A model generated the notes under the pieces. The model saw only the letters and a list, made by a program, of their open reading frames with translations. It did no database searches and had not been told where the DNA came from. Source: Candidatus Bathyarchaeota archaeon (GTDB taxonomy: Archaea > Thermoproteota > Bathyarchaeia > 40CM-2-53-6). Taken from it: a stretch of 64,000 nucleotides of DNA. The DNA is taken from assembly GCA_963833125.1 (NCBI GenBank), contig CAWHWX010000016.1:352001-416000 (forward strand), in the 5' to 3' direction. The position numbers and the translations under genes were made by a program. Positions 1 to 64,000 of this stretch are shown piece after piece; position 1 is the first letter of the stretch; each line of letters opens with the position of its first letter.

Positions 1-337
1 TTGAGAGTGAGAACCAATCCTCTATTGTGGCCTCCGGCGCCGGACCGTAGTATTTCTCGTAAAGCGAGCTTTGGCCAGCCTTGACTCCAGTACCCTCATC
101 GAGTATCGATGCATGAGCCTCTATGTTCACACTCCCAACCCTCAGATAGACTCGCTTGTTACTAGTTATGTTTCGCATCCAGTCTGTAGTCGCGCCTTCA
201 TGACTGAGGTAAATCTTGCCGTTTGCAATTGCGAACCATAACTCAACTGTATGCGATTTTCCAGACTTTCTACCCACCGTAGTCAGGTAAGCGAGTTTTT
301 CCTTTTTGAGTGGTTCCAACCTTGTCACCTTGTTCAA
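1..337 (-). CDS. Deazaflavin (F420)-dependent nitroreductase/oxidoreductase family protein (DDN-like), 3' end runs off the window
   Basis: Not in the ORF track. Manual minus-strand translation gives LAYLTTVGRKSGKSHTVELWFA...DWMRNI, typical of split-barrel F420H2-dependent reductases. Confidence 0.75.
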   Translation of the reverse strand, partial: MNKVTRLEPLKKEKLAYLTTVGRKSGKSHTVELWFAIANGKIYLSHEGATTDWMRNITSNKRVYLRVGSVNIEAHASILDEGTGVKAGQSSLYEKYYGPAPEATIEDWFSLS

Positions 338-430
338 TTGTTAGATTCGTTCAGGGCTAAAAGCACGAGCCAATCGCGAGGATAGTCAATAAATATACTT
401 CAACATGGATGTCTTCTTGAGGATGATGGG

Positions 431-1082
431 TTGAAGGTTGGAATTTTGGGCACTGGCATGGTTGGAGCAACTCTTGGCACCAAACTCGTTCAGGTAGGGC
501 ACGAGGTAAGAATGGGATCTCGTTCGGCCAACAACGAGAAAGCTGCAGAGTGGGTTAAGGCAAACGGGGCAAAGGCCTCCCAAGGGACATTCGACGACGC
601 GGCGAGCTTCGGTGAAGTTGTCTTCAACTGCACCGCCGGAACAGCATCATTAGCCGCTCTAACCGCGGCGGGCGCAAAGAACCTCAAGGGTAAAGTTCTG
701 ATCGATGTTGCGAACCCACTTGACTTTTCGAAAGGAATGCCCCCAACCCTATCGGTATGCAATACAGATTCACTAGGCGAGCAGATACAGCGTGTCCTTC
801 CCCAACGTTAAGGTTGTGAAGGCGCTGAACACAATGAACTGTGTGTTGATGGTTGAGCCATCCCTTGTCCCTGGCGAACACGACGTGTTTGTCTGCGGAA
901 ATGACGCCCAAGCCAAGGATAGAGTGAAGGAGATTCTGAAATCGTTTGGGTGGAAATCAATAATCGACTTGGGCGACATAACTGCGGCGAGAGGAACCGA
1001 GATGGTGCTCCCCTTGTGGCTAAGGCTTATGGGTCTCTTTCAAAGTCCGAATTTCAACTTCAAGATTGCCCGGAAGTCTTAG
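431..1082 (+). CDS. NADPH-dependent F420 reductase-like oxidoreductase (F420_oxidored family); frameshift near 800
   Basis: GILGTGMVG Rossmann motif, DVANPLD and VVKALNT; ORFs 431-811 and 792-1082 join. Confidence 0.85.
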
Positions 1083-1149
1083 ACACAGTCAGCCGTAGAT
1101 GGGTCTAAAGTTTCATTAGCACGTAGACGCTCGATTACAATGATGTCGT

Positions 1150-1539
1150 ATGAGCAGTAGTAATGATGAGATCCTCGCGGAACTTAGAAAGATCAGAGAA
1201 CTTCTGACTCCAGCACCTCCACCAACGCCTCCGAAGGGCTTGAAGGAGGAATTCTTCGCATTCCTCGGAAAGGCGGGAGTACTAGGACTGGCGGTAGGCT
1301 TCATCATGGGCTCTTATGTTGGCCAGGTTGTTTCGGCTCTAGTTCAAGACCTTATCATGCCGATTCCAGGAGCGTTCATGCCTGGCGGCGACTGGCGCAA
1401 AGCTATAGTCTCCATTCCGATCGGGAATGGTATGCATTTCGCACTCGGAGATTTCGTGGGCGTAATAATCAACTTCATGATAGTAGTGATCGTCATATTC
1501 CTCATCGCGAGGTATGCAAGTAAGGCAGGGCTAAAATAG
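1150..1539 (+). CDS. mscL: Large-conductance mechanosensitive channel
   Basis: EFFAFL..GVLGLAVGFIMG..VSALVQDLIMP..GDFVGVIINF pattern. Confidence 0.85.
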   Translation: MSSSNDEILAELRKIRELLTPAPPPTPPKGLKEEFFAFLGKAGVLGLAVGFIMGSYVGQVVSALVQDLIMPIPGAFMPGGDWRKAIVSIPIGNGMHFALGDFVGVIINFMIVVIVIFLIARYASKAGLK

Positions 1540-1556
1540 AAGGTTCTCCACGCGGT

Positions 1557-3038
1557 TTACTTGGCTGGTTCGACTTTCCAGGCGGGTTTGATCCGTTTCG
1601 ACCTATAGATTCGCAACTTGATGTGGTTTATGACGTTGGCCAAATAGACTTCCCCTTGATGGTATGCTCTTTCAAGAATCGCCTGTCTAGACAAGTACTC
1701 ACGCTTGAGCAAAGCTATGTCCTTCTTGGGCGCGAAGAATCTGTATACCGGAAGACCAACAGCCAACAGTACTAGGGAAATGAGCACTTGCTGTGCATTC
1801 ACCTGGGTCATCAGAAGAATTGAAAAGCCAACACCGAAAATTATCACAAGCTTGTTGACGAGTGACCCGCTCGCCTTCGAAGAAGCCTTCTTTTCCAAAA
1901 AGTATGCTGAAACACATGTCGCGAAGTAGGCGAAAGAAAGTAGAAAGACTGAAGCGTTGATGAGAGCGGATAGGCTGTTTGTTAGGCTCGCGATAAACGC
2001 CGTTGAACAGAGAACGATTATGCTAATGTATGGGGTTTTGGTTGTTGGGTGTAATTTGCTAAACACTCTCGGTAACATGCCGTCCAATGACATGGCGAAA
2101 GCCAGCCTAGACGTTCCGATCGTTCCCGACTCATCCACGCCGAGAATCGATGCCAACGCGCCAAAAGTTAGAATCAAGCCACCGATTATCGCCAGGGTAG
2201 GCGAAAAGCTGAGCGCCTTGGCTGCGGCGAGGCTCAAAGGAGCAGTGGACGCGGCTAGTGTTGCCTGATCCACGATCGCCATCACGACAACGTTAGTAAT
2301 TATGTAGAATGCTGCAACAATCAACATGCCCAGAAACAGGGCCCTAGGCAATGTCTTTTTGGGATTCTCGATTTCGTCGGCTGGAAGAGTCGAGAGTTCG
2401 AAACCTGCATAAGCCCAGATAATCAAAACCAGCGCTTGCCCTACCCCAGAGATATTTCCGTTAAAGAACGGTTGGAAATGGGAAACGGCTAGGCTCGGTC
2501 GTAAGGCAATAACTCCTATCCCTAGGAGGATTAGGAAGAAGAGTGGCCCCAATTTGGCGATGGTAAGTACGTCGTTGAATTGCCCCGCTGTTTTGACACC
2601 GTAGATATTTGTTAGGATAATCGTAACCGTGAACGCTGCTTTCAGTAATGCCTGATACAAGGGAGGAACATTCGGGATCAACGTTAAGAAATATTGAACG
2701 AAGGCAACCGGGAAGACGGCGAGCGTGAACCATTCCGCGAGGAGAAGTGCCCATCCTACCATGAAGCCGGGGAATGGCCCTGCAACTTTCGTCGCATAAG
2801 CATAGGAGCCTCCGACCTTGGGCAGAATGGTTGCGCAGTATGCAAAGCAAAGGGCGATGACGATCGCGATAATCGCTCCCCCAAACCAGATGAGGATTGA
2901 AATAGGCCCTATGATTCGGGCGATAAGGGCAGGTATTACGAATATGTCCGCTCCGATTGCGGACCCAACCACGAGGCTTGTCGTGTCATAGGTGTTGAGC
3001 TGTCGGCGAAGAGAGACTTTTCGGCTCAACCCGGTCAT
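1557..3038 (-). CDS. APC-family amino acid permease
   Basis: About 12 TM segments, GSAIGADIF, GGSYAY, WAYAGFE and EIENPKK. Confidence 0.9.
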   Translation of the reverse strand: MTGLSRKVSLRRQLNTYDTTSLVVGSAIGADIFVIPALIARIIGPISILIWFGGAIIAIVIALCFAYCATILPKVGGSYAYATKVAGPFPGFMVGWALLLAEWFTLAVFPVAFVQYFLTLIPNVPPLYQALLKAAFTVTIILTNIYGVKTAGQFNDVLTIAKLGPLFFLILLGIGVIALRPSLAVSHFQPFFNGNISGVGQALVLIIWAYAGFELSTLPADEIENPKKTLPRALFLGMLIVAAFYIITNVVVMAIVDQATLAASTAPLSLAAAKALSFSPTLAIIGGLILTFGALASILGVDESGTIGTSRLAFAMSLDGMLPRVFSKLHPTTKTPYISIIVLCSTAFIASLTNSLSALINASVFLLSFAYFATCVSAYFLEKKASSKASGSLVNKLVIIFGVGFSILLMTQVNAQQVLISLVLLAVGLPVYRFFAPKKDIALLKREYLSRQAILERAYHQGEVYLANVINHIKLRIYRSKRIKPAWKVEPAK

Positions 3039-3056
3039 CCCGATATTTGTTGAGTA

Positions 3057-3503
3057 CTAGTTGTAGGCACTATAGATTGAAGGGTATCGTTGAATGAGAA
3101 TAAGGTTGAGTTTGAGAACGTTGACGTAAGGGTCGCCTGTTACCCAAAGCGTTCTCTCAATATTTGAATCCACGATCTGCCTCAGCGCATCTGAAGAAAT
3201 GCCGGTTGCTGCCTGTATTCTTGGTATTTGGGAGTAAGCATCTTGGAGAGTAATGTCTGGGTCAACTCCGGATGCTGAGGCGTTCCAAGGGTGGAAGAAC
3301 ATCGATGAGTTGAAGTTCTCTGCAACCAGAATAGAGCCAACATTTCGCCCATTCAACTGCACTAACTCCCCGTTCGCCTGATAGGGCATTAGGATCTGTG
3401 CGAGTCCGGTTACGACGATAGGAAACACTAGCCCGCACAATATGAGTGAGATTATCGCCATACTGACTAGAGGCAGATAGATGTCTTTTTTCAACTTCAA
3501 CAC
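3057..3503 (-). CDS. kdpC: K+-transporting ATPase subunit C (short form)
   Basis: N-terminal TM, QANG, SASGVDPDIT and VNVLKLN; downstream of kdpB. Confidence 0.9.
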   Translation of the reverse strand: MLKLKKDIYLPLVSMAIISLILCGLVFPIVVTGLAQILMPYQANGELVQLNGRNVGSILVAENFNSSMFFHPWNASASGVDPDITLQDAYSQIPRIQAATGISSDALRQIVDSNIERTLWVTGDPYVNVLKLNLILIQRYPSIYSAYN

Positions 3504-3505
3504 TC

Positions 3506-5641
3506 CTAGATGTGAATTGCAAGTATGAGTAGGTCTATGAGTTTGATGCCGACGAAAGGAACTATGACCCCACCCACGCCGTAGATCATCGTGTTCTTCA
3601 AGAAGAGGGTCATCGTGTCCGTTGGTTTGAACGAAACGCCCTTCATGGCTAGCGGAATTAGGAGGGGAATTATGATTGCGTTGAAAATCAACGCTGAGAG
3701 CACTGCAGTGTGAAGCCCAAGCCCAAGGATGTTTAAAGCGACGAGTTGCGGGACAACGGCGAACATCACAGGAACTATTGCGAAATACTTGGCCACATCG
3801 TTTGCTATACTGAACGTTGTTATCGCTCCTCGTGTCATCAAGAGCTGCTTTCCGAGCATCACTACCTCAATAATCTTCGATGGGTTCGATTCTAAGTCAA
3901 CCATGTTTGCAGCTTCTTTAGCTGCTTGTGTTCCCGAGTTCATGGCGAGTCCCACATCAGCAACCGCCAACGCGGGCGCATCATTTGTCCCATCGCCTAT
4001 CATGGCCACGATCCTGCTGTTAGCCTGTTCTTTGAGAACTATTCCGTGCTTGTCCTCGGGTTTCGCTTGAGGAACATATTCGTCGATTCCGACTTCGGAT
4101 GCTATACTTTTCGCAGTGAGAGGGTGGTCTCCAGTAATCATAACCGGCCGAATGCCCATCGCCTTGACATCCCGAATCTTCTCCTTTATCCCCTCCTTCA
4201 AAATGTCCCGTAACCGAATTATCCCAATTATTTCGCGATTCCTAATAATCGCAACCGGGCTGTCCCCCTCGGCTGAAATCTTGTTGATTGTCTCATCGAA
4301 ATCATCCGGGCATTTCTGAGCAATTTTCTTGATTGCGTCTGGAGCTCCTTTGATGATCTCAACCTCACCGGTTTCCACAGAGCTGTCCAAGGAGTCGGTG
4401 AACTTGCGCCTGAATCTGCTCCGTTCGTCACCACTGCCAGCCTTCGGCAACATGAAACCAGTGCCGATAGTGAACTTCACACCGCTTGTTCTAGTGGTTG
4501 CAGAGAACTCGTACGTCTCGGACAACGCTAAGGCGTTCAACTCTTTCGGTATCAAACCATGGTTGTAGGCCAGCCTGATTATGCTTCGGCCTTCCGGTGT
4601 GTCGTCATGCCAAGACGAGAGAAATGCTGCCTCTCCAACCTCCGTCTCTGTGTGATTTCCAAAAGGCATGAATTCTATGGCCTGTCTGCTTCCGACTGTT
4701 ATTGTACCCGTCTTGTCGAGAAGAATGGTGTCCGTATCGCCGGCAGTTTCGATGGCTCTACCCGATTTTGCAACAATCTTCCTAGCATACAGCCTAGACA
4801 TGCCAGAAAGCCCTATGGCGGGTAGTAGTGCTCCGATGGTCGTGGGTAGTAAGCATACGTAGAGTGCGATTAGGACTGAAAGGTCCGCTCCTAAACTCAA
4901 TACTACGGTTATTCCTAGTAGTGCGAAGATGATGATGGTGAATATCGCCGTCAGAGAAATCAGAACTATCACAACTGCCTGCTCGTTCGGAGTTTTAGGC
5001 CTCTTGGAGGCTTCCACCATCCGAATCATCTGGTTGATGTAGCTGTCCTCGGGGTTCACCGTCACTCTTGCGACGAGCGTATCGCTGATTAGCTTAGCTC
5101 CACCAATCAGCGGGTCGGTGGCAGCCTTCCTGACGGGGGTGGACTCGCCTGTGAGCAGGGATTCATCCACCATTGCAATTCCTTCAAGTACTTCGGAGTC
5201 TATTGGGATCATGTCGCCTTTCTCGAGCAGGATTTGGTCTCCCTTACGCAGTTTAGTTGAAGCGGTAAGAACGATTACACGCTCTTTGCTCTCCGATTGA
5301 ATTTTCTTGGCCATGACTTCCTTCTCCAGTTTCCTTAGACTGCTTGCTGTATTCTTCGCCTGTGTCTCTGCTAGCGAATCTGAAAGAGTACTGAACCAAA
5401 CGGTAACTAGCAGGATGATGGCTACTTCCACGTAGAAGATCGTCTCGCTGGGATTCGCGACGGGCAGAAATCCTTGGGGATAAATTGCCATCGCGGTCAC
5501 GATGAAGAATGTTATTTCTACTATGAACATGACCGGGTTCGAGATCAGGTGAATCGGGTTCAGGCGGACAATGGAGTCTACTAATGTCTTGCTGGATAAA
5601 CTGCTTAACAAAGAACCAGTCTTGTAATCATTAGATGTCAT
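3506..5641 (-). CDS. kdpB: K+-transporting ATPase subunit B
   Basis: NPVMF, TGES, DKTGT, GDGTND and TFSIANDVAKYF. Confidence 0.97.
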   Translation of the reverse strand: MTSNDYKTGSLLSSLSSKTLVDSIVRLNPIHLISNPVMFIVEITFFIVTAMAIYPQGFLPVANPSETIFYVEVAIILLVTVWFSTLSDSLAETQAKNTASSLRKLEKEVMAKKIQSESKERVIVLTASTKLRKGDQILLEKGDMIPIDSEVLEGIAMVDESLLTGESTPVRKAATDPLIGGAKLISDTLVARVTVNPEDSYINQMIRMVEASKRPKTPNEQAVVIVLISLTAIFTIIIFALLGITVVLSLGADLSVLIALYVCLLPTTIGALLPAIGLSGMSRLYARKIVAKSGRAIETAGDTDTILLDKTGTITVGSRQAIEFMPFGNHTETEVGEAAFLSSWHDDTPEGRSIIRLAYNHGLIPKELNALALSETYEFSATTRTSGVKFTIGTGFMLPKAGSGDERSRFRRKFTDSLDSSVETGEVEIIKGAPDAIKKIAQKCPDDFDETINKISAEGDSPVAIIRNREIIGIIRLRDILKEGIKEKIRDVKAMGIRPVMITGDHPLTAKSIASEVGIDEYVPQAKPEDKHGIVLKEQANSRIVAMIGDGTNDAPALAVADVGLAMNSGTQAAKEAANMVDLESNPSKIIEVVMLGKQLLMTRGAITTFSIANDVAKYFAIVPVMFAVVPQLVALNILGLGLHTAVLSALIFNAIIIPLLIPLAMKGVSFKPTDTMTLFLKNTMIYGVGGVIVPFVGIKLIDLLILAIHI

Positions 5642-5660
5642 TGATATTCAGCCACCATCT

Positions 5661-7316
5661 TCACCCGTATCCACTCATGTGGCCTTGGAACCAGGCAAGG
5701 ATTGGTCCGAGTGCGAGAAATGGGAAGAATGTCAACGCGACAAGTATTACAACACTCCCAATCAGCACGATTGAGAAGATTATGGTATCTGTCTTCAGAC
5801 CGATCTCTGCGTGCCTCTTCCTGCCGATCATCGAACCGGCAAGCGCAAACAGCAGACCAATTGGAGCGAATCGGCCTGCAAACATCACCGCCGCGGTTGA
5901 AAAGTTGAAGAAAAGTGTGTTTGCCGAGGCACCAAGAAAGTCAGAGCCGTTGTTAGCGGCGGCTGAAGTGAACTCATAGAGAATCTGAGTAAACCCCAGC
6001 GAATTTCCACTGACCCCTATCGCGTTTGCGGCTCCAGTCGCGTACGCCAGAACGGTGGGTATTAGGATGATTATTGGATGAATGAGAAATGTGACCATCA
6101 CCAGCAGGACGTCTCTTCCTGTAATCTTCATGCCGAGGTATTCGGGGGTTCTGCCTGACATGAGTCCAACGATGAATACGGTGATAATCACGTACATGAC
6201 CATGTACATCAATCCTACTCCTTTTCCGCCAGGAGTTGACTGAATGAGCATGCCCATGAAAGCGGCGAGAATGACAAGCGGGTGTACTGCGGCAAGAGAT
6301 GCGTTTACGGAACCCGTGGTTACCGCGGTAGTTACTACTGTCCAAAAGACCGAGAAGAACCCTCCAAACCTTGCTTCCATCCCCGGGCCGAATACTGGAT
6401 TCGGTACGAAGGCGATGGCAAGGTCAAGTACGAAGAGTCCGTAAGCCCCCCATAGTATCGGGCGGGTTTCCTTCCTCTTTCCAAGCATTTCTCCAAACAC
6501 GAAGCACATAACCGTGGGCATGAGCAGCATTAGAAGAATCTGAAGCACGTCCGTGGCAGGGTTTGGGTTTTGAAAGGGGTAAGCAGAGTTGGCGCCATAG
6601 TAACCGCCTCCGTTTGTCCCAATCTGCATTATAGAGACCAGGGATGCGACGGGCCCTACAAGAATCATCTGTGTTGCGCCCTCCACAGTCTTGACAGTAG
6701 TGTACCCGCTCAGAGTTTGGGGAGTGCCAAGCCAGACGAGAATCAGTGACGCAATTAGGCAGAATGGGAAAAGTACTCGTGTTAGAGATCTAACGAAGTC
6801 GACGTAGAAGTTGCCAAAGTCTTTCGCGCCAACGACAAAAGCCCTCACAAACGCGACGGCAGCACAGATTCCGGAGGCAGCTGAAGTGAATTGCAGAAAC
6901 TGTACTGCGCTCATTTGGCTAAGATAGGAAAGCGCGACTTCGCCGTTGTAATGTTGAAGGTTCGTATTTGTGGCAAAGGAGATGACCTGCATGAACGCTA
7001 GATCCCAGTTCAGGGCGGGAAATCCTTGTGGGTTTAGAGGAAGCTTGTCTTGAAACATGAATATGAAGAATGCAAGCGCCATTTGCACTATATTGAGGAG
7101 CAACAGTGAAAGGAAGTATTCTTTCCAGTTCATCGAACGATTCGGATTCACGCCCGCAAGTCTGTAAAGTGAGTTTTCGATGGGGTTTAGGATTCGGTCA
7201 AGTCGACTGGGCGAACGCGCAAAAACTCTTGCAACATAAGGTGCGATGAGTCGGCCTAACGCGATAGCGGCGCCTAGAATTAGGAATATGGTTGAGGCTT
7301 GAATGAGGTCAATCAA
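5661..7316 (-). CDS. kdpA: K+-transporting ATPase subunit A
   Basis: SFATNTNLQHY, GTNGGG, GRTPEYLG and SAAANNGS selectivity motifs. Confidence 0.97.
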   Translation of the reverse strand: MIDLIQASTIFLILGAAIALGRLIAPYVARVFARSPSRLDRILNPIENSLYRLAGVNPNRSMNWKEYFLSLLLLNIVQMALAFFIFMFQDKLPLNPQGFPALNWDLAFMQVISFATNTNLQHYNGEVALSYLSQMSAVQFLQFTSAASGICAAVAFVRAFVVGAKDFGNFYVDFVRSLTRVLFPFCLIASLILVWLGTPQTLSGYTTVKTVEGATQMILVGPVASLVSIMQIGTNGGGYYGANSAYPFQNPNPATDVLQILLMLLMPTVMCFVFGEMLGKRKETRPILWGAYGLFVLDLAIAFVPNPVFGPGMEARFGGFFSVFWTVVTTAVTTGSVNASLAAVHPLVILAAFMGMLIQSTPGGKGVGLMYMVMYVIITVFIVGLMSGRTPEYLGMKITGRDVLLVMVTFLIHPIIILIPTVLAYATGAANAIGVSGNSLGFTQILYEFTSAAANNGSDFLGASANTLFFNFSTAAVMFAGRFAPIGLLFALAGSMIGRKRHAEIGLKTDTIIFSIVLIGSVVILVALTFFPFLALGPILAWFQGHMSGYG

Positions 7317-7388
7317 ATTTGCTTACGTCCAAGCATATTCTTCCTAGTACGGATTGGCAAGGCATGCCTCGATGAAGCGGGTTAGTCG

Positions 7389-7685
7389 TTACTGTTGCGA
7401 CGGTTGGTTTACGACTGAATGGCCATTCTTGTGGCCTTTGTGTGCGTTCAATACGATTGATGTTACCGTGCTCTTTATGCCCTTTATCTTCAATAGCTTG
7501 TTCTTGAGAAAATCACGAAATTCCTCTATGTCCGCCGCTGAAACGAGCGTGACAATGTCGAACTCTCCGGTTACTTCGTAGATTTCTTCTACGTTAGCAA
7601 ATTGGTTAAGCGCTTTGACGACGTCGTCCAAGGTGGCCGACTCGCAAAAAATGTCTACAAAAGCTAGAAGACGTGCCAAGTTCAA
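7389..7685 (-). CDS. Lrp/AsnC ligand-binding-domain protein (no HTH)
   Basis: VEEIYEVTGEFDIV..IKGIKSTVT; co-oriented directly upstream of kdpA. Confidence 0.8.
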   Translation of the reverse strand: MNLARLLAFVDIFCESATLDDVVKALNQFANVEEIYEVTGEFDIVTLVSAADIEEFRDFLKNKLLKIKGIKSTVTSIVLNAHKGHKNGHSVVNQPSQQ

Positions 7686-8187
7686 TCATCGATCCTGGAC
7701 TCCACCGAGTTTCTTTTTTCCTCCACTCTCAGCAACATATTAAGCATTGCCGTGAATTCTGAAGCAGAACTTACTTCCCGGCCTCTTCTAACTTACTGCC
7801 CAGATAACTTCGCAATTTCTTACAACCGGGCACGATAGCGCATTAGATATTTTGTAAAGCAGTAGACTACTCACATCCTCTTTGATCGCGATTCAACTTC
7901 CGGTGCTCGCACCATTCGGAGTGCATACCAGAAATACTACCGTTGCCATCTACGCCGTACAAAGAATTGTTTTTGCTAGTCTCGTAGATGCTTCCCTCGA
8001 CGCAAAGGCATGCATTTTTCCTTGAACGGGTTTCAATGAAAATCAGCGTCTCTCCCTCACTTGGCTCAAGTTCACAAGGTTACCAGATGGGAAGGGTAGG
8101 GTTTGGTGGGGAATGATTCGCCCATACTGGTTATATACTCGTCTGTGGACTGTGGCAACTACAAGATGTAGTTGAGTTGGAAAAATC

Positions 8188-8475
8188 ATGAGTCAAACAA
8201 AATCTGCATACCTTCTCACTGTTGTCGGCGTCGCTGTAATGGCGATAACCGTGATTTTTGGTGCTGTTAGAGCGTTAATGTTCAGGGCGATGTTCCGTCC
8301 TGGAGGTTTCAACGGCACTGGTGGAGGACCTCCCGGGGGCTTTAGCGGAGGGCGCCAGTTTGGCGGCGGATTTGGGTTCGGTTTAACGAACTACGTAACC
8401 ATACTCGGCCTTGTAATCGTAATTATAGGCATCGTATGGCTAGGCCTAGCCCTCAGAAAAACTCCTAAGACTTGA
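8188..8475 (+). CDS. Small 2-TM membrane protein with Gly/Phe-rich loop
   Basis: Two hydrophobic helices flank GGFNGTGGGPPGGFSGG; TATA-like TTATATA upstream. Confidence 0.65.
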   Translation: MSQTKSAYLLTVVGVAVMAITVIFGAVRALMFRAMFRPGGFNGTGGGPPGGFSGGRQFGGGFGFGLTNYVTILGLVIVIIGIVWLGLALRKTPKT

Positions 8476-8539
8476 CGGAACTCAGAATGCATATCCTCTA
8501 GTTTCTAAAGTCAGTTTTGTCTTAATCTCGGTTTAGTGC

Positions 8540-8563
8540 GTAGACGCTTCTTATGGCGTCTAC
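8540..8563. terminator. Hairpin between convergent genes
   Basis: GTAGACGC-N8-GCGTCTAC perfect 8-bp stem. Confidence 0.35.
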
Positions 8564-8619
8564 TACTACTTTCCGGTTTCTCTGAGGAATACAAAAAGAG
8601 AAAGTATTGAACTTAGAAC

Positions 8620-9842
8620 CTAAGCGTAGGCTTCCTCGCCATGCTCACTGATGTCTAGACCCGTATCCTCTTCCCGTGCACTGACTCTGAGCGGGGTGAA
8701 ATGTCCTATCACTTTGAGTAGCACATAGGAGCCACAGAACGCGAACGCTGCGACGATGGCCACGGCCTCGCATTGAAGCAACAGTTGCATTGGGTTGCCG
8801 TAGAATAAGCCGTTAGGGCCGCCCGCGTTGATTAGGGTGGACGCGAAGAGCCCTGTTGCTATTGTTCCCCAGATTCCTCCGGCGCCATGGCAGGCGAAGA
8901 CATCAAGCGAATCATCTACTTTTGTTCTACCTCTCCAACTGGCAACGGTATTGCATAGCGCTCCAGCCACCAGGCCTATGATGATCGATGGCATCGGTCC
9001 GACATATCCTGAAGCAGGCGTAATTGCCACCAATCCGCAAACTGCTCCTGCACACATTCCAAGCGCAGACGGCTTGCCTTTCATCAACCAGTCTACCGTC
9101 ATCCAACTTACTGCTGCTGCGGCTGCTGCCAAGTTTGTTACGACAAGGGCGTTGACAGCGAGAGCATTCGCAGCTAGCGCGCTCCCGCGTTAAATCCGAA
9201 CCAACCGAACCATAGTATTGAAGCGCCGAGTATCACGTAGGGAATGTTCGCGGGTTTCATTTCCTTTTTCTTTTCGAGCCCTCGTCTCCTTCCGACGACC
9301 ATTGCAGCGGCTAGGGCTGAGATTCCAGCTGACGTGTGAACTACAAGCCCTCCGGCGAAGTCAATTACGCCCATGGATCTCAGAAATCCTCCAACTGCCC
9401 AGTTCCAGTGGGCTATGGGAGCGTAGATGAACGTGGTCCAAAGAATAACGTAGATCATTAACGCCTTGAACCGAATTCGTTCTGCAAAAGCTCCAATGAT
9501 TAGGGCAGGAGTAATTGCAGCAAATTTCAATTGAAAAGCGAAGTAGAGGAGTTCGGGAATTGTATTCGAGTATCCGGGGTTCGGGGCGGGGCCGACATTG
9601 TTCATGAATACGTCAGCTAGGCTACCGATGAAACCATTAACCGAGGGGCCCAACGCGAGGCTGTATCCCCAGAAAGCCCAAATTAGACTCACGACCGCGA
9701 AAATCGCAAAACATTGAGCGATCGTTGATACGAGGTTTTTTCTTCTAACAAAGCCACCGTAAAAGAATCCTAAGGCTGGCGTCATAATCATGACGAGGGC
9801 AGTAGCGGCGATGACCCACGCGACGTCTCCTGAATCAATCAA
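8620..9842 (-). CDS. amt: Ammonium transporter; frameshift near 9180
   Basis: DFAGGLVVH, WFGWFGFN, DDSLDVFACHG and HGEEAY; both conserved pore His present. Confidence 0.93.
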
Positions 9843-9964
9843 CCCTGCGAAATACCTCGAATCCGAGGAAGCTTTCGAGTGTGCTAATAGCTCTTTTCTA
9901 CATACTGGAAATTCATCTACAGAGCTCTATGCGCGTGACTTGAGCCGCAGGCCAAGCGCAGTAC

Positions 9965-10775
9965 TTGCTTTATCAGTCCTTTCCAGTAACAGAGCGCTCT
10001 GATGGTTTGAGCGGTGAATTCCGGGTGGGAGTAGATTCCGATAACAATGATTCTAATGGCCTGTCCCAGGAAACTTGGCGGAAAGTCATAGGGGCCATCG
10101 AAGAATCTATCCCACTCTACGACGAAGTCAACAATCTCATCTCGTTTGGTAAGGCGCAAGTAACCCGCAGGATCGCGATTCAAAGGCTACAACTGACAGA
10201 GGGAGTTTCAATTCTCGATGGCGGGATTGGGCCAGGAACGACGTCAAGGTTGATTGTGGAATCGGTTAAGCCGGGTTTGCTCGTAGGGTTGGATGGATCG
10301 GTGAAGCAGCTCAAGACCGCTAAAGCTAACTTAGATACACTTGATCCAAACAGATTGCAGGTTGTGAGAGGTTCGTTTGAATTTCTTCCATTCCTGCGAC
10401 AACACATTCCACGCTATCATAACCTGTTACGCACTGCGTGACAGCCTCCACCTCTCCAAATCCATCGCCGAGTACTATCGGGTCTGTGCCCAAAATGGAA
10501 TCTTCGCCGATGCGGACATAGGTAAACCTGAGAATCTCCTGAAAAGAGCGGGCAGCACCCTATACATAAGATACCTAATGCCAATTATCGCTCAAGCGAC
10601 GATTCTCGGCAAAATGAAGGGAAACCCTTGGCGGATGATAGGGCCTACGTACAAATCCTTGCCGACAAACCACGCTCTCCTGGTCCAGGTAAAGAGCAAA
10701 TTCCAGAGCGCCGACCTCAAGGAATTTTTGATGGGTGGCGCAATCGTAATAATTGGCCGAAAATCATCGACCTAA
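9965..10775 (+). CDS. UbiE/MenG-like class I SAM methyltransferase; frameshift near 10390, start uncertain
   Basis: YDEVNNLISFG, LDGGIGPG, LPF and YALRD. Confidence 0.75.
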
Positions 10776-10865
10776 GTGGAAGCGCCATGTTCTATATAGA
10801 TTACTAGTAATTGATAGAAAGCCGTTAAGTTTTGTCGGCTTGTAATTACTTCCAGGTCATGTAGC

Positions 10866-11543
10866 TTGGAAAGCGCGAAGTCGAAGCCATGTAGTTTGAA
10901 GGGGTTACAGTGTATTATCCTGATTCTCTCTGCGGGTGTAATCGGATCCCTCGGAGTATATCTTGGAACCCAGAATCATGGCTATGGCTCAAGTCTCCCG
11001 CAAGCTAGTGCTGCCTCATCTTCTCAGCAGTCAGGCACGTTTAGGCTAACCCTACTTGAAATCATGGACACAGAGTGGAATTCCTCAATGGCCCAACCCG
11101 AGTTCGAAATACTTGGACCTAATGGAACACAATCAGCAGCTCACATATTCCTTCCCGCTCACACACTGATCCAGCTAACAATTGTTTCTTACGATACGCC
11201 AACGGCGGGCAGTACAGACATGGAAGGCAAAGTAACTGGAACAGTCGGAGGCACAGTATACTTAGTCAACGGCACAAGCGCCTCCGGAATGGACGTTAGC
11301 GAGCACTGGGGGCAAAATGTTTCATCGGTTCCCGGAGCAATGCTTGCACACACATTCTCGATTCCCCAATTGGGAATCAATATTCCGGTTGTTGGAGGTA
11401 ACTTGGAGGTAGCGTACCTATCTCTTGACCAGACCGGGACGTTTCAGTGGATCTGTTTGACACCCTGCGGCTTCGGCGCCACTGGAATGCAAGGGGCAAT
11501 GTCCGAACCCGGCTGGATGGAAGGGCAAGTAACAGTATATTGA
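10866..11543 (+). CDS. Membrane-anchored cupredoxin-fold protein
   Basis: N-terminal TM; HTFSIP...GTFQWICLTPCG...M...WMEG C-terminus. Confidence 0.7.
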   Translation: MESAKSKPCSLKGLQCIILILSAGVIGSLGVYLGTQNHGYGSSLPQASAASSSQQSGTFRLTLLEIMDTEWNSSMAQPEFEILGPNGTQSAAHIFLPAHTLIQLTIVSYDTPTAGSTDMEGKVTGTVGGTVYLVNGTSASGMDVSEHWGQNVSSVPGAMLAHTFSIPQLGINIPVVGGNLEVAYLSLDQTGTFQWICLTPCGFGATGMQGAMSEPGWMEGQVTVY

Positions 11544-11573
11544 GGCAGATGCTTAGAAGGATCACCTGTCAAC

Positions 11574-12302
11574 ATGAAGAAGAGCAATGCCCTCGCAATC
11601 CTGTTAGTTGCGATAGGTCTCGGAAGTTTAATTGTCGCAGTGACCTACTCGGCGTTTGTGCCTACGCTTACCTCGCACTAAAGCAACGGGTTCGGGAATC
11701 AAGTTGTGATAGGGCCGTCGTCTCAGCCACTCCAAACATCTTCAAACACTCAGATGACCTTAGAGCAAGCAAAGACGATCGCACAGCAATACCTCGCGTT
11801 AACCAGGAATTCTAACTTGGCTGTTAAGGAGATAATGGAATTTCAGTACAACTTCTACGTGATGTACTATGAGAAGGACACTGGCCGAGGTGCGTTCGAG
11901 ATGCTCATCTGGAAACAGACTCCTGCATATGGTATGATCGGTGGAAGTATGATGGGCGGATATGTTCGGCTCGGCGTCATGATGCCTGAGCCTGGCCCAA
12001 ACATGATGTGGAACACAAAATACAGTACCGTAAGCAACGGAATGATGGGCTTCTACGGTAACCAATGGTCCTCTACAATGCAAGTCCCGCAGGACGAGGC
12101 CGCGCAGATCGCGCAAACATACTTAACCTCAAACGTCGCCAACGCAAATGTCGAGATGGGAACAGAATTCTACGGTTACTACACTTTTGATTTCACAATT
12201 AACGGAAGAATTGCTGGAATGCTGAGCGTTAACGGCATTACGGGGCAGGTTTGGTATCATTCCTGGCATGGTGACTTCATACAGGAAGTCAAATTCACGT
12301 AG
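11574..12302 (+). CDS. Met-rich exported PepSY-like protein; frameshift near 11680
   Basis: Signal anchor MKKSNALAILL from ATG 11574; EPGPNMMWNTKY, FYGYYT and VWYHSWHG. Confidence 0.6.
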
Positions 12303-12321
12303 ACAAAGGAGAAATCAAAAG

Positions 12322-12810
12322 ATGACAGCAGAAGAGAAACCTACCGTCGCTTTCGTCCTCTCACTGATTGGGGGCATCTTCATTCTGGTTGGGGGAGGAA
12401 TGATGTCAATGATGGGGGGCTTCGGGTTTGGCGGGATGATGAGTGGCTACTCAGGGTACGGAGGAATGATGAACGGCTATTCAGGATATGGAGGATACGG
12501 CGGGAATGGATGGTATGGTGGGATGATGGGTCGCTACTTGTCCAGTCCGGCGTTCGGAATGATGGGAGGATACGGCTTCGGCGGAATATTTGGTCTCGTG
12601 GGCATAGTATTCGGGATAGTGGTCTTGGTTAGTGCAGTCATGCTCTACAATAAGCCAAGCGAACGCTCGAAGTGGGGTCTACTAATCCTAATCTTCTCGG
12701 TACTGAGTGTGTTCGGGAGTGCGATGGCAGGCTTCGGAGTAGGCTTGATACTTGGGGTTCTCGGTGGAATATTCGCTTTGACTTGGAAGCCATCAACATC
12801 GAAAGTTTGA
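12322..12810 (+). CDS. Gly/Met/Tyr-rich membrane protein
   Basis: 3-4 TM helices and a GGMMxGYSGY repeat loop. Confidence 0.65.
   Translation: MTAEEKPTVAFVLSLIGGIFILVGGGMMSMMGGFGFGGMMSGYSGYGGMMNGYSGYGGYGGNGWYGGMMGRYLSSPAFGMMGGYGFGGIFGLVGIVFGIVVLVSAVMLYNKPSERSKWGLLILIFSVLSVFGSAMAGFGVGLILGVLGGIFALTWKPSTSKV
12430..12489 (+). repeat. Coding 30-bp tandem repeat x2 (GGMMSGYSGY/GGMMNGYSGY)
   Basis: Seen in both DNA and protein. Confidence 0.7.
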
Positions 12811-12863
12811 CTTGGAAGCTTCAGTGTGGGGATGGTTATTTACGACTAAGGTGAGCAGAATGA

Positions 12864-14057
12864 ATGACCGGTTTTCAGGAATTTGCTTTAAATGTACATG
12901 ATATGCGGATAGTCGGAATCATGTTGCCCACTAGAACGAGACGAAGAAGTAAACAGTCCATCGTTGCCCTTGCTTTGTTAGGAGTCTTGTGCGTAGCCGT
13001 TGTGATTGGGTGGGGCGGATCGGGAGTTGTAAAGGCTCAAGGTAGTTTCGTAAACTTGACATCCTATCGGGTGAGTGCCGCCCCGAATTATACTGCTCCT
13101 GGAAGTGAGCCTTTTTGGAATGGAATAAGTTGGACTGATGTGCCGTTAAGTGCATCCGTTTCACCCGGAGGTGGGCATACCACGGATGTCCTCGTGAAAT
13201 CTGCTAATGACGGTTTCAAGATCTATGTTCTATTCAGGTGGAATGACTCAGTCGGACCCTCGTTTGGCTCATCGACGGAAATTTACGCTCTTCCGAATGG
13301 CACGTTGCTTCCGCTCAACCCAACAACTACCGCGAATGTGACGCAATTGGTCTACAACTCAACCTACTATTATCCAGATAGAGCCGCCATGCTCTGGTTC
13401 TTGCAAACCCCTTCAACGCGACAGCAATCGCCGGTCATGGTTCTGGGTTCAAATGGCGCGATTACTGGTGGGGCCGCGGACATCTGGCATTGGCAATCGG
13501 TACCGACAGATAATAATGCCAAGGACACCTCGTTTCCGGGAGGCTACACGGATCCCTCAGGGTCCCCAATCTTCCCCCACAATAATGAGTCATTTGCGGA
13601 AGATGACTTTACGAACACGACCGGGTTCTACACGATTGGAGGTAGCTTTGGTGCTGCCACACCGAACCTCGATCCCTACGCCGACCCCTATGTCGTACAT
13701 GTTGGAAACTACTTCTCTGACTCAAACAAGACATGGACCGTTGAAATGGCACGAAGCTTCACGATATCGGATGCGTCTCAGTACAGGGTGCAGCTTGCAA
13801 CAGGGTCAAGCTACTACGTCGCTTTTGCCGTTTGGAACGGGGCACTGGGAGAATCTTCACACATAAAATCTGTATCGCAATGGTATACGCTAACGGTCAG
13901 CGATCAACCACCGCCATCTCCCATTCTGACCGTTACGCCTAGCGGAACTAGCGGGATTTCACCGACTCTTGCGGTCGTCGTCGGAATCGGGCTCCTACTT
14001 GTCGGGATAATCATCGGAACTGTTGTGCGCCCGAAACCGAGAGAAAGCACGGTGTAG
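12864..14057 (+). CDS. DOMON/ethylbenzene-dehydrogenase-type heme b protein (CbsA-like), membrane anchored
   Basis: YVLFRWND, DRAAMLW, DIWHW, WTVEMARS, AFAVWNG and KSVSQWY; first gene of the Rieske-cytochrome b cluster. Confidence 0.75.
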   Translation: MTGFQEFALNVHDMRIVGIMLPTRTRRRSKQSIVALALLGVLCVAVVIGWGGSGVVKAQGSFVNLTSYRVSAAPNYTAPGSEPFWNGISWTDVPLSASVSPGGGHTTDVLVKSANDGFKIYVLFRWNDSVGPSFGSSTEIYALPNGTLLPLNPTTTANVTQLVYNSTYYYPDRAAMLWFLQTPSTRQQSPVMVLGSNGAITGGAADIWHWQSVPTDNNAKDTSFPGGYTDPSGSPIFPHNNESFAEDDFTNTTGFYTIGGSFGAATPNLDPYADPYVVHVGNYFSDSNKTWTVEMARSFTISDASQYRVQLATGSSYYVAFAVWNGALGESSHIKSVSQWYTLTVSDQPPPSPILTVTPSGTSGISPTLAVVVGIGLLLVGIIIGTVVRPKPRESTV

Positions 14058-14060
14058 ACT

Positions 14061-14711
14061 ATGGCCGGAAAGAGTACCGAAGACTCTGGATCGGGTAGAA
14101 AGAAGGAATCGAAGCGAAATTTTCTAAAATTTGCGATGGCATTTTCAACGTTACTTGCAGTTGGCGGAGTCGCCGCAGTCCTCAAGTCCATTACGAATCC
14201 CGGTCCCTCCACCGCAGCTACAACGGGGTCGTCAGGGTCGAAGCAATTTCCAAGGGTGAAGATTGCTCAACTAAATGATCTAACCATCGGTCAGCCAGTA
14301 GCTTTCAACTATCCGCTCGACAATGAACCCAATATTCTGGTTAAGTTGGGGACAAAGGCCGATGGAGGCGTCGGTCCAGACGAAGACATTGTAGCTTTCA
14401 GCAACATATGTCAACACCTAGGATGCATTTACGGATTCCAAGCGACCGGCACTTCGCCCGCCTGTAACCCCGCATACAAGGCGGATCGCCCAGTAGGATA
14501 TTGCTGCTGTCACGGAAGCGTATTTGATCTCACGAACAAGGCCAATGTAATTGCGGGGCCGTCACCGAGGCCCCAACCTCAGGTGTTATTGGAGGTTGAT
14601 ACTTCAGGTAATATTTTCGCGACTGGCATGGGACCCCCAACAATTTTCGGTCATAACACCGGCTCAAACGATGTATCCGGTGACCTGCAAGGTGGAATTC
14701 CAGTAGGTTAA
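14061..14711 (+). CDS. Rieske [2Fe-2S] protein (SoxL-like)
   Basis: CQHLGC and CCCHGS boxes, GPSPRP, TAT-like SKRNFLK anchor. Confidence 0.93.
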   Translation: MAGKSTEDSGSGRKKESKRNFLKFAMAFSTLLAVGGVAAVLKSITNPGPSTAATTGSSGSKQFPRVKIAQLNDLTIGQPVAFNYPLDNEPNILVKLGTKADGGVGPDEDIVAFSNICQHLGCIYGFQATGTSPACNPAYKADRPVGYCCCHGSVFDLTNKANVIAGPSPRPQPQVLLEVDTSGNIFATGMGPPTIFGHNTGSNDVSGDLQGGIPVG

Positions 14712-14717
14712 TCCACA

Positions 14718-16196
14718 GTGACTGAAACAAGCGGACGATGGACGCGGCTCGCTGCCTGGCTCGATGCGCGACTAGGCTTAACCTATCCTCTACTCAGGCC
14801 CGCGCCGATGTATTCCATGAACCCATTCTACTGGCTCGGCGCACTAACCGTCGTCGCCTTTTTGATTCAAGGCGTCACTGGGATCATGATGATGCTATAC
14901 TATACGCCAAGCCCTACCGACGCTTTCAGTTCCACTCAATACATTTTTCAAAGCGTGTATTATGGGAGATTCCTTCAAACCGTGCATCTTTACACCGCGT
15001 ACGCTATGATCATGCTTGCCTTCATGCACATGATGCGCGGCTACTTTGTCTCTGTTTACAAGAAACCGAGGGAGTTGATGTGGATTGTCGGCATGGTGAT
15101 GGGGTTTGTTACCTTAGGTTTCGGGTTTACCGGATATCTGCTGCCATGGACCGTTGTCTCCAAGTCTGCGACTGATGTTGGAGTAGGCATCATCGATGCC
15201 CTCCCCGGCTCAATCTCTTCTTTCCTTAGCTTCGTAATCGTAGGAGCTGGCGGCGACGCAACGGAACTTCTCAGATTCTACGATTTGCACGTCGTAGTTC
15301 TGCCAGCTGTCCTATTGATTCTTCTTACAGTGAAAATGTACATGCTTGAGGCTCACGGAGTAGCCGAACCTACCACCGGTTCTCCAATCGAACAGAGAGC
15401 CAGCCGTAGTCTTCCAATATTCCCCGACGTCACGATCTACCTACTCGGCCTTGCAGCCATGTTCGGCAGCGCGATGCTTCTGATCTCCGTAATCTTCCCA
15501 TTGAGCCTACCTCCAATGTACTCCCCTCAACTCGTGGCCCAGTTCACCGCACAGCCAGACTGGTACTTCCTCTGGATATACCAGATTCTGAAGATCTCGG
15601 CCTTCGAAGGATCGGGTTTGCCAGTAGCCTTAGGGGTGGTCACTCTCCTTTTTGTGGTGTTAATTGCTCTTCCTTTCATAGACCGAAGTCCATCTAGGCG
15701 AATAGCTCAGAGGCCAGTATTCGTAACGTTAGGCTTAATCTTCATCGCAGAAATCTTCGTGCTCGCTTACTGGGGTCTAGAATCTCCGGGGCAAGTGATC
15801 CCAACGGATGAAGCGGCCATGATACTTGGGGCCATCGCGCTTTTGGTTGGTACCTCATCGTTCGCACTCTACTCTATTACCGGAGGGAGAGGTGCGAAAT
15901 CAGACTCGGACAAAGGTTCGAAAACAAAAGGAAAGTTCCGGACTGCGCTGGCATTTGTACTTCTCCTTTCAGGTGGAGCCCTAGCCATTGGCGCCTCCTT
16001 GAACGCTATGGTGCGCGTAGTCTTGTATGGAGCGAGCGCATCAAGCTTTATTCAACTTGGCTTATCAGCTGGCTTCTTGGCCATCGTAGTTTTCTCCACG
16101 GTATTTTTCATGTATCGAATAGAGTCGTCCGGAAATTCGCTCAAGCGAAGATTCGGCTGGCTTAAAATCGGAGGGTCAACAAATGATTCCCATTAG
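14718..16196 (+). CDS. Cytochrome b of a Rieske/cytochrome b complex (SoxN/PetB+D-like)
   Basis: H..H pair in helix B, FTGYLLPW, PDWY Qo motif, LPFID and extra C-terminal TMs. Confidence 0.93.
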   Translation: MTETSGRWTRLAAWLDARLGLTYPLLRPAPMYSMNPFYWLGALTVVAFLIQGVTGIMMMLYYTPSPTDAFSSTQYIFQSVYYGRFLQTVHLYTAYAMIMLAFMHMMRGYFVSVYKKPRELMWIVGMVMGFVTLGFGFTGYLLPWTVVSKSATDVGVGIIDALPGSISSFLSFVIVGAGGDATELLRFYDLHVVVLPAVLLILLTVKMYMLEAHGVAEPTTGSPIEQRASRSLPIFPDVTIYLLGLAAMFGSAMLLISVIFPLSLPPMYSPQLVAQFTAQPDWYFLWIYQILKISAFEGSGLPVALGVVTLLFVVLIALPFIDRSPSRRIAQRPVFVTLGLIFIAEIFVLAYWGLESPGQVIPTDEAAMILGAIALLVGTSSFALYSITGGRGAKSDSDKGSKTKGKFRTALAFVLLLSGGALAIGASLNAMVRVVLYGASASSFIQLGLSAGFLAIVVFSTVFFMYRIESSGNSLKRRFGWLKIGGSTNDSH

Positions 16197-16443
16197 AAGA
16201 GTTGTAGCGCTTCTTCTTGCGCTTCAAGTTGTCTCGACTGGATATTTGTGGATTGGAAATATTTTTGGGAGTTTGAGCGAGGGCACGTTCGCCGTATTTC
16301 TCGCAGCTAATCTATTGTCATTCTCAATTGTCACTTACGTATACACACACGATAAGTGGGGAGAGAGCATTACCCGGGGCTGGATGCTCGCGGGTTCACT
16401 TGGCTTGATAATTCTACTCTTATCCAGCCTCTACTTCCATTAG
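16183..16443 (+). CDS. Small 3-TM protein, probable accessory subunit
   Basis: Overlaps the cytochrome b stop; hydrophobic. Confidence 0.6.
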   Translation: MIPIRRVVALLLALQVVSTGYLWIGNIFGSLSEGTFAVFLAANLLSFSIVTYVYTHDKWGESITRGWMLAGSLGLIILLLSSLYFH

Positions 16444-16603
16444 AACTGCCCTCAGAGCACCACAAGCCAATCACCTGTGAATCTATACCGCTACAAGCTA
16501 CTTATGCTGCTTCAATCCAGGTCCGGATGTATGATATAATCCTCAATATCGCCGCGCTACAGTATGAGTAAGCAATGGCGATGATTACGAGGAATTAATT
16601 GCA

Positions 16604-17263
16604 ATGCACATGAGACTTTGGGCCGCGGAAGGATTCCTCGGATCCGCAGTTGCTCTACTACTTACATACCTCCTCGTAGAGCCTGAGACTTTTGCGTCGC
16701 GTTACGCGAGTGTCATCGGATGGAGCACCATCACGGTATTTCTGATACTTATCGTCCAGGGATTTTGGGTCCGGAAGAGACATTCGAAAATTATCGACGA
16801 ATTGAATGGTAACGCCCATACCCCATACCGGACGGCGCTCTTCAAATGGGGGGGCATGCACTCTGCAATGTCGATCGTCGCTACCGTGTTCCTAATCATA
16901 CATGGATTCCTGTTTCTTCCTAGCCTCTTCGAACCAAGCCTTGCACTCTGGCTGGGTGCCTTGGCGTTCGCAATTCTACTTATCTTGAACTTATCCGGGC
17001 TCCTTACGGAATCTGCAAGGAAGTCGCGAAACTTCGGCCGACATAAGAAAATGCATGTCTGGTTAATGCTAATGGTCATAATTCTCATAGTCATTCATGT
17101 GGAAGGCACCGTGCCTTTCCTGACCTTTCGTTCCATCCTGCCGGGCTTGATAGTGGGTTTGGCTGCCTTTGTCTCTTTGAGCGTTATCATTCCATTGACG
17201 ATTCAGATTGGTCGGGATCGACGAGATCGTAACGTCGGGTCGCGGGTTAACCTCTCATCCTGA
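16604..17263 (+). CDS. Ferric-reductase-like transmembrane protein (putative di-heme b)
   Basis: Two TM helices each carry a His pair (MHSAM...IIHG; MHVWL...VIHV). Confidence 0.55.
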   Translation: MHMRLWAAEGFLGSAVALLLTYLLVEPETFASRYASVIGWSTITVFLILIVQGFWVRKRHSKIIDELNGNAHTPYRTALFKWGGMHSAMSIVATVFLIIHGFLFLPSLFEPSLALWLGALAFAILLILNLSGLLTESARKSRNFGRHKKMHVWLMLMVIILIVIHVEGTVPFLTFRSILPGLIVGLAAFVSLSVIIPLTIQIGRDRRDRNVGSRVNLSS

Positions 17264-17287
17264 GAACTCATTCTGCTCTAAGAGAAA

Positions 17288-17680
17288 CTAAAGCACGATT
17301 AACTGCACGCTTTTCATTTGGGGTTCTTTCTGGAATGCTTTGGTCATAGAGCCAACCTTCTTCCCCTCGCCCTCAAGAAGAAAGAGTTCTAGGCAGCTCC
17401 CAGGTTTGATCTTGCTGTGAATGTGGGTCTTCACAATGCTTTCGAACTCATGCTTCAGGCGTGTGATAGGTTCTTCGTTTTCTTGGTTGTGAGTCACAGT
17501 TACCACCGCGGCCACGGTGCCCGCAAGTGAGTCCTTTTCCTTATTGTCCTCCAACATTAACCGGATTGCTGCCCTGACGAGTTCCGATCTGCCAGTAAAG
17601 CCTTGAGATTTCTGCAGCTGATCCATTTCCTTAATCATCTGCTCAGGAAAAGAAAGGCTGATTATTGCCATAGATCTCAC
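17288..17680 (-). CDS. NikR-family ribbon-helix-helix metalloregulator
   Basis: IISLSFP..GFTGRSELVRAAIR N-terminus; KH..THIH..CLELF metal site. Confidence 0.85.
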   Translation of the reverse strand: MRSMAIISLSFPEQMIKEMDQLQKSQGFTGRSELVRAAIRLMLEDNKEKDSLAGTVAAVVTVTHNQENEEPITRLKHEFESIVKTHIHSKIKPGSCLELFLLEGEGKKVGSMTKAFQKEPQMKSVQLIVL

Positions 17681-17684
17681 TCAA

Positions 17685-17724
17685 TTAACAACAATCAAGC
17701 ATTCGACTCGTGAATGTTATTAAC
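17685..17724. promoter_or_regulatory. Candidate operator upstream of the NikR-like gene
   Basis: Minus strand GTTAATAAC-N23-GTTGTTAA, same architecture as upstream of znuA. Confidence 0.5.
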
Positions 17725-17791
17725 TTGGCTTCAGAGCTAGGATCCCATCGAATTGTCCCATTTCAACAAGCGACTTTTGTTTCAGGCGGCA

Positions 17792-18661
17792 TTAGGGAGC
17801 ATTTTGAAGACTAAGCTGACTAACTTTCAAAGGTCTAATCCTTCGATAAACGAATCTGACAAGCAGGTAAAGGACAAACACTATGCTTGTTATGAAGAAA
17901 CTCACTGGATACGGTTCATAAAACGCAATGAAGAGCCCTAGCCAGGTTGCCATTAGAGCAATGGCTACGGATATTATGACGACATGGTGTGGTCGTTTTG
18001 CTAGTTGCTGAGCTATTGCTGCGGGTGTGACCATTAACGAGAAAATGAGAAGAACTCCAACTACTTGAACAGCAATCGATGTCGCAACCGCTACGAGAAT
18101 CATGAAAATTATGCCGAGCAGAAACGTTGGTATACCCTTTGCTTCGGCCACATCTTCATCAAGTGATGCGAATAGAAGCGGCCGATATACAACCGCGATT
18201 ACGGCTAATATTATCAAAGCGGCTACTAGGGTGACAAGGACATCGCTGTTGCTTATGCCGAGTATTTCTCCGAACAGGATTGAGTACGCTTCGGTCGCGT
18301 AACCGGTATAGAGGCTGATGAATAACACGCCGATGCCAAGCATGAATGCGAGGACTGTCCCAATATGAACGTCACGTTGTGCGGCGCGAGGACTAAGGGC
18401 AGCCATCATTGAGCCACCGACGGTTGTGAACAGTAACAGACCATATACGGGGCTGATGCCAAACAATACAGCTCCTGCGGCTCCTGCGAAACCTATGTGG
18501 GAAAGGGCGTGCGCTGCAAACGAAGATCGACGCAGCACCACAAAGTAGCCGACGATGCCTGCGATGATTGCGACTACTGTTCCGGCCTCGAAGGCGTGCT
18601 GCATAAACTGATACTGAAACATCTGTTGAAGGGCGGCGATCAAATCGATACTGAATGTCAT
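17792..18661 (-). CDS. Zn/Mn ABC transporter permease (ZnuB-like)
   Basis: ALSHIGFAG, LFGEILGI and VGVLLIFSLMVTPA. Confidence 0.92.
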   Translation of the reverse strand: MTFSIDLIAALQQMFQYQFMQHAFEAGTVVAIIAGIVGYFVVLRRSSFAAHALSHIGFAGAAGAVLFGISPVYGLLLFTTVGGSMMAALSPRAAQRDVHIGTVLAFMLGIGVLFISLYTGYATEAYSILFGEILGISNSDVLVTLVAALIILAVIAVVYRPLLFASLDEDVAEAKGIPTFLLGIIFMILVAVATSIAVQVVGVLLIFSLMVTPAAIAQQLAKRPHHVVIISVAIALMATWLGLFIAFYEPYPVSFFITSIVFVLYLLVRFVYRRIRPLKVSQLSLQNAP

Positions 18662-19497
18662 TACTCATCACCGTGGTGAAGAGGATGGTGATCCTCAATT
18701 CCTATGATCGCAATATTGCCCCGTGAATCATTGAGAACCTCGATTTGAACTCCGTATAGCGCCGAAAGGACCTCCGAAGTCAGAACTTCTTTCGGTTTAC
18801 CTGTGGCGACCTTGCCGTTTGCGATGTATATCACTTTGTCTAGGAACGGCAGAAGCGGGTTGATGTTGTGAGCTATCAGTAAGGCTGTCACATTACGGGA
18901 TCGAACTACGTTGTTGACAAGTTGAAGCAAATCTCTTTCACGCCTGATATCGAGATTCGCCAACGGCTCATCAAGCAACAATACGCTGGGGTTGCTGACT
19001 AATGCTTCCGCGAGAAATATTCTCTGAAGTTCTCCTCCCGACAAAGCATTCAATGATTGGTGGGCCAGGTCGGTGGCTCCGACCGCTTCCAATGCCACGA
19101 GAGCGGCTTTTCGCCCGGCTTTTGCAGATAAGTGGAAACCCCATTGGTGGCCGCAAAATGCCAAGTGCACTAATTCAAGGGATTCGACGTTGGTTTCACT
19201 GTCTATCAGGTGACGCTGAGGCACGTAACCGATTTGATGGTTTCCACGCTTTGGTTCAGCGTCAAATATCTTAATCGTTCCACTGGTGGGACGCTGCAAT
19301 CCGAGGAGCAAACGAAATAGAGTTGTCTTCCCAGCTCCATTAGGTCCGATTACAGCAACAAACTCTCCTCGATTGATAGTGAAATTTGCGTCTCGCCAAA
19401 CGATGTTGTCCTCGTAGCCGGCGACCAAGTTTTGAGCTGTTATGACATTAGACTGTACCGGAGTCGTGATGATTTCGGACTTGATGTGGCCATTCAA
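18661..19497 (-). CDS. Zn/Mn ABC transporter ATPase (ZnuC-like)
   Basis: GPNGAGKT, LSGGE and LLDEP; His-rich tail. Confidence 0.93.
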   Translation of the reverse strand: MNGHIKSEIITTPVQSNVITAQNLVAGYEDNIVWRDANFTINRGEFVAVIGPNGAGKTTLFRLLLGLQRPTSGTIKIFDAEPKRGNHQIGYVPQRHLIDSETNVESLELVHLAFCGHQWGFHLSAKAGRKAALVALEAVGATDLAHQSLNALSGGELQRIFLAEALVSNPSVLLLDEPLANLDIRRERDLLQLVNNVVRSRNVTALLIAHNINPLLPFLDKVIYIANGKVATGKPKEVLTSEVLSALYGVQIEVLNDSRGNIAIIGIEDHHPLHHGDE

Positions 19498-19533
19498 TAT
19501 GCTCCAAAAGTTTCATTCCGAGTTGAAGATCGA

Positions 19534-20521
19534 CTATTGTCCAAGAGCTTGTTGGTTGAGCGCGTTCTGAAGCTGGAGTAATTCGGCGTTCATCCACATT
19601 TGGAATTGCACGTCAGGTGGTTGAATGGTTTCCGTTACAGCGACGATCGGGATTCCCTTCTGAGCGGCCAGCGCTTTGATGCTTTGTGTGAGCGGGGTCA
19701 CTGTTTGTGCATTGTAGACTAGCACTTTCACACTTCCGTTCTGGAGCTGCTGCTCAAATTGGACAACGCTTTGTGCAGAGGGGTCGTTTCCTTCGGCAAC
19801 GGCCTCCATAAATTGAGGAGGAGAAATGAGGTCAAGACCTGTGGCGTTTGCTAGGTACTCAAAGATGCTCTCTGTAGATGCCACTTTCGTCCCTGCGAAC
19901 TGCTGCCTTATCTCGGCGATTCGCTCGATTGTATTCTCCAAGCGACGCATTCAAAGAAGCATACTGTTGGTTGTAGTACGCCGCATTGGTCGGATCTATC
20001 GAAAGAAGATCTGAATACATCGCATTTACCGTGTCATTCACATAGTAAGGGCTATACCAAAAGTGAGGATTAACTCCAGCAGCCGGTTGTCCGATGAGTT
20101 CTTGGACATTCAAAACCTTTTGATTTGGATTATTGCCTGCAGCGATCAGCCTTTCGGCCCAAGTGTCATATCCGGCGCCGTTGACAATTACCAAGCTTGC
20201 ATTTGCAACTGCTTGAGCATCTGCGCTGTTGCTTTCGTATTCATGGGGATCTGCGTTGGGGTCTGATACGATGCTGAACACATGTACGTGGGTTCCGCCG
20301 AGCTGAGATATCAGACTGCCCCAGAAATTTTCGGCAGCCACTATTTGCACGGTTGATGAGTGGCTCTGTGCTGCCGTAGTACTCGAGGTTGATGGTGGTC
20401 GGTTTGTGAAATATAATCCTGCGAATGCTGCTGCTAAGATTATTACAACCAAAACCCCAGCGATTAGATAGGTATTCTTTTGCATGTCCACTACTCCAAA
20501 CCAAGATACCGCACCAATCAA
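19534..20521 (-). CDS. Zn/Mn ABC substrate-binding protein (ZnuA-like); frameshift near 19930
   Basis: AAENFWG, DPHEYE and NPHFWY; likely start ATG near 20485. Confidence 0.9.
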
Positions 20522-20543
20522 AACTGGCTATTAAGCATATCCA

Positions 20544-20588
20544 AGTTATTAATAACTATACATTAGGGTTTTGTCGTTTGTTAATAAC
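20544..20588. promoter_or_regulatory. Candidate operator upstream of znuA
   Basis: Perfect 14-bp palindrome AGTTATTAATAACT (20544-20557) plus GTTAATAAC (20580-20588). Confidence 0.55.
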
Positions 20589-20659
20589 ACTTTATTTAGT
20601 GACTATGCCTGTTCAACTACGTTTTTCAATGGATTCCTGCTCAGACTAGAAGAGGATCA

Positions 20660-21373
20660 GTGGTGGCAAGATTAGAAGCAGACCGGGTAGTTGTTCGATG
20701 GGCGACGACTCGCGGGATGGTTCTTCTGATCTTGAGCTCAATACTGATAATCACAATGCTTACGCCAATTGAACCAATAGATTACCTCTTCTTCGCGCTG
20801 TCATCGGGGTTGAATGTAGCGCCGGAGGTATTGCTCATGCTTTCCGACATATTGCTTCTTTTTGCCGGATTCACCCTGGCAGCTTCACTGCGAACCTTTC
20901 TTGCGGCAGGAAGAGTGATGTCGAGTAACCTAGCCTCTGCGTCCTCCCTTCTTAGCTCACTGAACAGAAAAGTCAATCCAAAGGGAGTGCCAAGTTTGGC
21001 CGCGGCGGCGTTGATAATTGTATTTTGGCATGTACCGGCGGTTCTTGACGAGGCTCTCCTTCAGTTCCAACTGCATTGGATCATGCACGTCTCAGTGTTT
21101 TTCGCTGGCGTGCTGATTTACGTAGGTTTTACCCGCCTAACCCTTGGAATGCGTTTATTGACCTACCTTCTAGGGTGTAAGGCTATGGCGATCTTTGGGG
21201 CCTACCTGCTGGTGGCACCCGTAGCGATTTACGGTTCTTACCCTGCGCCTCAACAAGTGGAAGCAGGTGCAGCCATGCTTGCCATGTGTGTGGCTTCAGA
21301 TGCAACAATCATCCCACTATGGGTCAGACGTTACTTCAAACATGAGTCTCACCAGGACGATAGGGATCGGTAA
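20660..21373 (+). CDS. CtaG/DUF1404-like membrane protein (putative copper-oxidase assembly factor)
   Basis: FWHVP and HWIMH motifs, Met/Cys in TM segments. Confidence 0.6.
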   Translation: MVARLEADRVVVRWATTRGMVLLILSSILIITMLTPIEPIDYLFFALSSGLNVAPEVLLMLSDILLLFAGFTLAASLRTFLAAGRVMSSNLASASSLLSSLNRKVNPKGVPSLAAAALIIVFWHVPAVLDEALLQFQLHWIMHVSVFFAGVLIYVGFTRLTLGMRLLTYLLGCKAMAIFGAYLLVAPVAIYGSYPAPQQVEAGAAMLAMCVASDATIIPLWVRRYFKHESHQDDRDR

Positions 21374-21449
21374 ACCTATCTTCGTGGCTGAGACGTGTTC
21401 GAATCCTGATCCAGTTCGAATCTGTCAACTCTAAAGGCTCCATCCCCAG

Positions 21450-21921
21450 ATGTCGCACTCCAGGAGATTAGTTATAGGCGGCGTCGCAGTTGCCGCGATC
21501 TTAATCCTCAGTTTTGTAACAGGAATTGTTTCCTTTCCGCCTCCATCCGGTTCGGCTGATAATCTGCCTGTCGTAAGTGTCACGTCGTCGACGTGCGTGC
21601 GGCCGCCAGGATACTTTCTCATAATCGCGGACATCTCTGGGTTCAACGATAGCATAGCCCACGGGGCACCGGTGAACCCGTGGCCGGTCATTCGAGTTCA
21701 GCATGGGGATGTGGTTCACATACTCGTCTGCAACAATGATACCTCTCAGGCCCATGGCTTTGCGATACAGAGTTATTTTGACAAAGGCGTGGTCTTGGCG
21801 CCGGGTGACGCGTTACAAAATCGTTTTCGCAGCCACTGTGCCAGGCACGTTCATATTCTATTGTAACATCTTTTGTACCGTTCATGCTTTCATGGTGGGT
21901 CGCCTGATTATCTCTAACTAA
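21450..21921 (+). CDS. Cupredoxin-domain protein with CuA-like loop; frameshift near 21810
   Basis: HGFAI in the first ORF; GTFIFYCNIFCTVHAFM in the second. Confidence 0.75.
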
Positions 21922-21989
21922 TTCGCCATGATGAGTGTAGCTCCAAGAAGAGTGATCGTGGCCAAGGGTTCAGAGTCGGGGTTTGCTAG

Positions 21990-22523
21990 ATGAGAGTTCG
22001 TATGAAGCTGGTGTGGGGCGTAGCGCTCGTGTTGGCAGGAGTTATCTTGATGGCGGTATCAATCACGCCGACACCTGCCCCGCCGGTTACCATCTTATGG
22101 AATCAAAGCGGGATTGCAAACGAGAATGGGGTGTATTTTGACTCGATAACCATTCATAATTACGGATCGTCGAATGTGACGGTCGTCGTCGTGATTGAAG
22201 ACTTAGTTGATACGCATCCACGAGTTTCGGACCCTGTTACGTTATGTCCAAGTTGCACCGCCACTGTGCAGATTGAAGCAACTCAACCGTCCCCAAACCT
22301 GAGTTACGATCAATTCTCATTGTACACCAAGCAGCTCAGCAACCCCGAATCTTACAACGTAGAGTATCTTTCGACTGTGCTGCGATCCAAATTGGACAAC
22401 TATCTGACGACCGGTGGTGCCGTCGCTATCCTCTTCGGCGTATTCATAATGGTCCGAAGCCTCAGGCCAAGCAAATCGCGGAGTCATAAGACAAAGCGAT
22501 CGCGCGCAAGATCGCGTACTTAA
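21990..22523 (+). CDS. Membrane-anchored hypothetical protein
   Basis: N- and C-terminal TM, CPSC motif, basic tail. Confidence 0.55.
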   Translation: MRVRMKLVWGVALVLAGVILMAVSITPTPAPPVTILWNQSGIANENGVYFDSITIHNYGSSNVTVVVVIEDLVDTHPRVSDPVTLCPSCTATVQIEATQPSPNLSYDQFSLYTKQLSNPESYNVEYLSTVLRSKLDNYLTTGGAVAILFGVFIMVRSLRPSKSRSHKTKRSRARSRT

Positions 22524-23058
22524 CCGACCACATAACCAAGCTTGTGAACCCCATCTGCCCTTGTTCGTACGGCCAGTACGCGATCATGCCGGTCGTTGTT
22601 GCAGATTTCACAAAAACAACTCCTGTCATCCATGGATGCGGATCGCAGTGATATGGGTACGTCCCTGCTCGCAGAAACGTATGTGTGAAACTGTCGCCTG
22701 CTTGAATTAACCCCGAGTTGAACTCGGGAATGTTACTGTGAGCCGTGTGCCAGTCCGAGTCTTCGTTCTTCCAAACCACGGTATTGTTGACTCCAATCAC
22801 TATCGTGATTTTAGATGGTTCGAATCCCAAATGAAGGTTCTCACTCGCCCCGTTAGGAATGATGACCACCACTACGGTGGGAGTACTTGGTATCAGATTG
22901 CTGTAGAAGAGTACTCCAACAGCAACTAAGGATACGGTTACGATTAGCGCTATACCAATCGCAGCGAACCGCCTACTCCGTAACCGACTTTGCTTGGGCC
23001 TCGTTCGTCGATTAACTCTCTTTCTGGATCTATTTCTACGAGGGCCTCTCACGTGCAA
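22462..23058 (-). CDS. Plastocyanin/azurin-type blue copper protein
   Basis: WKNEDSDWHT and YPYHCDPHPWM type-1 Cu ligands; N-terminal TM. Confidence 0.88.
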   Translation of the reverse strand: MHVRGPRRNRSRKRVNRRTRPKQSRLRSRRFAAIGIALIVTVSLVAVGVLFYSNLIPSTPTVVVVIIPNGASENLHLGFEPSKITIVIGVNNTVVWKNEDSDWHTAHSNIPEFNSGLIQAGDSFTHTFLRAGTYPYHCDPHPWMTGVVFVKSATTTGMIAYWPYEQGQMGFTSLVMWSVKYAILRAIALSYDSAICLA

Positions 23059-23140
23059 CCCCAGGATAATCCCTTAGCAGCTATTTCCTGTATTTAACAT
23101 CGAATCGAAACTCGCAGGAGAACAATCCTAAGTCCGATAA

Positions 23141-23169
23141 ATTGCACCATTAATTTCTATTGGTACAAT
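23141..23169. promoter_or_regulatory. Inverted repeat in a divergent promoter
   Basis: ATTGCACCA-N11-TGGTACAAT (8/9 match); half-site TTTGGTACAAA also at 27830-27840. Confidence 0.4.
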
Positions 23170-23226
23170 CATCGGGAGAACCAACGTTTGCAAAGCTTGT
23201 TAAATTGAACGGCCGTAAATTCTAGC

Positions 23227-23589
23227 GTGGAGAGTCGATTGCAAGTTCACCTAATTGGTTTCGGGAAGGTTTCGGTACTTCTGGCTGCACTGGGGCTACT
23301 CGTCGCAAAGTTCGATATTCATATGGCGATTCACGTGGTAGGCATCGCGCTTGCAGCTTTGCTCGCAGTAGTTTCATGTAATTCATACTTGAGAGATCGT
23401 AGACCTAAGATTCTTTTCCTGAGCGCTGCATTTCTCCTCCTTGGAGTACAGCAGGTGATGGAGGCATTAGAATCGCTTGGTTTCGCGGTGGTGAATGCGC
23501 CCTTGCCTTTCATTGGTATCGAGCTTTTGCACGTAGTTAGTTTTGGGACGGTTCTATTTCTTGCCGTCGGCGTTCTAAAGAAAGCATAG
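23227..23589 (+). CDS. Small 3-4 TM protein coupled to a wHTH regulator
   Basis: SY.R...KILFLSAAF pattern; His in TM segments. Confidence 0.6.
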   Translation: MESRLQVHLIGFGKVSVLLAALGLLVAKFDIHMAIHVVGIALAALLAVVSCNSYLRDRRPKILFLSAAFLLLGVQQVMEALESLGFAVVNAPLPFIGIELLHVVSFGTVLFLAVGVLKKA

Positions 23590-23627
23590 AAATTGCGAAT
23601 GGTGCACTTAGGGGACGATCGAAGCCT

Positions 23628-24152
23628 GTGAAGACTGTACATGTTGGATATCGAGCGCAACGACTACTTGATGTTGTAAAGCTGCTTCCCGGCATACACT
23701 TGAGGGAGGCGCAACGTCGAACCGGGCTCGGTTTGGGCAACACAGTCTATCAGCTTCAGAAATTGGAATCCCTAGGGCTGATCGATTCGGAGAAGTGCGG
23801 GAGATATCGTAGGTACTATCCTCCTAACATCAATGTGGCTGATCGGAGGATGCTTTCGGTGCTCCTGAACCCGAGCCGCCGGCGGATCATTCAGCTATTA
23901 GTTGCAAAGCATGCGTTGAACGTCTCCGACCTATGTGTCAAATTGAGTCTAGGTAAGTCCACGACCCTTTGGCATCTTAAGATCCTAGAATCAGAAGGCT
24001 TGGTAAATTCTCCAGTTGGCTTGCCAGATTCAGACCTTTGGCACCTTAGGGATCCTCGAAATGCGAACCGTATCCTCTCTAAATTCAATCAGAACGCTCT
24101 GGATAGTTTGAGTGAATCGTTCCTCCAATCCTGGGATTTGATTGGGGACTAG
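23628..24152 (+). CDS. Double winged-helix transcriptional regulator
   Basis: PGIHLRE..YQLQKLE..RYY and STTLWHLKILESEGLV. Confidence 0.85.
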   Translation: MKTVHVGYRAQRLLDVVKLLPGIHLREAQRRTGLGLGNTVYQLQKLESLGLIDSEKCGRYRRYYPPNINVADRRMLSVLLNPSRRRIIQLLVAKHALNVSDLCVKLSLGKSTTLWHLKILESEGLVNSPVGLPDSDLWHLRDPRNANRILSKFNQNALDSLSESFLQSWDLIGD

Positions 24153-24212
24153 TGTAGCGATCTATGAAATGTCCGTTGGGATATTTGGTGCTCTGAGTCT
24201 CTAGGCGGGGCG

Positions 24213-27020
24213 TTACCGGATGCGGGCTTTGCGTTTCATTCTTCTCTGGCCGAGTACGAGGGCAGCAATAGTCGCTGACCCAACAATTACTGCAACAATA
24301 ACCGCAAGTTGGACGAAATCAGAGTTATTGGCGTTCGATACAAGTTGTAGAGCGGATGTTGTCGAGGTCAAGACGCCAAGGACGTTGCTTGCGGGGAGGG
24401 TGAACCACACATTTCCCGATTGGTCAACAGATAGGAGTTGAACGTCAGACATGTTGTTTGGGACGGGAAAATTGCTGAAGGTATGTGTTGAAAGGTCCAG
24501 GCTGCCTAAGGCGTTGGCGATATGTTCCACGAACCAGATCGTGTTAGCGTGGTAGGTTATCCCGAATGGAAAAGCCTGAGGGGTGGGAATCGTGTATGAG
24601 TAGAAGGATTGATTCTTTGGATCATATTGCGTGATTCGGTTTCCAGCGTGTTGTGTGAACCAGATTGATCCGTCCGGCGCGGTCGTAATGCCCGTTGGGC
24701 CCAGTAGTGTTCCATTCCCAGGTTGAAATTCGCTAATCATACCATTCTGTGGGTTGACCACTTCCGATTTTCCCACCCTTTGACTCTGTAAACCACACGG
24801 ACCCGTTTGCATCTACCGTTGTTTGGATCGGTATGGCATCGGCCGTTGGAATTTGGAATTCGGTGATGTTACCTGTCGATGGATTTAATCGTCCGATCTT
24901 GTCGCCGATTTCTTCAGTGAACCAAATGTTCCCATTGTTATCAGCGGTAATCCCTCCTGGTACTGCGCCCGAGGTGGGGATGGAGTATTGCTTGAAAGTG
25001 TTAGTTGTGGGATCGAACTTTACTATCTGGTTATACTGGGTTTCAGAAGCCCACACGGATCCGTTATCATCAATTGTAAGGTAGAATGGTCTCGACCCTG
25101 CTTGAGGAAGAGAGAATTCGCTTAAAGTTCCAGATGTAGGGTCGTAGCGGGCTATGTTCCCAGATCCGCTTTCCGCGAACCAGATCATTCCGCTCTTATC
25201 GACAATGATTCCGTAGGGATTGGCGTCACTGGATAAGGGTAGCTCGGAGAATCTTAAGGAGATGAGTGGGACGTTAAATTGGAACGGAACGACTACATCA
25301 AATCCTCCCGATCTTTGCGCCCAAACCTCCGCCTGCCAGTTTCCTGAGAAGCTTAGGTACGTGCCATCTAACGAGTAAATGCCCTCGTTTGATGAGGCGG
25401 TTGCATTGGCTTGCGACACGCCAATATTCCTGTCCAAATACTTGAATTTCACGAAAACTGATCGAACATCTGTAATCGAAGTTCCTTGCGGATTCGTGAA
25501 ATCGATTTCAAAATGATTGTCACCTACCTGGAATGGAAAAATCTTCACAGTCACATTCACGCCTTGGTCTGAGTAACCTCGAAGAATGAACGGAGGGGGT
25601 TGGTACGTCGGAGGAGGGGATGGTGTTTGCGCAACAGGGGCGCTAGCCGTTAGAAGTCCTACTACGAGCAGCAAGATTACGCCCAGAGTTAACTCTGATC
25701 GGATCGATAGTTTGAATCTCCCCAGCCAATGCGTGGAACGTCGTTGATTGACTCGCGTTGCTTTGACAGGTCCCGCTGTAATTTTGTTGTAGAGAAAGAA
25801 TTGATTGGAAGCACCCAGTATAATCATCGGCGCGAAGATTGCTATTTTTACGAGAATAATTCTTCCGTAAGGGGTGGCGAATAATGCGGTTAAACTTCCA
25901 ACCTCCAAAACCAAATTATAGATCCCCGTTATCCCGATGACTCCGACGCAAGTTACAGCTACGGATGAGAAACGCCTGAGTAAGCCAGCTACGAGTTTTC
26001 GCTTGGCTTCGTTTAGATTATTCATGGAGGCGATGGCTACGGCAAAATAAGCTAAGCCTCCTACCCAGGCTCCTACGGCAACTAAATGAAGCCAATCTGA
26101 GAGGAGGTTGATTACCGGGTCATAGATTGTGGCTGCCGCGTTGTGACTCGAAACGCTTGTGGAAAGCGACAGCAGCAACCCTATCGCCAATACTAAGCTC
26201 CAACTTCTCTTCGAGGGGTTCTTTGCTCGCATGATGATTATCGAGGCTGCGAGAGCTGCAACAACGAACGGCTAACCGGAATATCCAGTACTCGCCGAGT
26301 TGAGTTGATGAAACAATGGTATAGGCAGTCGTCAAAACGTTGACTATCGAAGGCGAGGCGGCGGCTGCAATTGCTTCAACAATCAACAATAACCAAGTTG
26401 CCACCACTCCAACGATCACCGAGAGCGTTAGTAGCCGTGAAAATCGCGACGATACCTTGCGGCCGTATTCATCGGAGGTCTCGTTACGAGCTCTCGTTGA
26501 CCGTAGGAATCCAAACGACGAGAGCGAAGATTCCTCCGCCTAGAAACATTACGTCAATTAGAACGTTTAGCCAACGTTCGGCCACTTCGAGAGCTGAGGG
26601 AAATGTGTACGCGGTGCTATTGTTATTCTGTTGAACGGGTATGGTTACGTTTCCGATACCGAATGAAAACGATCCGCTCGTGTGATGTCCGTCCACGGCT
26701 GAGATTGCGTGCCAAGAGACCGTGTATACTCCAGAGGATAGCGTTGGCAAACTCAGAATGAGGATCGTGGCGTCCGTGGGGCTGACGGAGTAGCCAGTAT
26801 CGACTTCTTTACCTGTTGAATCATATACCGCTGCTCCGCTGAGTTTCGGCTCTAATTGTTCGGTAAAGTAGAGAGTTACTTGATGTGGCGAGGAAGGGAG
26901 GATGCTGTTAGCAGGAGGATCTGACCGAATTAGATTCGCGTGAGCGTAAGCAGGAGTTACGAATCCTGCTATCAATAACAGCGTTGCGAATGTGAGTAGT
27001 ACTAAGGCGCGATTGCTCAT
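24213..27020 (-). CDS. CopC-CopD-YtkA-like-Vgb-type beta-propeller fusion; three frameshifts
   Basis: HANLIRSDP/DGH (CopC); SH..DWLHL..W.GG..RRFS (CopD); PFQVGDNHF; repeated PxGI..D..GxIWFxE blades; C-terminal TM. Confidence 0.8.
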
Positions 27021-27051
27021 AGCACTCGCGTCATATCAGTTTCCGTCTGCT

Positions 27052-27776
27052 CTATTTCCTGTTTGGTCGGCGTTTGCGGCCTCGGTTCATCGCAATTAAG
27101 CCCGAGACGACTCCAATTACTCCGATCGCAACACCGACTACCGCAAACAGTATAGGCTGTTTGAATGCTATCCTGCATCTGGGTGACTTGCGACTGTAGA
27201 GTTGAGATTTGCGATTGTGCATTGGTCAGGGCCGTTTGAAGATCGCTCCCGGAGGCACTTGTGTTGTGGGAATTGGATTTCCGAGGCTGGGTCTACGCAT
27301 TCGTAGGTTGTCGGTCCGCATGTGAACGTTTCGTTTACAGCTGTCGCACCGATGTTTCCGAATATTATGAACGAGATCGTCCCTGGCACCGTGGGTTCTA
27401 CTTCCGCTGTATATTCGCCGAAGAATAAGGGAGGGACATCGTTCGACAAGTTGGGCGAGAAACTAAGCGTCGTTGACTGTCCTCCTAAGACAACCGTCAC
27501 CCGTAGGCTTTGGTCGAGTCCATAAACGGGGCATGAAGTACTGACAGTACCTTGCGGGCATGTTCCGTTAATATAATGAGCCCAAAAATCAACGGCGTTT
27601 ATTTCATTCGCATACGCGGGTTCATTGACCCATCCAACGACAAATTCAATCTGCTGCCCGTTTATCGTTAGAACTCGATGAGTGTGAGCCCAAGCCGAGG
27701 GCGCAGAGGCTAGTAATATGACAGACACGAACATTACTATCGCTGGTATGCCAATCCTAGCTTTCATCAAGGCCAC
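27052..27776 (-). CDS. Exported membrane-anchored protein with mature N-terminal His; frameshift(s) near 27170-27260
   Basis: AWA|HTH..VGWVNEP; TM anchor FAVVGVAIGVIGVVSGLIAMNRGRK in another frame, ending 27052. Confidence 0.6.
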
Positions 27777-27903
27777 CTTAATCTTAGGAGAGAACGGATC
27801 GCGAGTAAGGGTTAAACTTAGTTAAGCCATTTGGTACAAAATTCGAAGCCTACAAGATTAGAAGGGACGATCGATCCAAGATTAACAGTTATGTGGTGTT
27901 CGT

Positions 27904-28705
27904 ATGCCTGGTGAACTGGTTAACTCCGCTGAGGCTGTTCTAGCTACATTCATCTGTCTTTACCTGGGAATTTTCAGTCCATTCCTAATTGCCGGGAAGT
28001 CGAGTTCCCGATTGAAGGTATCTGATGGCGCTTGCCTCAGGCATTATGTGCTGGTCTTTTGTCGACATAATGAACGACTCGGCCTTGCTCGGTGTCAATC
28101 AAGGCTTCAGTGGCGGACTAATTCACGTTTTCCTGGCCGGAGTCTTTGCGGTTGCCTTGGTCGTTCTGTTTTGGTTGGATCGACTCTCAACGAATACCGG
28201 ACGCGGAAAGAGACGGGATATGATGCTCTCTTATGGGACGGCTCTCATTGTTGCGTTGGGTGTTGGGTTTCATTCTTTGGGTGAGGGCGTGGAAATTGGT
28301 TCTTTGGTTGGCTATTCCTACGCGATAGCTGGGGTATCCTCGAATCTGATTACGGCCATTGGCGGGCTATCATCCGGTGTGGCATACCTCATGCACAAGT
28401 TCCTAGAGGGACTCGTAATTGGGGTCTTCGCGACAGCAGTGAAGGCCCGTTTCGGGCGGATCCTCGTCCTTGGTCTGTTGGCCGGTGTACCTACCACTCT
28501 AGGGTTGGCGGCGGCGCTCATGGTGCCGATCGATTCAACCGTCTTCTTCGCGTCCGGGGCCGCGGCCGTCATCTATATCGAATACAAGCTGATACCCAAT
28601 CTTGCACGCGGGGATCGTGCCGTGTTTTACCTTGCCTTCTTCCTTCTGGGCTTCTACCTGATGTATTTGGCAGGCCTTTTCCATTCCTATACCTCCATTT
28701 TCTAG
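27904..28705 (+). CDS. ZIP-family divalent metal transporter; frameshift near 28020
   Basis: HSLGEG and HKFLEG motifs. Confidence 0.8.
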
Positions 28706-28910
28706 CTGTAATCGAACCGCTTGATTTGTCCACATAGCAAAATTGGCCACATATACTGTGGTTAACGGTGGGACCCAAGGTGGATGTCTAAAACGGCTGC
28801 CTGTCTTGACAGGCTTTAGCATGCGTTGCGTCAAAACCCCAGAAATATCGGCAGGCTGGAGAGGCGATGAAGATGAAGATGCAAGCCACTCCAAAGGACG
28901 TTAGACGTCG

Positions 28911-29861
28911 ATGAGCTACTCGTTGAGCAGACGATTAGTGTTCGCCAGTACCGTCGTGTTACTTGTAACCTGCTTAATAAGTCAAACATGGCATCCGGCC
29001 TATGCCCACTTCAACACGAAAGCCCCAGACACAGACGTTCTGCTGACGTGGCCTATCGCTGGCAGTTACTCGATGAGCTTGGATGTGAAAGTTCTCAGGT
29101 CACCAGTTTCGAACGCTGCAATATATTGGGGATATCAGTTCCAATTCGCGAATAACGAGACCGGGTACATCACCCTAGGTGTAGGTGGTGACTCTAAGCT
29201 TGTCAGCTTCGGAATATTCGATGCCGTACAGGGAAATCCTAACAACTCAAGTGGCGTGTGTGACAATGTCATTGGATTCCTAAACACTGGTATTGGTAAT
29301 GCTTGTTTCATATTCTACAATTGGAATATTGGATACGATTACCGACTCCAAATTGCGAGAATTGCGGACCTAAACGGGAGTGAACAATGGCAAGGGAGTG
29401 TATTCGATTATTCGGCAAATTCTACATCGAATATCGGAAAAATCCTTGTATCCCAAACTTATGGGCAGTTAGGCACACTCACATCAACATGGGATGAGTA
29501 TGCGATCGCTTCGTCCTGTGACACACCACCCGCAAGTGCAATTTTCTCCTACCCATATGCTATGAACGATGCAGGCAACCACGCCCCCAGTTCAGCTGAA
29601 CTCACATATGGTAACACAACCTGTCAGGATTCGAACGTACAATACCTGGGCGGCGGAGCGTATGAGGCGGATGCAGGAAGCAATGTCACTCGCACAACGT
29701 CCGCCAAGACTTGGTTATGGACGCAAGAGCCAACGCTGACTTCTCAGAGCCAAACCTCGCTACCGGTTCCAGAGATCACCTTTGGTGAACCCGTCTTTCT
29801 TGTAGTCATAATGATTTCAGCAATTGTAGCACCAGCTCTGTTGCGGCACACACGTCACTAG
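28911..29861 (+). CDS. Secreted protein with PEF-CTERM-like anchor
   Basis: Signal AYA|HF; C-terminal VPEI + TM + RHTRH. Confidence 0.65.
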   Translation: MSYSLSRRLVFASTVVLLVTCLISQTWHPAYAHFNTKAPDTDVLLTWPIAGSYSMSLDVKVLRSPVSNAAIYWGYQFQFANNETGYITLGVGGDSKLVSFGIFDAVQGNPNNSSGVCDNVIGFLNTGIGNACFIFYNWNIGYDYRLQIARIADLNGSEQWQGSVFDYSANSTSNIGKILVSQTYGQLGTLTSTWDEYAIASSCDTPPASAIFSYPYAMNDAGNHAPSSAELTYGNTTCQDSNVQYLGGGAYEADAGSNVTRTTSAKTWLWTQEPTLTSQSQTSLPVPEITFGEPVFLVVIMISAIVAPALLRHTRH

Positions 29862-29887
29862 CTTCACAACTGAACTTGGCCAGTTGA

Positions 29888-32800
29888 TTGGCCAAAAGTA
29901 CCAATAGAGTAAAATTAGGGTTTGAAGCGTTTCGCCCAAATCTGATCAGTTTGCACGCGAAAGCATTGGCATTGCTAGTCCTTGCCATATTCTTCATCGG
30001 ATTAATCGCACCTTTTCAGATGGTCGGCGCGGAAAGGGCGCTCGCTAAACTTGACCCGACCCTCATAGACCGGCTTGAGGGCGTTCAGCAACCAGGTTTA
30101 CGCGTTCAGGGAAATTCAGTCTTTGTCTTCGTGGGTCTTAACTCCGGTTATGCTGCAAGAGATGTTGCAGGTTACATGTCGGCTAAGTTCGAGGTTGGAC
30201 CTTCTCATTCCCCATTCGCTGTTTATGGAACTACTAGCGTTGCTTCGCTCCTAGACCTAGCTTCGTCGCCAGCAGTGTCCTACATTTTTCCGGACGTGAA
30301 GCTAGGCTTCGAACAAATGAAACCTGACCCAGAGGTCTATAGTCAACATTTGGCCACGGACATGTTCAAGGTTAGGCAGATCATCGGCGCGGATCAGGTT
30401 AACCAGCTCGGCATCTCGGGAAACAACGTCACAGTTGCAGTCGTGGATACCGGAACCGATTTCACAATACCTGACCTCCAGAACGCGGTTGCAAGAAACA
30501 ATTTAGGCCAAGCGATCTCGTTCGATCCTGACGGGCAAAGCTTGGCTATCACGAACTTGACCGTGACAAGGTTCGGAGGCGTACTGGCAACCGCCGGGAA
30601 GACTGTCAGCGTTTGGAACCCACCCAGCTACGTCAGCACTAACCCAAGTCAGCCGCAGATCGAGAAAGGTGCGGTTGCACTACAATTACGTGGCTCCAAC
30701 GGTACTCTCAAAGTCCGGATACTACCATTTCGGCCTGTTAACTGAGGAACTCTCGGATGTAATTTCAGGGTCCACGGTCGACCTCGCGTTCCCAGTTGTG
30801 GTTATTGATGCTCATCAAGCTGGGGTTTATGATACAGTCTTTGTCGATATGTCCACGGCATATTACAATTTCCTGCTAAACTACCGGGATAGCTCTAAAA
30901 CGCGAATGCCGCGCAAACCCTCAACCTGAACCTGACATGGCCGTCTCCTCAACCCAGCTGGAATGATCATGGCTTTGCCGATGAGCAGCCACATACCGCC
31001 TCGCCAGGCCACGACCTAATCTTCTTCGACCCGAACAATACAGGTGTCCCAGTATTCAGCGCCGGAATACTCGCCTACGGACTCGATCTGGGCGGGTACA
31101 CCGGCACGAATTACGCATTACTTCCTCCAATCGATCCGAACGGGAATTTCATCAACGTTTACTTCGATTTCGAAAGTCATGGAACGAGCACTGCTTCTAA
31201 TGTTGCTTCGCGTGGAATTCTGAAGCGTGATATATACCAAAACGGAACCCTGCTCACGTTACCCGGAATCGCCCCCACGGCCAAAATCATGGGGGTAAAA
31301 GCTCTTTGGCTTGGAGACACGACATTCGCATGGTATTACGCGGCTGGGTTCGACTGGAATGCAACTGATTTCAGTTTCAAATACACAGGAAACCACCGGG
31401 CCGACATTATAAGTAATAGTTGGGGAGACTCAGACCCAATCGCTGACCTAGGTTCAACTTTCGGTCTCGATCTTGAAAGTCAATTAGCCGACGCATTCAC
31501 CATACCCCATTATCTCGATCCTGCCTACCCCGGCGTCGTAATGCTTATCGCGGCAGGGAACGGTGGATTCGGATACGGTACAACCGCCTCGCCGGGAGCT
31601 GCAACACTCCCCATAACAGTAGGCGCATCAACGAGCTATGCCTACCGAACTGCGCCTGGTACTCACATAGCGCATGAGATTCAAGGCAGCTATGACGAAG
31701 TTGTTCCATGGAGCGCACGGGGACCAACATCAACCGGCGAACCCAAACCAGATGTGGTGGACGTAGGAGCATTCGGATTCACTGATCAAACAACATTCAC
31801 AGGTTACGGTAACAGCACCAGTGCCTACACGATATTCGGCGGAACAAGTATGGCCACACCTGTCACCGCCGGAGCTGTTGCATTGGTGATAGAAGAGTAT
31901 CGAAACACCCACGGAGGCGCGACACCCGCTCCCGACCTTGTAAAAGCCATTCTAGCAAGTACCGCTACAGATCTGTCATACGACCAGTTTACACAGGGAT
32001 CTGGGAGGGTTAACGTCTGGGATGCCGTCGCGGCAGCCGCAGAAGGGCACGACAGCCGTCTCCCAACCAGATTCTACCTATACTCACCGGCTTCCTGGGA
32101 TTCCGTTAAGAAACTCCTAGCCCAGTCATGGTCGGTGAATCTACAAACCCCCATTCCAGCAGCGAGTAGCGTCTCGGCAAACTGGTACGCTGGAATTGTA
32201 CAGCCAGGTGCTTCAGTGAGCACGACTTTCGACATTCAGAACGCTGTCCAACCGTCCGCGCAAGCATATTCATACACCCTCATCTCCTCAACTACATCGC
32301 GACACACGGCGAATTCTACGGTTACATGGGTCCAGATACCGAAGTCCTCAATTCCAACTAACGCGGACCTCATGAAAGTCACACTCGTATACCATTTCTC
32401 AGATTTCGTGAACGCAACAAGTTACACCGCCAATAACTTGCTACTAGCGCAAATCTACGACACGAATTTCGATTCTGCAGGACATATTAGCAGAATCACT
32501 AACGGCGCACCCTACAGCACGACCTCTGAACTCGTAGTTGGACGACCATTAACAAAGTTCCTCGGAGTGCCAGCGGTGAGAATCGTGAAACAAGGATCAG
32601 CCTCCAACATAACGTTCGAATTAGTCTACCGATACTACACGCGGTCACCTTGGACCTGGATAACGCAGCTTTCAACCTCACAGAATTCTCTCACAGCAAC
32701 ACTGACCGTTCCAGCGGGTACGAGCCCCGGTGTGTACGGTGGGTTTATCGGGGTATCCGATAACGGAACTGAAACCGTTATCCCAGTCTCCGTTGTAGTT

Positions 32801-33235
32801 CCAATTGTCGTCGGAGGAACGTATGGCCACTCATCTCCTCCTGAGAACACGCCCTACGTTAATTTCGCGGTGTACGGAGCTTTCGATTGGTCGTGGCGTT
32901 ATGAGGCGGGGGACTGGCGAACCTTCGCAATCATCGTTCCGCCGGGAACGAATGAGCTCAAGGTTCATTTGTCATGGTCTGACTCTCAGACTCTCATTCA
33001 AGAACATTTGACGGGACCCACGGGGTTTCTGGTAGCTTCTTCCGAATATCCTTCGAGCATTTACGTTAGTAGCGGAAAGTTCCGCTGGTATACCGACACT
33101 GGCGGGCCGGCACAGGAAATCGTGGCTTCAAGCATACAGCCAGGCATCTACTTTCTGGTATTACACAACGTACTTTTCGGCGGCTCATTTCCGAGCTATC
33201 CAGAAAACTACACCTTGAATGTTGAGATGGCTTAA
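29888..33235 (+). CDS. Large S8 subtilisin-like serine protease; frameshifts near 30670 and 30900
   Basis: VAVVDTG (Asp), DFESHGT (His, read manually near 31178), AAGN and GTSMATP (Ser). Confidence 0.9.
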
Positions 33236-35429
33236 GGTGAAACAGAAGACTCAAGTTCTCTTCATCGCTGTAGTCATTATTTTAATCCTCGTAGGAGAAG
33301 CAGTAGTCTACCTCCCGTCCCGCTCAACAACACGCAGCGTAGTCATCCAATCCTATCCATCAACCACCGCTTTGGTCCAGGCTCTCACAAACGGCCAGGT
33401 GGATATGGCACCCATCGATAACCCGTCACCAGACGCACTGTTGCAGCTGAAGAACAACCCCAACCTAAACGTCGTCCCAATAGGGAACTTCGGGTTCACA
33501 TACATTGGCATGAACCTACGAAACCCTCCACTCAACAACTCAGTCTTTCGGCAGGCCATGCTCTACGGTTTCGACCGGGAGCGTGTGCTAAATGATGTCC
33601 TTCATGGTTACGGGGAAACTCTAACTCCAGGGCTCTTCTCGTCAGCCTACGCGAACCTAGGTTGGCAGAACGGATCTATCGACTCATACCCGTACAACCC
33701 CGATAAAGCATCTCAATTGCTGGATAGTATCGGCTTCGTTCAATCGTCCGGTGGAGTAAGAATGGATCCTTCTACAGGCCAACAATTGCGCACTATGTTC
33801 ATCTTCAGCAAATTGACCGACACGCAGGCAGTTGCTGCTGCGAACCTATTCGCCCATGACATGCAAGCTATCGGCCTGCCAATCGTTAGCTTTCCAGAAA
33901 CTGACTTCGACTTCAACTCGCAAGTGAAAGTAACATATTATTTCGACATGTATATCGATACGCAATCGGCCGGACCCTCACCTACTTGGCTGTACGACCT
34001 CTTCGCCGGAGTAAACAACGTGTATCCCGTACCATACGCGACAAATCTGGTTGGTTATGACAACTCAACTTTTGACGAATATGCAAAGCAGTTAATGACC
34101 GCAACCGATTCTGGGTCAGCTCAAGCAGCCGCCGCAAGATGCCAGGAACAACTTAGCCTAAATGTGCCCGCCATTCCGGTTTACTCTAAGCAAATGCTCA
34201 TCGTCACACAGAAGAATTTTCCACAAATATCTCCCATCACGGGAAGCATACAGGACAGCATCGCTGCGACACTCACGAACATGACGGAGGGAAGTCTTGT
34301 TAGGATAGGTGAGGTGGCAGGGTTGACTGATCTAAACCCGGCAACGGTTCTGGCACCCGCAGACCTGCTGACGTTCAGGCTCATTACTGAACCATTGCTA
34401 ACGCATAATGCAGACGGTTCGCTGCAATCTGGATTGGTTGATCATTGGGAAATGAGCGACAACTCTACAACATTAACGATTGTCCTCCGTGAGGGGTTAA
34501 AGTTTCAAGACGGCAGCCCCATAACAGCCCATGACTTAGCGGCAACGCTCGGATGGATGACCAGAAATGTGGTTCCATCTACGCCACTCTATTCCACACT
34601 GAGTAAGATTAAGAGTATCAGTGAAGTGGACAGCCGAACAATCAGAATATCCCTACTTGATTCCAATCCTTTTGCCATAGACGCGGTCGCGAACGCATTT
34701 GCCCTACCAGCCACCCTACTGCCGACTACGAACGGGCCTCTTGCTTTGTTGCTGACTGGAGCGCTAGAGTCCTCAGGCCCGTTTACTTTAGTAAAATTCG
34801 TACAAGGGTCAGCGGTAGAGTTGAGTTACGGTCAACCCTCAAATTCAGGTGGCAGTCGTGCTGTCCTTTACGCTGTTCAAGGGCAAGAAATTTTCGGGTC
34901 GCGAATTGGCGGAAGCCAGGCTCAGGTTCGTTCTCAAGCACTCACCAACCAAGGCGAACCGCTAGATAATGCAACGTTCGCTGTACAAATCTACGATGCG
35001 AGTGGAGCCCCCGAGGCAATGATTCAAGGGTCATCTCTCGGGTTCGGATTCTACGGAGCCAATTTGAACTTCGATAATCAATCGCTTCCAATTGGAGAGC
35101 ACAGAGTTACCACGCAATTGTACGCACAGGTTCCGTCAGGGGCCGTTATTCAGTTCGGCGTGCAAAACCTGACAATCCTTCCCCCTCAATTTCTGTTACA
35201 AATCATAGTTTACGTAGTAGCTCTCATCGTGGTTGGAGTTGTGTTTTACAACGCCTCCTTCAGAAAGGCAAAGCCTCCGACTAGGAGACGGGCTGTTCAG
35301 CGCCGTGAAACCCGCGGTAGACGGTTGACATGGAAAGCACCACAGCGCCGTGGAGTACGCGTTGAGCAGTTGGGATGGAGAACACCACGCCGTAGAACAC
35401 GTGCTAGGATTTTGAGAAGGAAAAGATAG
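33219..35429 (+). CDS. Family 5 (Opp/Dpp) ABC substrate-binding protein with permuted domain order
   Basis: FRQAMLYGFDRE/YNPDKA motifs precede LNP/WEMS/KFQDGSPITAHD/SGPF motifs; TM at both ends. Confidence 0.8.
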   Translation: MLRWLKVKQKTQVLFIAVVIILILVGEAVVYLPSRSTTRSVVIQSYPSTTALVQALTNGQVDMAPIDNPSPDALLQLKNNPNLNVVPIGNFGFTYIGMNLRNPPLNNSVFRQAMLYGFDRERVLNDVLHGYGETLTPGLFSSAYANLGWQNGSIDSYPYNPDKASQLLDSIGFVQSSGGVRMDPSTGQQLRTMFIFSKLTDTQAVAAANLFAHDMQAIGLPIVSFPETDFDFNSQVKVTYYFDMYIDTQSAGPSPTWLYDLFAGVNNVYPVPYATNLVGYDNSTFDEYAKQLMTATDSGSAQAAAARCQEQLSLNVPAIPVYSKQMLIVTQKNFPQISPITGSIQDSIAATLTNMTEGSLVRIGEVAGLTDLNPATVLAPADLLTFRLITEPLLTHNADGSLQSGLVDHWEMSDNSTTLTIVLREGLKFQDGSPITAHDLAATLGWMTRNVVPSTPLYSTLSKIKSISEVDSRTIRISLLDSNPFAIDAVANAFALPATLLPTTNGPLALLLTGALESSGPFTLVKFVQGSAVELSYGQPSNSGGSRAVLYAVQGQEIFGSRIGGSQAQVRSQALTNQGEPLDNATFAVQIYDASGAPEAMIQGSSLGFGFYGANLNFDNQSLPIGEHRVTTQLYAQVPSGAVIQFGVQNLTILPPQFLLQIIVYVVALIVVGVVFYNASFRKAKPPTRRRAVQRRETRGRRLTWKAPQRRGVRVEQLGWRTPRRRTRARILRRKR

Positions 35430-37039
35430 TTCCTAAGGTGATGTGATGGGCTGCGATGAAGCCAGCATTCACCTCTAAAACATACATTGACTTTACATTT
35501 GGCATGACGACCGGGCAATCATCGGGTGGGCATGGCTTCAGATCAGGTTCAGTATAGACCACTTGTCTGGCTGAATTGAACCAGATTATGTCCAGCGGAA
35601 ATTTCATGTCAATCATCCAAAACATCCAGTAATCCTCGTGGTCGAAGACGAACAGCATTCCTTCGTTTCTGGGAAGTGAAGGCAATCCGGAGAGGCCACG
35701 CTCCTGGGCGGGGAGTGTAGTGGCGAGTTCAACCGTCAAATTTGTCCCCGCTATCACGATCTGAGCTGTAGAATTGCCTGCTGCGGGTTGTACCGTTGGA
35801 GCAGAATTAGCACCTCTGGTTACCGTAACTTCGTAGGAAGTCCCCGTTTGGCCTGATACCGTGATGGTCAGGTGGTGGCGGCTGTCAGTGAAGGTCTGGT
35901 CTAACTGCCAAACTGCGTTCGTCAAATCAGCAACGCCTGGATCACCATTAATTAGCTGGACCTTCCCAACCGTGAGGTTTTCGTTCACAAAGGTGATTAG
36001 AACACCGGAGCCGGGAAGGGCGGCGTCGAAACCGGTTTGTTTTCTGACTTCAACCAAATAATACTGACTTGAGTTTTGTGAATTGCCTATAGGTACTTTG
36101 ATGGCGTGAACATTATTCGTAGGGATCTCAACCGGGTCCACCAGTGTCGTGGATCCTCCAACTGGGGCCCTTTCAAGCTAGCGTGCCGCTAATGAAACCA
36201 AGTTGGATTTTTGCCCAGGCCGTCATATGAGCAGGAAGCGAACCAGGTGGATCGCCGTTCCAAGAGCCCTTATCCATAAGGTCCCATGGACCGAGGATCG
36301 TTTTGCCATTATTCGGACCATTCGTCGTATCGTAAAGATCTGGTACTCCCAGGTCATGAGCGAACTCGACGCACCAAACGCCGTTTGGGACATTTGGCTG
36401 CGCTTCCAGTTCGGAGACAATGCTGAATCTTGTTAGCATCTTCGATTTGGTTTCTATGGATTCGTCAAAGTAGGTTACTGACCAGATGTCGCTTTGCTTG
36501 AGGCTGGTTTCTTGACCAGAACCGGAGTGGATGAAGACGTAGTAGTCATAGTTACTGAAGTTAACGTCCTTCTCAGCTAACGGTACTGTGTCGTTTACAA
36601 TCTTCCACGATTGATTTGTTCCACTGCAATCAGGGTCGTTAATCCCTTTGCAATCTCTGCCGTAATATGATTCAGGGTGTGGCAGTGTATACCAACCGAA
36701 AACGTCGCCTTGAATCGTCAACTTTCCTAAGGAGATTTCATGATAATAGGCAGGGACGGTTCCAAACCATTCCTGCTTTATCCCATCGATACTCATGCTT
36801 GGCTTAACATCAGGGAAAGCCACAGCGATAACCAAGACCCGAATGATACCGAGAACGGGTGTGATTCGGGGAGCATAGCTAGCGGGTCCGACCTGCCCAA
36901 GGTATTCGGAAATGGAGGGCGCTTGACTTGCGACCGAGAGAGTTGGCCTAGTGGATTGGGTGAATTGCAATACTTGGAGGTTCGAGGCCAGTGCTAGAAG
37001 AACTAGGGCAACTGCCAATCGTCTGCCTATCGAGACCAA
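35404..37039 (-). CDS. M6 (InhA-like) metalloprotease domain fused to DUF192; frameshift near 36170
   Basis: IHSGSGQE, EFAHDLGVPDLYD, WDLMDKGSW and YYLVEVR; C-terminal ERGLS..GMLFVF..FWM..PLDIIW..VLEVNAG. Confidence 0.8.
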
Positions 37040-37201
37040 AAGCCCACCGTCCGAAGTTAGATGCGGGTGTCAGAATTTTCATAAAGTGTTTAGACGCATA
37101 GGGAGATACACGGCTAATCGGATGAGCGATTTCTGATTGACAGAGTTGAAGCAACGCAAATGGTGATCGAGCCCAATCCGAATGGGCGGAATCAGCCACT
37201 C

Positions 37202-37384
37202 TCAACCTTGCTTACTCAGAAGTGCGAGCGTATGGTTTGTTCCCAACTCTTTGGCGATTCGTCTCAGATCAGGAATCGAGAGGCCATACCTGTTTTCCGG
37301 GTTGATACCGAAACTCGCCATGCCCGCCACATTTTCTTGGTTCGCCATTGACCTCAGGCGACTTAGTATTGTATCTCTATCCAT
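37202..37384 (-). pseudogene. N-terminal fragment of an AlkD-like DNA alkylation repair protein
   Basis: GMASFGI..YGLSIPDLRRIAKELGTNH; no continuation recognised in other frames. Confidence 0.55.
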
Positions 37385-37493
37385 TCGCGCATCACGATCG
37401 TTACTTAGCGATGATGGACTATCTTATGGAGGCTTCCGCATTTGGGGAATCCTGAAATCCTGGTTAGGCTTGCTGAGGGGTGGATTTGGTCTA

Positions 37494-38140
37494 GTGTCAG
37501 CAAAGGTCCAGTCGGACGGTTGGGAATTCTGGGTACATCAAGCTAGCTCAAGAGTAGGAGTAGTCTTGGTGCATGAAATATTCGGACATGACGAGTATAT
37601 TGAATCTGTAGCTTCGAAGTTGGCAGAGGAAGGAGTATCGGCCGCTGCTGTTGACCTCTACCGCGGTCAACATCCTTCCAGCCTTGAAGATGCGTTCAAG
37701 GTCCGGGCTTCCTTGAAAGAGGAACAAGTGGTCGACGCTCTCCGATCGGGCAGTCGAGTGCTCAAAGAGCGTCTTGGTGGAGAGGCCAAGGTCGGGTCGA
37801 TGGGTTTCTGCATGGGGGGAGGCTTTGCCCTTCTGGGAGCGTGCAAGCTGCCCCTAGCTTTCTGCGTTGACTATTACGGCATGCTCCAGCAAAGCGGACG
37901 ACGTTGAAGGAATTACGGGACCAATTCAGCTAATGCTAGCCTCGGAGGATGAACGAGTTACTCCATGGGCGTATCGAGAACTTCTTCCGGCCTTAACAAA
38001 ATACAAGAAACGCGTCGACCTCTATTTGTACCCTAATGCACGACATGCGTTTCACAATCCTGGATGGGAAGGGTATAACGCCGGAAGCGGCTAAAGACGC
38101 CTGGTCCAAGACCATTCACTTCCTTTCCACGTTCAAGTGA
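37494..38140 (+). CDS. Dienelactone hydrolase family protein; frameshifts near 37890 and 38080
   Basis: HEIFG, GFCMGG, YYG and HAF. Confidence 0.85.
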
Positions 38141-38242
38141 ACCACCTATACAGTGATCAGACAACCCTTGAGCCCTCGCATGTCGCCCAGTATGCTTATC
38201 TGAACCATCAACCTTTTCGGTTCAAGCATTCGGTGATCGTAA

Positions 38243-38518
38243 TTGGCCAATGAGGTACACTGCGCACACATTCTGGTGAAATCTGAAAAGGACGCTCAGG
38301 CCGTGATTGAGAGGCTGGGTAAAGGCGAGAAATTTGCGAATGTCGCCGGCGAAGTCTCCCTCTGTCCATCACGAAAACGGGGCGGCGATCTCGGAACTTT
38401 TTCTAGAGGACGTATGGTTAAGGAGTTTGAACAGGCTGCCTTCACTCTCCAGAAAGGACAAACCTCAGGCATCGTGAAAACGCAATTCGGTTATCACGTA
38501 ATTCGACGGCTGGAATAA
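38243..38518 (+). CDS. Parvulin-type peptidyl-prolyl isomerase
   Basis: HILVK, SLCPS, GGDLG and TQFGYHVI. Confidence 0.93.
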   Translation: MANEVHCAHILVKSEKDAQAVIERLGKGEKFANVAGEVSLCPSRKRGGDLGTFSRGRMVKEFEQAAFTLQKGQTSGIVKTQFGYHVIRRLE

Positions 38519-38530
38519 TCAAATATACGT

Positions 38531-39013
38531 TCAACGATCGGGACGTGCGTCTTTCCACATGGCCTTTGACAGATAGTGCCAGGCCTGTGAATCTGCTCGC
38601 CTCTCGTCTCGAGCTATCTTGCGTAACCTGCCTTTAGTGACGGCATTCCTCGAATAGTAGATCATTAACCCCGTAAAATCGAGCCGTGAGCGGTTCTTTC
38701 CTACGGGTTCTATTTTGTAAAGGAATTCGGAATGGCGGTTGGGGCCGGATATGTGGACATTGGTCCAAGACAGTTGGGGCTTGTTGAGTCGAACTAGTTT
38801 CGTCTTGGTTATTGACTTCTTGTTTCTGCGAGTTGTTTCTGTTAGAAGGATCGTGTCTTTTGTAAGCTTCTGGATTCTTCGTTTGCCTGTCTCGTTCATG
38901 AGTTTAAAGTCGTAGGGCTTATAGTCCGTGCACCAATCGAAAGCCTCCTTCGCAGATATTTTGAAGGCCTGCTTGAAGCCATATTTCACAGAGTACACAT
39001 GCATTGCAATCAT
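38531..39013 (-). CDS. Hypothetical basic protein (possible SRPBCC-like fold)
   Basis: AFDWCTDY motif; intact ORF. Confidence 0.55.
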   Translation of the reverse strand: MIAMHVYSVKYGFKQAFKISAKEAFDWCTDYKPYDFKLMNETGKRRIQKLTKDTILLTETTRRNKKSITKTKLVRLNKPQLSWTNVHISGPNRHSEFLYKIEPVGKNRSRLDFTGLMIYYSRNAVTKGRLRKIARDERRADSQAWHYLSKAMWKDARPDR

Positions 39014-39079
39014 CTATTGTTGAACTAAGCCTGAGCCATAACTATTTGCTGAACTATTTCCGGGATCTGATTCCACGAG

Positions 39080-39596
39080 TTAACGCGGGATATTCGAGGC
39101 ATTCGCGGAAACTCTTGCATTCCACGGCTGTGTATACAGTATTCCTTGTTTCCCGCACGATGAAAGTTGCGACATAAGTTCAGGGGAGTCGTCGATGAAA
39201 ATATTGTAATTCAGTATCGCTTTATCATTACTGCTGTTGGTTCTGACGAAAGAGCTGAATTGTATCCCTTGTTCCTTAAGCCAGGATTTAGCCGGAGCAA
39301 CCGTCTGAAGACTTCTGCCTGTAACAATGTCCACCTTACCAAATTCACTGAGCCGACCAACCTTTCTCGGTTAGCCTTTCTTCGGTTGGAGGAATAGTTG
39401 ACCATTCAAACCAAGCCGTGTCGAGTGTTTGGAAGAACTCCTCCTTGGTGATCTTCGCGATCTCCCACGCCTTCCAGCGAACGAAAGACGACACTTCAAA
39501 ATGTGTAGAGTGGCGCTGGTTGATCATTCTGCAGACCGGAAACATCGTATTAGCCAGAACTCCGTCTAAGTCAACTGCTATCGTGAACGTGAACAA
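39080..39596 (-). CDS. HAD 5'(3')-deoxyribonucleotidase-like protein; frameshifted
   Basis: IAVDLDGVLA, IVTGR, FIDDSP and QPWN. Confidence 0.75.
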
Positions 39597-39614
39597 ACCC
39601 TCGTGTTGCGCTAC

Positions 39615-40109
39615 TCATGGCGGGTTCAGGAAACCTGCCGACTTCAGCCGCTCTATTGTCGAGCGAAGGTTTTCCGGAGAAATCGACAGCTCTGATGCGG
39701 CTTGCGATATGGAGATTGTGCCGTTATGCGCCGCAATGTAGTTTAGGACTTCTTGGTCGCCGGTCTGAGGCGGAATAGGATTAGCGGTTTCTGGGGTAGG
39801 TTGAGGGGTTTGCTGAGGGGTTCTGCAGTAAGGGCATACCTGTATCCCGTTGGGGATCCTGAGGCGGCACGAACTGCAAACCTGCTGTCGAGCCGCGTAT
39901 GGGTATTGAAAACTCATTCTTTGATATTGATCCCTTCTTCCGCTATCCAACAGGCTTTCCGCCCTGAATCGTATGTTTCGCTCCAGATTTCGTATAGACG
40001 CCATAAGGGGTTGGCGGGTTCTCGGGTACCCACAGTATTCGCATCGGTAACCTCTGCCGTCGTACTTGAGAGTGTAGCCGCATCGTGGACAGCGGGCAAT
40101 AGGTTGCAA
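39615..40109 (-). CDS. Zinc-ribbon protein with C-terminal wHTH
   Basis: Four CxxC pairs; VLNYI..GTISISQAASEL. Confidence 0.65.
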   Translation of the reverse strand: MQPIARCPRCGYTLKYDGRGYRCEYCGYPRTRQPLMASIRNLERNIRFRAESLLDSGRRDQYQRMSFQYPYAARQQVCSSCRLRIPNGIQVCPYCRTPQQTPQPTPETANPIPPQTGDQEVLNYIAAHNGTISISQAASELSISPENLRSTIERLKSAGFLNPP

Positions 40110-40283
40110 TCCTGTTTCCTCGAATTCAACGTCGATTGCGAATACTCGATATTACGCAACCAAGCCAAGTATAATCGTGACGTCCCTTTATCTCTCATGT
40201 ACGTGATCTTGCAAAATACGTTAGGATAACGGTTTCAGTAGTTTACGTGTTTTCTGATTCGGTTGTGAATAGTATGCATCGTT

Positions 40284-41697
40284 TCAAGGCATCGATTCCA
40301 TTCGCATTACTTCTTCCTGTGTCTTCAATAGGTATTGATCTGCCGTGAGGCCGTGACTCTTGGCAAGTTTACGAATAGCGTTTTCGACGCCGGTCCCGTG
40401 TTGAATTGCTTTCTTTCTACGCCAAACGATATCATCAGGTAAACCGTCCGCCTTGGCGACATTTCGCAACACCCATTTTCGCGTCGTATCATTGCCGGTA
40501 TGCACCTTGAATTCCGACGGAATCGTAAGAGAGAACCTGATGAGGTCAGGGTCGGCGAAAGGCGTGCGCAACTCTAATGGGAAAGGCGAGGTTGCCTGGT
40601 CATCTCTTTCGTAATTTACTTGGGGCGATTCGATAACGCTACGGTAAAGTTGCTTTGCAAGGGCTTGACGTCCTTTGGTGTCAAGAGTTCTCGCGTACTT
40701 GTAGTAGCCCCCGTAGAGTTCGTCGCTACCTTGCCCGCAGAGCATAATGCTGCAGCCGCGGCGAGCAGCAACCTTCGCCGCCCAATGCAAGGGAACCGCA
40801 ACGCTCACTTTCATCATGTTCGACTCCTCTATCAACCAAACCACACGGCGAACATACTCTTCAAGAGAATCCGAACTGAACGTTTCCACGGTTAGTGGTA
40901 ACCCAAGCCCCTCAGCAAACCTTTCGACTGTGGAAAGCTCTGAAGACCCAGACAAGCCCACACTTACTCCTTCGAGCTCAACTCCCTCTTTCAACGCTAT
41001 GGCGGCAGTGAGTGCACTGTCTAACCCGCCTGAGAAAGCCTACGCCGACCTTTCCTGCGTTGTGAGTAATCCTTCGAACGGATTTGGTTAGAAGGCGGGA
41101 TAGTTTCGCGGACGCTTGGCCAAGGGTCATCTTTCGCTCAATGGGGCGGTGGAAGCTGAACCAGACGCTTCTCGGTGATGCCCTTCTTTGTCAATGTGGA
41201 TACGGAGCCAGGGTGAATCGCTTGTGCGTTTTTCAAGCCGATCCTCCAGAGAGCTTTCCTCTCAGAAGCAAATGCTGTGAGATTATGGCGGTGTGCGTAG
41301 TATAGGGGTTTCAACCCGTTAATGTCCCTAAACGCGTGCAACAGGTTTCTTCGCGCGACTAGGCTAGCGAATCCACCGATCTCGTTCTCGATCTGCCGGA
41401 TAGCTTTGATGGGGGGAGAGCTCTCCGTTTGGCGAAGGACAAATCTGGCGTTTCCCGATTGGTACTTCGCTCGTACAATGAACCGTTGAATGCGACTATT
41501 GATTTCGGCGAATTGGCAATGTCCAGTTGGGTTTCGGGGTGTGTGGAACAACCTATTGCAATCGCGAATTCCTTCCCGCCGCCGATTGTCATTGCCTTGC
41601 ATTCGCTCCCCCGGTGCTTGAGCGCGCTTAGCATTGTCTCAACGAAAGGGTAAGGGTTGACGCTGTCATCAGTTGCAATGCCGACGATCGCACCCAA
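40284..41697 (-). CDS. Asparagine synthetase B-like protein; multiple frameshifts
   Basis: LKHRG, RDINGLKPLYY, FSGGLDS, GQGSDELYGGY, LRTPF and RRKKAIQ. Confidence 0.8.
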
Positions 41698-41787
41698 AAT
41701 CAGCCGCTCACGATAATTACATCGTCAATTCACTCGTTTACATCGCAATTAAACGGTATGCAAATGGTTTTATGAGTAAATGCGAGG

Positions 41788-42504
41788 ATGCTTAGCAAGG
41801 TGCCCTTATTGCGAAATCGTTTCGCATTACTCATCGCGATCATATGTGCCGTGTCATTATGGACGACTGTCGGTAACGCAAACTACTTCGCTTCGGCTAG
41901 CCACCCCTTGCAGGTAATGACCACCACGGCAACCGTGGGCACCAGCTTCTCCACATCCCTAACGCAGTCCCAGCAACTCATCAACGGCCCCTTCACGGTA
42001 CTCTCTACGACAGGAACCAATCTACAATGCGAATTTTGGAGCTTCAACTTCACGGGCAATATGGGGCAATACGTTTCCGGGAATTTCACCTCAGATATTC
42101 CAGTCAGCTTCTACCTTGTCCAAAGCACAACCTATCAGAATTGGTCGAAACAAGGAACTTGCGGAAGCACTACTGATGCAATTGCAAGCCAACTGCTAAC
42201 CACGTCATACATCTTCAGCGCCGCTCTTCCCAGTTCAGGAACGTGGGTCATTGTGCTCGTCAATTCTTCTAACGCAAGAAATGCGGGAGGCTCCATCGTA
42301 GCCTATCTTTCCTCTGGTGGATCTACGATTACTGAACCTTTGCTCGCGACGATGACTACGACGGAAGCGTCCACGGCAGTATCGTCCGGAACCACAGTTC
42401 CGTCCTCAACGAATATACCAGGCTTTCCACCGGAGTCCCTACTAATCGGAGCCATAGTCGGACTGCTTGCACTGATGATATTTCGGCTCCGAAAACGAAA
42501 GTGA
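41788..42504 (+). CDS. Ser/Thr-rich surface protein with PGF-CTERM-like anchor
   Basis: Signal peptide; IPGFPPES + TM + RLRKRK. Confidence 0.7.
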   Translation: MLSKVPLLRNRFALLIAIICAVSLWTTVGNANYFASASHPLQVMTTTATVGTSFSTSLTQSQQLINGPFTVLSTTGTNLQCEFWSFNFTGNMGQYVSGNFTSDIPVSFYLVQSTTYQNWSKQGTCGSTTDAIASQLLTTSYIFSAALPSSGTWVIVLVNSSNARNAGGSIVAYLSSGGSTITEPLLATMTTTEASTAVSSGTTVPSSTNIPGFPPESLLIGAIVGLLALMIFRLRKRK

Positions 42505-42644
42505 TTACGGGATTCAATAGACGCAGAGCCCTAACCGGATAATCTCAACGGCTTTTGAGGCTGTTTCCCGGCTTTAATGCACGATCGGCTGGGAAGCCGA
42601 GTTTTATATTTGATGCAACTGCTAGATCCTTCACGGTTTTGCTT

Positions 42645-44015
42645 TTGCCGATACTGCCAATCGACACGGGTCGATACGGGAGCGTAGAGATGCGCCATGT
42701 ATTCGAAGAAGAGACGAGATTTCAAAAAATGCTTGATGTCGAGGCAGCCCTGGCACGGGCGAGAGCCGAGGTTGGAGATATTCCGCGATCGGCCGCTGAA
42801 GAAATCGAACGCTATGCCTCCACGAAGTACGTGAAGCTGGAGAGGATTCGTGAGATAGAGAAAGTTACTGACCATGAAACTATGGCGTTGGTCGAAGCAT
42901 TAGCAGAGGCCTCAGGAAAAGGGGGCGCCTACGTGCATTTCGGAGCCACTTCATCGGATATTCTCGATACCGCCCTCGCATTGCAGATGAAGGAAGGCCT
43001 CAGCCTTGTGAAGCGGAACTGGACAACCTCGAAGAGACGCTGATTGGTCTTACACGCAGGTATCCGCGAAACTATCACGATCGGCCGAACCCACGGCCAA
43101 CATGCTCTCCCCATGACGCTTGGTTTGAAATTCGCTGTCTGGCTGCGCGAGGTAGGTCGACATATCGAGCGATTGAATCAGTGTAGCGAACGTGTTTTGG
43201 TTGGGAAAATGAGTGGGGCGATAGGCACTATGGCTGGGCTAGGCAATCACTCTTTCGAGATTCAGGAATCAGTCATGAAGCAATTAGGTCTAAGGGCAGC
43301 CGACGTGACAAGTCAAATCGTGCAACGTGATCGGTATGCGGAATTAGTGTGCATCTTCGCGATGGTCGGCAGTTCGTTGGATAAGTTCGCCACTGAGATC
43401 AGAAATCTGCAAAGGCCAGAGATCGATGAGTTGGCTGAGCCGTTCGCTGAAGGGAAGCAAGTTGGCAGTTCGGCGATGCCTCAGAAGCGAAATCCATGGC
43501 GTAGCGAGAATATCTCGAGTTTGGCAAGAATGGAGCGTAGCCTGGTTGGCCCGGCGCTAGAATCCATTGTAACATGGCATGAGCGTGATCTCTCGCAGTC
43601 GGCAACAGAGCGTTTCATTATCCCCGAATCTTTCATTATCCTCGATCATATGCTGAACTCTATGATTGGGGTTCTAGGTGGGCTTCACGTAAACGAGAAG
43701 AGTATGCTTGATAATCTCATGAAATTCAAAGATCCCTTGATGTCAGAATCGGTCCTAACTTCTTTGGTCAGCAAAGGTATGCCGAGGCAGGAAGCGCACA
43801 GTCTACTTCAGAAGCTGGTTTTCGAAAGCCGAGAGAAGCATGTGAGTTTCGGCGAAACCCTCAAACATGATCCGGTTGTCACTAAGTATCTAACTACGGC
43901 TGAACTAGACTTGGCTCTGGATCCAAAGGCGTACTTGGGCATGTCCAAGGAACTTGTGACTTCATCGGTTGAAAGGGCAATATCCGAGCGTCGTGCTCGC
44001 GGCTTAGCTGGTTAA
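42645..44015 (+). CDS. purB: Adenylosuccinate lyase; frameshift near 43015
   Basis: HFGATSSD, GRTHGQHA and GSSAMPQKRNP. Confidence 0.93.
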
Positions 44016-46272
44016 AGTGTTTCATCTCGCTTGTAATCTGTGAGCAAGCTTTGCTCGGTTGTTTCGGCGCCTTTTGCGTTGAGCGTTTCCCATTCTTCCG
44101 CCTTTATGAGTCCGCCAACCTGTTCCTTAATTTTCTTGGCGAGTGACGGACCAATCAAGGGTACGTTCATCAGGTCTGTCACAGAGGCATGTTTCAAATC
44201 GGCCAGGTTTCTATAGCCAGCGTTGAAAAGTGACCTCGCCCGAACCCGACCTACTCCGTCGAGTTCGACCAATGGGACAAGTTCAGATTTCACCCCTTTA
44301 GCGCAACGAATTTGGAGTTCGTTGGCTTGGCTTAACAGGTCTTTATGGCCGAACAGTTCTGCCAATTGATAGGTGGCATGCAAGAGCCATCTTGAAGTAT
44401 CCACCATTCGGAGGATGTCGCCGGGCTCGACCCTGTGAACTTCTAGTATTCCATCTTCGGAGGTTTCGTTGATCCATTCATACATGACTCTCGCGCATTT
44501 GATTTCGGCGAGAAATTCTTCGTAAGTGATTCCATTCGTATCACCGTAATATTCCGGTACTTCGCACATGTACTCGTCTTGGTGCTCCTTAGCGAACAGG
44601 TCCAGCATCTCGTCTTCGCCGCGTCGAGGATACAGCTTGGGAGAAATGTCAGGCGTTCTAGAGATTAGGTGGAGGAAGCTAACGTCGGTGACGTGTTTTG
44701 CCCGAGTGTACAGTCCATCGCGAAGTATGACCCCCGAAACTGGGTCGATATAGAGTTCGGAGACGCGTCGGCCGAACCTAGTGGCCTTCAGCTCGTCCCC
44801 CGCAAACTCAACCATCTGCTCTCTGTGGAGGAATGAGAGTATCTCTCCCAATTTCCCTTTGATCATCTTAGGGTCATATTGGAATGCGTAGAAGGTTTTC
44901 GCGAAAAACCTTTCCAGGCCATCCTCTGATGTCGCAAACCTCGTAGCGATAGTCGCCAATACGTGCGGCCTCAAAACTTTCTCTGCTCCAAGCTTAGACC
45001 AGATTCTCTCGGGTTCGGCTAACGGGTAATTCTTCAGCAGGTAATCCTGCTCATCCTCAGTTCGTGCAATGAGGATTGCCTCCCCGAACTTATCGTATCT
45101 CGGCCGACCCGCCCTCCCACACATTTGCTTATACTCCAGGACGGAGATCGGGTACCGTCCATAGCCGGGTTCGTAGCGTTCATAGCTGCTGATGATTACC
45201 GTTCGTGCGGGCAGATTCACTCCGGCTGCAACTGTGGGTGTCGCTGAGAGGATCTTGAGCCGCCCACTCTTGAATGACTCTTCCACGATCCTGCGATGTG
45301 CGCCGGGCAAGCCGGCGTGGTGAAATGCTACTCCGCTGAGAACTTGCTCAGCGAGAGTTTCGCCAAGCCGTGTTCTCTCGCCTGTCGACAGGATTCGTTG
45401 TGCGATGTTTTCTAAGCCCCTGCGGTCAGGTTTAGCCAGGCTTCTCCGTAACACCGCGGCCGCCTTCTTTCCCATCTCGACAGCCGTGCGCCTGGTTTCA
45501 GCGAAAATTAGAACCTGACCTCCATCTCGTATGACGTCAAGTGCAGTTTCGAATATTGGGTTCGCTGCCGAATTCGGAATAGCTCTTGAGGAGCCGTCCT
45601 TGAATTGGATTTGTCCGTTGTAGAATACTCCTTCGCGAGGGGAACGGGTCGCCAGTCGGTTGTGATCTGAGCGGCTTGGAGCCATTCGCCGATCTCGGCT
45701 GCGTTCTTTATGGTTGCACTTAGCGCGATGATTTGCAGTTTCGGGTTAATCTTGAGCAGCCGTGTCAGAACCACTTCTAAGGTGGGGCCTCTATCCGCTT
45801 CTGTGATCAGGTGGATTTCGTCGGCTACAACAACGGTCACGTCGGCGATCCAAGGGGATCGATGTCGAAGGAGTGAATCAGCCTTCTCGTTGGTTGATAT
45901 GATTACGTCGTAGTTAGATAGGTGGAGGTCTGAGCTGTCGTAATCGCCACTTGTGATGGCGACCCTAACCTTACGGCCGGGTGATTTTTCAATTTCAGAG
46001 TACTTTTGAAAATCCTCGAACTTTTCACTTGCTAGCGCACGAAGGGGGGTGAGGTATAGTGCCTTCCCGTCATGCTCCAGTATTGATTTCAAAACGGCAA
46101 GTTCAGCCACGAGAGTTTTCCCTGAGGCTGTTGGGCTTGCGAGTACGAGGTTCTTTCCATCAAGAACCCCCGCTTTAATCGCGTCTTCTTGCGGCGGGTA
46201 CAGGGTTTCGTATCCCGCTTTGGCGACTACCGCCTTTACTGAGTCTGGGATAGGGAGTTCGTCTACTCGCAA
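44012..46272 (-). CDS. hel308: Ski2-like DNA helicase Hel308; frameshift near 45640
   Basis: PTASGKT, DEIH, SAT, FHHAGL, QMCGRAGRP and C-terminal HhH. Confidence 0.92.
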
Positions 46273-46287
46273 GTTTCTAAGCGTCTC

Positions 46288-48329
46288 TCAGGCTGCCGTT
46301 CGCTTCAGGTGGCCGGGCTTCGGCGAATAAAGGATTCCCTCCTTAACAAGTTGGTCAATGAGTCTTCTCGATTCATCATCCGTGAGGTCCACCTTGCGGG
46401 AGAGCGCTTGGTAGAGGGTTGAATCTTCAACGATACCAAGCTGCTTTTCCAAATCGGCGAAGGTACTTAGCACGATTTGCATCTTATCGCGCAAGCTCTT
46501 TGGTTTGCCCGTCATGATTACGTCAATGTCTATCTTTCCCGTCGTGGTATCGATGCCCACATCTTGGAGAGATAATGTCATTAAACGAATTATTGCCTGC
46601 GCATCCTCAGCTTCTACGCGGTCACGCAAGAAGCTTTTCGCCCTAGCCTCAGCAAGTCTCACCAACCCTTCCAGTTGTCTAGGAGTTATCACGACGGGGG
46701 ATTCGCTGGATCCGGATAGGGAGCGCATCTTCAGGTAATACTGCCGGATAGCATTCACTGAATCCTCGGTTAAGACGGGTTCTATGCGTTTTGCGTAGGC
46801 TATGTATTTGCGCAGCATTTCGGGAAGTAGCGGTGGCTCCTCTGGCGTCGTCTTCAATCTGTGAAGAGTCAATATGTGTTCGGACATTCGACTATCAGCG
46901 TCCACCTCGGGAACATCCTTCATGATGAAAAGAAGGTCGAAGCGCGATAGTAGGGTCACTGGAAGGTTGATGTTGTCAGTTAAGTTCCTGTACGGATCAT
47001 ACCTCCCCAACGCCGGGTTGGCGGCTGCTAGGACTGCCGCTCGAGCATTCAATGTAGCCACAATTCCTCCCTTCGCCACACTGACGGTGTGTTGTTCCAG
47101 AGCTTCGTGTATTGCTACTCTGTCCTCTGGCCTCATTTTGTCCATCTCGTCGATGCAAGCGATTCCTTTGTCCGCGAGTACGAGGGCTCCTGCTTCTAGT
47201 ACCATGCCCCCAGATTTTTCGCGCACTACAGCGGCGGTGAGTCCTGCTGCCGTCGTTCCTCGGCCGCTCGTGTAGAGTCCTCGTGGGGCTATGCGGGAAA
47301 CGTATTGGAGTAATTGGCTTTTGGCAACTCCGGGATCTCCCACGAGAAGGACGTTTATCTCACTCCTAATCGAGACTCCGTCTGGTAGTCTCTTTGGAAC
47401 TCCTCCGAATAGCAGGTAGAGTACGGCTTCTTTGATGTCACCGTAGCCGTAGATTGATGGGGCGAGCGAGGCGATGAGTTTTCGGTGGATGAACGGGTCT
47501 TTCGCCAGCTCCCGGATCACTCTCTCATCTTCAGGAGTTATCTCGACGACCTCAACCTCTTTGCCGACGATGTCTACGTAGTTCGCGTCGAGTTGGAGGT
47601 CGAATGTTCGCAGCCTGGCTTTGCGACCCACGTATTCCTGCTGAGCCCTTGCAGTGCCGGTTATTGAGACTCGGTCGCCTGGGCGTGCAATGTCTACCAT
47701 ATCCTCGGATAGTTTGATGTCCATTGCCCTGGGCAACTGGCCGGGGGGTAGGTCTTCGGGTCTTTCTTGTATTCGGATTTCCTGTGAGTTCATGAAGGTC
47801 GACTGTTTCTCGAGGAATTCAAAGACTGCGAGATCTACAATGAGCACAGACTCCTGGGCCGCGCATGAGCACCCCGGCTTGTTCGATGTAGCTCATTGCG
47901 TTGCATTTGCGGCATTGGAATGCGGCTTTGAGTAGTAATGGTTTGACGGAAGTTGATCGGACGATGATTCCATCTATGGATAGCAATCGCCCGATGTTCT
48001 CAGATCCGATTAGGCGGAGGGAGTGTTTCTCGGGAAGTTTCCTGCATCTGACGCGGAGTTTCTTTATGATTTCCGCAGTACTCTGGGTCTTCGATCTTGA
48101 GCTGTGCCCAACCACTTCGGTCCAGATATTCGAGATATTCATCGGGTTTGTCGAGAATAGAGCGGGCAAGTTCCGGATCGTATGCGATCAGGTCATCGAA
48201 ATCGACGACGAGTGAGCGTGAGCCAGATAAGGCAACATGACCAAGGCGCTTTCTATACTTGTATTCGCCTTCCGCCGTGAAAGAGCGGAGGAAGTCTTGG
48301 AAGCGTTCCTCCGGGTTTTGAGAAGTCAA
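46288..48329 (-). CDS. mcm: Replicative helicase MCM; frameshifts near 47830 and 48075
   Basis: C4 Zn finger, GDPGVAKS, IDEMDKM and LLSRFD. Confidence 0.96.
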
Positions 48330-48889
48330 GACTTCAGCGCACTTCCAAGAAGCTTAGTCTTCCAATCCATGATCGTCTTGTTCAGAATCAAGTATAGGAT
48401 TCGTTCTTCGTAGGTTAGCACTTGGATCAGTTCTTCGGAGGGTGTTGGAGATGCGGCAAGTGAGACTATTTTGCGGATTCTGCAATTGACGATGTCTCGG
48501 ACAAGGCTCTCTGTTCTCTCCAGCTCACGCAGCTTGACTTGGTCCTGTTTGCTCGATTCTTTGAGTTCGATTACGTGGCGTCTGAGTAGGCAGTAGAAAT
48601 TTGGTTGAAGTGCGGGCAGCTGCCTGGAAGCGGGAATTGTCTCCCGCCAGTGAATCTTGGAAAGAGTATTGTAATTGAGAACGTCTTCTTCGCGGAACCT
48701 CGCATATCCTAATTGAACAAGCTCTCTAGCCGTCCAGTATGGGACTTCAACTTCTTGTCCCATTTTGGATGACAGAATTCTGGATAGCCTAGGCGAAGTT
48801 TCAGGAATTTCGCGCGTTAATACGATCCTGGTTTGTGAATTTTCGAAATCGAAGTCAATATCCTCTACGGACATCAGGGCTTCCGACAA
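48326..48889 (-). CDS. gins23: GINS23 subunit
   Basis: EVPYW.A..L, R.RKIV and LTYEER; overlaps the mcm start. Confidence 0.8.
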   Translation of the reverse strand: MSEALMSVEDIDFDFENSQTRIVLTREIPETSPRLSRILSSKMGQEVEVPYWTARELVQLGYARFREEDVLNYNTLSKIHWRETIPASRQLPALQPNFYCLLRRHVIELKESSKQDQVKLRELERTESLVRDIVNCRIRKIVSLAASPTPSEELIQVLTYEERILYLILNKTIMDWKTKLLGSALKS

Positions 48890-49134
48890 GAATAAACCAC
48901 CAACTTTCCACTTCGCTTAGGTTTCTGAATTTAAGTTGTTCGAACGAGGAAATTTGAATAGGATACTACAAATTGCCACTGCAGGGAGAAACTGGACCAC
49001 AGAGGCCAATGAAACTGATCGTGGTTTTCCGTGTGATTACTTTGCTCATGTTTAGCTGGGGCCAAGGCTTTTGAATGACGCAAACGAACTGGGCCGCACT
49101 GGAAGTCCAAAGGAAATTCATACCGTGATTTTGA

Positions 49135-50118
49135 ATGTTGAGTGAAACGGGCCTTATGTGGATCGAGAAATACCGGCCGCGAACCCTTGACGAGGTCGTT
49201 AATCAAAAAGAAACGGTTGAGGGATTGAGAGCCCTTCTCAAGTCACCCGCGACTATGCCCCACCTACTGTTCGCGGGACCGCCGGGCACGGGGAAGAGCA
49301 GTGTTGGACTTTGCATAGCACGGCAGTTGATGGGTGACAACTTCAGGAGGCTTGTGCTGGAACTGAACGCGTCCGACGAACGCGGCATTGGCGTGGTTCG
49401 AGAGCGCATCAAAGGTTTCTCGCAAATTATTCAAACTACAGCTTCCGGCGTTCAATTTGGGCTCGTAATTCTTGACGAATCTGACGAAATGACGAAGGAC
49501 GCACAGACCGCTCTCAGGAGAATAATGGAAACAGCATCCAGAACATGCCGCTTCATACTGATCTGCAACTACCAAAGCGGAATAATCGAACCTATTCAGA
49601 GCAGATGCTCGGTCTTCAGGTTTAGGCAACTTGAGGAGATTGACGCCACCAGTTACCTGGACAGAATATGCAAGTCGGAGAAAATAGAAGCAGACACGAA
49701 GGTTCTCCGAAGAATTTTGGAACTCTCAGAAGGAGACCTCAGGCGGGCGGTTAACTATCTCCAAGTTGTCGCGAGTAGCTCGAAGGGCGGACGATTAGAC
49801 CTCTCAGCTTTGGAAAAGTTTCAACCCGAAGCACAGAGTAGTCTCATACGCAATATGCTGACGCTGGCAATTAAGGGAGATTTCATCAAAGCTAGAGACG
49901 CCATGTACGAGCTGATGGGTAAGTATGGAGTGAGCGGAAGGGAGATTATTCGTGCGGCAAACCGGGAAATTAGCCGGATTCCCGAAGCAACCGGAGAAAA
50001 GCAGGTGGAGATTGTGCGCGCCCTGGGAGAGTGCGATTTCAGGTTAACGCAGGGAGCGAACGAAGACATCCAACTGAGCGCCATGCTTGCTCAAGTTGTA
50101 GAAATCGGAAGAAAGTAA
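49135..50118 (+). CDS. rfcS: Replication factor C small subunit
   Basis: WIEKYRP, GPPGTGKS, ELNASDERG and SRC. Confidence 0.95.
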   Translation: MLSETGLMWIEKYRPRTLDEVVNQKETVEGLRALLKSPATMPHLLFAGPPGTGKSSVGLCIARQLMGDNFRRLVLELNASDERGIGVVRERIKGFSQIIQTTASGVQFGLVILDESDEMTKDAQTALRRIMETASRTCRFILICNYQSGIIEPIQSRCSVFRFRQLEEIDATSYLDRICKSEKIEADTKVLRRILELSEGDLRRAVNYLQVVASSSKGGRLDLSALEKFQPEAQSSLIRNMLTLAIKGDFIKARDAMYELMGKYGVSGREIIRAANREISRIPEATGEKQVEIVRALGECDFRLTQGANEDIQLSAMLAQVVEIGRK

Positions 50119-50119
50119 C

Positions 50120-51920
50120 GTGCAAGCTCAGACGGAGCAGAACGTGGCCTGGACGGAGAAATACCGCCCACAAACCACCGCTATGCTGCTCGGAAATGAG
50201 GACTCAGTTGAGAAATTCAAAACGTGGCTAAAGCAGTGGACACTAAAGAAGAAACCAACTAAAGCCTGCCTGCTCGTTGGTCCGCCCGGCGTAGGAAAGA
50301 CTACTCTTGCTAGAGCCGCAGCCGGTGACTTTGGATTCCGGGTTGTGGAACTGAATGCGAGTGATGTTCGGACCGAGAAGACGATTAAGAAAGTGTTGGC
50401 ACCCGCAAGCACCTCAATGACACTCGACGTCTTCTCAACCGGGAGTCGAGGCAACCTAATACTCCTTGATGAGGTGGATGGCGTTTTCGGTCGTGAGGAC
50501 CGAGGCGGGTTGGGCGCAGTCCTAACAGCAATTAAAGACGCGCCCCTCCCCATCGTACTCACCGCCAATAACATTGACGACGAGAAATTTGACGACTTGA
50601 GGAAGGTCTGCGTCGTCCTCCCCATGTATGAAATCAGGCCACGCCTCCTCGTCTCGTTACTCAACTACATACTCACCAAGGAGGGGCAGTCGCTGCCGCT
50701 GAAAGTTGTGAAAAAGCTCGCTGGCGAGAGTTACGGGGACATTCGATCAGCGATCAATGATGCTCAGACTATGTCAACAAGCGGAATCCAAACTCTACGT
50801 TCAACCCGAACCAGAGAACTCAATGAGAGGAGTACGGTTCGCGGGATGTTCGCCGGGAAAGGTCTAGGCCGCCTCACGGCGTGTCCTTAACGAGACTGAG
50901 ATTCCCCTCTACCGCGACGAGCTTCTCCTACTAATCCACGACATCCTTCCCTACATCTACACATCACCAGATAAGTTGGCTAAAGCGTACGACGCGCTTT
51001 CAAGGGCAGATATGGGCTACGGACGGGTGGGCGCCAGGAGATCGCGAGGCATGATGCCTCCCCCATTCAACCTTCCACGCCGAGACCAAGTTCCCGAATG
51101 GAGCCTTCTACCCGTCGCTTTGAACGAGTTAGCTTCAGTCGGTACGGAGAAACCGGATGAAGATCCTGATCACGCGTTGCAAGTGGCGCCACGAGTTTCA
51201 ACAAAGACCGTTGACAGATTTCAATATCGACTCTGGGCGCTAGACCATCTTTGTGGCCGACTGGCCCGAGCCTGCCACCTCTCGAAACGCAAAGCACTTC
51301 TGGATCTCGTTCCATTCGTCGTGGAACTCTTTCGGATCAACGAGACTCAGGGCAGAGAGATCGCGCTTCAGCTGGAACTGGAGGAGCGCGACATCGACTT
51401 CCTAGTCTCCGAGTCGAAGGTTCAACCCGCAGCGACTGGGCCGCAGGAACTGCTTGACCCAACCGGTTTCAAACTGCCATACATGGGTAAGGACAAATTC
51501 ATCCAACTCATGAGAGCGGGAATCAGCTACGACCGAAACGGTGGGAAGTTTGTAGTCCGACGCCTCGACAATCTAGACGCAGTCGAGGAAAGGCTAGCTG
51601 GGATTCTGTCCAGCCCCGTCAAGTTTGTGCGACCTGAGGAAGTTGTAGCTCGCGGTGAAGGGGAAGCTATCCAGGAATGTTTCGTTGATGGACTGCAAGT
51701 TGTATGTGACAAATGCGAGTTCATTGAAAGCTGTCCAACTCATACAGTCACATCCTTGAAGTTCTGCCTGTGCGACGAAACGGTATCTGATCCGAAGAGT
51801 TACGAGAAGTATGTAGCGAAGAATGCGCCACCTACAAAGGCTCCGAAAGCAGCTAAAGCTGTAAAGCAGGACAGGGGCCGCAAGAAGCGTCAGGGACCTT
51901 TGGCTAGTCCAATTAAGTGA
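50120..51920 (+). CDS. rfcL: Replication factor C large subunit with Cys-rich C-terminal extension; frameshift near 50870
   Basis: WTEKYRP, GPPGVGKT, ELNASD and DEVDG; continues RVLNETEIPL..LAKAYD into ORF 50976-51920. Confidence 0.85.
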
Positions 51921-52423
51921 CCCAACTCGGGGAGAATCAGTTTCTCCATAGCGGTCCGCACAGCATTCGGTGATCCGGGCAGGCAGAATATTGCTCTCCG
52001 CTTTATCGTGCCCGCGAACGCCCGACTCATCATGGCCGCAGAGCCTATCTCGTCAAAACTGATCTTTCTGAACAATTCACCGAATCCTGGAATCTCCCGA
52101 TCCAACATCGGGGAAATGGCCTCGAACGTAACATCCGTAGACGAGAGCCCAGTGCCTCCGGTGATGATCACTACGTCAACGTCCCGGTTCGAAAGCGCAC
52201 CTCTCGTAGCCTTCCGGATCATAGGCTTAGAATCTGAAATTAGTTGCCGTCCCGCAATTTTATGGCCGGCATTGGCAGCGAGCTGTTCAATGATGTCGCC
52301 CGACTCGTCGTCGGGGTTCTGTTTCGCCTTCAGCTGCTTGAATTTCGATGTGCTACAGGTGATAACGTAAACGGTGGCTGTTTCTGGCGATGATTGCTTG
52401 TGTAGTTTTGAAGTTTCGCTCAT
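51890..52423 (-). CDS. moaB: Molybdenum cofactor biosynthesis protein MoaB/Mog
   Basis: DESG, TGGTG, PGFGELFR and LPGSP. Confidence 0.9.
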   Translation of the reverse strand: MSETSKLHKQSSPETATVYVITCSTSKFKQLKAKQNPDDESGDIIEQLAANAGHKIAGRQLISDSKPMIRKATRGALSNRDVDVVIITGGTGLSSTDVTFEAISPMLDREIPGFGELFRKISFDEIGSAAMMSRAFAGTIKRRAIFCLPGSPNAVRTAMEKLILPELGHLIGLAKGP

Positions 52424-52426
52424 TTC

Positions 52427-52867
52427 TCATCGCTTAATTTTCTTCGTGACCCGCAAGTTGGTGATCACGGTGCTCGGGTATTGTCCTTTCGAGTCCTTCT
52501 CGTATTGTTTGACCATGTCCCATATAGTGAGCAGGTAGGTTGAAGCAGCAGTAAGCGCCTCCATCTCCACCCCAGTCCTTGCTAGACCTTTGACGTAAGA
52601 CTCAACTCGCAACGTATTTCCTTGGAACGAATGCTTCGTGCGAACGGTCGTTAATGGTATCGAGTGGCAAAAGGGCAGTAGGTGGGGTGTATCCTTAGCC
52701 GCCATAATCGCCGCGATTTCCGCCGCCGCTACCGCATCACCCTTCGCTATTCCCCCTGACCTTATTCGCTTGATCGTGCTCGGCTTCAACCTGATTTCGC
52801 CAACGGCGAAAGCTTCTCTCGAAATGATGTCTTTCTGCGAGATGTCTATCATCGAGAACCGTTGCAT
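52427..52867 (-). CDS. moaC: Cyclic pyranopterin monophosphate synthase
   Basis: MIDIS.K, LPFCH, TGVEMEAL and WDMVK. Confidence 0.93.
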   Translation of the reverse strand: MQRFSMIDISQKDIISREAFAVGEIRLKPSTIKRIRSGGIAKGDAVAAAEIAAIMAAKDTPHLLPFCHSIPLTTVRTKHSFQGNTLRVESYVKGLARTGVEMEALTAASTYLLTIWDMVKQYEKDSKGQYPSTVITNLRVTKKIKR

Positions 52868-52959
52868 TACAGACTACCTCTGAGACGATGATAACGCGTA
52901 GAGGTAAGTTATCTGTTGCGCCGGAACTGGATCCGCCGCGTAACTAGATTAATGGGTAT

Positions 52960-54184
52960 TTACTTTCGTTGGGACCGCTTTTTGCTCGTGGTTGCCAGTG
53001 CAGCCTCTAATTGTTCACGCATTGTGGAGGCGGGTATGTTCTGTAGGCCGAGTAGGGTTGTTTTGCCGCGGACGCCTTCCCCTGATTTTGAAGCCGCTAT
53101 GACGCCTATGGCGCTTAAGCCGCGGGCGTATTTCCAGATTTGCGTGTGTTTTCTGGGTTTATCGTTGTATTCCTCGCAGACGGCTTTGTATTCGCGTTCA
53201 ACGGTTCCGATGTTGGCGTAGGCTTCCTGCGACTCCTCAAGGGTCCTTGCTAAGGCTAGTAGCATGTATTTTTCGTGGGAAGATAGTGCGGCAATGTATT
53301 CGCCGCGCAGCATGGGGTAAACGCTTCCCGCCGCTTTGCGGACATGTTCGGTGAGAACTCGCTTTGAAGGTTCTGAATCCGCATACTTTCCTGCTCGCCA
53401 GATAAGTTCTATGGCGTATCGAGCATCACCACTCTGCCCTCCTACGTCAGCGACAAGTTCTAGGGCTTCGTCGGCTACCGCGTTTTCTTTGAAAGCTAAG
53501 CTGACGCGGGCTTGGAGTATATCGATTAGTTGACGGGAATTGTACTTGTCAAGTTTGACGATGTTCCTTTGCAGGGTATCGACAGTGCTTCTATCCAGTT
53601 TTTGTAGGTATTCGAGTTCGCGGAGTATGAAGATGAGTGATAGGCGGATTGGTTTTCCAACCCGTTCCTCTTGGATGCGGGTCAGGTTGTAGATTGGGGT
53701 TGACTCCTCCACCCTGATCAAGTGTTCAACTTCATCTAGAGCCAGTATGAGGTGCATGTTCTTGTCGTCAAGCATGTCCATTAGAGTGTGGAGAAGTTCT
53801 TCGGGTGCGAAGCCGCGTTTTGGAAATTCAGGTTCGAACTGCGTCAGAACCCGTTTGATGATCATGAAGAGGCTGCCTTTCGCTTCGCGGCAGTTGACGT
53901 GAACATAATGGAGATTGACCTTTCGCCCCCTCGCAGCCTTGACTAGGTCTGTGCCGAAGCGTTGGACCAAAACCGTCTTCCCAGTTCCCACATCGCCCGT
54001 GATCAGAACTCGTTGGCTTGTGGAGAACGGGCTGTCAAGGGAAAAACGGAAGAGTTGCGTTAGAAAACGCATCTGATCGTCGCGGGTGAGGAAGGTTGCG
54101 GGGTAGGAACTCCAACGAAAGAGGGGTTTCGTCCTTGAAAACTGTCGGTCTCTCTAACGTCTCTTTAACGATGTCGGAAGACAA
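52960..54184 (-). CDS. cdc6: Cdc6/Orc1 replication initiator; +1 indel near 54085
   Basis: VFKDE..LPHRD N-terminus read manually, GDVGTGKT, LDEVE, GDAR and wHTH G.RGKT. Confidence 0.93.
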
Positions 54185-54302
54185 TTGAACGAGAGCCCCT
54201 ACTCTGGGCATGGTTTACAATACTCCCATTTTACGGTGTTTGTTGTCTAAGACGATAAAAATAGGAGAGCAGGGTGAAACTGATTGACGGGCTACGTTAA
54301 AC

Positions 54303-54330
54303 TTCTTAGTCTTAGGCGCAAGACTAAGTA
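54303..54330. promoter_or_regulatory. 11-6-11 inverted repeat upstream of cdc6
   Basis: TTCTTAGTCTT-AGGCGC-AAGACTAAGTA, 10/11 arm match. Confidence 0.35.
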
Positions 54331-54387
54331 AATTCTGCCTTCAGATGACGGTTTTTTCAGCACACCGAAACTAGGTAGGTGCTGAGA

Positions 54388-54430
54388 ACTTGACGTTACC
54401 ACTAAGAAAGGCAACGGGGCGTTGTCGGTT
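54388..54430. repeat. Junction repeat A plus left TIR
   Basis: ACTTGAC-GTTACC-ACTAAGAAA-GGCAAC-GGGGC-GTTGTCGGTT. Confidence 0.7.
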
Positions 54431-54507
54431 TTGGATTGCTCAAGAGGTAGCTGACACCAAATTCACCGCTGACCTACGGCCATTTGTTGACATTGATTCA
54501 GAATGCA
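54427..54507 (+). pseudogene. DDE transposase remnants
   Basis: FWIAQEVADTKFTADLRPL followed by LTLIQNA. Confidence 0.65.
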
Positions 54508-54556
54508 ATCGCTAAATACAAAGAATCAAAGCAGTGAAGTTAGAGGCAATCCAGAT

Positions 54557-54772
54557 TTGAAAGGCTTGACAAGCAAGCAGCATCTATTCATGCGGGTAAT
54601 ACTTGTAGTCAGCCTTGCAAATGCGGCAATTTACTACAATCTCTTCTTGAATCCCCAAGTTGTAACTGTACCATGGCAATTCGCCGAATTTGCCGTATTG
54701 GCAACTGCCGTTACCCTCTTCGCTCTTACAGTAAATCTACTCTTTTGGTGGAAGTACCAACGAAGTACCTAG
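54557..54772 (+). CDS. Small 2-TM cargo protein (paralog of 56909-57166)
   Basis: MKGLTSKQHLF...LFWWKYQ from TTG 54557. Confidence 0.6.
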   Translation: MKGLTSKQHLFMRVILVVSLANAAIYYNLFLNPQVVTVPWQFAEFAVLATAVTLFALTVNLLFWWKYQRST

Positions 54773-54990
54773 ACAAGATCACACCGCAGGTATCTGACAT
54801 ATGGAGAGCCGACGAACTATTCCTAAAAAGTAAGGGCAAACATGAAAGTACCTGTACGCACTCATGGACGATCAGACAAGATCTGGATAGGCCCAAATAA
54901 ATGTAACGTTATCTTCACTCATGCCTAGAAAGCAGGGATAGAAGTTAAGGGCAAAGACAGGTGGTTGACTCTGATTCAGAACGCTTCAAG
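54763..54990 (+). pseudogene. DDE transposase remnants
   Basis: KYLDKITPQVSDIWRADELFLK..YLYALMDDQTR; half-site GTAACGTTATC at 54903; then AGIEVKGKDRWLTLIQNA. Confidence 0.7.
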
Positions 54991-55117
54991 AAACCCACGA
55001 CTCGCTGATCGTTCGCAACTGCGACATCGGTCTGGCACGCAAAGGTGTTCTCGGCTTTCGACGCATTACGTTAAATAGTCTTAACTTCATGGCGACGTGT
55101 AGTGGCTTGGGGAGCTT

Positions 55118-55618
55118 ATGGTTCAAAGATTCAGGTTCATTGCCGTTTCGATCCTTTCGATTCTGGTGCTCACGATTATCGGAGCCAGCTTAGTCTCACC
55201 GGCATACGCTCAAACGATTACGCTTAATGTTTCGCCTAACCCTGTATTGTCCTCAACAACATATTTCTCTCTTACATACTCTGGTACGCTCGCCCAGCGT
55301 CTGCTGATCTAATACATATACTCCTGTATTCAGGTTCTGGGTGTTCGGTGTTTGCAAACAGCTTTGTTGTCGTAACCGCTAACGGTATCACGGGCGCCTT
55401 CAGTAGGAGCGTTATCCCCAATAATGATCCGGGGGTCGTATAGCGCCCAGGCGGTGGACATTACAAATCCAGGTGTCCCCGCATCAGGTTGCGTGAACTT
55501 CACAATCGACCCCGCCTCTTCCATACCTGAATACCCAGTCGGCTTAGCGATACTAGCAATCTTCATGATAATCGCATACGGCGTAATCAGAAGAAAAACG
55601 GCGACGAAACAAAAGTAA
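55118..55618 (+). CDS. Secreted cargo protein with PEF-CTERM-like anchor; frameshifted
   Basis: Signal PAYA|Q; IPEYPVGL + TM + RRK. Confidence 0.6.
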
Positions 55619-55689
55619 GAACCAATCAACGGCATGTTGCCGACTTTTCAACCATCAACCGAACGGTAACAGTCTTAAGAATTTCATTC

Positions 55690-55732
55690 ATCAACCGACA
55701 ACGTAACGTTACCACGAAAAAGGTAAGTGGCT
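55690..55732. repeat. Right TIR plus junction repeat B
   Basis: ATCAACCGACAAC-GTAAC-GTTACC-ACGAAAAA-GGTAAG-TGGCT. Confidence 0.75.
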
Positions 55733-55840
55733 GACCATAACTCAAAATGCGAGCCGTCGAATTTAATATCCGACGAAAAGCTAGTATGGTTTCGGGTTGT
55801 GGGGTCAGCGTAAGGTTGGAGCAGAAACGTAATCGTTGTC

Positions 55841-56290
55841 GTGCTACTTGCCGTCGTTGTTGCCTGCGTGATTCTGCCATCAGCGAGAGCAACTGTACCT
55901 ATCACCGTGACCATTACCCCGCCAAGTCCATCCGCAAATGCGTCTTTCACAATCTCTGGGCAGTTCGTGGGGTATGGAAGTGGAGTACACTGGATAATGG
56001 ATTTCGGCACAGCTCAGAGTCTGAATCCTTGCGTTCCCCTAAGTTACGGACCTTCGTTTAGTGGAACGACAGGTAGCGGTGGCACATACTCCCAGAGCAT
56101 TTCAGGCCGATCCCCAGGACCTTACACAGTAACCGTAAGAGACGAGTTTGGTGACAACTCTGGTCGCGTCTGTTTCACAATCGGTTTTGGCTCTACATTT
56201 AACATCCCTGAATACCCACTAGGATTACCGATACTCGCAATCCTCACCGTAATCGCATACGGCCTAATCAGACGCAGACCCCGAAACTAA
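55841..56290 (+). CDS. Secreted cargo protein with PEF-CTERM-like anchor (paralog of 55118-55618)
   Basis: Signal SARA|T; CFTI..IPEYPLGL + TM + RRR. Confidence 0.7.
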   Translation: MLLAVVVACVILPSARATVPITVTITPPSPSANASFTISGQFVGYGSGVHWIMDFGTAQSLNPCVPLSYGPSFSGTTGSGGTYSQSISGRSPGPYTVTVRDEFGDNSGRVCFTIGFGSTFNIPEYPLGLPILAILTVIAYGLIRRRPRN

Positions 56291-56542
56291 CTGCTTTTTT
56301 GAGTCAAGTCCTGCCAGTTAACAGAACCTTGCATTGTTAGGTAAGCTCAAGTTGTATAATTCTGGTTAGTCGGTTGCGTCTGGTTAAGCAGTTGCAATTT
56401 TCTGACAAATGGAACGAAGTATGGTTAGGCTAACCATGCGAACCCGATTCCTACGCCTACATGTAAAACCCAGCGAAGCTCTCGCATTATTTGTGGCTGC
56501 TTTTCTCACCTTAACATCAACCCGATTTTCAAAGCATATTCT

Positions 56543-56585
56543 ATCAACCGACAACTTCACGTTTCCTGCGAAAGGGTAACGCGGC
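56543..56585. repeat. Right TIR plus junction repeat C
   Basis: ATCAACCGACAAC-TTCAC-GTTTCC-TGCGAAAG-GGTAAC-GCGGC. Confidence 0.75.
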
Positions 56586-56586
56586 C

Positions 56587-56897
56587 AATTTCCATGAGGC
56601 TTACTTGCAAGAGTTTTGGACGCAGAACAAGGACACTAGAACCGAACATATTCGCCACATTCGGTTAGCAGGAGATCGCAACAACAACCGCATGGAACGC
56701 TTCAACGGAGAAGTAAGTCAACGGCAGAAGGTAGTGCGAACCTTGAAGCGGCCCGATACCCCGATACTATCAGGTTATCGCATTTACCATAACTACGTTT
56801 GATCACACGAAGCCCTAAGTGGAAAGACTCCCACAGAAGCCGCGGAATCCAAATCAGAGGAAAAGACGGATGGATGACACTAATTCAGAACGCAAGA
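56587..56897 (+). pseudogene. DDE transposase C-terminal remnant
   Basis: NNNRMERFNGEV..YHNYV*SHEAL.GKTP..WMTLIQNA, with an in-frame TGA and a frameshift. Confidence 0.8.
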
Positions 56898-56908
56898 AGT
56901 AACTCCGT

Positions 56909-57166
56909 CTAGTTCGAGTCCTCTATCTTCCGAGGAAAAAGCCAAAATCGCTGATTATCAGTTCTTAGCTGATACTTCCACCAGTACAGCAGGACTACCG
57001 TGAGAACGAAAAGCGTAGTGACGGTTATCCAAGCGGCGGCTTCAAAGATATTAGAGGTGAATGTTTGTAGGTTGCGTGAGATAGCGTAGAAGACAGCGGC
57101 ATTCAGAACAATGGTTACAGACAATACCCTCACGAACAGGTGTTCTTTGCTCGTTAATCCTTTCAT
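56909..57166 (-). CDS. Small 2-TM cargo protein
   Basis: MKGLTSKEHLF...LYWWKYQ. Confidence 0.65.
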   Translation of the reverse strand: MKGLTSKEHLFVRVLSVTIVLNAAVFYAISRNLQTFTSNIFEAAAWITVTTLFVLTVVLLYWWKYQLRTDNQRFWLFPRKIEDSN

Positions 57167-57169
57167 CTT

Positions 57170-57361
57170 TCAAGCCCTCCTCCGCACGACAAAATAGGCT
57201 AAGGCCCCCGTCACCCAAGAGATCAACAAACCGACTCCTACGCCGCGGAAATAGGCGTTCCCTAAAATGTATCCGAGCGGAACAAAAATCATGCTCAAGA
57301 CAAACTCAAGCACTACGAGCTTGGCGCATGTAGAGCGCCATTTGTCTTTAGTTTCTGTCAT
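57170..57361 (-). CDS. Small 2-TM cargo protein
   Basis: Two TMs and a basic end. Confidence 0.55.
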   Translation of the reverse strand: MTETKDKWRSTCAKLVVLEFVLSMIFVPLGYILGNAYFRGVGVGLLISWVTGALAYFVVRRRA

Positions 57362-57388
57362 CGCATTTCACGCTTGTCATCAAACGCT

Positions 57389-57640
57389 CTAGGTCTTTGG
57401 GATGTGGCCTGAACTGCGACCCACAAGAAACATGCCGCCGCCAACGAATATTACGCCGAAAAGCACTAGACCGCTGGCAACTAGAAGCCCAAGGTTAAAA
57501 CAGTTAGGGCCCCACCAAGGCGAGCCGCATAGAAAAGTGCTCAGGCCTAAGACAAAAAGCACCCATCCAACAAGAAACACAAAACCCCCCAATACCCCCC
57601 ACGTATTGTAACGGCCGCGCATTTTCACTTCTGTCATCAC
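57389..57640 (-). CDS. Small 2-TM cargo protein with Cys-flanked loop
   Basis: TM-CGSPWWGPNC-TM. Confidence 0.55.
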   Translation of the reverse strand: MMTEVKMRGRYNTWGVLGGFVFLVGWVLFVLGLSTFLCGSPWWGPNCFNLGLLVASGLVLFGVIFVGGGMFLVGRSSGHIPKT

Positions 57641-57824
57641 ATTTCACCCACCATCAATGTGCCGCGTCTCGCTCTTACTGGTTCCCCTGTTTTTCACGAA
57701 TCGAAACATGGTTCCGTGTGCAAACGGCTAGAAACAGTAAGATCGAATCCCACCAAACGAAAGTAAACACCTCCCACCATCACCGAACAGTAACATCGGA
57801 ACCTTACGTGGATTTCACCTAGGA

Positions 57825-57836
57825 GGTAACGTTACC
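57825..57836. repeat. Terminal junction palindrome D
   Basis: GGTAACGTTACC perfect 12-mer; GTAACGTTACC is shared with repeat B. Confidence 0.55.
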
Positions 57837-57859
57837 AAACTTCCTCCAGACCATTCACT

Positions 57860-58883
57860 TCATCCAGCTCGATAGGATTCAATCACTCTGTAAAGCTCAT
57901 CGCGTTCAGATGGCGCAACCTCCCTAACCGCCCCTCCGACCCCTACTAACTTTCTACCCCGGCTCCTCGGAGTCACGGTCCCAATGATTCTCGCTGGAAT
58001 GCCGCGCTGCCTCAGACTGCGTAGGATTCCACTGCTTTTGCGCCTATCCGCCACTATTAGGAGACAACCTGAACTCATCAGACGCAACGGATCCACCCGG
58101 AGAGCGGAGCATATCTCCTTCGTTTCCTGGCGAATCGCAATGCGTGATTCATGAATCACAAAACCCAACCTGGGACGCTTCTGCGAGCTCCCAGACACCC
58201 TGCAACAAGCCTCCCTCGGTGGGGTCATGCATTGCCCTAACTCCACCAGCCCGCACCGCTATCAACGCGTCGTCCACTACGCTGATCTTGTTCCTCAAAC
58301 CCTTAGCCCGTCTCAGAGATCGAGGCCCGATTTTCCGGCGAAGTTTATGGGCAAAGTCAGTGGCGAAAACCGCGGTACCTTCGATCCCGATGGTTTTCGT
58401 CATAATGATCTGGTCTTGTGGGCGTGCGGTGTGTGATGTGACGTAATTCTTTCTCGAGACTACACCAACCATATACCCGATCACGATCGGGCGCCTCAAG
58501 CCAGGCGTAACCTCTGTGTGGCCTCCCACGACGGAGACGCCAATTCCTTTCGCCGCTTTGTCGATTTGTTTCATGATCGTATCGACGAGGGCTATGGTCG
58601 ATCTCTCAGGAAGTAGCAGGTCGCATAGGAACCACTTGGGTTTCGCTCCCCTACAAGCTACGTCGTTGGCGTTCACGTGAACGGCGAGCCATCCAATATC
58701 AAAAGCCGTGCCTGTAACTGGGTCGGTCGTCAAAACCAAAACGTCTTTTCCGAGCGATACTAACGCCGCATCCTCTCCAACCGACGAACCAAGAATCACC
58801 GACCGATCCTTCGCTCCCTTGTAGCGAAACACGCTGCGAACTAGGACTTCAGTTGGGATTTTCCCAGTCCGAAAGAACGTCAT
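57860..58883 (-). CDS. AIR synthase-related/HypE-like protein; frameshift near 58160
   Basis: GEDAA, TTDPVT, NANDVA, GGHTE, MHDPTEGG and DPLRLMSSG. Confidence 0.85.
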
Positions 58884-58956
58884 CTTGCACCAACCGCTAG
58901 ATGCTACATAATCATTTAAGTAATCAATCGAACGCTAGTAAACGCAGGTCGGATTA

Positions 58957-59298
58957 ATGATTAAGTCTATTATGGATATGGCCGTCGTAGTTTCGGACGC
59001 GAAGAAATCGGCGGAATGGTACAAGGAAAAACTCGGCTTAGAAATCAGAGACAACGAGGGACACTGGATCACCCTAGCGCCAAAAGGATCTAACGTGGTT
59101 CTACATCTTTGTGAGACAAAGCAATTGGAACAGGGAAATACCGGCATCGCATTCTCCGTTGACGACCTTGACAAGACGTACAACGAGTTAACTGCCAAGG
59201 GTGTCGAATTCACCACGAAACCAAAGAAGACCGAGTGGGGCAGCCACGCGATGTTCAAGGACCCCGACGGAAACGAGTTCTGGCTCTTTCCCGAGTAG
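58957..59298 (+). CDS. VOC/glyoxalase family protein
   Basis: WYKEKLG, KGVEF and WG..AMFKDPDGNEF. Confidence 0.9.
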   Translation: MIKSIMDMAVVVSDAKKSAEWYKEKLGLEIRDNEGHWITLAPKGSNVVLHLCETKQLEQGNTGIAFSVDDLDKTYNELTAKGVEFTTKPKKTEWGSHAMFKDPDGNEFWLFPE

Positions 59299-59343
59299 CA
59301 GCACCCTTATAGATTATCGGACGTACCACCCAAAGGCGCTGAA

Positions 59344-59538
59344 TTGTTATGCCACCGTCTCCCGCAAAACCCGGGTACAGTGTTCTGTGACAAATGTGGG
59401 ATGGGGAACCCAACTACCAACAAATACTGCTGGGGTTGCGGTAAGTCACTTGCCACATCTACGTGCTCCTACTGCAGCACCGTAAACCCACACTACTCTG
59501 AATTCTGTGGAGCGTGTGGGCGAAAACTACCTGCTTGA
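59344..59538 (+). CDS. Double zinc-ribbon protein
   Basis: Four CxxC pairs. Confidence 0.65.
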   Translation: MLCHRLPQNPGTVFCDKCGMGNPTTNKYCWGCGKSLATSTCSYCSTVNPHYSEFCGACGRKLPA

Positions 59539-59605
59539 TTCATGATCTATCAGCGGGACCTTCGGCTAAGTTATGATCTGGCTGAGAGCCTGTAGGCATT
59601 GAGCT

Positions 59606-60415
59606 ATGAGCCTCGAACGTGATCTTCTCGTTCGGCCGGGGAAGAAGTTCAGGCTAAGAGATCACAATCCTGACGATACCCTAGGCTACAAGAACGACGA
59701 TCAGACGCAGGCGGCGTTGAAGAAGCATCTCCAACGGCTAGAAAAGCTACAATATTTGCTGTATGCTTCAAAGAAATGCGCACTCCTGATCGTTCTTCAA
59801 GCTTTGGATAGCGGGGGAAAGGATGGAACAATACGGCACGTCATGTCAGGCGTCAACCCGCAAGGATGCAGAGTAACATCCTTCAAACAACCAACACCTG
59901 AGGAGGCTGCGCATGACTTCCTCTGGCGAACTCACAAAGCGGTTCCGGAGCGCGGCGAGATAGGGATCTTCAATCGCTCATATTACGAGGATGTCCTTGT
60001 AGTTCGCGTCCACAAGACGGTTCCGGAGTCTGTCTGGTCAAGACGGTACAAGGAAATCAACCGCTTCGAGAAGATCTTGGTAGAGAATGACGTGAAGATT
60101 CTGAAGTTCTACCTTCACATAAGCTCGGGAGAACAGCTGAAACGCTTCAAGCAGAGGCTCGAAGATCCTACCAAGCGTTGGGAACTCTCCCCAACAGACT
60201 TTCAGGAACGAAGATACTGGAAACGGTACATGGCCGCCTATGAGGATATGCTGAACTTCTGCAGCACCGAATGGGCCCCATGGTATTTGATCCCTTCCAA
60301 CCATAAATTGTTCCGGAACTTTGCCGTATCGCACATAATTGTAAAGACACTTGAAGACATGAACCTGAAATTTCCCAAACCTGCCTTTGAGATTTCTAAA
60401 TATCGACGAAAATAG
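59606..60415 (+). CDS. ppk2: Polyphosphate kinase 2 family protein (class III-like)
   Basis: QALDSGGKDG, HDFLWR, FNRSYYEDVL and APWY. Confidence 0.93.
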   Translation: MSLERDLLVRPGKKFRLRDHNPDDTLGYKNDDQTQAALKKHLQRLEKLQYLLYASKKCALLIVLQALDSGGKDGTIRHVMSGVNPQGCRVTSFKQPTPEEAAHDFLWRTHKAVPERGEIGIFNRSYYEDVLVVRVHKTVPESVWSRRYKEINRFEKILVENDVKILKFYLHISSGEQLKRFKQRLEDPTKRWELSPTDFQERRYWKRYMAAYEDMLNFCSTEWAPWYLIPSNHKLFRNFAVSHIIVKTLEDMNLKFPKPAFEISKYRRK

Positions 60416-60444
60416 TTGTCACTGTCTCGTAAACTCTCTTTTTG

Positions 60445-62947
60445 CTAGGCTTCGGGGCTCACTCTTCGGTAGAAGAAGTGCTTCAACGCCTCAGCTAATG
60501 CGAGATAGGTGATTATGAATACTGCCAAGACCAAGTAGAAAGTGAGTGGGGGAATCACGAGGCTGAGTAATCCGCCTATTGGGGTGAATGGTAGCAGCAT
60601 CGGAACGATCACGGTGGCCAGAGTGCTAAAGATCAATGCTTTGCTTGGACGGCTTTTGTAAAATGGGACGTGCCTTGTTCTTATGACGAAAATAATGAGC
60701 GACTGGGTACTTATCGATTCGAGGAACCACGCTGTTTGGAAAAGTGCTGGTGGGGCATGGAATACAAATAGCATGACCCCGAAGGTCAGGTAGTCGAATA
60801 TCGAGCTCACAGGTCCGAAGAACGCCATGAATTGCCGCACGAAATGCATGTCCCATCGACGCGGTGCCTTCAGATATTCAGCGTCGACATTGTCTGTTGG
60901 AATAGCTAATTCAGAAATATCGTAAAGTAGGTTGTTAAGCAGAATCTGCGAGGGTAGCATCGGGAGGAATGGTAGGAACAGGCTCGCGCCGGCTGCGCTG
61001 AACATGTTACCGAAGTTAGAACTCGTGCCCATCATGATGTACTTCATCGAGTTTCCCATCGTCTTCCTCCCTGCCTGAACTCCCTGGGCTAGGACGGTCA
61101 GATCATTTTGCAGGAGGATGATGTCCGCTGCAGCCTTAGCAACATCTACAGCGTTATCGACTGATATGCCCACGTCGGCGGTTCTTATGCTGGGGGCGTC
61201 GTTTATCCCGTCTCCCATGAAACCAACCACGTGTCCGTTCTTGTGGAGAGCTATCATGATGCGGTTCTTCTGGTCGGGTGTGATGCGAGCAAAAATGTTC
61301 GTCGTCTCGACGATTCTTTGGAGCGCGGAATCGCTAGTCTGCCTAAGGTCGTCCCCGGTCACTATGGCGTCGACTTTGATGTTGAGCGTCTCGCAGAGGT
61401 GTCTTGCCACGAACTCGTTGTCGCCCGTCAGGATCTTCAGGGTTATTCCCGATTCTTTCAACATTTGCAGTGAGGCTGTTGCCGTTGGCTTGGGTGGGTC
61501 GGTGAAAGTCAGCAGGCCGACAAAGACCATATCCGTTTCGTCTTTGACCGTGTAGGATGGAGTCTTTTCGACTTGTTTAGTCGCTACGGCGAGTATGCGT
61601 CTTCCTTGCTTACTCATTTCTTCGTATTGGGTGCGTATTTTGTTCTTGATGTCGTCGGTCAACGGAAGTTGTTGGCTCTCGTTTTGGTATAGGCTGCATG
61701 TGCTTAGCATTTCCAGGGTGGCGCCCTTGGAGATCAAGAGTGTCTTGCTTCCGTCGCTTACAATTACGGAGACTCTTCGTCGGACAAAGTCAAACGGTAT
61801 TTCATCAACCCGCGCGTATTTTGTTAGGTCCAATTGTTGGTGCTTGAGTATTGCGTCGTCTAAGGGTGTGCGCACTCCGGCCTCAAGACTGCTGTTGAGC
61901 TGTGCCATCAGCAGAATGTTAGTCGTCTTCTTTGCCGTTGACGTTGAGGTGTGAGGTTAAGTCTATGGCGTTTTGGGTTAGCGTACCAGTTTTGTCTGTG
62001 CAGAGGGTGTCCATGCTTCCGAAGTTTTGTATGGCCGATAGTTTCTTGACTATCACGCCTTTCGCGGCCATCTCCATGGCTCCCTTGGAGAGGTTTATCG
62101 TAACGATCATCGGAAGAAGTTCAGGCGTAAGGCCAACGGCCAGGGCCACGGAGAAGAGTAAGGATGTTAGAATGTCGCGTTTGAACAAAGCGTTGATGAA
62201 GAAAACGAAGACTACGAGGAGAAGGGTAACTTGCATGATGAGGTAGCCGAACTTTTTGAGTCCTCTATCAAACTCGGTCTCAGGTTCTTTGCCAATCAGT
62301 TCCTTCGCGATTCCCCCGTAGGCGGTTGTGCTGCCTGTTTTGGTTATCATCATCGTTGCGGTTCCGCTGACAACTGACGTGCCCATGAACGCCAAGTCGG
62401 TACGGTCGAGGTCTTGCTTCGTTTTGTTATCTGGAGCCGCGTCTTTTTCAGCCGGGAATGATTCTCCAGTCAGCGCAGATTGATCAACGAACAGATCCTT
62501 GACTGACAGAACTGTGCCGTCGGCTGGGACCATGTCGCCAGCTGACAAATACACCAAGTCGCCTGGAACAATATCGGAAACTGGAAGCTCGACCTTTTTT
62601 CCGTCCCTGTTCACTGTGGCAGTTGTGAGGATTCTTGCCCTCAGGGCGGCCGCAGCGTTCTCAGCCTTAGACTCCTGATAGAAACCGAGGACTACGCTCA
62701 TACCGACGACGAAGTAGATTATTGAGGCGTTGACAAGGTCTCCGAGAAAAGCAGAGATGCTGCCCGCGAACACAAGTATGATGACTAGGGGGCTCTTGAA
62801 GTAAGACAGAAACATCGAAACTCGGGATCGTTTCTTACTACCGACTACAACGTTAGGGCCGTACGTCTTCAGACACTTCTCTGCTTCCTCCTGAGTCAGT
62901 CCACTAATAGTGGCGACAGCGACTTCGCTCATTGCTAACGGAACCAC
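60445..62947 (-). CDS. mgtA: Mg2+-transporting P-type ATPase; frameshift near 61915
   Basis: TGES, LTPELLP, DKTGT, GDGIND, SSNFGNMFS and NLLYD. Confidence 0.9.
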
Positions 62948-63112
62948 GAAAGCTTAGGTTCTAACAGGATATGAAACTTTCATGTTTGAGGACGGAACTC
63001 TGATTGTTAGTCGTCGAAGGTCCTTGCGTTGCGCTAATGTAGAACGCATTGATTTCGGTATAACTTTGCGTAGCGAGCTGCTCATATTGCTGAGTGTTAA
63101 TGCCACCAGGCT

Positions 63113-63980
63113 TTGGGGCTCAGGATGAATTCAACCGTTTCCATCGTGTTGGCCTTATCTGCGATGGCGGGGTTCGGCGTAGCCGACTTCTTCACAAAAG
63201 TCATACTTTCCAAAGCGCCTGCGCTCAGAACTGCCTTGATCTCACAGGGAGTAGGTACTGTCCTGTTTCTCGGAGTGTCGTTATACTTCGACTTCGGAGT
63301 TCCAAGTAATTCTGTCATTTATCTGACTCTGCTATCTGGTGTACTGTCTGCAATCGCCCTGTGCAGTTATTACGTCGCCTTGAGTCTTGAGAAGGCCAGT
63401 CTAGTCTGCGCCAATTTTTGCATGCCTAAACGTCGTCGCGGTGGTCCTCTCTATTTCTCTCCTAGGAGAAAGATTATCAATTCTCCAGCTTTCGCTAATA
63501 GTATGCGTTCTCGCGGGGATTCTGCTCGTAGCGTTCGAAAGATCAGCCAATCCGTCAAACAGATTGGGTATCGCATTAGCCTTACTTGCAGCTCTTTTGG
63601 CAGGCGGTAATACAATAGTCCAGAAATTGATTGCTAACGGCGATCATTTTCTGATGAGCTTTTCCTTAACCCGTGTCTTCATGATGGGTTTCATGCTTGC
63701 AATATTGTTGACCTTCCGAGAAACCAAGAGGGGCATGACAGCAACAAATTATCGAAATATTGGGCTGCTAGGTATAATTGATGTTACCTCCTTCTTCGCT
63801 TGGTATCTCGGGCTTCATTTCGGCTTAGTCGCGATTGTGACGCCAATAGCAAACTCATCGCCCGTACTAACAGTAATTCTCGCCCATCTCTTCTTGAAAG
63901 AACGAATCGGCCTGTACCAAAGGCTTGGTATCATTGCAATCTTGGTAGGAATCACGACTCTCGTCGCCATTTCGCAGTGA
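63113..63980 (+). CDS. EamA/DMT family transporter; frameshift near 63410
   Basis: Two EamA halves (LGERLS, LKERI). Confidence 0.85.
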
Positions 63981-64000
63981 TCATCAGACATTCCGAATTG

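What the first reader, a model, noticed from the sequence alone, without database searches (positions are those of the whole stretch)
54388..57836. Repeat-delimited array of cargo cassettes beside cdc6, apparently built by a DDE integrase that duplicates a ~30-bp palindromic target
Seen in sequence: three full and two partial copies of N5-GTTACC-N8/9-GGTAAC-N5 (A 54390-54420, B 55703-55732, C 56556-56585; half-sites 54903 and 57825). Repeat A is immediately followed by GTTGTCGGTT, while B and C are immediately preceded by its reverse complement (ATC)AACCGACAAC, always 5 nt from the palindrome arm. Between repeats lie fragments of one DDE transposase family (three separate TLIQNA C-termini at 54487, 54962 and 56871) and small cargo genes. 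Inference: the geometry repeat|TIR...TIR|repeat is what arises if each insertion duplicates a whole 30-34 bp palindromic target. That resembles Cas1 spacer acquisition or casposon target duplication, and is far longer than the ~8-bp duplications of IS6. Repeated insertion would grow an integron/CRISPR-like gene-cassette array at a fixed locus. Alternatively, the palindrome (8-bp asymmetric spacer, loxP/dif-like) is a host tyrosine-recombinase site targeted by the elements.
Basis: partly seen in the sequence, partly recalled or inferred. Interest (0 to 1): 0.88.

Follow-up and report, generated by a model that had tools for sequence, protein, structure and literature searches.

The report
Decayed IS6-like transposon array beside cdc6
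The repeated "palindrome" is the outer tips of neighbouring IS6-like transposons separated by their ordinary 8-bp target duplication, in a decayed stack of cargo-carrying elements wedged between cdc6 and the next gene of a Bathyarchaeia genome.

Summary
The repeats, flanking 10-mers and transposase fragments are at the stated coordinates, but no copy is a perfect GTTACC-N8/9-GGTAAC. GGTAAC/GTTACC are the terminal 6 bp of the ~65-bp inverted repeats of an IS6-like family. This family makes 8-bp target duplications: 9 of 20 full-length MITEs have perfect ones, and two identical 2,748-bp copies in a relative carry different ones.

The "palindrome" is therefore right-end tip + 8 bp + left-end tip. 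Across 23 genomes of the genus, 31 of 33 such tip-to-tip junctions have exactly 8 bp. The same 8-mer recurs along an array. In 6 of 8 relatives the cdc6 to AIR-synthase-like interval is 234-308 bp and holds neither hexamer.

The window holds a ~3.5-kb stack of at least four broken elements. Most keep a transposase 3' tail, a cargo gene and a right end. A 30-bp target duplication, a Cas1-like mechanism and a tyrosine-recombinase site are not supported.

This is a new variant of a known kind, of moderate interest.

The parts
54291..54386 (.). Start of the inserted DNA. This segment is shared only with the closest relative, G016.
   Evidence: 88.2% identity over 356 bp, window 54043-54396, to the G016 interval. 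It is absent from the 6 empty-site relatives. No paralogue in G000.
54387..54400 (+). Solo right-end-type tip AACTTGACGTTACC. This is the left arm of repeat A.
   Evidence: 14 of 14 identity to the terminal 14 bp of the 186-bp MITE family.
54401..54409 (.). Spacer A, ACTAAGAAA (9 bp).
   Evidence: One contig of run X2 (depth 3.4) lacks one letter at 54403, which would give 8 bp. This is weak.
54410..54430 (+). Degenerate left-end (IRL) remnant GGCAACGGGGCGTTGTCGGTT. It is fused directly to an internal transposase fragment.
   Evidence: Contains the exact 10-mer GTTGTCGGTT. Compared with the C4 left end GGTAACGTTACGTTGTCGGTT.
54426..54507 (+). Transposase residues 238-260 (RFWIAQEVADTKFTADLRP), then, in another frame, tail 1 LLTLIQNA (54484-54507).
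54503..54772 (+). Cargo ORF of 89 aa, a small membrane protein.
   Evidence: 86% DNA paralogue at C16:179634-179841. No Pfam family.
54763..54896 (+). Transposase residues 200-243, with one frame break.
   Evidence: 84% and 82% identity to the C4 copy.
54902..54918 (+).
   Evidence: 15 of 17 identity to the C30 left end GGTAACGTTACCTTCAC.
54917..54994 (+). Transposase tail 2 (AGIEVKGKDRWLTLIQNA).
55118..55618 (+). Cargo gene for a secreted protein with a PEYP-TM-basic C-terminus. It is frameshifted into ORFs 55118-55312 and 55424-55618.
   Evidence: The 3' tail has more than 20 DNA paralogues.
55647..55713 (+). Right end (IRR) B, 67 bp, with two CATCAACCGA repeats. It ends in GTTACC.
   Evidence: nhmmer E = 2.7e-13. 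92% identity to the C4 element's right end.
55714..55727 (.). Spacer B, ACGAAAAA (8 bp), followed by GGTAAG. The hexamer is a probable 6-bp vestige of the next element's left tip.
   Evidence: The 8-bp spacing matches the genus-wide junction rule. That it is a vestigial tip is inference.
55719..55763 (+).
   Evidence: (E = 0.15, weak).
55841..56290 (+). Cargo ORF of 149 aa with a PEF-CTERM-like C-terminus.
   Evidence: TIGR03024 E = 0.17, 12.2 bits, below the cut-off of 23.
56511..56566 (+). Right end (IRR) C, the second subtype. It ends in GTTTCC.
   Evidence: nhmmer E = 1e-07. Same subtype as C4:221329-221385 and three C1 ends.
56567..56580 (.). Spacer C, TGCGAAAG (8 bp), followed by GGTAAC. 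The hexamer is a probable vestigial left tip.
   Evidence: That it is a vestigial tip is inference.
56581..56903 (+). Transposase C-terminal third (about residue 277 to the end, NFHEAY...NNNRMERFNGE...TLIQNA), with a stop and a frame break.
56909..57640 (-). Three small membrane-protein ORFs (85, 63 and 83 aa), cargo of the last unit.
   Evidence: Paralogous to C16:134943-135379 (74%) and C16:135606-135751 (97%) in the hsp20-locus array. No Pfam family above cut-off.
57770..57836 (+). Degenerate right end (IRR) D, ending in GGTAACGTTACC, 23 nt from the stop of the AIR-synthase-like gene.
   Evidence: nhmmer E = 8.4e-06. The subterminal CCATCACCGAACAGTAACA aligns with B.

Best explanation
Window 54291-57836 is a roughly 3.5-kb graveyard of at least four broken members of one IS6-like transposon family of Bathyarchaeia. 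They are stacked mostly head to tail in what is, in most relatives, a 234-308-bp gap between cdc6/orc1 and an AIR-synthase-like gene.

Intact members of the family are 2.6-3.1 kb long. They have ~65-bp terminal inverted repeats beginning GGTAAC-GTTAC-...CGGTTGA. The transposase is about 380 aa, with an N-terminal zinc-binding region followed by a DDE_Tnp_IS240 core. Variable passenger genes lie on both sides of the transposase gene.

Insertion duplicates 8 bp. The adjoining N5 and the AACCGACAAC 10-mer also lie inside the elements.

New copies tend to insert into the 8 bp that already abuts a resident element's tip. That re-duplicates the same 8-mer and builds arrays. The junction geometry is shown. 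That the resident tip, rather than the local sequence, attracts the newcomer is inferred.

Later deletions removed left ends and most of each transposase gene. What remains is units of transposase tail + cargo + right end. This deletion step is inferred.
For: 1. Where the elements end.
- 9 of 20 full-length 186-bp MITEs have perfect 8-bp duplications flush with GGTAAC...GTTACC, and 4 more have one mismatch.
- G011 has two copies with 0 mismatches in 2,748 bp, running exactly from GGTAAC to GTTACC. One is flanked by ATCCCGAG on both sides and the other by TTACGTAA on both sides.
- The G000 C4 element (3,067 bp) is flanked by TTACGTAA twice. The C26 cargo element (1,105 bp) is flanked by CTTTACGA/GTTTACGA.

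2. Junction rule.
- The pattern CGTTACC-N{2,20}-GGTAACG gives 33 sites in 12 of 23 genomes of the genus.
- 31 sites have N8, 2 have N7 and none has another spacing. A reversed-pattern control gives 9 sites over all spacings.

3. The same 8-mer recurs within an array.
- G016: ttacgtaa three times.
- G017: five times around four elements, including two inverted copies identical over 2,644 bp.
- G033: three times.
- G016:C2: catctgag twice.

4. Empty site. 6 of 8 relatives have a 234-308-bp interval containing no GTTACC or GGTAAC.

5. Family assignment.
- PF13610 scores 41-56 bits against a cut-off of 27.
- NF033587 (IS6) is matched over 1-201 of 202 positions at 97-102 bits.
- There are 4,921 homologues. 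Those that carry a source name are called Bathyarchaeia transposases.

6. Window anatomy. Transposase fragments map to residues 200-243, 238-260, about 277-410, and to tails. Right ends B, C and D are found by an end profile at E = 2.7e-13, 1e-07 and 8.4e-06. Window 54387-54400 matches the MITE tip 14 of 14.

7. Asymmetry of decay. In G000 the first ~190 residues of the transposase survive at 1 locus, while C-terminal fragments survive at 21 loci.
Against: - The window's own spacers are not identical (ACTAAGAAA, ACGAAAAA, TGCGAAAG), and A's spacer is 9 bp rather than 8. The flank after D (AAACTTCC) is unrelated to them.
- After B and C only 6 bp resemble a left tip. At B, the sequence from the last three bases of the spacer through GGTAAG can also be read as transposase codons (KGKW). 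The vestigial-tip reading is therefore not proven.
- No intact element lies in the window, so the order of events cannot be reconstructed.
- The IS6 equivalog model is matched below its curated cut-off of 125 bits. Element length and inverted-repeat length are far from canonical IS6.
- Two array elements lack matching 8-mers: C19:3401-4615 and G011:C3:644-4235.
- Orientation is not always head to tail (G017 and G032 arrays).
- About 19 of the 33 junctions are at one orthologous locus, so they are not independent.
Confidence: 0.85

Rival explanations
1. Each insertion by the DDE enzyme duplicates a whole 30-34-bp palindromic target, as in Cas1 spacer acquisition or casposon integration.
For: Geometry: the repeat is followed by GTTGTCGGTT at A and preceded by its complement at B and C. 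In direct orientation the three spacers are all purine-rich and partly alike.
Against: - Duplications are 8 bp in MITEs (9 of 20 perfect), in identical active copies and in cargo elements.
- The arms and the N5 are part of the sequence shared between identical copies at unrelated sites.
- The empty sites lack the palindrome.
- No Cas1 was found in G000, which is 87.8% complete.
- MITE duplications also favour GAAA-rich 8-mers, which can explain why the spacers look alike.
Confidence: 0.03
2. The palindrome is a host site for a tyrosine recombinase (dif/loxP/attC-like), and the cassettes are integron-like.
For: It has a palindromic shape with an asymmetric 8-bp spacer. The units carry single genes.
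Against: - None of the 12 Phage_integrase hits in G000 lies in the window. The nearest are at C16:1240-12959, about 340 kb away.
- The palindrome is absent from empty sites.
- Genome-wide it occurs only where element ends abut.
- Spacer sequences differ between loci, as target duplications do.
Confidence: 0.02
3. The elements and the 8-bp duplication are as in the best explanation, but arrays arise without any attraction by resident ends. In this view a few sites are sequence hot spots or tolerated 'safe havens', and selection or deletion bias leaves stacks there.
For: - About 19 of the 33 junctions carry TTACGTAA-like 8-mers at one orthologous locus upstream of an hsp20 gene.
- TTACGTAA is itself palindromic.
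- MITE duplications show a GAAA-rich preference.
- The cdc6 interval is also variable in G016 and G006 with non-IS inserts.
Against: - At least 12 different 8-mers with no common motif occur at tip-8-tip junctions.
- Re-use of exactly the same staggered 8 bp is seen at several unrelated loci: catctgag, ttcttaca, caattgag.
- MITE insertion sites are otherwise dispersed.
Confidence: 0.25
4. The GGTAAG after B and the GGTAAC after C are not vestigial left tips. In this view they are chance or transposase-coding sequence, and B and C are right ends joined to the interior of a neighbouring element by insertion or adjacent deletion.
For: - At B the sequence reads in frame as KGKWLTITQNA, aligned to ...KDKWLTIIQNA of the C4 copy.
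- A comparable junction at C19:18907 runs from the right end straight into transposase codons with no tip-like hexamer.
Against: - A <=1-mismatch hexamer at exactly N8 has a chance of about 19/4096 per site. It occurs at both B and C, at the spacing found in 31 of 33 genus junctions.
- At C the hexamer adds bases not present in DGAPNFHEAY of other copies.
Confidence: 0.3

Closest known systems
IS6/IS26 family insertion sequences, including IS26 pseudo-compound transposon arrays and the mode that inserts next to a resident IS26
   Same: - DDE_Tnp_IS240 catalytic core, 8-bp target duplication, and ends beginning GG.
- MITE derivatives, and arrays of mostly directly repeated copies interspersed with passenger DNA.
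- A tendency to land beside a resident copy.
- Inverted duplicate copies and an inverted 8-mer inside arrays, as expected from intramolecular replicative events.
- Literature basis: passages of PMC7986276 and the title and abstract listing of PMC4196232.
   Different: - Canonical members are about 800 bp with 14-bp inverted repeats, and only one tIS with a passenger gene was listed (PMC7986276 passages). Here elements are 2.6-3.1 kb with ~65-bp ends and passenger genes on both sides of a ~380-aa transposase with about 140 extra N-terminal residues.
- The NCBIfam IS6 model is matched below its cut-off.
- IS26's targeted mode, as described in those passages, makes no new duplication and no extra IS copy. 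Here every newcomer keeps both of its ends and the 8-mer is re-duplicated.
Mobile insertion cassettes (MICs) and MITEs: non-autonomous derivatives made of both IS ends, with or without passenger genes
   Same: - The 186-bp MITE family has 28 BLAST hits.
- Cargo elements of 1.1-1.3 kb with both ends but no transposase occur at C26:6743-7847 and C30:41490-42711, and as the 1,325-bp unit in G017.
- The window units 54902-55713 and 55722-56566 have the same layout.
   Different: - In the one transposase-less cargo element where this could be read (C26) and in both window units, a short transposase 3' tail is kept upstream of the cargo.
- The window units have lost most of their left ends, so they are probably immobile.
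- The term MIC and its definition are recalled. only lists papers that hold the term.
Tandem casposon integrations (Cas1-dependent) and CRISPR repeat duplication
   Same: Successive integrations into the same target leave the target duplication repeated between neighbouring elements (passages of PMC6563490).
   Different: No Cas1 was found in G000. The enzyme here is a DDE transposase. The duplication is 8 bp. Targets are many different 8-mers rather than one gene end.
IS30 and IS911-type insertion next to their own inverted repeats
   Same: A transposase that prefers targets adjoining or resembling its own ends, giving abutted right-end/left-end junctions.
   Different: Those are different families, with 2-4-bp spacers and reactive dimer junctions. 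Here the spacer is the full 8-bp duplication and the neighbours are often different family members.
Integrons
   Same: An array of single-gene units at a fixed locus, each ending in a conserved imperfect inverted-repeat element.
   Different: There is no IntI, attI or attC. The units are bounded by transposon ends. No tyrosine recombinase lies in the window.

Membership tests
IS6 family (ISfinder sense) | Transposase with the IS240-type DDE domain | tested here: met
   PF13610 scores 41.1 bits for the C4 copy and 51-55.6 bits for full-length homologues, against a cut-off of 27.
IS6 family (ISfinder sense) | Match to the curated NCBIfam IS6 equivalog (NF033587) above its cut-off | tested here: not met
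   93.9-102.5 bits over model positions 1-201 of 202, against a cut-off of 125. This makes it a distant relative.
IS6 family (ISfinder sense) | 8-bp direct target duplication | tested here: met
   9 of 20 MITEs have perfect duplications. Identical G011 copies are flanked by ATCCCGAG and by TTACGTAA. Also C4 and C26.
IS6 family (ISfinder sense) | About 800 bp long, short (~14 bp) inverted repeats, a single ORF | tested here: not met
   Elements are 2,644-3,067 bp with ~65-bp ends and several passenger ORFs. The typical values come from passages of PMC7986276.
IS6 family (ISfinder sense) | Transposition only through cointegrates (replicative or targeted conservative) | not testable with these tools
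   Only indirect hints: an identical inverted copy pair within one array and an inverted 8-mer in the G032 array.
Casposon / Cas1-mediated integration | A Cas1 (casposase) gene and a longer target duplication (14-15 bp by recall) at a specific gene end | tested here: not met
   PF01867 gives 0 hits in G000 at 87.8% completeness. Duplications are 8 bp at varied sites.
Integron, or a tyrosine-recombinase site (dif/loxP-like) | A linked tyrosine recombinase and a recombination site that exists in the unoccupied locus | tested here: not met
   There are 12 PF00589 hits in G000 and none in the window. 6 of 8 empty sites lack both hexamers.
PEF-CTERM / archaeosortase substrates (the cargo proteins) | Match to the TIGR03024 sorting-signal model above its cut-off | tested here: not met
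   1 of 4 cargo proteins tested matched, at E = 0.17 and 12.2 bits against a cut-off of 23. The PEYP + hydrophobic helix + basic tail motif is visible, so this is a resemblance only.

The most novel reading that the evidence does not exclude
The transposase of this Bathyarchaeia IS6-like clade has a resident-end-directed insertion mode. It places each newcomer, with both of its ends, into the very 8 bp that abuts a resident tip and re-duplicates them.

Fixed loci, such as upstream of hsp20 or beside cdc6, would then accumulate ordered arrays of cargo units, many of which encode surface-anchored proteins. This would be a transposase-built counterpart of integron or CRISPR array growth. The fragile tip-8bp-tip palindromes would then drive the deletions that immobilise the cargo.
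Probability: 0.4. Interest if true: 0.65.

Novelty: new variant of a known kind. Interest (0 to 1): 0.45.

Why it matters
It removes a tempting but wrong claim, that a DDE enzyme duplicates a 30-bp palindrome in a Cas1-like way. In its place it gives a testable, well-supported picture.

The picture is of a very large archaeal clade of IS6 relatives that I found described in no paper among those my searches returned. The clade has 4,921 database homologues. Its elements have long structured ends, carry passenger genes, and have MITE and cargo-only derivatives. They also have a marked habit of stacking tip to tip with the same 8-bp duplication.

A 2019 survey of archaeal integrated elements stated that composite DNA transposons carrying passenger genes had not been detected in archaea (passage of PMC6563490). 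If the end-directed mode is real, it extends what is known from IS26 about insertion beside a resident copy. It would also show how surface-protein genes are shuffled in an abundant, uncultured sediment and peat archaeal group.

Tried and rejected
- Exact palindrome search in the window: 0 matches. I therefore moved to mismatch-tolerant and genome-wide scans.

- Using the end profile as a complete census. It misses some subfamilies, for example the right end at C16:135784. Counts of ends from it are lower bounds, so I relied on the pattern search instead.

- Head-to-tail orientation as a strict rule. I held this after and dropped it, because the G017 and G032 arrays contain inverted members.

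- The idea that the ~70 bp flanking the TTACGTAA arrays is part of the element or a palindromic MITE. Rejected: it is the conserved upstream region of an orthologous hsp20 gene, with one paralogous copy at C4.

- Sequencing runs. No run held more than 0.18 of the sampled words. Laying X1-X4 gave only fragmentary contigs of related strains.
  - One X2 contig (3,524 nt, depth 12) covers 54085-54322 and 55521-56053, with joints that skip 54323-54926 and 54985-55520 ('between: not known'). This hints at a different cargo arrangement in a relative.
  - I draw no conclusion from this contig, from uncovered parts, or about circular or excised forms.

- Full reconstruction of the order of insertions and deletions in the window. 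I tried pairing 8-mers: A/B match 6 of 8, 54894-54901 against B match 4 of 8, and B/C match 3 of 8. These matches are too weak in A-rich sequence, so the order is left open.

- Literature.
  - Searches returned no paper on this Bathyarchaeia family or on IS6-type arrays with re-duplicated 8-bp targets. Only listings were examined.
  - Passages were read in PMC7986276, PMC13343696 (0 occurrences of 'bathyarchae', 'passenger' or 'tandem') and PMC6563490.
  - No supplements were opened, and ISfinder itself could not be consulted, so the family may already be catalogued there.

- No structure prediction, complex prediction, atlas search or RNA-family search was run. None bore on the question.

Full report
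WHAT IS IN THE SEQUENCE

The window is G000:C16:352001-416000, from a 3.07-Mb, 39-contig genome.

- A is GTTACC-ACTAAGAAA-GGCAAC (9-bp spacer).
- B is GTTACC-ACGAAAAA-GGTAAG.
- C is GTTTCC-TGCGAAAG-GGTAAC.

An exact search for GTTACC-N8/9-GGTAAC finds nothing in the window. The 10-mer AACCGACAAC and its complement are exact at 54421(-), 55693(+) and 56546(+), each 5 nt from an arm. Genome-wide the exact 10-mer occurs 13 times, 6 of them in this end context.

THE ARMS BELONG TO THE ELEMENTS

A mismatch-tolerant scan with the 26 bases that end at B's GTTACC gave 44 hits across the genome. In most of them similarity stops immediately after GTTACC. About half belong to a 186-bp MITE family with 28 BLAST hits.

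- Of 20 full-length MITE copies, 9 have perfect 8-bp direct repeats flush with GGTAAC...GTTACC, and 4 more have one mismatch.
- A near-intact 3,067-bp element on contig C4 is flanked by TTACGTAA on both sides.
- A 1,105-bp element on C26, with both ends, a cargo gene and no transposase, is flanked by CTTTACGA/GTTTACGA.
- In relative G011, two copies are identical over 2,748 bp (0 mismatches), exactly from GGTAAC to GTTACC. One sits at a solo site between two ATCCCGAG. The other sits in an array between two TTACGTAA.

GGTAAC and GTTACC are therefore the element tips, and the duplication is 8 bp. The N5 and the 10-mer lie further inside the ~65-bp terminal inverted repeats. Those repeats carry two copies of a CATCAACCGA-like motif.

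THE TRANSPOSASE

The C4 copy is split by one frameshift into ORFs of 321 and 113 aa.

- It matches Pfam DDE_Tnp_IS240 at 41 bits (cut-off 27). It also matches the NCBIfam IS6 equivalog at 94 bits, below that model's cut-off of 125.
- Full-length homologues of about 380 aa match the IS6 model end to end at 97-102 bits. They carry an IS1/IS1595-type zinc ribbon.
- A CxC...CxH SWIM-like motif is visible. PF04434 is precomputed for 4 of the 120 listed homologues.
- The database holds 4,921 homologues at E <= 0.001. Where a source names them, they are Bathyarchaeia transposases.
- By the IS6 review (passages of PMC7986276), canonical IS6 members are about 800 bp with 14-bp inverted repeats and 8-bp duplications. 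Only one was listed with a passenger gene. This clade is a distant, much larger variant.

THE EMPTY SITE

cdc6 orthologues were found in 27 of 31 related genomes. I fetched the neighbourhood in 8 of them.

- In 6 of these, the cdc6 to AIR-synthase-like interval is 234-308 bp and contains neither GTTACC nor GGTAAC.
- G006 has 2,035 bp with two ABC-transporter-like ORFs.
- G016 has 1,600 bp with two other ORFs. It shares window 54043-54396 at 88% identity.
- The window's interval is about 3.8 kb.

So the locus is variable, the window's content is an insertion, and there is no pre-existing host palindrome.

THE JUNCTION RULE

In five relatives the transposase gene occurs in clusters.

- An end profile showed tips facing each other across exactly 8 bp at 7 junctions in 5 of the 8 loci fetched.
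- A pattern search over all 23 genomes of the genus, CGTTACC-N{2,20}-GGTAACG, found 33 distinct sites in 12 genomes. 31 have N8, 2 have N7, and there is no other spacing. The reversed control pattern gave 9 sites over all spacings.
- In G000 itself, all three zero-mismatch N8 palindromes are such junctions.

Within an array the same 8-mer recurs:

- ttacgtaa three times in G016 and twice in G011;
- ttacgtaa twice and ttacgtga once in G013;
- catctgag twice at G016:C2;
- TTACGTAA five times around four elements in G017;
- ttacgcca/ttacacca in G033 and ttcttaca in G032.

Of 10 array elements examined for both flanks, 8 have matching 8-mers. One of these has 1 mismatch and one has a 1-nt offset. 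The 2 that do not match are C19:3401-4615 and G011:C3:644-4235.

In G017 two members of one array are identical over 2,644 bp and inverted relative to each other. That marks a recent event within the array.

About 19 of the 33 junctions are TTACGTAA-like. They lie upstream of one orthologous hsp20 gene, so they are not independent. The remaining junctions still show at least 12 unrelated 8-mers.

I infer that newcomers are drawn to the 8 bp abutting a resident tip. The rival view, sequence hot spots plus tolerance of insertions there, is not excluded.

ANATOMY OF THE WINDOW'S STACK

1. 54387-54400 is a 14-of-14 MITE-type tip.
2. After the 9-bp spacer, 54410-54430 is a 21-bp left-end remnant. 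It is fused to transposase residues 238-260 and to a tail, followed by an 89-aa membrane ORF.
3. 54763-54896 encodes transposase residues 200-243.
4. 54902-54918 is a second left-end remnant. It is followed by a tail, a frameshifted gene for a secreted protein, and right end B (55647-55713).
5. Next come 8 bp, GGTAAG, a fourth tail (55719-55763), a 149-aa ORF with a PEYP-helix-basic C-terminus, and right end C (56511-56566).
6. Next come 8 bp, GGTAAC, the last third of a transposase gene, three small membrane ORFs on the other strand, and the degenerate right end D (57770-57836). D ends 23 nt before the neighbouring gene's stop.

The layout of left end, transposase tail, cargo and right end matches the transposase-less C26 element elsewhere in G000.

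In G000 the first ~190 transposase residues survive at 1 locus, while C-terminal fragments survive at 21 loci. Loss is therefore strongly biased toward the left side.

I read GGTAAG and GGTAAC after B and C as 6-bp vestiges of left tips. They sit at exactly the genus-wide spacing, where the chance of such a hexamer is about 19/4096 per site. At B the same bases also read as transposase codons, so this remains inference at about 70%. A possible cause of the left-side deletions is the fragility of the tip-8bp-tip quasi-palindrome. This is speculation and was not tested.

CARGO

- The PEYP-type C-terminus matches TIGR03024 (PEF-CTERM) only at E = 0.17, in 1 of 4 cargo proteins tested.
- Its coding tail has more than 20 DNA paralogues in G000, several within about 60-170 bp of a right-end tip.
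- One cargo element (C19) ends in a PGF-like motif.
- The active G011 element carries a DUF5678 protein instead.

Cargo is thus variable. It is often, but not always, a putative surface protein.

RIVALS AND KNOWN SYSTEMS

- A 30-bp duplication is contradicted by every element with readable flanks.
- No Cas1 was found in G000.
- No tyrosine recombinase lies in the window.
- Tandem integrations that repeat the target duplication are known for casposons (passages of PMC6563490).
- Insertion beside a resident copy is known for IS26 (title and abstract listing of PMC4196232; passages of PMC7986276). As described there, the IS26 mode adds no duplication and no extra IS copy, unlike here.

LIMITS

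- Sequencing runs held only related strains in fragments.
- Supplements and ISfinder were not consulted.
- The mechanism of targeting and the order of events in the window are inferred, not shown.

VERDICT

The mechanism is ordinary IS6-type 8-bp duplication. The array-building habit and the architecture of the family are a new variant of a known kind. Interest is 0.45.

Noticed in passing
window 57860-58883 (-): The AIR-synthase-like gene (best NCBIfam matches are ThiL, HypE and SelD, all below their cut-offs) is split into two overlapping ORFs in different frames: 58149-58883 and 57860-58246. In relatives both parts lie in one frame (L021 and L022 checked). Contigs of runs X1, X2 and X4 have one letter fewer at 58160. 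This is either a frameshifted pseudogene or an assembly indel.
   Followed up: partly
G000 C16:134943-135792 (L070), with orthologous loci in G011, G013, G014, G016, G017 and G018: A conserved landing site directly upstream of an hsp20 gene (PF00011, E = 1.1e-12). The 8-mer TTACGTAA sits just before a TATA-like CAATATTTATAT. Arrays of up to four or more elements have accumulated there in many species of the genus. The last unit of the window's stack is paralogous to the G000 unit at this site.
   Followed up: partly
G000, e.g. C18:132321-132506 and C9:26916-27100: A 186-bp MITE family with 28 BLAST hits. It shares the element tips and has a G+C-rich internal palindrome (GGGGTGGATCCACCCC). Its duplications are often GAAA-rich 8-mers.
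   Followed up: partly
G000 C16:1240-12959: Six Phage_integrase (PF00589) matches lie within about 12 kb at the start of contig C16. This is an unusual cluster of tyrosine recombinase genes, about 340 kb from the window.
   Followed up: no
L068 (G032:C18) 2518-11283: Within one array the junction 8-mer appears as TGTAAGAA once and as its reverse complement TTCTTACA twice, and transposase genes lie on both strands. This is the signature of an inversion inside the array.
   Followed up: no
L002 (G000 C16:416065-416496), about 65 bp beyond the window's end: Another C-terminal transposase fragment of the same family (144-aa ORF, ...NFHEAY...TLIQNA). It lies between a membrane-protein gene and a chloride-channel-like gene.
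   Followed up: no
G000, e.g. C32:16806-28832 and C16:327781-328525: Clusters of genes share the conserved PEYP-helix-basic 3' coding tail (more than 20 DNA paralogues). Most of these are not next to element ends. This looks like a large family of putative surface proteins, only part of which is transposon-borne.
   Followed up: no
window 54305-54335: A short hairpin-forming inverted repeat (CTTAGTCTTAGG...AAGACTAAG) lies in the 96-bp segment shared only with G016. Its origin is unknown and it has no paralogue in G000.
   Followed up: no
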